DNA from: an uncultured Bacteroidales bacterium
GTDB lineage: Bacteria; Bacteroidota; Bacteroidia; Bacteroidales; VadinHA17
Direction: 5' to 3'
Assembly (NCBI GenBank): GCA_963747625.1
Contig: CAVVGP010000154.1
Coordinates: 1-36,821, forward strand
Length of the DNA: 36,821 nucleotides
Shown here: in pieces, positions 1 to 36,821 of the stretch
How the letters are laid out: the number at the start of each line of letters is the position of its first letter
Position numbering within the stretch: the first letter of the stretch is position 1
Position numbers and translations under genes: made by a program
Notes under the pieces: generated by a model
The model's database searches: none
Told to the model about the DNA's origin: nothing
The model's input: only the letters and a program-made list of their open reading frames with translations

Positions 1-237
1 ACCCCTTATCAGGCTGTACCAAATACAATTCCACTCGACGAAATGAATCCTCAGCTATTATCATTAAAAGGTAAAGCCCGTTCCTTCGCAGAAAAAAGTA
101 TGCTTCCCGAATTCAACGGAATTGACTCAGGAGATGATGATCTTTTGAATAGGATCCTTTGGTTCGCAGCAAAAGGAAATACACCTTACCCTGCAAAGTT
201 TGCAGGTGGAAAGAATTATAAAGATGATGATGACTAA
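1..237 (+). CDS. C-terminal fragment of a probable phosphoesterase/alkaline-phosphatase-family (YncE beta-propeller fusion) protein; 5' partial
   Basis: Frame 1 is open from the window edge (TPYQAVPNTIPLDEMNP...DDDLLNRILWFAAKGNTPYP...DDD*). This resembles the C-terminus of Bacteroidota YncE/phosphoesterase fusions, from recall only. Confidence 0.5.
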   Translation, partial: TPYQAVPNTIPLDEMNPQLLSLKGKARSFAEKSMLPEFNGIDSGDDDLLNRILWFAAKGNTPYPAKFAGGKNYKDDDD

Positions 238-304
238 TTATCTGGCTGCCAGTAAACCATCCCACCATGAATTATTAATAGAAATTCCAGAGTGCACTCC
301 TCCT

Positions 305-398
305 TCGTCTTCCTTCGTGTGGTACTTTGTGATCCTTTGTAGTAAAGACAATAGTTCACCACAAAGACACACAAAAGATAACATCAAGGTTCTCAAAG
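305..398. repeat. Short-period imperfect inverted repeat element (CTTTGTG-type / CACAAAG-type)
   Basis: cttcgtgtggtactttgtgatcctttgtagtaaa followed by caccacaaagacacacaaaag; the two arms are approximate reverse complements. Confidence 0.55.
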
Positions 399-414
399 AT
401 AAAAAAACAATATT

Positions 415-2445
415 ATGTATAACCCTCTCTTACAGAAATGGAAAACTCCTTTTGGAACTCCTCCATTTGACCTTATTGAAACAAATCATTTCCAACCAGC
501 CATAGAAGAAGCCATTAAGTCAGCTGCGGAAGAAATAAATTTCATTTCGGAAAATAATGAATTGCCTGATTTTGAAAACACCATCGCTTCTCTCGACAGG
601 TCAGGGGAACTGCTTGGTAAATTAACATCGCTCCTTTTTAACCTGAACAGCGCCGAAACAAATAAATCACTGCAGAAAGTTGCACAGAATGTCTCTCCAA
701 TATTAACACGTTTCTCAAATGATATTACACTGAACGAAAAACTTTTTAATAGAATAAAAACTGTATATGAATCGAAAGAAACTTCGGGTCTTACTACTGA
801 ACAGAAGATCCTGACTGAGAGGAAGTTCAGAAATTTTCTCCTGGGAGGTGCTATCTTAAAAGAAGATGAAAAAGAACGATTCAGGGCAATATCTGAAGAA
901 CTGGCTACACTTTCACTTAAATTTGAAGAAAACGTACTTGAAGAAACAAATTCTTTTGAGCTCCATATTACTGATAAGAAGGATCTTTCAGGACTTCCAG
1001 AGAGTCTTATAGAAATGGCTTCGATGGAAGCTGAAAGGAGGGAAAAAACCGGATGGATTTTCACACTGCATTTCCCAAGCTACGTGCCATTTATGCAATA
1101 TTCAGAGATGAGGAATCTTCGCGAAATGATGTTAAAAGCATATTCATCACGAGCCTTCAGGGGCAATAAATTTGATAACAGCCAAAACGCAATCAGGATA
1201 GCAAACCTTCGTCTTGAAATTGCAAAAATACTGGGCTTCAGTACATTTGCTGAAATGGTCCTCGTTGACCGTATGGCTGAGATCCCCGGAAAAGTCGAAA
1301 ATTTCCTTAAAGAACTTTACAGCGCATCAAAACCTGCTGCTCAAAGGGACTTTGAAAATATAAGGAGCTATGCTGAAAGCCTTGGACATAAAGATGCGAT
1401 AGAAAGATACGACTGGGCATATTATTCCGAAAAATTAAAGAAAAAGCTTTTTAATATCGACGATGAAATCCTTAAGCCATATTTCAGTCTTGAAAAAGCT
1501 GAGACAGCTGTACTCGGTCTTGCCACTAAACTCTATGGATTAAGATTCGTCAGGAACACAGCTATCCCTGTGTACCATCCGGAAGTGAAGACTTTCGAAG
1601 TATACGATGACGATGATTCCTTTCTTTCAATTCTATACCTTGATTATCATCCGCGTCCCGGAAAGAACGGAGGAGCATGGATGACCAGCTACAGGGATCA
1701 GAAGAACGAGAACGGAAATGAAATAAGACCTTTGATTTCCATAGTGGCCAACTTTACCCTACCTTCAGAAACACGTCCTTCACTTCTGTCATTCAATGAG
1801 CTTACAACTTTACTCCATGAGTTTGGCCATTCATTACATGGAATGTTAAGCAGATGCACATACGAAGGTCTTTCAGGTACTAATGTTGCCCGCGATTTTG
1901 TTGAACTGCCATCTCAGTTCATGGAGAATTTTGCTTATGAAAAGGAGTGGCTCGATACATGGGCAACACATTATATTACAGGTGATAAAATACCTGGCGA
2001 AATAATACACAAGATAAAAGAAGCTTCAACTTTTAATGAAGGATATGCCTGTTATCGTCAGTTAGGTTTTGGCTTTCTCGATATGGCATGGCATACTATA
2101 ACGACCCCCGTTGAATCGAATATAACTGATTTCGAATCTGAAGCTATGGCTAAAACAGAATTGTTTCCCCCTATTGAAGCAGTAAATATGAGTGCCTCTT
2201 TCGGACATATTTTCAGTGGCGGATATGCTGCAGGATATTATGGATATAAATGGGCTGAAGTTCTTGATGCAGATGCTTTCAGCTACTTTACGGAAACCGG
2301 AATATTTAACCGGGAAACAGCTGAATCATTCAGAAAAAATATTCTTGAAAAAGGAGGGTCCGAAAAACCACATGATCTATATGTAAGATTCAGAGGCAAG
2401 GAACCATCAATTGATGCCCTGCTAAAAAGAAGCGGACTAAAATAA
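415..2445 (+). CDS. dcp: M3 family metallopeptidase (peptidyl-dipeptidase Dcp/oligopeptidase A type)
   Basis: Intact 676-aa ORF with LLHEFGHSLH (HExxH), GKNGGAWM, DFVELPSQFME and HIFSGGYAAGYYGYKWAE. Confidence 0.92.
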   Translation: MYNPLLQKWKTPFGTPPFDLIETNHFQPAIEEAIKSAAEEINFISENNELPDFENTIASLDRSGELLGKLTSLLFNLNSAETNKSLQKVAQNVSPILTRFSNDITLNEKLFNRIKTVYESKETSGLTTEQKILTERKFRNFLLGGAILKEDEKERFRAISEELATLSLKFEENVLEETNSFELHITDKKDLSGLPESLIEMASMEAERREKTGWIFTLHFPSYVPFMQYSEMRNLREMMLKAYSSRAFRGNKFDNSQNAIRIANLRLEIAKILGFSTFAEMVLVDRMAEIPGKVENFLKELYSASKPAAQRDFENIRSYAESLGHKDAIERYDWAYYSEKLKKKLFNIDDEILKPYFSLEKAETAVLGLATKLYGLRFVRNTAIPVYHPEVKTFEVYDDDDSFLSILYLDYHPRPGKNGGAWMTSYRDQKNENGNEIRPLISIVANFTLPSETRPSLLSFNELTTLLHEFGHSLHGMLSRCTYEGLSGTNVARDFVELPSQFMENFAYEKEWLDTWATHYITGDKIPGEIIHKIKEASTFNEGYACYRQLGFGFLDMAWHTITTPVESNITDFESEAMAKTELFPPIEAVNMSASFGHIFSGGYAAGYYGYKWAEVLDADAFSYFTETGIFNRETAESFRKNILEKGGSEKPHDLYVRFRGKEPSIDALLKRSGLK

Positions 2446-2448
2446 TAA

Positions 2449-2539
2449 CTTCCGTGCAACCCTGTGAAATCTCAGTGGAACTCTGTGTAAGTTCTTATTT
2501 CTCCTGGTTATACAGAGAAGACACAGAGGGTCACAAAGA
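2449..2539. repeat. ~9-nt periodic imperfect inverted repeat (CTCTGTG.. / ..CACAGAG)
   Basis: tccgtgcaaccctgtgaaatctcagtggaactctgtgtaa ... ttatacagagaagacacagagggtcacaaag, directly after the dcp stop; could fold into a hairpin. Confidence 0.6.
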
Positions 2540-2645
2540 AATGTGAATAGGATTTTTTTAAAACTTGAACTATATTTACTCGTCTTCTATCAATATTGAA
2601 ATATATATTTAACATATTGTTAATCAAAATAATATAACAAATCAT

Positions 2646-5600
2646 ATGATTCTCTTTTTCGAAGCTGAAAATAAAAACATTATTGCGGCAGGTACTACCG
2701 GAAACCTTCCTGAAGCGGAAATAGAAAAATTAATCTGGCTATTCGGGAATGCCGCATTAATAAATAAACCCAATCTTGAAGGAACTTTTATCGGGCCTCG
2801 TAAAGAGATGATAACTCCGTGGAGCACAAATGCAGTAGAAATTACACAGAACATGGGGATAACTGGAATTAAGAGAATTGAGGAGTTTCATGTCTCTTCA
2901 TCTGCAAAACCCCTTTTCGACCCGATGCTGCAGTCGATTTATAAAGGACTGGATCAAAGTATCTTCACAATCGATAAACTGCCTGACCCGGTGTTTTATA
3001 TTGACGATATAAAAAGATATAACCTCGATGAGGGATTAGCCCTTAATGATGAAGAAGTTGCCTATCTTGACCGGTTGAGCGTTTCAATTGGTCGCAAACT
3101 TACTGACAGTGAGGTGTTTGGATTCTCACAGGTTAATTCGGAACACTGCCGTCATAAAATTTTCAACGGAACATTTGTTCTGTCGGGTGATGAAAAGAAG
3201 GAAACTCTTTTTCAGATGATTAAAGGCAACAACAAAAACTAATCCAAACAGAGTCATTTCAGCTTATAAAGATAATTGTGCATTTGTTCAGGGACCCGTA
3301 GTTGAGCAATTTGCACCAGTAACACAGGACAAACCTGATTATTTTAATGTAACAGACTATGAATCTGTTCTTTCCATTAAAGCCGAAACACATAATTTTC
3401 CCACAACTGTTGAACCATTCAACGGTGCTTCAACCGGTACGGGAGGTGAGATAAGGGACGGATTGCCGGTGGTAAAGGTGCATTTCCAATAGCCGGGACA
3501 GCTGTTTATATGACATCCTATCCCCGCCCTGACGGATGAACGTACATGGGAAAAGGCAGACACAGGAAAACCCTGGCTCTACCAGACACCTGAGGATATT
3601 TTAATCAAAGCATCAAATGGTGCCAGCGATTTTGGAAATAAATTCGGACAGCCGCTTATTTGCGGTTCAGTTTTTACTTTTGAACATTTTGAGAACCTGA
3701 AAAAATTCGGTTACGATAAGGTAATAATGCTTGCTGGTGGTATTGGAATTGGCAAAAAGAAAGATTCATGAGAAGGAAATCCCTGAAAAAGGCGACCTTA
3801 TTGTATTGCTTGGAGGTGATAATTACAGGATTGGTATGGGTGGAGGTGCTGTTTCATCGGTCGATACAGGCAAATTCGACAGTGCAATAGAACTGAATGC
3901 TGTTCAACGGGCGAATCCCGAAATGCAGAAAAGAGTATATAATGCAATCAGGGCACTGGGCGAGTCAGTGAATAATCCAATAATATCCATTCATGACCAT
4001 GGGGCAGGCGGTCATCTTAACTGTCTGTCAGAACTTGTTGAAGCAACAGGAGGCAAAATTGATATCAGCAAGTTGCCTGTTGGCGACCCAACCCTGTCGC
4101 CAAGGGAAATAATCGGTAATGAATCCCAGGAACGTATGGGACTTATAATGAAAAGACTGATGTTGAAACTTTAAGAAAAATTGCAGAGAGGGAAAGGGCA
4201 CCTTTCTATATCATAGGAGAGGTAACCGGCGATATGCAGTTCACTCTTGAGAATCCCGTTACAGGAGAAAAACCAATTGATCTTGAACTGGCATCACTTT
4301 TTGGTAATCCGCCAAAAACTGTAATGAATGATACAGTCATTGAAACCAGCTACAAAAAGCTGGAATATTCAATTCATAATATTGAGTACTATGCAGAGCA
4401 GGTTCTCCAGATTGAGGAGGTTGCATGCAAGGACTGGCTCACTAACAAGGTTGACAGGTCAGTGACGGGAAGAATCGCAAAACAACAATGTGCAGGGCCA
4501 CTTCAGCTGCCATTGAATGACCTTGGAGCCATTACCCTCGATTACAGAGGTAAGAAGGGTATGGCTACATCTATCGGGCATGCTCCGGCTGCTGGGCTTG
4601 TTGATCCTGCAGCAGGTTCAATACTTTCTATTGCAGAAGCTCTTACAAATATCATCTGGGCTCCGCTTCCTGAAAAATTAAAAAGTGTTTCGCTTGTCAG
4701 CAAACTGGATGTGGCCATGCAAAAATGCCGGAGAAGATGCAAGACTATATTCAGCAGTTAAGGCAGCCAGTGATTTTGCAATTGACCTGGGCATAAACAT
4801 TCCCACAGGTAAAGACAGCCTTTCAATGACCCAGAAATATAATGACGAGGTTGTTTATTCTCCGGGAACTGTTATAATTTCAGCTGCTGCTGAAATTGAC
4901 AATATAAGAAAAATTGTAGAACCTGTAATAGTGAATGATCCTTATACAAGTCTTCTTTATATTGACATGAGCCGTGATGAGTTTTAAACCAGGAGGCAGC
5001 AGCTTTGCACAGATTCTGAACAGTACTTGGTGATGATGCTCCTACTGTTACTGATCCTGCATATTTTAAAGAAGTCTTTAATACTATCCAGGAACTTATT
5101 CTTAAAGGAATGATTCTTTCAGGCCATGATATCTCTGCCGGTGGAATGTTAACAACACTTCTTGAAATGTGCTTCTCAAACACTAATGGAGGAATATCTG
5201 TCAATCTTACGGCCCTTAATGAGTAATGATACTATAAAAATACTTTTCAGTCAGAATCCTGGTATAATAATTCAGGTAAAGGATGAAGATGAAGTGGCTG
5301 AATACCTTCTTGAGAACGGCATTTCATATTTCTCTATCGGTCACCCTGTTAATGAAAGAGCATTATTCGTCACAAACAATAATGATTTTATAACATTTCG
5401 ATATTGATAAGTTGCGTGATAAATGGTTCTATACTTCGTATCTTCTAGACAGACGTCAATGCGGAGATGAGCTAGCTCTTGAAAGATTTCAGAGCTATAA
5501 AAGCAATGTATTGAATATTAAAACGGCTGATTTTGCAGGAACGTATAAATCTCTCGGAATAAAACCTGAAAGAAGAAAAAAATCAGGAATCAGTGCGGCC

Positions 5601-6345
5601 ATAATAAGGGAGAAAGGGGTCAATGGCGACAGGGAAATGGCTTACGCCCTTTATCTTGCCGGTTTCGATGTTAAGGATGTTCATATGACCGATCTTATTT
5701 CCGGCAGGGAAACTCTCGAGTGAAATAAGTATGCTTGTTTTTGTCGGAGGATTTTCCAACTCAGACGTTTTAGGATCTGCCAAAGGTTGGGCCGGGGCAT
5801 TCAGGTATAATGAAAAAGCGCGCATTTCACTTGATAATTTTTATAAAAGAACAGATACTCTGTCTCTTGGAGTTTGCAATGGATGCCAACTGATGATTGA
5901 GCTGGATCTCTTATATCCGCAGCACCAGGAAAAACCTAAGCTGCTGGTCAATAAGTCACATAAATTTGAATCAGGTTTCCTGGGAGTAAAGATTTTAGAA
6001 AATAACTCCGTGATGCTGGGAAATATGACAGATATGGAACTTGGAATATGGGTTGCCCATGGAGAGGGACAATTCAGTCTGCCTTATCCTGAAAATGAGT
6101 ACAGGATACCCCTCAAATTCAGCAGACATTCTTATCCTGCCAATCCCAACGGTTCAGATTATGATGTTGCAGGGCTGTGTTCAGAAGATGGCCGCCATCT
6201 TGTAATGATGCCTCATCTTGAAAGAGCATATTTTCCGTGGCAATGTGGTTTTTATCCCGATAACAAAAAAGGGGATGATGTGACACCATGGATAAAAGCT
6301 TTTGTAAATGCTAAAGAATGGATCAGTAAAAAGGCAGTAAATTAA
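2646..6345 (+). CDS. purL: Phosphoribosylformylglycinamidine synthase (large fused PurL), split by multiple frameshifts
   Basis: Collinear fragments carry QVNSEHCRHKIFNG, KAETHNFPT, HDHGAGG, NESQERM, WLTNKVDRSVTG, IPTGKDSLSM, GGFSNSDVLGSAKGWA, LGVCNGCQ and MMPHLER. Confidence 0.95.
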
Positions 6346-6421
6346 CCACTCCCGATTCTTACATACTTCAAAATGGCAGGTCGGAGAAAAAAAATATCCG
6401 TAATAAAGTATTTTGCATTTA

Positions 6422-6973
6422 CTAACGAGTTGTCGGAGTCAGGAAAACTGATAAAAGTCTTGAACTCTCAGAATCTGCAGATCCTCCGCTTTTAATTATA
6501 TCTGGAGTAATTTTTTCGCTTATAATCTGAATATTACAGAGTCCGGTATCCTGGATATAAAGTGATCCGATGAATGAATCTGCCCTGAAATATGGAAAAG
6601 TTACATCACTTGAGTTATGTACTATTTTGTCACAGGCAGGATGAGCTTCTATCCTGTTATCACGAATGCTGAGCATCACCGAATTTCTATATTTCAGATC
6701 TGTCGTATCTTTGGTGGCACTGGATAGCCATATATTAAACCTTCCGGATTTTGAAACAACAACATTCCATTCAGCAGTATTGCTGGAAGGATGTGCCATA
6801 TCCCGGTAACAGTCTGCATTGTCAACTTTTAACGAAATAGTTCCATCAGATTGCTGAAAAATCTTATTATGAACAATTTTGTTTTTTGCCTCGGTTTGTT
6901 CACCTGTATTTTTGCATGAATAAAGCAAAACTAACCCCATTAATACGAGCGCCACACATGTTTTTATTCTCAT
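6422..6973 (-). CDS. Hypothetical lipoprotein
   Basis: 183-aa ORF; hydrophobic N-terminus ending in a lipobox-like LYSC. Confidence 0.7.
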   Translation of the reverse strand: MRIKTCVALVLMGLVLLYSCKNTGEQTEAKNKIVHNKIFQQSDGTISLKVDNADCYRDMAHPSSNTAEWNVVVSKSGRFNIWLSSATKDTTDLKYRNSVMLSIRDNRIEAHPACDKIVHNSSDVTFPYFRADSFIGSLYIQDTGLCNIQIISEKITPDIIKSGGSADSESSRLLSVFLTPTTR

Positions 6974-7281
6974 TTTTATGAAATTTGATAGGTTTATGAT
7001 TTTTGCATATAACGTTTAAAAAACATTTTCAGTATATTTTTGTTCGAAATAAAAAAATCAAATAAACTTTGCTTATTAACCAATTCTCAAAACCCTTCTG
7101 AAAAGCCCTTTATGAACCTTCGTTATCCAGATAGCTATCAGTACCTTTCAGTGCCTAAGTGATAAAGGCTAAGACATTAGCCTAAAAAGCAGTATTATAT
7201 AAAACATTGAGAATCAACAAGTCAGAAATCAAAAAAAATATTTCCGTTCAATTCGGTGTGAGCTGCAAAAATTATGATCGA

Positions 7282-9192
7282 TTATGAAATATTTGCCAGC
7301 TGCTTAATTGAACTGAGGTGACTGGTGCTGCTCCTTTTAACAGATTTCGTAATTAATGCTTCAGCAACAATTTCAGAAATATCTGCAACTCTTGTCTCTG
7401 TTACGGCAGAGAAGGTTTTTTTACAAAGCGGACATGCGGTCGCAAGTATATCAGGGGTATTTTTTGTCAAATCAATAACTGCATCAAGAGCAATTTTCTT
7501 TTTCTGAAGGGAGTTTATTTTCATATTGGCAAGACTGCCTCCGCAACAAAGTGAGTTTTCGTCTTCAAAATTGGTTTTTTCAAGCCGTGAAACATGATTC
7601 AGTACCTTCTTTTGGTTCATCATAAATGCCTGATCCTCTTCCAAGTTCACATGGAGAATGATAAACTATCCTTTTTCTCAGGAAATTCATTTTACGGATC
7701 CGTCATCAATAAGCATCTTAATGAATTGTGTATGATGAAGCACCTCCACATCAAGATAATAACTCTCCTTAAATACTTTATAACATATCGGACAGGAAGT
7801 GACAAGAGTGTGAGCGCCTGATTTCCAGATCATCTGGAATTATAATTAATAAGTTCACGTGGCTTCCTTATCCTGTCCTGCAAGCATTAACGGCCGTCCG
7901 CAACAGACACCTCCCTTTTCGTCAATAAAATTATATTTCAATCCTGAGGCATCAAGAATTTTTACCATTGAATTTTTAATTGCAGGTGTCAGATGTGTCA
8001 TGCAACCTGCAAAATATAATATATCAGCCTTTTCCGGGTTCCTTTTCCTGAAGAAAATCATAATTTGAAGAACCATTTGTGTTTCTGTAATGCTGTTTTG
8101 TCTGCTCCTGAAATAACCTTTATAAATATTCCTGATATCATTTTCAGCTTCACCTCCCCTTCTCTGGATCATTCTGATATGGTGAAAGTTCTATTCCAAC
8201 AGGGCATTTCTGATCGCATCTGCCGCACATCAGGCAGTTATCGGCTATATAAGACACATCTTCATTATTACGTATCGCTTTCATAAGGTAAGCTGACTGA
8301 ATATTGGTGATCCCAGCTGAAAAATTAAGCTGACATGCATCAATGCATATTCCGCAGGAAGAGCATGAATAAGTCTGAACTTCTGAATAAGTACCTGCCT
8401 TATCGCCTGTTCTTATTCCGGAATTTCTCATAAAAATCAGGAACAGTTCAGTGGGGATATGCATATATCTTGTAATAGGGAGAAGAATAAAAAAAGTTCC
8501 TAAAGAGATGGAATAAAGCCACCAGAAAGGATAAGCCATCTGCTGGGCAGGAAGGAATGTTGCAAGCCAGGTTCCCAAGTGTTCCTGTGAGAAAACTGCC
8601 TGTCCCGTATGCACCGCTTGTAAAGCTTTCGGCCAGAAGACGGCTTGGAAAAATAAGCCAGAGTGAAGTAAGGGCAATTTTGTCGGTGAGCTTCAGACGG
8701 GTGGTCTTCTTCATCCCTACAATTTTTGAATAGAACCGTTTTAAAATCGCCAATAAGTAACCCTGAAAGAATAAAAGCAAGTATAAGATCCATTAAAAAT
8801 CCATAAGCAGCCTCAAATCCCGTTCTTCCATGACCGGGATTAAAGAATCTGAAAAAGATAGCCTTATAGGGAGCATTAAGATGTTTGGCTCCAAAGATAT
8901 CAGCTTCAATCGTTCCGAATAAAATGAGCAAAAACCAGCCGAAAGCCAGGCTCATATGCATATAGCCCAACCGGAGGTTTGTTTTAAGTATTTTCCTGTG
9001 AATCAGACTCTCCATAAATATCTCTTTAAGGCTCATACCGAAAGCCATTCCGAAAAATCCTCGCTGAAGTCTTAGTTTATCAGGCTTTGAAAGGTCACGA
9101 AACCAGATAACACTTCTGACTACAACATAGACGAGTATGAAGTACAATCCAATATTGAATGGTATTACAAAAGGATCAAATTGCATATCCAT
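7282..9192 (-). CDS. HdrF-like membrane Fe-S oxidoreductase (NarI/HdrE-type membrane domain + 2x[4Fe-4S] + two CCG domains), frameshifted
   Basis: N-terminal transmembrane segments with His residues (GYMHMSLAFGW, TRYMHIPTE); CSSCGICIDAC and CLMCGRCDQKCP; CCG domains YFAGCMTH..CCGRP..TSCPIC and YHSPCELGR..CCGGS..TACPLC. Pieced together across frames. Confidence 0.8.
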
Positions 9193-9521
9193 CTGATATT
9201 TGGAAAGCTTTTTTTGCCAGAACCACTATATTTCTGTGTATTTACTCCACGGGGACAAACAAGTATACATTTCCCGCATAGCATGCACTTTTTCAATTTC
9301 TGACGTACCTGATCATTTTCACCCCGTTTAATAAGAATATTGATTTCCCTGAGGCTGAAACCGGTAAAATTTCCTGATGTACAAGTGGCAGAACATCCCC
9401 CGCATTCAATGCAAAGCCGGAAGCTGGGTTCTTTTTCAAAAATATACTCAGCTATCCTTCTGTCGTTGGAGTCATAGTCGATCTGACGTCCTTTTGATAT
9501 GGTAAAACCAAATTTTTCCAT
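9165..9521 (-). CDS. Small HdrC-like 2x[4Fe-4S] protein (3' end uncertain, probable frameshift)
   Basis: CIECGGCSATC and CMLCGKCILVCPRGVN. Confidence 0.8.
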   Translation of the reverse strand: MEKFGFTISKGRQIDYDSNDRRIAEYIFEKEPSFRLCIECGGCSATCTSGNFTGFSLREINILIKRGENDQVRQKLKKCMLCGKCILVCPRGVNTQKYSGSGKKSFPNIRWICNLILL

Positions 9522-9532
9522 TTTCTCATTTG

Positions 9533-10551
9533 TTATCTTTCAAGATAATCAATTACTTCTGTAACAGCCGCCCGGGCATGTGAAATTGTTTCGGTAATAT
9601 TCATCGGTGCTGTGCATGTCCCTGCATAAAAGACTCCTTCAATATTGCTTTTATTACTGCCAAAATGATTATCGGCCGACAGCAAAAAATCTGTTTTCAC
9701 CTGTATTAAGTCTCGACGTTCCGGCAATTTTTCTGCCTCCTTCTGACATTTCCATCCCAGCCATCAGAACCATCATATCAAGCTCCATTTTAAGCGGCCT
9801 CCCTGCAAGAGTATCTTCAACTTTAATCAATAAGCTTATTATCGATAGTTCTGGCTACTTCAGAAACTTTACCCCTTATGAAATTAACCTCCCATTTTTC
9901 CTGGGCTTCACGATATAGTTCTTCATAATATGCTCCGCCCATTCTCATATCCATGTAAAAGCAAAATACTTTAGTTCAGGAAGATGTCCCTGATCTCAAT
10001 TGCCTGCTTGACAGCAGTGACACAGCAAACTTTGGAGCAATAAAAGTTCCCGACTTTTTCATCACGTGATCCCACACAATGAACTATTCCTATCTTTTCA
10101 GGACATTTCCGTTCTGTCAGAACAATCTTTCCTTTCGTGAACATTTTTTCCAGATCAGCAGAGGTAATTACATTATCATAAATACCATAACCATATTCTT
10201 CTTTTCTCTACTTTTAAACAGATCAAATCCTGTAGCAACTACGATAGCATTAGCTTTAAGTTTGTTACCCTGGCTGGTTTTAATTATAAACTCCTTTTTA
10301 ACTCTTTCAAAACTTTCAATTCTTGTCTCTTTCAGAAAAGTAATATTTTCATGATGTATCAGATCATCGAGATACTTAACAACCTCTTCCCCTTTTCTCC
10401 TGTCGGGGAAAAGACGGTGCCAGTTCCGGATATGACCTCCTGTCTCATTTTCCTTCTCAAGCAATGTAACCAGGCACCCTGCTTTTGCCAGCTGACCGGC
10501 TGTTTCCATTCCGGCAGTACCACCTCCAATAATAATTACATCACTATTCAT
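9533..10551 (-). CDS. hdrA: Short HdrA-like FAD/Fe-S protein (~340 aa), frameshifted
   Basis: IIGGGTAG FAD motif, VVATGFD, CVGSRDEKVGNFYCSKVCC, FYMDMR and GVFYAGTCTAPMNI; no ferredoxin insert seen. Confidence 0.82.
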
Positions 10552-10553
10552 TA

Positions 10554-11621
10554 TCAGACATTTATGAGGTTTTCAGGTATTGGCATCTGCTTTCCGTCTT
10601 TGGTTTTATACTTATCGGTTTTATCATATTCAATCCCAAGTTTGTCAAGCAAAGGTTCAGACTGAACCATATGATACTGCAACCCGAGATCCCATGGGTT
10701 ATATCCGAGAACAAGGCCTGCAAGCTCCTCATAGGTGAGTACCGGAATAGATTCACCGTTCTCTCCATATGAGGTTCCTTCCATCTCTTTAATTGTGTAT
10801 TGCCATCTATCCATGAACATATTGCAGCCCGGACAATTAGTAAGCACCATATCAGGTTTGTATGGTTTCATCGAAGAAAATTTCTTTGGCAGTATTTGAA
10901 ACAGAATAGCCTCTGTTAGCCTGAACGAGGTATTGTCTGAAACCAAATCCGCAACAGTGCCTTCTTTCAGGATAATCAACTACCCTTCCGCCCCACGCTT
11001 CGACCATACCGCTCAATACATTCGGAAATTCAGCCCCTCCGATACCGATTTTGGAAACATCTTTGCATAATGACATCCAATATGTTCCACAACATTGAGT
11101 AGGTTCTCCGGTCTTTTTATTTACCAGAAGATATTTGTGCTTTCTGAGCTATTTCATTTCTGAACTTATAAATTATATCGCTTGAATGAGCAACATTCAC
11201 AGGTATGTCAAATTCCCTGCCGGTAGCTTTAAAAAGGTATTCTCGCGTTTTTTCAAGTTCTTCAGGAAAATGTTTCCAGGTTTCAAGTATTTCAGTATAA
11301 AGGCCAAAAGATGTTACGCAGGAAATAGCAATATTTTTATAACCCGATTCTTTCATCAGTGCAAAATGGCGGGCTATTACTGTCATTATTGTAGCAGAGG
11401 GAACTATATCGCTGTGATAACCTATGCCCGTACATGTAGTATGAGCCGGATTTTCATAGATATCTTTTCCGAGTATATCTCTCATCAGCTTTAGGAAAGA
11501 ACTGCTCTGATCCAGGGAAAAAGCTTTGACGGATACACGACCTGACATAAAAAAAGTGATCATCTGCAATATCTTTCTGATAGTCAGACCAGATTCTCTT
11601 CTTCCCTCCTTTGTTAACCAT
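10554..11621 (-). CDS. hdrB: Heterodisulfide reductase subunit B-like (two CCG domains), frameshifted
   Basis: FFYVRSCIRQ, HTTCTGIGY, ISCVTSFG, EHIGCHY, RHCCGFGFRQ, TNCPGCNMFMDRWQ and PVLTYEELAGL. Start ATG at 11621 overlaps the upstream gene. Confidence 0.85.
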
Positions 11622-12349
11622 TACCTTCTTTGATTTCGTTTGTAGTATGAGTCCCGTTGTTGGTTGTATACACTTCAACAAAATAATCATTATCTGTACC
11701 TTCTTTACTGAACTGTACTCCCATTTCTGATGCTTTTTTCCTGGAAAATCCTTCAATAAGTTCAAAAAGCTCTGTGCCACCGGTAAGATCAAAAATACTT
11801 TTCAACTCATCGAGTGCTTCCTGCGGAATTTTCCTTAACGGACCGGTTCCGATGGCATTAACCTGTCCGCCCAAACGTTCAAAAACATCATTGGTGTTTT
11901 CAAGAATATATTCCCATATCGGTCCCTGTTCCGGATGCATCTTAGGATTAACTGCATAAGCTGCGGCACAATATCCATATTTAAAGATATTTTCACCAAC
12001 TGTTCTCTTTATGGCAAATTGCTGACGACCCTTTTCCGATTCTGTAAAAAAACCCAGTTTCTGAGAAAGGCTGCGAAGAGCCATTATGACAAAACCGGGT
12101 GTGTTCCCTCTGGGGCAACGTGTTTTACACGACATACATTCACCGCAATACCAGATAGTTTCAGACTTTAATAATTCAGCTATGCTTTCTATTATCTTCC
12201 GTCTGGACCGTGTTGATTATTTTTCTGGGATCATAATTGTAAAATTCAGCAGCCGGACAGATTGCAGTACAGACACCGCAATTCATGCATGAGTTAAGTC
12301 CTTCTTCAAACCTTACATCTTCAAGTAGTAAATTATACAATTTCCCCAT
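11614..12349 (-). CDS. hdrC: Heterodisulfide reductase subunit C-like, one frameshift near 12190
   Basis: Read from ATG 12349: MGKLYNLLLEDVRFEEGLNSCMNCGVCTAICPAA..., then IWYCGECMSCKTRCPRGN. Confidence 0.85.
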
Positions 12350-12386
12350 TAGTCCCGGTAAAATGAGAATTGTTAAAAAATTAACA

Positions 12387-12394
12387 CAAAGTTA
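12387..12394 (-). promoter_or_regulatory. Bacteroidota-type -7 promoter box for the hdr operon
   Basis: TAACTTTG (TAnnTTTG) on the minus strand, ~40 nt upstream of the hdrC start. Confidence 0.5.
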
Positions 12395-12477
12395 AATTGA
12401 ATAAAAAAAGAAGGAAAGAAGCTTAAAGCCTATTTATAAGGAGTATTTATACCTATTAGAAAGGCAAAAGGCAGAAA

Positions 12478-12963
12478 TCAGCTTTCTAAAAGCTTCTCAA
12501 TATCGTTAACAAGTTTTTCAGGTACAGTTGACGACGAAAATCTTTTAACCGGCACTCCTGACCGGTCAATCAGGAATTTGGTAAAGTTCCATTTGATTCT
12601 TCTGCCTAAAAGTCCGGGAAGCGTTTTTTTGAGATAGTTATAAATCGGATGAGCGTTTGGTCCGTTAACTTCAATCTTTGAGAACATCGGAAATGAAACA
12701 CCATAATTAATAAGACAACTTTCTGCGATCTCCTTTTCAGTTCCCGGTTCCTGATTTCCGAACTGGTTGCAGGGAAATCCAAGGATTACAAATCCCTTTT
12801 CATGGAATTTTCTATAAAGATTCTCAAGACCTTCATACTGAGGTGTAAATCCGCAATTACTGGCAGTATTCACTACCAGGATGACCTTCCCTCTGTAAAT
12901 ATCCATGCTGATCTCTTTACCCTGAATTGATTTTGCAGAGAACTGATAAAAGCTATTTTCCAT
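12478..12963 (-). CDS. Cys-type glutathione peroxidase family (BtuE/Gpx)
   Basis: VNTASNCGFTPQY, LGFPCNQFGNQEPG and IKWNFTKFL. Confidence 0.93.
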   Translation of the reverse strand: MENSFYQFSAKSIQGKEISMDIYRGKVILVVNTASNCGFTPQYEGLENLYRKFHEKGFVILGFPCNQFGNQEPGTEKEIAESCLINYGVSFPMFSKIEVNGPNAHPIYNYLKKTLPGLLGRRIKWNFTKFLIDRSGVPVKRFSSSTVPEKLVNDIEKLLES

Positions 12964-12972
12964 ATTGTTTAT

Positions 12973-13056
12973 TCTTGTTACTTGTTACTGGTTACTGATT
13001 ACTGATCACTGATTACTGATTACAGATAACCGATCACTGCTTACCGATCCTTGCTT
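12973..13056. repeat. Degenerate heptamer tandem array, ~12 units, consensus ACTGATT
   Basis: tcttgtt acttgtt actggtt actgatt actgatc actgatt actgatt acagata accgatc actgctt accgatc cttgctt. Confidence 0.9.
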
Positions 13057-13097
13057 ATCCCCCTGCCAATTATCGAGTTACTGAATAAAGATAGTAA

Positions 13098-13529
13098 CTA
13101 TTTTAACTTAGTTTTTATAGCAATCATTTTAAATACATTATCAACATCAATCTGATTGCTTATAATGATTGTTACAGGCCTGATCTGACCATATCTTTTT
13201 GCTTCCATGAATTCATTTTTTATAATCTGAGGAAGGTCGCTTTCAGCTATTACAGATTCAGCTTTATTCCCAAGATAGAATGTAATCCGGAATGTATCTG
13301 AAAGGATACCTGCCCAGAAGATTGTTTTCTTTTTCAAAGTCATCTTAAAAAGCCATCTTTCCCCATCGTTATAGTAATTCCATTGACCCATTGAATCTTT
13401 ATAGTTATTGATCATATGGTCAATTATGTCCTTCCAGAAGATCTTCTTATTGCCTATAACCGAAAAGATAAGATCGTCGGTTGGATAGATCTCTTTGTCG
13501 GTCAGTGACAGACTTGCTTTTTCCGGCAT
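13098..13529 (-). CDS. DUF3788-like protein
   Basis: 143-aa ORF with WNYYNDGERWLFKMTLKKKTIFW and C-terminal IAIK, recalled as typical of this family. Confidence 0.65.
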   Translation of the reverse strand: MPEKASLSLTDKEIYPTDDLIFSVIGNKKIFWKDIIDHMINNYKDSMGQWNYYNDGERWLFKMTLKKKTIFWAGILSDTFRITFYLGNKAESVIAESDLPQIIKNEFMEAKRYGQIRPVTIIISNQIDVDNVFKMIAIKTKLK

Positions 13530-13605
13530 GAATATTAATGATTAATCAGTTTTTGCCACAAAGGGCCCCAAAGGTCATCACGAAGGCACACCAGGGTTTA
13601 TTCAC

Positions 13606-13944
13606 TCAGTTTAAATTCTTTAAATTCATTAAAGCTTCCGGAGCGAATTTAATAACTCCTGCAATTATACTGCATTTTTCCAGGTCTTCGCATTCTCCAC
13701 ACGTATCAAAGCCCTTTGCTTTTGCACAAACCCTGATCTGGCACATACTCCAATGCCCAATCTTTGCTCCTTCCTCCCTGCATCCTGTACAATTTATCAT
13801 GTCAGGCGACATCTCTTCAACATTATAAAGTTTCTTCCATTTTTCTGCAGTGGCTTTTCTGAGTTCTTCATCGTTATTCATAGTGGCTATTCGTGCTTCA
13901 CATGCAGAACAGTCTAGACCACAACATGCAATGAGTTTTTTCAT
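13606..13944 (-). CDS. DUF3795 Cys-rich protein
   Basis: CCGLDCSAC, CTGC and CQIRVCA..CGEC..C pattern. Confidence 0.8.
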   Translation of the reverse strand: MKKLIACCGLDCSACEARIATMNNDEELRKATAEKWKKLYNVEEMSPDMINCTGCREEGAKIGHWSMCQIRVCAKAKGFDTCGECEDLEKCSIIAGVIKFAPEALMNLKNLN

Positions 13945-14199
13945 AGCTGAAAGTTTTTAATAACTGAAATATTTGAATGAGTATTGACTAATTATTAATC
14001 AATTTTCAACTATCAAGTTATATATTTTTAAGAAATCTAAAAAATAAATAAAGGAAAACAGCAGGAATAATCCCGCTGATAACATCGATCAGAATAAATC
14101 TCAATCGATTATGAGACCGATTGTATATCTGGATAAAAAAAGCTCAAAAAATAAGAGGCATAATTTACAGCCGACGGACCTTTGTTCTTATATATTTTC

Positions 14200-14646
14200 T
14201 TATTCCGAAGCTTTGGCTCTTTTAAGCGTCAGAGGAACCTCGCCCTCTGAGTATATAGCCTTACCTGACATTAAAGTATCATTTTCAATTCTAAGCAATA
14301 ACCTGACATCTCCCTGAATATATACAGAAAAGAAGATACTGTCTCTATCTGCTCTGACATTCTCACACGGATATTTAAAATCAAATCCTGCAAAAGACAT
14401 TGATGTTGTATCTTTTTGCAGAACATTTCCGACATTTAAAAATCCCGATGTATATCCTTCAGGTGCATATGGGGCTTCAAATTTCCATGTACCTGAAAAC
14501 TTATTTTTATTGGTACTTTGACCGCTGACACTTATTGCTAAAAGAGATGAAACCAGCAATAATAAAAAAATTCTATTTTTCATTGTAATCAGATTTTTAG
14601 ATTTCAAATATAGAAATCTATTATCAGATTTTAACAGAATGTTCAA
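14200..14646 (-). CDS. Hypothetical secreted protein (probable start at the internal MKNRIF)
   Basis: Signal-peptide-like segment followed by GTWKFEAPYAPEGY. Confidence 0.65.
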   Translation of the reverse strand: MNILLKSDNRFLYLKSKNLITMKNRIFLLLLVSSLLAISVSGQSTNKNKFSGTWKFEAPYAPEGYTSGFLNVGNVLQKDTTSMSFAGFDFKYPCENVRADRDSIFFSVYIQGDVRLLLRIENDTLMSGKAIYSEGEVPLTLKRAKASE

Positions 14647-14683
14647 AATTTGAATAAATAAAACTGCTTACCCCTGCTGAAAA

Positions 14684-15310
14684 TTAACAACCTCCGGCAG
14701 CCCTTTTCTTTTTAGGAGCAGCTTGAATTGCCGGTTTTGCAGATACAGTGCTTTGATCCTGGCTTGGCTGAACAGTTGTACTTCCGCCGCCAAGTGCCTT
14801 TCCTGCACTTACCCTGAAATCATATTTTGCAAATTCCTCATCAGGACTCGTGGATGCTGGTTTTTTCGGGTTGAGTATTGAATCAAACCAGTAATTCAGA
14901 CCACCTTCAAGAACAAAGTTATTTTTATAACCAAGTTGTCTTGTAACCATCCAGGCCTCATTGGCAGTAAGAGTACCGTTTGAGTAGAATATATTCATTT
15001 TGGCATCCTGATTAAGAATATCAGCGTATTTATCCGAAAGCAGGTCAGTGATTGGAATGTTTATAGCTCCCGGAAGGCTGAATTTTTCAAAATCATCCTG
15101 GCTTCTTACATCTATAAGCTGAAATGAAGGATCCTTTTTTACAATCATATCGGCAACGGTTTCAGGTGCAATGTACTGAGTACGCGTACTTGCCTCAGCA
15201 AGTAACTGATTTGCAGTTAACTTATAGGGTTTTGTTTTATTCTGTGGAACCGCAGCAATAATCAAACCCATCGGAATAATAATGATTGCCAAAAGTTTGA
15301 GTGGTTTCAT
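14684..15310 (-). CDS. Exported/membrane-anchored rhodanese-fold protein with C-terminal GGC tail
   Basis: N-terminal hydrophobic segment; LIDVRS..F..LPGAINIP..LEGGLNYW; active loop IFYSNG lacks Cys; ends KKKRAAGGC-TAA. Confidence 0.85.
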   Translation of the reverse strand: MKPLKLLAIIIIPMGLIIAAVPQNKTKPYKLTANQLLAEASTRTQYIAPETVADMIVKKDPSFQLIDVRSQDDFEKFSLPGAINIPITDLLSDKYADILNQDAKMNIFYSNGTLTANEAWMVTRQLGYKNNFVLEGGLNYWFDSILNPKKPASTSPDEEFAKYDFRVSAGKALGGGSTTVQPSQDQSTVSAKPAIQAAPKKKRAAGGC

Positions 15311-15353
15311 GATATTATGTTTTAAGTTTTTATTATCTGATCAATTTTTTTGT

Positions 15354-15477
15354 TGCTAGGTGCTGGTTCCTAGGTGCTTGTTGTCGTTTACTCTCAGTTC
15401 TTAACAAGTAACCAGTAACCAGCAACTTTCTATATTTTTTATTATTTGCTTTTGTCTTTTGTCTTTTGTCTTTTATT
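15354..15477. repeat. Heptamer arrays: inverted TGCTGGT/AACCAGT set plus (TTTTGTC)3
   Basis: tgctagg tgctggt tcctagg tgcttgt ... aacaagt aaccagt aaccagc; ttttgtc x3 at 15450-15470. Confidence 0.8.
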
Positions 15478-16067
15478 TAGTATTCTTCCCTCGGGAATCT
15501 TTTTTCAGCCCATTCCCCAACCCAGAACATTCCAAGTGCAACTAGCACCATCAGGAATGCAACTACGCCATCCGATAGACCGAGTACCTGACTTAACTTT
15601 GGAAAACCCAGGAATTTTGCAAGATACATTCCGTTCCAGATCTTATATCCCAAAGCGAAAGCAAAAACTCCGATAAATAATCCTCCAATGAAGACTAAGG
15701 CATCAATTTTTCCAATTGATGCAGCACAAAAACTTGTTCCCGGACAAAATCCTCCCATGATGAATCCTGCCCCCATAATTATTCCTCCAACTATAGCTGA
15801 TGTCACATAGGTTGGATTAATATAAATAAGGTTAAGATCAATCCAGCCGAACAGGCTGAAGAAAAGCAACCCTAGCATAGCGGTAATAGCTGCAGTAAAA
15901 AATACTTTAAGAACTACAGTATCATAACCATAAAAGACACCAGCAAGTTTTCTGCTTGAAGAAAACCCGCTTGCTTCAAGGACAAATCCAAAACCTATCC
16001 CGATTATAAAAGCCAGAAACAGGTTTGTATTATCTGATATTATTTCGTTTACTACTAATGGTCCCAT
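15477..16067 (-). CDS. YeeE/YedE sulfur-compound transporter family (half 2)
   Basis: Multi-TM protein with GIGFGFVLE and GAGFIMGGFCPGT. Confidence 0.88.
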   Translation of the reverse strand: MGPLVVNEIISDNTNLFLAFIIGIGFGFVLEASGFSSSRKLAGVFYGYDTVVLKVFFTAAITAMLGLLFFSLFGWIDLNLIYINPTYVTSAIVGGIIMGAGFIMGGFCPGTSFCAASIGKIDALVFIGGLFIGVFAFALGYKIWNGMYLAKFLGFPKLSQVLGLSDGVVAFLMVLVALGMFWVGEWAEKRFPREEY

Positions 16068-16124
16068 TGGATTTTTATTAAATTACGTTGTATTTTAAAA
16101 GATATTTTATATGATTTAATTAAT

Positions 16125-16199
16125 GGCACAAAGGCGCAAAGGTCCAAGGGTCAGTATTCTTTCTGATAATCTTTCCAATTTAGCCGTTGAGCCGTTGAG
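16125..16199. repeat. 8-nt periodic repeat element (GGCACAAA.. / ..CCGTTGAG)
   Basis: ggcacaaa ggcgcaaa ggtccaag ... ccgttgag ccgttgag, between the two yeeE genes. Confidence 0.5.
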
Positions 16200-16204
16200 A
16201 GGTA

Positions 16205-16738
16205 TCATATCCAGTTCTTCCTTACAAAATAAGCCAGTGCATAAGCCGTACCGAAAATGAAGACCATAGTTATAAAGCCTCCCAGTGACAATACCGCCAT
16301 TCCGCTAAGTGCTGACCCACTGGTGCATCCCCTGCCGAGCTCAGCTCCAAAACCAAAAAGAACGCCTCCTGTTAAAGCAAAGAAAAGTCGTCTCTTAACA
16401 GTTATTTTTGGCGAATGTTCAACTTTGAATTTCAGACGTCCGGCAAATGCTCCGGAAAGAAATCCGCCTACAAGAACGCCTGTCATTTCAAAAACAAGCC
16501 AGTTTTTCATCGGGTTTCCAGGATGAGATTCTTTATATTCTTTGACAAAGCCAGACTTTTCAGATGCTGATGGAGCAACAGTTGTCATAGTTGTAACAAT
16601 TGCACTTTTTATAGCTCCGCTGGCCCCCAGACCTCTGCCTGAAACAAAATTAGCTGCAAGTAATACTAAGCCTAACAGTACTCCTCCAATATAAGGATTC
16701 AGGTACTTTGTCTTTTTTGATTCCATTGATGTATTCAT
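16205..16738 (-). CDS. YeeE/YedE sulfur-compound transporter family (half 1)
   Basis: NPYIGGVLLG, GRGLGASG and GFGAELGRGCTSG. Confidence 0.88.
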   Translation of the reverse strand: MNTSMESKKTKYLNPYIGGVLLGLVLLAANFVSGRGLGASGAIKSAIVTTMTTVAPSASEKSGFVKEYKESHPGNPMKNWLVFEMTGVLVGGFLSGAFAGRLKFKVEHSPKITVKRRLFFALTGGVLFGFGAELGRGCTSGSALSGMAVLSLGGFITMVFIFGTAYALAYFVRKNWI

Positions 16739-16836
16739 AATTTTAAAATCTATTCCTATTTCTTAATTTCAATTATCTTAAATCAGGAGTAAGCTATGCA
16801 GGTTATATATACCTCCCAAAGCTTGCCAATAACACG

Positions 16837-17778
16837 TCAATATAGCCACCTGCTTACCTGTCCGGCATAAACTATAATAAACCTCAGCATAAGGCTGCCA
16901 AATATAACCAGGACAGCCGGAACTAATGCCGGTATATGAAATTTTCCCAACTCCATGAATTCCAGAAGTGCAGGAATCAGCATGCCGAGTATAACAACAA
17001 ATATCCAGAATGACATTGTATATGGTCCGCCAAGAAACATCTTTGCTGCTTCAATCTGAACCTGTGTGCTTGCGAGAAAACCCATAAACATATGTATGAT
17101 GAGAAACAGCTCGATACCTATTAACACAAGATCTATTCTTGCAAACTGTTTTCTTTCATCCTTGTCATTGGATAATATTAATGTCGCTGCAGCTCCGGCA
17201 GATAAACCAGATGTAAGGAACAACGGACCAAGGATTGACGTATTCCAAAGCGGACGTGCATTAAAGGCTGACAACAAAATTCCTGTATAGATTCCAAGAA
17301 TAATACCATAAATAAGCATAATCCATGCAATGACCTTTTTGTATTTATTTAAAAAAACCTCAATATCGTATAACAATTTGAATTTCCAGTCCCAGTTAGG
17401 AAAGATGTCTCTGATATGCAAAGCGCACCATATAAATGAAACAGGTGTTATCACAAGTAGAGTCCATGCACCCCATGACATAGGTGACTGTAACCTGATG
17501 TGTGTATAAAGCTGCCAGAAGAACAGTTTATGCCTCAGGTCAACAAAAAGTGCTAGCAGACCAAGAACCAGCATAAAAGGTGCCAAGAAAGGAGTTATGC
17601 GAACTGCTGTTTTATAATCTTTCTCTCTGCCTCTTATATAATATAGTGCAGAGATGCAAAGTATTCCGGCAGCCATCCCTCCCAGAAAGAGATAGAGAGG
17701 TATCTCCCAATGCCAGATATTGAGTTGCGGATCAATGAGATGATTCATTCTACCACTTACAAATATTTCTTCTTCCAT
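16837..17778 (-). CDS. psrC: NrfD/PsrC-type membrane anchor of polysulfide/thiosulfate reductase
   Basis: WHWEIPLYLFLGGMAAG, SPMSWGAW, YTGILLS..RPLWN and LRFIIVYAGQ; about 8 TM segments. Confidence 0.88.
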   Translation of the reverse strand: MEEEIFVSGRMNHLIDPQLNIWHWEIPLYLFLGGMAAGILCISALYYIRGREKDYKTAVRITPFLAPFMLVLGLLALFVDLRHKLFFWQLYTHIRLQSPMSWGAWTLLVITPVSFIWCALHIRDIFPNWDWKFKLLYDIEVFLNKYKKVIAWIMLIYGIILGIYTGILLSAFNARPLWNTSILGPLFLTSGLSAGAAATLILSNDKDERKQFARIDLVLIGIELFLIIHMFMGFLASTQVQIEAAKMFLGGPYTMSFWIFVVILGMLIPALLEFMELGKFHIPALVPAVLVIFGSLMLRFIIVYAGQVSRWLY

Positions 17779-17798
17779 TTTAAATGGTTGTTATTTAA

Positions 17799-18332
17799 TT
17801 AAATCAAAAAATAAAGTTGAGGCTTCGTACCTGCTTCAGGAATGAGTGTTTTTGATTTTCGTTTCTTCAAAACCACTGATACATCACTGTTTGGATCATC
17901 CAGATCTCCGAAATAAATGCATTTTGTCGGGCAGACAGCTGCACAAGCCGGTTTAAGTCCTTCCTTAATTCTGTGTATGCAAAAAGTACATTTATCAACA
18001 TATCCATCCGGATGAGGATAACGTGCATCATATGGACACGAAGCCATACATGCCCCGCAGCCGATGCATTTATTATGATCTACAAGGACAATTCCTCCTT
18101 CCGAAAAATGACTTGCTCCTGTCGGACAGCAACGGACACACGGTGCATTTATACAATGGTTGCATCGTTCCGACCTTATCTCGATCTCAAGCTGGGGGTA
18201 AGTACCATTCATTACCTCAACAACCCAGTCGCGGCAAAAACCATGAGGAACATTATTCTCAGTCTGGCAGGCTACAACACAATCGCTGCAACCTACGCAT
18301 TTTTTGGTATCAACTGCCATTGCATATCTCAT
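17799..18332 (-). CDS. psrB: Four-cluster Fe-S electron transfer subunit (PsrB/PhsB/NrfC)
   Basis: CVGCSDCVVAC, CNHCINAPCVRCCP, CIGCGACMASCPY and KCTFC..CAAVCPT. Confidence 0.9.
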   Translation of the reverse strand: MRYAMAVDTKKCVGCSDCVVACQTENNVPHGFCRDWVVEVMNGTYPQLEIEIRSERCNHCINAPCVRCCPTGASHFSEGGIVLVDHNKCIGCGACMASCPYDARYPHPDGYVDKCTFCIHRIKEGLKPACAAVCPTKCIYFGDLDDPNSDVSVVLKKRKSKTLIPEAGTKPQLYFLI

Positions 18333-20566
18333 AATGCAACCTCCTTATCTGGTTTTTCAGTAACAAATGTCACAAAGTTAGATCTCATTCCTGTACCACC
18401 CATCAATGGGTCGGTCAGAATTTTCGTTATCATCCGTGTATCACTCACTCCTTTTCCATAACATCTCGTCATCTGCTTCTGAGCATGACCAAAGCCATGT
18501 ACCGCATAAACCGAATCCCATCTGATACGTTCAGTTACTCTCACTTTGATTTTAAAATTAGAAATTACTCCATCCTGATTCTTGAGCCATATATATTGAC
18601 CCGTTGTCAGTCCCCACATTTTCGAAACCTTTGGATTTACCCACAGACTGTTCTCATGCAGAAGATCTGTCAGATTCGGATTATTTGAAGTTCTTCCGAA
18701 TGTATGTTGAGGTGTACGACCATAAATCAGACGGTAATATCCATCCGGTGGTTCCTCATGAGGAGTGTATTTTGGAAGAGGATCAAATCCTGCCTGTTCA
18801 AAGCTTTTGGAATACAATTCAATTTTCCCGGAATCGGTTGGGAATACTACATTTTCATTATCGGCATAATACAGATCATCTGCATCCCTTTCTTTGGTCT
18901 TTACGCCGATTCGTTGCATCTCTTCCAGTGAAGAACCACACTGCTTTAATTGCCAGTCGAGCAGATCTTCTATTTTTTCAAACGGGAAATACATTCCGAG
19001 ATCAAGTTTTACAGCAAGCGCCCTTGCAATTTCATATCCCGATCTGGTATTGTACATAGGTTCTGCTGCAGGCATTCTCAATGCAATAGCCGGCTTACGG
19101 TGAGGGCTGATCCTCAGATATTCATATCTTTCAAGATAGGTGCACTCGGGCAGAACCACATCGGCCCACCCCGTAATCTCCATAGGCATAGTGTCGACAG
19201 ACACTATCAGGTCGAGATTCTGTATCGCTTTTATAGTGTTGGCCTGGTCAGGAATAGATGACATCAGGTTTGTTGCGTTGACAAACCATCCCTTTATCAG
19301 TAATCCCGGTTTGTTTTCAGGTATAGAAGCATCGATAAGTACGTTGGAAACGGGAGAACTTGCAATTGGATACTTCCCCGGGAATGCATCTGTCCAGCTT
19401 TTTTTCGGTTGAGGATATTTCGGTATTTTAGCAGATGGCACATCAAATTTCGATGGTCTGTAAAAACCGCCACGTCTTCCCCATGAACCAAGGAGAGCAT
19501 TTAAAATTGCGATAGCACGACTCCTTTGGGTATCATCGCCATACCAGGTAACATGTCGTCCCGGATGAACTATTACAGCAGGAGATGCATTAGCCATTTC
19601 TTTTGCTGTTTTACGTATTTTATCAGGCGGTATTGTCGTAATTGCATAAGCCCATTCAGGGGTAAAATCCTTTACATGTTCTTTCAGCTGGTCAAAACCC
19701 AGAGAATATTTTTCAATGTAATTTTTATCGTACAGATTATTATAAATGATCTCATGTATCCATGCCAGAAGCAATGCAATATCAGTAGACGGTTTAATGG
19801 CAAGCCAGTACTTTGATTTACCGGCAGCTGTTGAAAACCTTGGATCCACTGTAATAATTGTGACCCCTTTATCAATAGCATCCAACATTTCCTGTATCTG
19901 ACCGTTATGCATGTTCTCGCCGATATGAGATCCTATGAGAACCAGACATTTTGTATCACGGATGTCTGTCACTTCAGGAGAATAAACTTCTTCACCGAAA
20001 GTCGCAAAAAATGCTTCATCCCTTGGTCCTTTACACTGGGCATATGCCGGTTCTGCTATATTTGATGAACCAAATGCCTGAAACAGATTAGTATAATAAG
20101 AACTCCCGGAACCATGGGTGAGTAATGCCATACTTTCAGGACCATATTTTGAAGATATTTCCTTCATTTTTGATGCAACCAGGTCCAGTGCCTCATCCCA
20201 TGTTGCCTCACGAAATACCTGCTTTCCACGTTCTTTGACTCTGATAAGTGGCGTCTTTAGTCTGTCTTCATCATAGTACATCCCTACACCACCTGTTCCA
20301 CGGGGACACAGACGTCCGTTAGAATGCTGATCTTCATCATTTCCTATTATTTTCCAGATTTTACCCTCGGAAGTTTTATAAACCCAGCCGGCACATTTCC
20401 AGAAGCATACCTCGCAGTAAGTAGGTGTCCGCTTGAGATTGACCTTGAGTTTTTTTGCTTCATCCGGAGAGGAAAATAATTTGACAGCACCGGCTGCTCC
20501 TCTGGTCATTGCCAGGACACCGGCGCTCATTGCCGAAATTTTAATAAAATCTCTCCTGCTAGTCAT
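18329..20566 (-). CDS. psrA: Tat-exported Mo/W-bis-PGD oxidoreductase, polysulfide/thiosulfate reductase catalytic subunit type
   Basis: SRRDFIK twin-arginine motif; CEVCFWKC...LCPRG Fe-S motif; candidate metal-ligand Cys in YAQCKGPR; WADVVLPECTYLER; PsrB/PsrC genes directly downstream. Confidence 0.82.
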   Translation of the reverse strand: MTSRRDFIKISAMSAGVLAMTRGAAGAVKLFSSPDEAKKLKVNLKRTPTYCEVCFWKCAGWVYKTSEGKIWKIIGNDEDQHSNGRLCPRGTGGVGMYYDEDRLKTPLIRVKERGKQVFREATWDEALDLVASKMKEISSKYGPESMALLTHGSGSSYYTNLFQAFGSSNIAEPAYAQCKGPRDEAFFATFGEEVYSPEVTDIRDTKCLVLIGSHIGENMHNGQIQEMLDAIDKGVTIITVDPRFSTAAGKSKYWLAIKPSTDIALLLAWIHEIIYNNLYDKNYIEKYSLGFDQLKEHVKDFTPEWAYAITTIPPDKIRKTAKEMANASPAVIVHPGRHVTWYGDDTQRSRAIAILNALLGSWGRRGGFYRPSKFDVPSAKIPKYPQPKKSWTDAFPGKYPIASSPVSNVLIDASIPENKPGLLIKGWFVNATNLMSSIPDQANTIKAIQNLDLIVSVDTMPMEITGWADVVLPECTYLERYEYLRISPHRKPAIALRMPAAEPMYNTRSGYEIARALAVKLDLGMYFPFEKIEDLLDWQLKQCGSSLEEMQRIGVKTKERDADDLYYADNENVVFPTDSGKIELYSKSFEQAGFDPLPKYTPHEEPPDGYYRLIYGRTPQHTFGRTSNNPNLTDLLHENSLWVNPKVSKMWGLTTGQYIWLKNQDGVISNFKIKVRVTERIRWDSVYAVHGFGHAQKQMTRCYGKGVSDTRMITKILTDPLMGGTGMRSNFVTFVTEKPDKEVAL

Positions 20567-20587
20567 TTATTAAGTATAATTGTAGCC

Positions 20588-20595
20588 CAAAACTA
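20588..20595 (-). promoter_or_regulatory. -7 promoter box for the psr operon
   Basis: TAGTTTTG on the minus strand, ~22 nt upstream of the ATG. Confidence 0.5.
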
Positions 20596-20936
20596 GGAAA
20601 AAAAAATCTAGCTTCTATTCACATATTTAGATAAATAAATGTATAAAATATAGAAGGATTTTAAAATCTACTGTTAACAAATTAACAATCTGATAAATGC
20701 CACTTGTTTAGAATCCGTATAAATTACATATCGCAACTTCGTAGTGCGTTGAGTGAATGACTTAAGTGAAGTCACGGATTAATTTTATGATGTACCAAAA
20801 GGCAGGATTATTTCATTTAATTGAGGTAAAATTTTTCTTAATTCCAGGATTCTGGATTCATTTAATGGAAATTAGCACAGCTTACCATAGCTAAAGCAGT
20901 ATTTACCATCAACTTTCGCTTGCATCAAAGTTATTT

Positions 20937-20967
20937 TTTGACAAATGGATAGTTAAAACTAAATTTG
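20937..20967 (+). promoter_or_regulatory. Bacteroidota-type promoter (-33 TTTG, -7 TAAATTTG)
   Basis: TTTG at 20937-20940, 19-nt spacer, TAAATTTG at 20960-20967. Confidence 0.6.
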
Positions 20968-21003
20968 AAGCCTTTAAAAACAAATTAAATCCAAGCCAGG
21001 CAG

Positions 21004-22509
21004 ATGACCGAACTAGAAAAATATTTTGAGCAGTTCAGGCGTAATATTATAGGTATTGACGCTGAGATTATGACACCTTATGGCTCAAAGAAACTTATTT
21101 ATGCTGACTGGATAGCCAGTGGAAGGTTGTACGGACCGATAGAAAAAAGACTCACTGATGACATTGGTCCGCTGGTCGGCAATACTCACTCAGAATCAAC
21201 ATCAACCGGAAAGGCTATGACAGATGCCTATCACCTTGCTCAGAAAATAGTCAAGCGCCATGTCAATGCCAATGATAACGATATTTTGATTTTTACGGGT
21301 GCGGGAATGACCTCTGCTATTGCAAAGCTACAGAGACTTCTCGGCTTAAAGGTTCCGGAGCAGGCCATTAATTTCTGCGCTTATTCTCACGGAAATTATG
21401 AATCATGCAAAGCGATTCCTAATGATAAGCGTCCTGTTGTCTTTTTGACCCATACTGAGCATCATTCCAATCATACATCATGGTTTGAAACATTAGCCGA
21501 GGTGGTTGTTCTGGAACCTTCTCCCGATCTGACAGTAAATCCTGAAGCATTGCGCAGAGAGATTATAAAATATAAAGATCGTCCTCTGCTGATAGGTTCT
21601 TTTTCAGCATGCTCGAATGTAACAGGGTATTTTCCTCCGTATTATGAACTTGCAAAGATAATGCATGAGCATCATGGATACTGTTTTGTAGATTTTGCTG
21701 CATCGGCGCCATATGTTGACATTGATATGCATCCTGCAGAGAAAATCCATCAGCTTGACGCTATATTTTTCTCACCTCATAAGTTCCTGGGAGGACCCGG
21801 GAGTGCAGGCGTTCTTATTTTCAACAAAGAACTGTACAAAAATAATATTCCTGACAGCCCCGGAGGAGGAACTGTAAAATGGACAAACAGATGGGGTGGC
21901 TACAGTTATATAACTGATATTGAAGTAAAAGAAGATGGCGGAACTCCTGGATTCCTACAGGGTATAAAGGCTGCACTGGCAATTACCCTAAAGGAAAAAA
22001 TGGATACTAAAAAGATCCATCTCAGAGAAAGCGAGCTAATAAAATTGACCTTCAGGGAGCTTTCAAAAATAAAGGGACTGCATATACTTGCATCAGGAAT
22101 TACTGAAAGACTGGGTGTTTTTTCCTTTTTTGTCGATAATATACATCATAACCTCTTTACAAGTCTTTTAAACGACCATTTTGGAATACAGGTCAGAGGC
22201 GGATGTTCCTGTGCAGGCACATACGGTCATTTCCTTTTAAATGTTGATATCAAAATGTCAAAAGAGATTACCGATAAAATTGATGCTGGAGATCTTTCAA
22301 TGAAACCCGGCTGGATAAGATTATCTCTTCATCCGACAATGACAGATAATGAATTATTTTATATCTCTGACGCTATAAAGCAAACCGTAGAAAATGCTGA
22401 GAAATGGAAGAAAGACTATTGCTACGACAGACATACTAATGAATTCTCAAACTGTAAATTTTCTGAACAAAACAATTCTGTTTATAAGGAATGGTTCAAA
22501 TTAGCATGA
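21004..22509 (+). CDS. Class V PLP enzyme, cysteine desulfurase/selenocysteine lyase-like
   Basis: YADWIASGR, EHHSN, DFAASAPY, FSPHKFLGG (PLP Lys) and RGGCSCAG. Confidence 0.88.
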   Translation: MTELEKYFEQFRRNIIGIDAEIMTPYGSKKLIYADWIASGRLYGPIEKRLTDDIGPLVGNTHSESTSTGKAMTDAYHLAQKIVKRHVNANDNDILIFTGAGMTSAIAKLQRLLGLKVPEQAINFCAYSHGNYESCKAIPNDKRPVVFLTHTEHHSNHTSWFETLAEVVVLEPSPDLTVNPEALRREIIKYKDRPLLIGSFSACSNVTGYFPPYYELAKIMHEHHGYCFVDFAASAPYVDIDMHPAEKIHQLDAIFFSPHKFLGGPGSAGVLIFNKELYKNNIPDSPGGGTVKWTNRWGGYSYITDIEVKEDGGTPGFLQGIKAALAITLKEKMDTKKIHLRESELIKLTFRELSKIKGLHILASGITERLGVFSFFVDNIHHNLFTSLLNDHFGIQVRGGCSCAGTYGHFLLNVDIKMSKEITDKIDAGDLSMKPGWIRLSLHPTMTDNELFYISDAIKQTVENAEKWKKDYCYDRHTNEFSNCKFSEQNNSVYKEWFKLA

Positions 22510-22752
22510 TTTATCGATCACTATTTTTTGCATAGGAAAATTACCGTTAAGTAGCAATTCTGCAAAAACAAATTCAGTATAATAAGTCATTTACTGCACT
22601 AATGTCTGAATTATTTTCCCTTCATTATCAGTAACTTTCAATACTTACAGCAATTAAATATAGCTTCTTCAGGGACAATGCCTGTTTCAAGTTTATCATC
22701 TCCATCCGGCGCATCTGATAGTTTACAGTTATCATTGGTTTTTGAAATGCAT

Positions 22753-23052
22753 TTATGCATTTTTCATTAAGACATTCATTAACTGATTTTTGCTGACCAC
22801 TCCCGATTGTCTCCATAACGACTTGCCATTTTTAAAAATCATAAGAGTAGGAACACTTTGAATATTAAACCTGCCAGCAATTTCCTGGTTTTGATCCACA
22901 TCAATCTTTATCACTCTTACCCTCTCACCAAGTTCTGCTGCCACTTCTTTCAAAATTGGCGATTGCATTTTACATGGGCTGCACCAAAGTGCATGAAAAT
23001 CAACTATAACCGGTCGGGAATCATTAATAACAGAATCAAAATTGCCTTTCAT
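22753..23052 (-). CDS. trxA: Thioredoxin
   Basis: VDFHALWCSPCK and IQSVPTL. Confidence 0.9.
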   Translation of the reverse strand: MKGNFDSVINDSRPVIVDFHALWCSPCKMQSPILKEVAAELGERVRVIKIDVDQNQEIAGRFNIQSVPTLMIFKNGKSLWRQSGVVSKNQLMNVLMKNA

Positions 23053-23056
23053 TATT

Positions 23057-23554
23057 TTACATTTTATATTTTAAACTTCCGTTAGGACAAGAGGCTACAC
23101 ATTCCAGACATTTAGAAAAGGTGTAACTGGTCCCTGGTTTTACCATTGAGTTTTTGTACAGACTATATTTATTTGGCTCCATGGATACTATATAGCACTT
23201 TTTGTCACATATTCCACAGTTCTTGCAACTCTCAGGGTTAAATTCAATTTTAAATAATGAGTACCGGTTTAACCAGCCGGAAATCCAGGCTATCGGGCAA
23301 CCTACCTTATGATACTGGTACATCTGCCGGAATTTGCCATCCGCACTCATGCCCATAATTAATTCCATAATAAGTCCCATCGGGCAAATCCAGCGGCAGA
23401 ATACTTTACCAAAAACAACACCTAGAATAATACCGGCAATTAAAATATACTACAGTGAAATATGAAAATGTGAGATTGCAAGATAAAGTCCGGTTCCCGA
23501 TACTGAAAGTATAATAATCCTTTTACTTACAACCGCTTTTAATATCTTTTTCAT
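23057..23554 (-). pseudogene. NapH/RdxA-like membrane 4Fe-4S protein with an in-frame TAG
   Basis: ATG 23554 reads MKKILKAVV...HISL-TAG(23452-23450)-YILIAGIILGVVFGKVFCRWICPMG in one frame; later GCPIAW and CKNCGICDKKC; FSKCLECVASCP lacks its first Cys. Confidence 0.65.
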
Positions 23555-23567
23555 AATTTAGAATCAA

Positions 23568-24076
23568 TAGTGTCCATTTAAATATAATTGATTTTCAGCT
23601 GTATACAATTTAGTTCTTTGACATCTTGGTAATCTTGGTTTGTAAGTAGCTCTTTTAGAGTTGATTTATCAAGAATTAATACGCACAGAATCAGTAATAT
23701 TTGAATTTCTTATTACATTCGGGAGTTCCCGAGTCCCGCATCAGCGGGACTCGGGATGACATATTTATTTTTGGTTATGGGGGAGAGAGGCGGCGATTGG
23801 CTGTCGCGCATCGCCGCCTCTCTCCTCTTCATCAAACACCAAAACACCTGTCATTTCGAGCAAAGCGAGAAATCTCCAATAAATTCTTTGAAACATTTTT
23901 TATTACACAAGACAAAGCTTACTGTGAGTAAACCTGTTATCCTTGATCAAGGTTTTCGCCTTCCTTTAAATGCTAAAAACCATATCGTCAATTCAAATCG
24001 TCACGCTATCAAAAAATGCTACAACCTGGATTAATCAAGATTTCAAAGAACGATATTTAATTTTTAGTGGACACTA
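23568..24076. mobile_element. MITE-like non-autonomous element with terminal inverted repeats and a possible TA target duplication
   Basis: Left end TAGTGTCCA and right end TGGACACTA are exact reverse complements (13/15 when extended). Subterminal imperfect IR: gttctttgacatcttggtaatc vs gattaatcaagatttcaaagaac. No transposase ORF. Confidence 0.65.
23727..23876. repeat. GC-rich hairpin cluster (REP-like)
   Basis: Perfect 13-bp stem 23727-23739/23744-23756; perfect 16-bp stem 23782-23797/23810-23825; TGTCATTTCGAGCAAAGCGAGAAATCTC at 23849-23876. Confidence 0.85.
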
Positions 24077-24130
24077 ATGATAAAGAAGAGTAAATGAATG
24101 TATTTTGCTGGTGTTATTTAATATAAGGTC

Positions 24131-25298
24131 CTATAATCCTGGCAATCTTGGGATTTTCCCCAACTTTGTAAACTTTGAATATATCCCCCACCCTTTTTTG
24201 AGCCAATGACCTATTATCGGCAAAGGAATTATAATTGATCTTTTACTGTTGCGATAAATAAAAGCGGCACCATCGCCAGTATCCATTACACATAGTATAT
24301 TCAAATGTTCCTGATAAGTCTTTCTTTTATCGCTGCCTTTTTCAATTTCGTATATGTTATAAGCTGCATCTCTTCCCATAAGCTCTGCAATATGGCCTTG
24401 CTTGGCAATCCATTCATCTCCTTCGATTGCAGCAATATCACCAACTGCAAAAACATTGGGGAATCCCGGAACCTGACATGAATTTTCTATTATTATAAAT
24501 CCTGCTTCGGATAATGGCAAGTCTGATTTCCTGAGAACAGCATGGCCAGCTCCTGCTGCAATAAACATTATTAAATCGGAATCAAGTTTTGAATTATCCT
24601 CGAAAATTATAGCATCGGCAACGAAACTCTTTGATCTTTTTACCAAAGTGCTTCCTGATGTTGTACCTTGAAAACATTTTATCAATCATTGCAAGAGCAC
24701 CTTCACCCATTTTAGCTCCCGGTTCCTCCATGGGTGCGAAAAAAGTCAACTCAAAGTTTTCTCTTATTTTTTTTGTTTTCAGGTAATGGTGAATATTAAA
24801 AATCAACTCGAATGCCGGTCCGCCCCTGACAGCTGATTTGTCTTTAGGATTTCCACCAAAACCTACTGTTATCTTTCCACTTTTCTTCTTAACCAGATCA
24901 TCAATCCTTTCACGTATATCAAGTGCCATTTCGGGTTTGGCACATATTGATAATGTATGACCAATACCATTATGCTGCATTTTTTCATATCCGAAGGCAA
25001 CAACCAGAAAATCATAGTCTAATGTATTATTTTCGCATACTACTTTGTTTTCAGCAGCATGAATTTCAGTCACCTTATCAACAATCAGCTTAAATGGATA
25101 TTTATTCTGAATATCGACAAGTCGGATTTTTACATCTTCAAACTCCTTAATATGAACAGGAATCCATATAGATATTGGAAATAAATACAGAAAATCACGG
25201 TCAGAAACGAGAGTAACATCAAAAATATTTTTTTTCTGCAATTCAATTGCTGTTTGTATTCCGGCAAATCCTCCGCCGAGAATTAAGACTTTCTTCAT
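24131..25298 (-). CDS. sqr: Sulfide:quinone oxidoreductase, type VI (SqrF)-like, one frameshift near 24620-24680
   Basis: GGGFAG, LSICAK, GFGGNPKDKSAVRGGPAFE, SCQVPG..VGD, WIAKQGHIAE, LCVMD and amphipathic C-terminal HWLKKGWGIY. This is the motif set recalled for SqrF proteins. Confidence 0.78.
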
Positions 25299-25326
25299 AT
25301 GGCAATAACTCAGTGTGGATGGAATA

Positions 25327-26291
25327 CTAAATAGAAAGTGATTGTTTTTGTTTTATTTTCAATTCATTCAGGTAATTTGATGAAGCAAGTGCTGCCACTG
25401 TTCCATCACCTATAGCAGTTGTAACCTGTCGATATCTTTTTGCAACGCAATCTCCTGCAGCATATACTCCTTCAATATTTGTCGCCATATCTTCTTTTAC
25501 CAAAATCTCACCCCACTCATTCATATTAACTTTCCCTCTTAAAAATTCAGTATTTGGCAGGTAACCAATAAAAATAAATGCTCCATCGGTGCTGAAACTT
25601 TGAATTGCACCGGTTTCTCATATTTTTTATAATAACACTTTCAAGATTTTCATTACCATGAAAACCTGCAATTACCGATTCCATCCTGAAACTAATCTTC
25701 GGATTATTTTTTGCTTCAGCAACCGCATGTTCAAACGCCTGAAAATGATCAAACTGATGTATTATTGTCACTTTACTGGCATATTTTGTCAATGAGACTG
25801 ACTCCTCCAAAGCTGAATTACCTCCGCCTACAACTACAATTTCTTTATCAGTAAAGAAATCGCCATCGCAGGTTGCGCAGTAGGAAATTCCTTTCCCTTT
25901 GAAAATACTTTCACCAGGCACGCCTAACGTACGGGGCCTTCCCCCGGGGAGTGAGATTATGCTGCCAGAAGTATATTTGTTTCCATCCGAAAGAACTATA
26001 CTTTTTACTCTCGCTTTCGAGATCGCAGTTTAAGAATTGAAGTATTCGATTTAATTTGACATCCGAAAGCTTTAGCCTGCTTTTTCATGATGCCGACCAG
26101 CTGGTAGCCGCTTATGCTCTCCACCCCGGGATAGTTTGCAATCTCGTGGGTAAGAATCATCTGACCGCCAACTGTGCCTTCATCAACGATTAAGTGTTTT
26201 TAACCTGGCTCGCGACAGGTAAATTCCTGCTGTAAGTCCCGCAGGTCCTGCCCCAACAACAATTGCATCCCAATGCTTTATCTATGTTCAT
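25327..26291 (-). CDS. trxB: Thioredoxin-disulfide reductase, frameshifted
   Basis: [38 protein letters not shown] and [14 protein letters not shown]. Confidence 0.9.
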
Positions 26292-26295
26292 ATTT

Positions 26296-26652
26296 TCAGG
26301 CTTTTACGGTAGCAGAAAACTCTTTGTCAAGAATTGATTTTACCTGTGCTTTAGTTTGAATACTTGAAGTGGCCTTGACGACTTTACCATCTTTATAATA
26401 GATTGTAAATGGAATTCCCATAAAACCACTGACTTCAGGTAGTGAACGAATTACATGTGACTCCGGATTATCAAATTCCATATCGAAGAATTTTACATGT
26501 TTATATTCATCTTCCAGGTCTTCAGCAATGCCATAAACGGGAATACACATTGGTCCCATCCGACCACAGATTACCATTACATTTTCATTTTCACTGATCG
26601 CTTTTTTATGATCAGCAGCAGATTCAAGGTGTTTTAAGTTTGTGTACAACAT
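26296..26652 (-). CDS. Thioredoxin-fold protein with a CX6C (CGRMGPMC) motif
   Basis: VMVICGRMGPMCIPVY; cis-Pro-like GIPFT; YKDGKVV; directly upstream of trxB. Confidence 0.8.
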   Translation of the reverse strand: MLYTNLKHLESAADHKKAISENENVMVICGRMGPMCIPVYGIAEDLEDEYKHVKFFDMEFDNPESHVIRSLPEVSGFMGIPFTIYYKDGKVVKATSSIQTKAQVKSILDKEFSATVKA

Positions 26653-26963
26653 GATTTTTAAATTTTAAATTAACAGCACAAAAATACTTTGTAATTACTC
26701 CCTGATAAAGTAAATGAGACTTCGTTGAGACAATTTACAGGTTGATTCAGAACAACTTTTTCATTGACTTAAGTGAATTCCATAAAATATACCAGTCATC
26801 TCTATCATCATATTGTTGAATTGTTGAATAAAACAAACTACAAACCTGGAAACTGAACATAAAAAAAGTTGAGATATATCAGTTTAAAAATTGGAATCAG
26901 TAAGTTTGATATAGATAATGATGATTTGCTTTTGCATAGCTTTGTGAAAAAAATCTGGTAAGC

Positions 26964-27389
26964 ATGGCAAAAAAAGAGACTGTTACTACAAAATGGCTGA
27001 ATAACATGGCATTTGAATCAGAAGTAAACGGCCATAAGATAATACTTGATTCAGAAAATGCAGTTGGAGGAGAAAATCGCGGACCCAGGCCTAAAATTCT
27101 TATGCTGACAGCATTAGGCGGATGTACGGGGATGGATGTAATATCAATCCTTAAAAAGATGCGTGTTGAGGTTGAAAAATTCAATGTAACGGTTGAAGGG
27201 GACATGACTGAAGAATTCCCCAGGCATTATTCTAAAATGCACGTTATCTACGAATTTACGGGAAAGGATCTGCCAATGGATAAACTGCAAAAAGCTGTCA
27301 CTCTATCAGAAGAAAGGTATTGTGGAGTTAGTGCTGTCTATAAAAAAGCAATTGAAATGACATCCGAAATAAAAATAATTGAAAGTTAA
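26964..27389 (+). CDS. OsmC/YhfA family protein
   Basis: GPRPK..ALGGCTGMDV and ERYCGV. Confidence 0.9.
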   Translation: MAKKETVTTKWLNNMAFESEVNGHKIILDSENAVGGENRGPRPKILMLTALGGCTGMDVISILKKMRVEVEKFNVTVEGDMTEEFPRHYSKMHVIYEFTGKDLPMDKLQKAVTLSEERYCGVSAVYKKAIEMTSEIKIIES

Positions 27390-27394
27390 ATATT

Positions 27395-27859
27395 ATGGAG
27401 AACACCGGTTTCAGTACATTGTATAACGATAATGACAAGAAAATACTAAAGCTTGCTGAAGATTCACTAAACCCTCATACCGACAGAATAAATGAGATTA
27501 TAAATTATGCAAAAGAGGCTGAAATAAATATAATAGGTATAGCAAATTGTATATCATTTAATAAAGAAGCTGCTCAATTGGAGGAGATTCTTGCAGAAAA
27601 AGGGTTTCAGGTTGAAAAAGTCAACTGCAAATATGGAAAAGTGCCATTTAATGATCTGGTACCAGGTTATAGAGGAGTAACCTGTAATCCTGCCGGTCAG
27701 GCAAAATATCTTGAAGAAAAAGGAACAGGTCTTAATATTATGATGGGACTTTGTCTTGGTCACGATATGATTTTCAATTCCAAATCAAAAGCTCCCGTTA
27801 CGCCATTAGTTGTCAAAGACAGGAAATTGAACCATAATACACTTGATGCTTTAAGATAA
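27395..27859 (+). CDS. DUF1847 metal-binding protein
   Basis: IGIANC, NCKYG, CNPAGQA, GLCLGHD and VVKDR. Confidence 0.85.
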   Translation: MENTGFSTLYNDNDKKILKLAEDSLNPHTDRINEIINYAKEAEINIIGIANCISFNKEAAQLEEILAEKGFQVEKVNCKYGKVPFNDLVPGYRGVTCNPAGQAKYLEEKGTGLNIMMGLCLGHDMIFNSKSKAPVTPLVVKDRKLNHNTLDALR

Positions 27860-27866
27860 AGTCCGG

Positions 27867-28547
27867 TTAGCCGTTAGCACTGATAAGCAACAACGATTTC
27901 TTTTTAAGGATTTCAATCTTTTTACCGGAAGTCTGATGATACCGTCATTTTCAAATTCAGTCAATACCCGACTAATGCTTTCCCTGCTTGAATCAACCAG
28001 ATTACCTAAATCTTCCTGGGTCAGAGGGAATTTTAAATAGTCGGAGTTATAAATTCTTTCAGACAACTCAATCAAAACATCTGCAATTTTTCCTCTCATT
28101 TGTTTTTGTGTCCGATTTGCACACCTGTTAAACACTTCAAGTTCATTCCTGCATAATTCCAGCATAATTTCATAAGAGAAATCATGATTTGCTTTAAGCA
28201 ATATCGAAATGCATTGATATCAATAAAACAGACCTCCGCAGGCCTCAATAACCGTCACGGAGTATTGATTTATTTTATCTCCAAAAGTTGTTGGTAATGC
28301 CAAGATAAGATGGGAGCCTTTACGATACGTACAATTTGCTCATGATAAGGGCCTGCAATATGTACCTTGGCCAGTCCGCTTCTCAGATAAGCCACATTGG
28401 TGGAAAATGTTCCCTGTCTTATTAAAGAGTCTCCTTTTCGAAATTTCACCAAAGCACAATTGAATGAGAGTCTTCTCTATCTCATCGGCACTTAATTTAA
28501 GAGCAGCTTCTGGATTTAATTGCACATAATTTACAATTGTTTTTCAT
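27867..28547 (-). CDS. Crp/Fnr family transcriptional regulator, frameshifted
   Basis: Start MKNNCKLC; cNMP-fold FRKGDSLIRQG..YLRSGLAKV; HTH LTQEDLGNLVDSSRESISRVL. Confidence 0.88.
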
Positions 28548-28566
28548 AGTGCAAATATAATAAAAA

Positions 28567-28584
28567 TGTGAGCTATGAATCACA
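28567..28584. promoter_or_regulatory. CRP-like inverted repeat TGTGA-N8-TCACA
   Basis: tgtga gctatgaa tcaca in the divergent crp/dsrE intergenic region. Confidence 0.4.
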
Positions 28585-28676
28585 AAATAGTTTAAGCAGC
28601 TTCACAACTGCTTTAGCGAATCTGGTACAAGTATTGCGTTTCTTTGTGAATTAATTAACAATAAAAATTTATCACT

Positions 28677-29107
28677 ATGGAACCAAAAAAAATGTGCTTA
28701 GGTCTATTTTCAGGAAGCGTTGATAAACTGACTGCTGCAGGTATTATCCTCAGTGGTGCAGTAGCGACTTGATATGAAAGTTGATATATATGTTTTATTA
28801 CAGGGCGCCACGTGCTTTCAGGAAAGATGTCGGTGATAATCCCGATAAACTTCAGATGGCTGAGAATCCTGCATTGAAAGAAGAATTTTTACAGTCATTG
28901 AAAAACCTTAAAGTTAAAACATGGGTTGAATTCTTTAAAGAAGCTAAGGAAATATATCTGATGTCAAAATTCACATCTGTGGCCTTGCAGGAAAATATGG
29001 GGAGCTGAAAAACTGGAAGACTTTATCGATATCGCCGATGATATATGTGGTATCAGCGCATATATAACTGCGGCAGAGGAAGCCGATGTCAATCTGTTCA
29101 TTTATAA
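28677..29107 (+). CDS. DsrE/DsrF/DrsH-like sulfur relay protein, frameshifted
   Basis: Reconstructed MEPKKMCLGLFSGSVDKLTAAGIILSGA...DMKVDIYVLLQGA...WVEFFKEAKE..VKIHICGLA...DDICGISAYITAAEEADVNLFI. The 3' end is approximate. Confidence 0.75.
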
Positions 29108-29145
29108 TATGAAATATAATTCCGTGAAGTGATCTTTTTAAAATA

Positions 29146-29734
29146 ATGACATTTTAGTTAGATATTTAAAAAGAAGAAGAAATAAGTTACAGCTAAATGA
29201 AATTCAGGTAAACAGGTTAAGCCTTAAAGGGAAAGATCACCTACTTGAAAATTCAAGAAAAGATCAATTCTCAATAGCAATAGTATCAGGCGACATGGAT
29301 AAAGTACTGGCGGCAATGGTAATTTCACTGGCAGCTGCTGCCATGGACACTCAGGGTAAAACTGTTTTTCTCATTCTGGTCTCTATCGGCTCTCAGAGAT
29401 AAAAAAAAGAAACAAAGGAAAAAACTTTATATCTAAAATGTTCGGAATGATGTTGCCACATGGTAAAAGACAATTTGAAATTATCAAAGATGAACATGAT
29501 AGGCATGGGTCCATTAATGATTAAATATTTAATGAAAAACAAGGGGTCATATCTCTTGAGAGATGTTCAGACAGGCGGCAGAATTAGGCATTGAAATTAC
29601 AGTTTGTGAGATGTCGATGAACCTTATGGGTTTCAGGAAAGAAGAGATGATCGATTATCCGAATTTAAGGTATGCAGGAGCAGCAACTTTTGTTGCTGAT
29701 GCGGGTGAAAGCAGCGATACAATTGTTTATTTAG
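29146..29734 (+). CDS. DsrE2/DrsH-like protein, heavily frameshifted; start uncertain
   Basis: FSIAIVSGDMDKVLAAMVISLAAAAM..LFFSFW..SKMFGMMLP..LSKMNMIGMG..ITVCEMSMNLMG..AGAATF. Confidence 0.78.
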
Positions 29735-29775
29735 ATATTTATTTCAAACAAAATTTACATATTTAAATTTTAAAA

Positions 29776-30027
29776 ATGACACAAGAAGAATTAATAAGCC
29801 TACAGGTCACAAAAGCAGTCGATGCAAGAGGTACTGCATGTCCGGGTCCGTTACTTGAAGCTAAAAAAGCAATTGGTACAATTAAATCGGGCGATATTAT
29901 GGAAGTTTTGTCTGCCGATGAAGGAACTAAAGTTGATATTCCAAAATGGTGTGCAAAACAAGGTCATGAATATCTTGGCACAATTGAGGGTAGCGGCTAT
30001 TTCAGAATTTTCATGAAGAAACATTAA
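29776..30027 (+). CDS. tusA: TusA family sulfur carrier
   Basis: DARGTACPGPLL (CPxP) and DIPKWC..GHE. Confidence 0.92.
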   Translation: MTQEELISLQVTKAVDARGTACPGPLLEAKKAIGTIKSGDIMEVLSADEGTKVDIPKWCAKQGHEYLGTIEGSGYFRIFMKKH

Positions 30028-30036
30028 ATGTAGAAT

Positions 30037-30444
30037 ATGGCTGATATCGGCAAAAAAACCGCCAAGATCCTGGTATTCTCTACTGAAAAAATTTCTGATC
30101 CGGCTATTGATATGGCAGGATTACTTAAATTGCATTACCCTCCTACGGTTTATACAATTTCAATTCCCTGTTCCAGTGGTGTAAAAACAAGATGGATTTT
30201 ACATGCTTTTGAAAAAGGATTTGACGGGGTTTTTATTGCTGCTGATGGAAGTGATTGTCCTTATGGCGAATCATGCACTGAAAAAACCGGAAAGATTATA
30301 AGTCGTACTCAGGAACAGATGAAAAAACTTGATATTGAACCGGCCCGTCTCCGGATGGCTGCAATTTGCTCGGTATGCAGTGAGTCATTTGTAAAACAGA
30401 TGAAAAGCTTTAATGAATATTTACTAAAAAATTCAAACATTTAA
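30037..30444 (+). CDS. mvhD: MvhD/FlpD-like [2Fe-2S] protein
   Basis: IPCSSGV..ILHAFEKGFDGVFIAADGSDCPY..C..RLRMAAICSVC. Confidence 0.8.
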   Translation: MADIGKKTAKILVFSTEKISDPAIDMAGLLKLHYPPTVYTISIPCSSGVKTRWILHAFEKGFDGVFIAADGSDCPYGESCTEKTGKIISRTQEQMKKLDIEPARLRMAAICSVCSESFVKQMKSFNEYLLKNSNI

Positions 30445-30446
30445 TT

Positions 30447-31747
30447 ATGCATGGGAAAATAATAAATGCCTCTTTTGATGCACTTGTTATTGGTGGAGGA
30501 ATTGCGGGTGGAGAAGCAGCATTAAATTTAGCCAATAACGGATTTAAGGTATTAATAGTTGAAAAAGATCTTTCCATTGGTGGTAAGATGATTTTGCTAA
30601 GCAAAGTATTCCCTACTCTCGATTGTTCTGCATGCATAACCACACCAAAGGTATCAGAGATCTCAAGGCACCCCGGAATTACAATTTTTACAGGTAGTGA
30701 AGTAAAATCTGTCAGCAGGAAATCTGAAATCATCTTCGAAGCCAGGGTAATTAAAACACCCGGTATATAATAGATGAAGATTGTACTGGCTGTCAGTTAT
30801 GCGAACAGGCTTGTCCGGTTCTTGTTCATGACCAGTTCCAGTATAACCTCGTTGGACGTAAAGCAGCATTTATTCCTTTCAGCATTGCAAGTCCTAGAGT
30901 GGCTGCTATTGATATTGAGAACTGTACCTTGTGCGGAGCTTGTGAAAAAGTTTGTCCGACAAAATGCATCGACTTTACCCAGGAAGTAGAAGAATATCAT
31001 ATTGAGGTCAATACGGTTATCATTGCCACAGGATTTAAACTTTTCGATCCGCTGATGATCCCTCGCTATGGGTATGGAACTCTATAAAAATATAATTACT
31101 TCCATGCAAATGGAAAGGCAACTTGCCCCTACCCGGCCATTTAATACAATTCTCAGACCCGGGACGGAAAAGTTCCCGACAGAATTGCTTACGTTCTTTG
31201 CACCGGTTCAAGAGATATTACGATAGGTAATCCTATATGCTCACAGATATGCTGTATGTATTCAATTAAACAGGCACAGTTACTGATGGGAGCTCTGCCT
31301 ATGGCCGATGTTACTATTTACTACATTAACATCAGGTCATTTGGCAAGGGATTTGAAGAATTTTATGACCAGGCAAAAGGTATGGGAGTAAACTTTGTTA
31401 AAGGTAAAATCGGGAAAATCACTGAGAATGAGAACGGCAACCTGAAATTAAGATACGAAGATATTAATGAGAATGTTGTAAAGGAAAATGAGCACGACCT
31501 TGTGGTACTTTCGGTCGGTGTACTTCCAAATACCGACAGTAAAGCTTTTTTCCCTGATGAGAACCTGAAACTCGATCCTTTCAATTTTGTGGACCAGTCT
31601 GATCCTTTGGCAAGTCCTTCAAAAACAAGCATTGAAGGAGTTTTTGTTGCAGGTACAGCTACCGGTCCAATGGATATTCCTGACTCAATTCTTTCAGCAG
31701 GAGCTTCATCAGCGGAAGCAATAAGTTATCTAAACCGCAAATTATGA
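30447..31747 (+). CDS. hdrA: HdrA-like flavoprotein 1 (core plus inserted ferredoxin), frameshifted
   Basis: GGGIAG, VFPTLDCSACITTPK, CTGCQLCEQACP, CTLCGACEKVCP, CTGSRD..CSQICCMYSIKQ and GVFVAGTATGPMDIP. Confidence 0.88.
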
Positions 31748-33671
31748 ACAAAAAAATTGGAGTATATATTTGCCATTGTGGTGGTAATATATCAGATTAT
31801 GTTGATGTTGAAAAGGTAAGAAAATCCATTGAGGTAGAAGACGGCGTTTTCCTTACAAAAACTACCATGTTTGCCTGCGGAGATGCCAATCAGAAAGAGA
31901 TGGTCGATGATATTAAAAGAAATGGCCTCAATGGCGTGGTAGTTGCTTCATGTTCTCCAAAATTACACCTGTTAACTTTCAGGGCTGTGACAGAGAGAGC
32001 CGGACTGAACAAATACAATTATGTCCATGCAAATATCAGGGAACAGGCTTCATGGGCACATTCCGACGATAAATCCGGAGCAACTGAAACAGCAATTCAC
32101 CTGGTAAAGGCTGCAATAGCAAAAGTACGCCTCTCTGAACCTCTTTACCCTATTATAATAAATTCAAAAAAAGCTGCCGCCGTAATCGGCGGAGGTATAG
32201 CAGGAATGAGAGCAGCTATAGAATTAGCTGACATGGGATGCCCTGTGACACTCATTGAAAGAGAACATTTTATTGGGGGAAGAGTCGCTCAGTGGGACGT
32301 CCTGTTTACCACTAACGAAACCGGCAAAGAAGTGGTGACCAAACTATACAATGAAGTTATAAAACATGATAACATAAGATTGCTCACAGGTGCGGAGGTG
32401 ATATCCAGTTCAGGAAGTATTGGCGATTTCAAAATGAAAATTAAGGTTACGCCCCGGTACATTAAAGAAAAATGTGATCAGGGACATCTGTTAAAAGCTA
32501 TTGCTATATGCCCTGTAGATGTACCTGATGATTTCAACTTCAATATTACCATCAGAAAAGCCATTTATCATAATTTTCCAAGTGAATATCCACAAACACC
32601 CGTTATCGATATAAAAAACTGTACCCGCTGCGGAGAATGCGAAAAGATATGCCCAAGCGTTGATTTTTCACAACAGGAAGAGATAATTGAAATAAACGTA
32701 GGCACAGTACTGATGGCAACCGGATTCGATTCCTATACTCCCGCTACCGGAGAATTTGGATATAACCAGTTAGAAAATGTAATAACCCTTCCACAATTCA
32801 AAAGAATTATTGACCTGAATGACAAAAAAATAGTATACAGAGGAAAAGAAATAAGGAATATTGCATACATCTACTGCGTCGGAAGCCGCCAGATTGAAGG
32901 TGACAATAAATATTGCTCCCGATATTGCTGCACTTCAGTTATTTATGCAGCAATGCAGGCAAAGAAAAAATTTAATGGAATTAATAATTTCCATTTTACC
33001 CGGGGGATACGGACATATGGTAAACAGGAGGTATTGTACGCGGAATCACTTAAAGGAGGCGATATTTTCCTTCAATCCTATGAAGATGCCCCTCCTGTGG
33101 TTGAACAAAGTAATGATAAAATAAATATCAGAATAAATGATATTCTGACCGCCAAAAAAGAAATGTCTGTGGAGGCTGACCTTGTTGTACTCGTCACAGG
33201 AATGGTCCCCAGGGCTGATAATTCGGTGGCTTCGTTATTTAAACTTCCTAAAGGACGCGACAAGTTTTTTAATGAGATCCAATGAAGCTGCGTCCTGTAG
33301 AAACAGTAATTGACGGGATAACTATTTGTGGGGCATGCCAGGGCCCTAAAAATATAATGGAATCGGTCAATTCAGCTTTATCTGCCGCTACAAAATCTTA
33401 TTCATATGTAAGCAAAGGTGAACTCGAACTTGAACCCATTATTGCAAAGATTGAAAAGGAACTGTGTGTATGGTGTGGAGCTTGCGCAGAAGCATGCCCC
33501 TTCGATGCCATAAAAATGGTAAAGGATGAGAAAAAGGATGTTGCGGCGATTAATCTTTCGGTTTGCAAAGGATGTGGTATGTGCTTGCCTGTGTGCCCTG
33601 CCAATGCTATAAACTTGACTGCCTACTCAGACAAGGAGATAGAAAGTATGATTGATGCACTGGCGGGATGA
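31744..33671 (+). CDS. hdrA: HdrA/QmoB-like flavoprotein 2 (~640 aa), one frameshift near 33283
   Basis: GVYICHCGGNI, SCSPKLH, ANIREQ, GGGIAG, CTRCGECEKIC, CVGSR..YCSRYCC, KLRPVET, CVWCGACAEACP and CKGCGMCLPVCP. Confidence 0.88.
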
Positions 33672-33815
33672 CCCCTGCCGCTGTGCGGCCTTCCCCCTAA
33701 ACGGGGACTAATTCGGTGTCCATGATGAATTTATTGAAATTCTGAGAATGAGCCCCACTTCTTAGCCTTCGCGAAGCCGCTACGGCAAAGCAAGTTAGGG
33801 GGGTGGGCAAAAGGG
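33672..33815. repeat. GC-rich hairpin (REP-like) element inside the operon
   Basis: gccgc-tgt-gcggc; cccc-ctaaac-gggg; gccccact...gtgggc enclosing gccttcgcgaagccgctacggcaaagc. Confidence 0.55.
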
Positions 33816-33849
33816 CAGAGACAAAAGTTTATTTTAAAAAACTGAACAT

Positions 33850-34128
33850 ATGGAAATAGAAAAAGGTAAAACATATAAATACCTGAGAGAGAAAAGAGAA
33901 GTTTCTCAAGCTGCAAAAGATAACCTGAAACAATTCAGCAGAATTAAGAAATTAATTCTTGATGCTCTTCAGGAAAGTGATTTAACAATTGATCAAATAG
34001 CACAAAAACTCAATATGCCAAAAGAGGAGGTCGTTTATTACCTTATGTCGCTTGTAAAATATGGTTATGTTCTAACTGGCGAAGTTGATGATATGGATGC
34101 ATATTTTTCTTATAAATTAAAAAAATAA
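33850..34128 (+). CDS. Small winged-helix protein
   Basis: ILDALQESDLTIDQIAQKLNMPKEEVVYYLMSLVKYGYV; TAATG overlap with the next gene. Confidence 0.75.
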   Translation: MEIEKGKTYKYLREKREVSQAAKDNLKQFSRIKKLILDALQESDLTIDQIAQKLNMPKEEVVYYLMSLVKYGYVLTGEVDDMDAYFSYKLKK

Positions 34129-35174
34129 TGGCTGCGATTAATCCTGAATTCGGAAAAGAATTAAAGAAATATGGAGCATTCGATTTTAACGCATGCTATA
34201 ACTGTGGAAACTGTACTGCCGTCTGCTCATTATCAACAGAAGAAGATTCCTTCCCGAGAGAAATGGTACGGTTCAGTGTATTAGGAATGGAAGATGATAT
34301 CAGATCTTCGCTCAAGCCATGGTTATGCTATTATTGCGGCGAATGCAGTACACATTGCCCTCAGGAAGCAAACCCTGGAGAATTAATGATGTCGCTTAGA
34401 AGATGGCTTACATCGGAATATGACTGGACAAAACTATCGGGTTTATTATACAAATCGCTTCCACTTACCATAACAGGTTTTATAATTGCAGCAATAAGCG
34501 TCTTAATATTCGGTGCTTTGGAAAATTTTAATCTGCAATCCATAATGCACATCGGACATGTTTTTGAAATAATAGCTATTGCTGCTGTTTTTGGATTTAT
34601 CCTGCTTCCAAATATTATTAGAATGTGGTGGCTGATTATCGTGAAACCCAAAATTAAGGTTCCTGTTATTAAATATCTTACCGGATTCGGCGACTTAATT
34701 GTGCATATGTTTACACAAAAAAGATCGTTAGGCTGCGATGATAATCAGTTAAGATGGTTTGAACACTTTATTATCGTAATCGGGTATCTCGGACTTTTAT
34801 CTACCACCGTTTTCCTGGACTGGTTTTCCAATGACAGCCTTTTCGTTATAGTGCTTGGATATATAATGAGCATAGTAATATTTATTGTAACTATTGATTT
34901 TATGTGGGACCGTGTTAAAAAGCAGAAAGAGATGAGCAAATTTTCACAGCCCTCCGACTGGATGTTTGTTGTATGGTTGTTTTTAATGGGACTGACTGCT
35001 TTCATTGTCCGCATTTTCATTGATATCGGCCTGATCGAAAAAAATATATGGTTGTACCTCATCCACCTGATAATTCTTGTTCAATGGGCATTAATAATTG
35101 TACCATTCGGTAAATGGACTCACTTTCTGTATCGCTCATTTGCTATGTATTTTGCTAAAATAAAAGCCAGTTAG
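34128..35174 (+). CDS. QmoC-like protein (HdrC-type 2x[4Fe-4S] + HdrE-type membrane domain)
   Basis: CYNCGNCTAVC and WLCYYCGECSTHCP, then about 6 TM helices with His residues (WFEHF, YLIHL, PFGKWTHFLYR). Confidence 0.82.
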   Translation: MAAINPEFGKELKKYGAFDFNACYNCGNCTAVCSLSTEEDSFPREMVRFSVLGMEDDIRSSLKPWLCYYCGECSTHCPQEANPGELMMSLRRWLTSEYDWTKLSGLLYKSLPLTITGFIIAAISVLIFGALENFNLQSIMHIGHVFEIIAIAAVFGFILLPNIIRMWWLIIVKPKIKVPVIKYLTGFGDLIVHMFTQKRSLGCDDNQLRWFEHFIIVIGYLGLLSTTVFLDWFSNDSLFVIVLGYIMSIVIFIVTIDFMWDRVKKQKEMSKFSQPSDWMFVVWLFLMGLTAFIVRIFIDIGLIEKNIWLYLIHLIILVQWALIIVPFGKWTHFLYRSFAMYFAKIKAS

Positions 35175-35243
35175 CAGGCCATTATCAAATTCCAGTTTCA
35201 TCTGCCCGCAGCAAAATATAAAAAGTTAAAAATCTGAAATATA

Positions 35244-35291
35244 TTTGGATAATGAACATATGTTCATTACATTTGTATCGAACATATGCTC
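35244..35291 (+). promoter_or_regulatory. Promoter (-33 TTTG, -7 TACATTTG) overlapped by a perfect 20-bp palindromic operator, plus a second degenerate copy
   Basis: TTTG at 35244-35247; TAATGAACATATGTTCATTA at 35250-35269; TACATTTG at 35268-35275; GAACATATGCTC at 35280-35291. Confidence 0.75.
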
Positions 35292-35882
35292 TTAATTATG
35301 TCGCCTCGCCCTTCACGCTTAAGAAAAATCAGCAACCCTCCTGTTATTTCAGGGTTTAAGCCATATGGAAATAAGAATCAAGGCAGGAAAGTTGAAGCCG
35401 TGTTTCTTCACTTTGAAGAATATGAAGCATTGCGTCTTTGCGATTACAAAATGTTAAATCATAATCAGGCCTCTGCTATTATGAATGTTTCAAGACCTAC
35501 GCTGACAAGAATTTACGCGAGGGCAAGACAAAAAATTGCGGAGGCCCTTGTAAAAGGAAGTCAGATCAGCATTGAAGGTGGAAAAATATATTTTGACAGT
35601 GAATGGTTTTCCTGTTCAAAATGCGGTTGTTATTTCAATAATCCTGAAAAACAAATCGAAATAAAAGAGTGCCCGCTGTGTAAAAGCACAAGCTTTTCAA
35701 GTTTTGCGGAAAAGAATATTGAAGAGGAAGATGCAGTTAACCGGTTCAATGAAACATGCCTCTGCCCTGCATGTGGTTTTGAACAACCGCAAAAGTCCGG
35801 ATATCCTTGTAAAGAAGAAATTTGCCCGTTATGCGGTACAAAAATGGTAAAATTGGGAATTCCACATAACCGAAATTTCTGA
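35286..35882 (+). CDS. DUF134 (UPF0251) HTH protein with C-terminal CxxC ribbons (probable start 35298, MSPRP)
   Basis: PRP..R, EEYEALRLCDY and MNVSRPTLTRIYARARQKIAEALV..IEGG; four CxxC pairs. Confidence 0.87.
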   Translation: MLLIMSPRPSRLRKISNPPVISGFKPYGNKNQGRKVEAVFLHFEEYEALRLCDYKMLNHNQASAIMNVSRPTLTRIYARARQKIAEALVKGSQISIEGGKIYFDSEWFSCSKCGCYFNNPEKQIEIKECPLCKSTSFSSFAEKNIEEEDAVNRFNETCLCPACGFEQPQKSGYPCKEEICPLCGTKMVKLGIPHNRNF

Positions 35883-35891
35883 TCTGACATT

Positions 35892-36209
35892 ATGAAAGCA
35901 GCAATCACTAGTACCGGTAACAGTCTGGAAAGCAAATTAGATGAACGTTTTGGGCGTTGTGGATTCTTTGTAATTTACGATACAGAAACAAAAGGGATGG
36001 AATTCATTCCCAACCCGAATAAAAATGCACAGGAAAGTGCAGGCCCTCTTTCAGTACAACTCATCGCATCGCGGAAGGTTCAGAAAATAATATCAGGGGA
36101 ATTCGGGATTAAAATTAAATCATTGCTCGACAGCCTTAAAATCCAGATGATTGTATATAAGGAACCTGAAAAGACAATAAGGGAGATTATCAATATGTTA
36201 GACAATTAA
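35892..36209 (+). CDS. NifB/NifX (dinitrogenase FeMo-co biosynthesis domain) family protein
   Basis: LDERFGRCGFFVIYD..NPN..AG..IISGEFG. Confidence 0.87.
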   Translation: MKAAITSTGNSLESKLDERFGRCGFFVIYDTETKGMEFIPNPNKNAQESAGPLSVQLIASRKVQKIISGEFGIKIKSLLDSLKIQMIVYKEPEKTIREIINMLDN

Positions 36210-36221
36210 ACTTAACAGATA

Positions 36222-36404
36222 ATGGCACAGATGAATGGAACAGGACCTGAAGGGAAAGGCTCCAAAACAGGTCGCGGACTTGGAAAATGCAAAAAAAATA
36301 CTCCGGAGGAACTGATTTCCAGGCTTGGAAAAGGACAGGGGAAACGCCGTAATGTCGGAGGAGGAACAGGAAAAGGGAAACGATTAAAAAGCAGTGAAGT
36401 TTGA
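36222..36404 (+). CDS. DUF5320-like small Gly/Arg-rich protein
   Basis: GTGPEGKGSKTGRGLGKC. Confidence 0.75.
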   Translation: MAQMNGTGPEGKGSKTGRGLGKCKKNTPEELISRLGKGQGKRRNVGGGTGKGKRLKSSEV

Positions 36405-36534
36405 TCTAATTATTTTAGGGAAATGTAACGCTTTTAAAAAACCTTTAAAAATTCTGAGTGAACTGATAAATAATCTTTTGAATGATTCTCAGATTGCCTG
36501 AATAAATTATTTTAATCATTAATCTTTTTATTAA

Positions 36535-36821
36535 ATGGTATCAGATCACCGTTGTTTTTTTTGTTTCACAAGGGCATTTGAAAAACTGCTTGAGAAAGCA
36601 GATATTTCAGTTGAAGCAAAGAATTCTTTCACCCTTGAGATGGTCAATATTTATCGGAATAAATGGAATGAGCTTATGTCACCTGAATTTTCCCGGGAAC
36701 TACATATAATTCTGAGAAACTATACCAATAATCCTGATCCATACCGGCAGGAAAAGAAGTATAATAATGATCAGGCTCTCGCCATGCTTCCAGGCTTAGA
36801 AAAAGAGGTAAAGCTATCAGC
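36535..36821 (+). CDS. DUF89/ARMT1-like damage-control phosphatase, 3' partial (missing from the ORF track)
   Basis: MVSDHRCFFCFTRAFEKLL...SPEFSRELH...NPDPYRQEKKYNNDQAL, open to the window end. Confidence 0.78.
   Translation, partial: MVSDHRCFFCFTRAFEKLLEKADISVEAKNSFTLEMVNIYRNKWNELMSPEFSRELHIILRNYTNNPDPYRQEKKYNNDQALAMLPGLEKEVKLS

Follow-up and report, generated by a model that had tools for sequence, protein, structure and literature searches.

In the canonical Qmo complex, MvhD forms the tail of the QmoB subunit. 'Type II' Qmo proteins have been noted earlier in organisms without Dsr and Apr (PMC10504309), and the class described here is therefore not wholly unseen. The locus analysed lies at 28677-35174 (+) of a 36,821-nucleotide stretch from an uncultured Bacteroidales bacterium (the window), and its MvhD is encoded by a separate gene, in contrast to the canonical complex. 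The earlier note had suspected an undescribed system; no published characterisation of the operon was found in a literature search. All eight genes of the run were found in tight packing, with a 4-base overlap between the hdrA1 stop and the hdrA2 start and a 1-base overlap between the winged-helix stop and the qmoC start. Downstream of a divergent Crp-type regulator, the order is dsrE2a-dsrE2b-tusA-mvhD-hdrA1-hdrA2-winged helix-qmoC-like:

27866-28547 (-), Crp/Fnr-family regulator, divergent
28567-28584 (no strand), CRP-type inverted repeat between crp and dsrE2a
28677-29102 (+), DsrE2a, sulfur-carrier-like DsrE-family protein (PF13686), 141 aa
about 29147-29766 (+), DsrE2b, DsrE2B-type soluble protein, about 190 aa, extended at the N-terminus by a helical segment
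29776-30027 (+), TusA sulfur carrier, 83 aa, intact
30037-30444 (+), MvhD-type iron-sulfur electron-transfer subunit, 135 aa, intact
30447-31747 (+), HdrA1, QmoA-like HdrA, 433 aa
31744-33671 (+), HdrA2, full-length HdrA, 642 aa
33850-34128 (+), winged-helix protein, cysteine-free, 92 aa, intact
34128-35174 (+), QmoC-like membrane anchor, 348 aa, intact

Position, strand, overlaps and family matches of all eight genes confirm the tight co-directional run described in the earlier note. Linkage was counted at those related loci whose sequence upstream of qmoC spans 6.2 kb or more (53 of 80). It was found that tusA, mvhD, both hdrA genes, the winged-helix gene and qmoC occur together in 53/53, while at least one DsrE2 gene is present in 52/53 (DsrE2a in 24, DsrE2b in 40). 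The proposed linkage of tusA and dsrE to the hdrA pair is hence conserved. The same operon accompanies divergent QmoC proteins in 4/4 loci fetched, and an additional PF02635 DsrE gene lies immediately upstream in 12/88 loci. These patterns of gene order support the view that the run is one conserved unit, carried by about 66 of the 301 genomes sampled from the order.

About 12 frame breaks fall inside the run and hit four of its eight genes, as might be seen if the operon were a decaying pseudogene cluster in this genome with real breaks. Mapped against the intact orthologues of L014, a genome of the same genus, there are 4 breaks in DsrE2a, at least 4 in DsrE2b (its gene ends are therefore approximate), 3 in HdrA1 (near 30761, 31081 and 31163) and 1 in HdrA2 (33282); the remaining four frames are unbroken. 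However, the breaks are spread along the whole window and include neighbouring genes (at least 4 in the Crp gene and 1 in a DUF134 gene), the genome is only 61% complete at 3.5 Mb, and the sequence between the breaks is 79-100% identical to the intact orthologues. In addition, otherwise identical public contigs have one extra letter at two of the breaks, in a comparison with a depth of only 2-5 in which all four runs stem from one study. X1 record 5 and X4 record 28 match over 33039-33403 with a single gap and 0 other letters; X3 record 18 and X4 record 24 differ by 1-2 letters, again with a single gap, over 31091-31321. A public contig that is about 95% alike has an extra T behind 30760. Because of the additional letter at two breaks, these are most likely assembly indel errors rather than real pseudogenes, and we consider decay of the operon highly improbable.

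The QmoC-like protein combines an HdrC-like 2x[4Fe-4S] domain, matching 7bkb_C over residues 4-92, with a multi-helix membrane domain, and has six invariant histidines (H141, H144, H193, H213, H313 and H332). Its alignment to the NCBI qmoC model NF038018 is full-length (7-342 against 4-360), but the score of 144.7 bits lies below the cut-off of 300, while a canonical aprBA-linked QmoC from the same order, used as control, reached 388.9 bits. The likeness to Qmo is therefore one of architecture, the QmoC-like protein falling under the qmoC equivalog cut-off. Many orthologues are annotated 'QmoC' by JGI. Tree analysis separates aprBA-linked QmoC from TusA-linked and Mvh-linked QmoC with 100/100 support. 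The label 'Qmo' proposed in the earlier note thus stands for the architecture, but not for the qmoC model or for the position of MvhD; by models, identities and tree, the proteins are placed outside the canonical Qmo group.

The architecture and the JGI labels would also fit an ordinary QmoABC that serves an APS reductase whose genes lie in another part of the genome. Neither aprA nor dsrA was found above cut-off in any of five carriers; those searched for aprA include G025, at 99% completeness, and this genome, at 61%. DsrC was likewise found in 0/5 carriers, as was asrC over cut-off. Across the order, dsrA was found in 0/301 sampled genomes. We found aprA in 13/66 carriers, compared with 4/235 non-carriers (odds ratio 14, kin not being independent); it is absent from 53/66, including this genome and its close relatives. 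Where aprA is present, a canonical qmoABC of its own adjoins aprBA, with proteins 23-33% identical to those of the operon. The complex is hence an orphan with respect to Apr and Dsr, as had been proposed. Together with the qmoC score and the separate clades, this largely refutes service to an APS reductase, which we regard as scarcely credible.

MvhD (PF02662 FlpD, E 7.3e-29 for the window's own ORF) corresponds in alignment to positions 645-769 of NF040770, the HdrA2 model, and has five invariant Cys residues (n = 46 orthologues). HdrA1 consists of a FAD domain with an inserted 2x[4Fe-4S] ferredoxin domain, and matches NF040770 over positions 136-561 (481 bits) and PDB 9sfi_A (E 6e-111). It has conserved cysteines, and its identity is 37-40% with Mvh-linked HdrA and 30-33% with canonical QmoA from this order. 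Methanogen HdrA likewise has the Cys-x-x-Cys motif that lies next to the HdrA1 FAD fold, so the motif does not set this complex apart. HdrA2 contains an N-terminal FeS, a FAD and a C-terminal 2x[4Fe-4S] ferredoxin domain but lacks the MvhD tail. It matches methanogen HdrA (PDB 5odc_A, residues 4-626 against 5-635, E 6.7e-140) and NF040770 positions 1-640 (579.6 bits). Pfam winged-helix matches to the 92-residue protein are weak (HTH_5, E 7e-5); a structure model (pLDDT 85) has an ArsR/SmtB-like fold with a TM of about 0.57. In variant operons the winged helix is fused to the HdrA2 C-terminus (residues 662-741 match 13-92, 34% identity, E 3e-13), and the protein is probably a subunit of the complex. 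In a further variant, found in 15/301 genomes, a GltD/NfnB-like NAD(P)H module (PF14691 and PF07992) is inserted into HdrA1; the same operon with its carriers was present in 3/3 such loci fetched.

The putative carrier active-site residues are invariant in TusA, DsrE2b and DsrE2a. TusA (PF01206, E 1.1e-22 for the window's own ORF) retains the Cys-Pro-Gly-Pro of C22, P23, G24 and P25 in all 43 orthologues. The intact orthologue of DsrE2a scores 35 bits on PF13686 DrsE_2 (cut-off 25), with Cys100 invariant (n = 28). That of DsrE2b reaches 153 bits on the same family (E 7.9e-45), with structure matches to PDB 3pnx (E 4e-25) and 2qs7 (E 7e-13); it stays under the cut-off of the DsrE2 model NF047629 (66.6 bits against 210) and has a single invariant Cys, C153 (n = 40).

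A divergent Crp orthologue accompanies 47/50 loci with at least 7.2 kb upstream. The orthologue at L014:4066-4743 matches PF13545 HTH_Crp_2 (E 7.6e-17) and PF00027 cNMP_binding, and Cys residues at alignment columns 17, 20, 117 and 153, invariant in 33/33 orthologues, are a predicted FNR-like set. An exact TGTGA-N6-TCACA box occurs in 41/51 related spacers versus 3/10,200 shuffles, at a median of 116 bp from the first gene. The box in the window reads TGTGA-N8-TCACA, two letters longer, perhaps through a further indel error.

The earlier note reported no aprAB, dsrAB, hdrB, hydrogenase or lipoate-binding gene adjacent to the run. This holds for the immediate flanks, but the window does contain an hdrC-hdrB-short hdrA-HdrED-like cluster at about 7.4-12.3 kb (-). 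An hdrCB-like pair lies inside the available flank at 19/80 related loci. The operon lacks an HdrB/CCG domain, the locus has no gene for a lipoate-binding protein, and profile searches recognised no sulfur-chemistry site in any operon subunit. A psrABC-like/yeeE/rhodanese operon is located at 14.7-20.6 kb (-), 8-14 kb upstream of the run, and the contig ends 1.6 kb past qmoC, inside a DUF89 gene. The window also encodes thioredoxin reductase, thioredoxin, OsmC and DUF1847 proteins. In relatives, same-strand downstream genes include fur (14/80 loci), ferritin-like (16-17/80) and peroxiredoxin (15-16/80) genes.

Paralogous operons in G008, G200 and G048 contain hdrA-qmoC-hdrA' with mvhD-mvhG-mvhA, without tusA or dsrE; an MvhAG hydrogenase occupies the place that DsrE2/TusA have here. 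The Mvh-linked QmoC proteins nest among the TusA-linked ones (clade support 98/99). Conversely, some operons are extended by a same-strand upstream tusA-yeeE (404 aa)-rhodanese segment, in four genomes by ORF reading (G262, G130, G078 and G147) and in 7 more from coordinates alone, 11/66 carriers in total. Both G130 and G262 have this extension as well as aprBA-qmoABC. In general yeeE is not commoner in carriers (33/66) than in non-carriers (111/235), and none was found in G025, which has the minimal operon.

On this basis we tentatively favour a menaquinone-linked HdrA-type complex whose third substrate would be sulfane sulfur on TusA/DsrE2, its chemistry being a matter of inference. With its flavins, iron-sulfur clusters and membrane anchor, the complex is akin to ones known from methanogens and sulfate reducers. 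MvhD, the QmoA-like HdrA1, the full-length HdrA2, the winged helix and the QmoC-like anchor would form a five-subunit, 'type II-like' Qmo, encoded in one operon with TusA and one or two DsrE2B-type proteins, and predicted to be controlled by the divergent regulator via the TGTGA-N6-TCACA box. The QmoC-like subunit may exchange electrons between the menaquinone pool and the flavins of the HdrA1/HdrA2 pair, and the HdrA2 ferredoxin domains may do so with a soluble low-potential carrier; in the variant, the GltD-like module in HdrA1 would use NAD(P)H in place of that carrier. MvhD would lead to the third partner, MvhAG hydrogenase in the paralogues and here persulfide sulfane sulfur on TusA/DsrE2. 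Quinone coupling, possibly with bifurcation or confurcation, would be part of this reading. The reading as a whole is consistent with the invariant linkage, the invariant carrier residues, the HdrA/QmoC architecture, the extra DsrE genes, the Mvh module swap, the tusA-yeeE-rhodanese extensions, the psrABC-like, yeeE and rhodanese genes in the window, and the missing aprA, dsrA, DsrC and asrC. Counted against it are the missing sulfur-chemistry site, the hdrCB-like pair near only 19/80 loci, the Cys-x-x-Cys motif that HdrA1 shares with methanogen HdrA, the distribution of yeeE with its absence from G025, the fur, ferritin-like and peroxiredoxin genes downstream in some relatives, and the several genes broken as read in this genome.

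The NAD(P)H variant bears directly on this choice, as module, quinone arm and ferredoxin domains would by themselves complete a bifurcating enzyme with three substrates, sulfur not being needed. The complex could then act as a ferredoxin- or NAD(P)H:menaquinone oxidoreductase and perhaps bifurcate as Fix/Etf-quinone systems do. TusA/DsrE2 would in that case be helpers, not redox substrates, and would supply sulfur for its many iron-sulfur clusters or gate or regulate the complex. The lack of a sulfur-reactive catalytic domain in the operon and the Mvh-linked paralogues, where the core works with a conventional donor, fit this proposal. However, operon-specific carriers retained in 52-53/53 loci, and in every NAD(P)H variant fetched, are not easily accounted for as general cluster-assembly helpers, while the yeeE-rhodanese extensions and extra DsrE genes suggest sulfur flow rather than maturation; we judge a helper role somewhat unlikely.

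A sulfur substrate could also be used in the oxidative or disproportionating direction, with menaquinone, and ferredoxin or NAD+, receiving electrons from sulfane sulfur that arrives on TusA/DsrE2. In about one fifth of carriers, those with aprBA-qmoABC, this step might belong to a Dsr-independent pathway that turns thiosulfate or sulfur into sulfate and sulfide. The enrichment of aprA in carriers, the combined operons of G130 and G262, and MvhD on the donor side in the Mvh-linked paralogues point this way; with dsrA in none of the 301 genomes, another sulfane-converting system would be required. The oxidative direction nevertheless appears unlikely, given the majority of carriers without aprA, the absence of a sopT-type ATP sulfurylase from all 5 genomes checked (4 of them aprA-positive) and of a lipoate-binding protein gene at the locus, and the oxygen-atom chemistry that conversion of sulfane sulfur to sulfite requires, for which the operon has no candidate site. 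Alternatively, electrons from the quinone/ferredoxin pool might clear protein persulfides or disulfides after exposure to oxygen or reactive sulfur, as repair or detoxification under thiol, persulfide or oxidative stress. The thioredoxin-related, OsmC and DUF1847 genes near the operon and the FNR-like cysteines of the regulator agree with this, and the fur, ferritin-like and peroxiredoxin neighbours also fit a stress role. Yet only about one locus in five has these stress neighbours, which lie outside the invariant unit, and the yeeE-rhodanese extensions suggest that an external substrate is taken up. A repair enzyme this large, anchored in the membrane and rich in iron-sulfur clusters, would moreover be unusual, and we regard a repair function as quite unlikely.

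For the menaquinone-linked, sulfane-sulfur-using complex that we favour, the most likely net reaction would yield sulfide by reducing sulfane sulfur that is imported or derived from thiosulfate, with menaquinol and a low-potential donor. It may act as an electron sink or in respiration in anaerobic, sulfide-exposed Bacteroidales, and the conserved operon points to undescribed intracellular sulfur handling in this order.

The eight-gene run reported in the earlier note is present as first listed, on the + strand at 28677-35174, in the order dsrE2a-dsrE2b-tusA-mvhD-hdrA1-hdrA2-winged helix-qmoC-like. The tusA, mvhD, winged-helix (92 aa) and qmoC-like genes are intact in the window. Measured against the intact operon of L014, a locus from a genome of the same genus, there are four frame changes in DsrE2a, at least four in DsrE2b, three in HdrA1 and one in HdrA2. 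Flanking genes are also broken, with at least four frame changes in the divergent Crp-type regulator gene and one in the DUF134 gene. Because public contigs carry single-letter gaps across some of the breaks, we read those within the operon as indel errors of the assembly: the HdrA2 break corresponds to one gap in two public contigs otherwise identical to the window, the stretch 31091-31321 to one gap in two public contigs with one or two other differences, and the break at 30760 to one extra T in a public contig approximately 95% alike. These contigs derive from four runs of one study at a depth of 2-5, and the runs may be the source of the window itself. Frame breaks are common along the whole window, neighbouring genes included. 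The genome is 3.48 Mb in 262 contigs and 61% complete, and frequent breaks together with 61% completeness at 3.5 Mb are what uncorrected indel errors typically produce. Between hdrA2 and the winged-helix gene lies a spacer (33672-33849) with G+C-rich hairpin-like repeats; it is unconserved, its length in relatives being anywhere from about 25 to 180 bp, and an Rfam search of 26000-36821 gave no match.

A scan of one genome per species yielded 539 confirmed QmoC-like relatives, and the best 80 of these 539 loci were kept. Titles refer to Bacteroidota for all but one ('uncultured bacterium'). Within this best 80, 53 loci have at least 6.2 kb of upstream sequence, and tusA, mvhD, hdrA1, hdrA2 and the winged-helix gene each occur in 53/53, with a DsrE2 gene in 52/53 (DsrE2a in 24, DsrE2b in 40). 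The linkage of tusA and dsrE to the hdrA pair, on which the earlier note relied, is thus conserved. A divergent Crp-type gene was found at 47 of the 50 loci with enough flank, again among the best 80. The spacer between crp and dsrE2 contains an exact TGTGA-N6-TCACA box in 41/51 loci, compared with 3/10,200 shuffles; the box in the window (28567-28584) has the same half-sites separated by N8, i.e. two letters more than in the 41 relatives. Four alignment columns of the Crp-type regulator are invariant cysteines, in an FNR-like layout. Of 301 evenly sampled genomes of the order, 66 are carriers of the operon, 51 with a full-length HdrA1 orthologue and 15 with a longer variant. QmoC-like clusters are found in several phyla in the ESM Atlas, where gene context is not given.

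HdrA2 aligns end to end with the methanogen HdrA (5odc_A, E 6.7e-140) and scores 579.6 bits on NF040770 over model positions 1-640, the separate MvhD covering 645-769. HdrA1 scores 481 bits on the same model over positions 136-561, which represents the FAD and inserted-ferredoxin part alone. MvhD matches PF02662 as well as the tail of the fused archaeal HdrA2 model. A sub-clade (loci L054, L062, L063, L080, L084, L090, L097, L103 and L108) has HdrA2 without the inserted ferredoxin-like domain, which is therefore dispensable. Split HdrA2 matches at 12 loci reflect deletion of this domain, frameshifts or N runs; selenocysteine was considered and rejected, as no in-frame TGA codons lie behind them. 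The QmoC-like protein aligns over its full length with the qmoC model NF038018, at 144.7 bits against a cut-off of 300; other forms linked to TusA or Mvh reach 151-200 bits. The model was validated by the aprBA-linked QmoC of genome G130, a positive control that passes at 388.9 bits. The N-terminus of the QmoC-like protein is HdrC-like, and its membrane part contains six invariant histidines.

TusA and DsrE2b belong to their families and fall below the respective equivalog cut-offs. TusA scores 80 bits on PF01206 (cut-off 28.6), with C22, P23 and P25 invariant in 43 sequences, and 45.1 bits on the E. coli TusA equivalog NF001423 (cut-off 78). DsrE2b scores 153 bits on PF13686 and 66.6 bits on NF047629 (cut-off 210). 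Its nearest solved relatives are 3pnx and 2qs7, the latter named DsrE2B in the available text of PMC11094781. In TusA, DsrE2b and DsrE2a alike, the active-site cysteine does not vary among orthologues. For the winged-helix protein, a fold search with the modelled structure gave weak ArsR/SmtB-like matches (TM about 0.57). Since it is fused to the end of HdrA2 in variant operons, a role as a subunit of the complex appears more likely, DNA binding being the lesser possibility. A role as persulfide sensor was rejected, the protein containing no cysteine. Prediction of an HdrA1, MvhD and TusA complex gave a score of 0.15 against a mark of 0.32, and provides no evidence either way.

The earlier note had described the complex as an orphan, and with respect to Apr and Dsr this stands. 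In five carriers (the window's genome, G016, G018, G020 and G025), neither aprA (model TIGR02061) nor dsrA was found over cut-off, and DsrC was likewise absent from all five. A search for asrC gave 0/5 over cut-off in carriers G000, G016, G018, G025 and G130, and sopT-type ATP sulfurylase was found in none of five genomes, four of them aprA-positive. Across the order, dsrA occurs in 0/301 genomes, and aprA is over cut-off in 16/301 (17 at E <= 1e-30). Carriers make up 13 of these 17, and 53/66 carriers are without aprA. In the aprA-positive genomes examined at this locus, aprB-aprA adjoins its own qmoA (406-422 aa), qmoB (703-725 aa) and qmoC, with canonical aprB-aprA-qmoA-qmoB-qmoC operons at L120 (G130), L121 (G107) and L123 (G200). 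Identity between aprBA-linked and TusA-linked proteins of the order is 23-33%, and aprBA-linked QmoC forms a separate clade with support of 100/100. The one-contig genome G130 contains both the TusA-linked operon and aprBA-qmoABC, 3.5 Mb apart. The TusA-linked complex is therefore not the partner of APS reductase, and the concern that aprBA might lie elsewhere with these proteins branching inside the canonical Qmo clade is largely dispelled.

The complex shares with canonical ('type I') QmoABC, the AprAB partner of sulfate reducers and green sulfur bacteria, two HdrA-related flavoproteins, a QmoC-type subunit made of an HdrC-like FeS part and a membrane domain, and an MvhD-type module. Here, however, MvhD is encoded by its own gene, whereas in canonical complexes it forms the C-terminal tail of QmoB (the 703-aa QmoB of G130 reaches NF040770 position 774). 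In addition, the B subunit is a complete HdrA, there is an additional winged-helix subunit, and linkage is to tusA and dsrE2 as opposed to aprBA. A closer likeness may be to the 'type II' Qmo proteins of organisms such as V. moutnovskia and A. degensii, which the available text of PMC10504309 sets apart as closer to HdrA and which are mentioned in that of PMC8477390. The A and B subunits score above the canonical ones on NF040770 (481 + 579.6 vs 356.4 + 423.2 bits), a likeness based on HdrA-model scores compared within the order. As with type II Qmo, the complex is also found without Dsr and Apr. The account of type II Qmo in the available text of PMC10504309 makes no mention of TusA, DsrE2, the winged helix or Mvh-swapped forms.

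Such swapped forms were found within the order. Three operons, L018 (G008), L124 (G200) and L125 (G048), combine hdrA-qmoC-hdrA' with mvhD-mvhG-mvhA, lack tusA and dsrE, and would encode a putative hydrogen:menaquinone/ferredoxin complex with an MvhDGA-type [NiFe] hydrogenase. Gene order in these Mvh-linked operons varies between genomes. Their products are the closest paralogues of the TusA-linked proteins, with identities of 37-40% for HdrA1 and up to 57% for QmoC. The QmoC tree places two Mvh-linked sequences within a TusA-linked clade (support 98/99), so the membrane subunit has been exchanged between the two kinds of operon. Comparison of the two kinds identifies the hydrogenase, or DsrE2/TusA with the winged helix, as the variable part of the core. 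In a third form, present in 15/301 genomes, a GltD/NfnB-like NAD(P)H module (PF14691 and PF07992) is inserted in HdrA1, giving a protein of about 915 aa. In this variant, represented by loci L126 (G278), L127 (G254) and L128 (G098), HdrA2 ends in a fused winged helix, and dsrE2b, tusA and mvhD are kept.

Flavin-based electron bifurcation is the standard task of HdrA-based complexes. The bifurcating HdrABC-MvhAGD complex of methanogens (PDB 5odc) resembles the present one in its full-length HdrA, its MvhD subunit and the HdrC-like N-terminus of QmoC. It differs in that HdrB is here replaced by a predicted membrane haem/quinone arm, a second, shorter HdrA replaces one protomer, and DsrE2/TusA take the place of the hydrogenase. 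As the earlier note had observed, no adjacent hdrB is present: the HdrB CCG domain (PF02754) is absent between 28677 and 35174, and the nearest CCG genes in the window lie at 7.4-8.0 kb and about 10.6-11.6 kb. With no HdrB, there is no heterodisulfide site. The TusA-linked operon contains no hydrogenase gene. PF00374 ([NiFe] hydrogenase) is unmatched in G018 and G025, which are 91% and 99% complete, and has a partial match of 69 residues in G000; among five carriers, only G016 has a full [NiFe] hydrogenase.

Two further systems combine such cores with sulfur carriers. The sulfur-oxidising sHdr system with TusA, DsrE3 and LbpA, as presented in the available text of PMC11094781, is similar in tying an Hdr-type complex genetically to TusA and DsrE-family carriers. 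In contrast to it, the present operon has no hdrC1B1-hyp-hdrC2B2 set and no lipoate-binding protein gene at its locus (GcvH-family genes occur on other contigs only), and it encodes long, FeS-rich HdrAs, DsrE2B-like instead of DsrE3 carriers and a probably quinone-linked membrane subunit. DsrEFH type II/YTD clusters (yeeE-tusA-dsrE-like), which in archaea show synteny with dsrMK or qmoAB, also combine DsrE-type, TusA and YeeE proteins with a Qmo-type module; in archaea that have Dsr, the available text of PMC13293266 puts DsrEFH type II genes next to qmoAB. Those clusters belong to Dsr hosts and encode DsrEFH-type proteins, whereas the order studied here is without Dsr (0/301) and uses PF13686 carriers.

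In the mechanism we propose, the N-terminal domain of the QmoC-like protein would sit on HdrA in the place of HdrC and the membrane part would replace HdrB, which would most likely make menaquinone the high-potential arm. The six invariant histidines are compatible with two haems, presumably assigned as in QmoC and HdrE. The low-potential arm would be provided by the HdrA2 ferredoxin domains, and MvhD would be the arm that leads to the hydrogenase in relatives. As the only other invariant genes are those for TusA, DsrE2 and the winged helix, the third substrate could be carrier-bound sulfane sulfur, an assignment we put forward tentatively and at slightly less than even chances. In fermentative anaerobes the likelier direction would be reduction of sulfane sulfur to sulfide by menaquinol and a low-potential donor; confurcation has reportedly been proposed for Qmo before. 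The weak point of the sulfane-sulfur assignment is that none of the subunits has a known sulfur-reactive site, and the Cys-x-x-Cys beside the HdrA1 flavin fold is common to methanogen HdrA. A bolder proposal, which we consider improbable, is that sulfane sulfur on TusA/DsrE2 is a true substrate of HdrA-flavin bifurcation or confurcation. In an oxidative version, oxidation of sulfide or persulfide would reduce menaquinone and ferredoxin or NAD+ simultaneously; in the reverse version, the complex would operate with aprBA-qmoABC, present in a fifth of carriers, in a Dsr-independent disproportionation of thiosulfate or sulfur by fermentative Bacteroidales.

The neighbourhood of the operon bears on the tentative sulfane-sulfur assignment in both directions. 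Four genomes (G262, G130, G078 and G147) have additional same-strand genes immediately ahead of the operon that extend it upstream: another tusA, a gene for a YeeE-family transporter of 404 aa, and 2-4 genes with rhodanese domains. Seven more carriers have the same YeeE type 5-6 kb upstream by coordinates alone, for a total of 11/66, and an extra PF02635 DsrE gene lies directly upstream at 12/88 loci. The tusA-yeeE-rhodanese extension is absent from the operon of the window. Against a simple sulfur picture, carriers show no general enrichment of YeeE (33/66 vs 111/235 non-carriers), G025 has a minimal operon and no YeeE, and, among the best 80 of 539 loci, roughly one in five has fur, ferritin-like and peroxiredoxin genes downstream. 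An hdrCB-like pair was considered as the missing catalytic subunit and left out of the unit, because it is found in only 19/80 flanks (best 80 of 539) and often on the opposite strand.

Features of the window outside the operon
about 7400-12300, minus strand: second Hdr-like cluster (intact copies at L114:3450-8502 and L029:6143-11208)
14687-15319, minus strand: rhodanese-domain gene
15480-16067 and 16208-16726, minus strand: two YeeE half-genes
16837-17778, minus strand: NrfD membrane subunit of a Psr/Phs-type operon
17799-18332, minus strand: Fer4_11 FeS subunit of the same operon
18329-20566, minus strand: Psr/Phs-type molybdopterin oxidoreductase, 745 aa
within 24624-27859: NDH-2/SQR-like flavoprotein and thioredoxin reductase, both broken, of an upstream redox/stress set
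26296-26652, minus strand: thioredoxin
26964-27389: OsmC
27395-27859: DUF1847
35260-36821, downstream of the operon: DUF134, NifX-like (PF02579) and DUF89 set, the contig ending inside DUF89

The stretch 14687-20566 is collinear with G016. The second Hdr-like cluster encodes hdrC (240-253 aa), hdrB (349-353 aa), a short HdrA of 340 aa, similar in length to sulfur-oxidiser sHdrA, and a 634-aa HdrED-like protein made of a membrane domain, 2x[4Fe-4S] and two CCG domains; the G016 copy also has a 114-aa ferredoxin-like gene. This cluster lies 20 kb from the TusA-linked operon in the window and is unlinked to it in G018. A 485-aa SQR-like flavoprotein adjoins the Crp gene in G016, G018 and two other loci. 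In the related loci L027 and L014, the DUF89 set is followed by further genes, which are hdrC/hdrB-like or encode a CGGC-domain protein, a MinD-like FeS ATPase and Mrp; contig C213 of the window's genome contains the remainder of a DUF89 gene with CGGC and Mrp genes and no hdrCB match.

Qmo is the least understood link in dissimilatory sulfur metabolism. The earlier note had suggested that the operon was uncharacterised, and a search of the main texts of open-access papers found no published description of the operon or of its sister forms with Mvh or the NAD(P)H module. The Qmo type trees of PMC10504309 may already list Bacteroidales type II sequences. About a fifth of the sampled genomes of a widespread anaerobic order carry an HdrA/Qmo core with sulfur carriers and no Apr/Dsr partner, and in sister operons the same place is taken by a hydrogenase or by a module for NAD(P)H; this natural module swap provides a direct handle on the partner of the MvhD arm. 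Were persulfide on the carriers the substrate, the sulfur cycle of sediments, peat and digesters would gain a quinone-linked route in the cytoplasm for reducing sulfur, or for oxidising or disproportionating it. Metagenome 'QmoC' matches would then have to be read differently, because they are now scored as sulfate-reduction markers. Should the bifurcation/confurcation or disproportionation version be true, it would represent a new kind of energy metabolism based on sulfur, in an anaerobic order that is very common.
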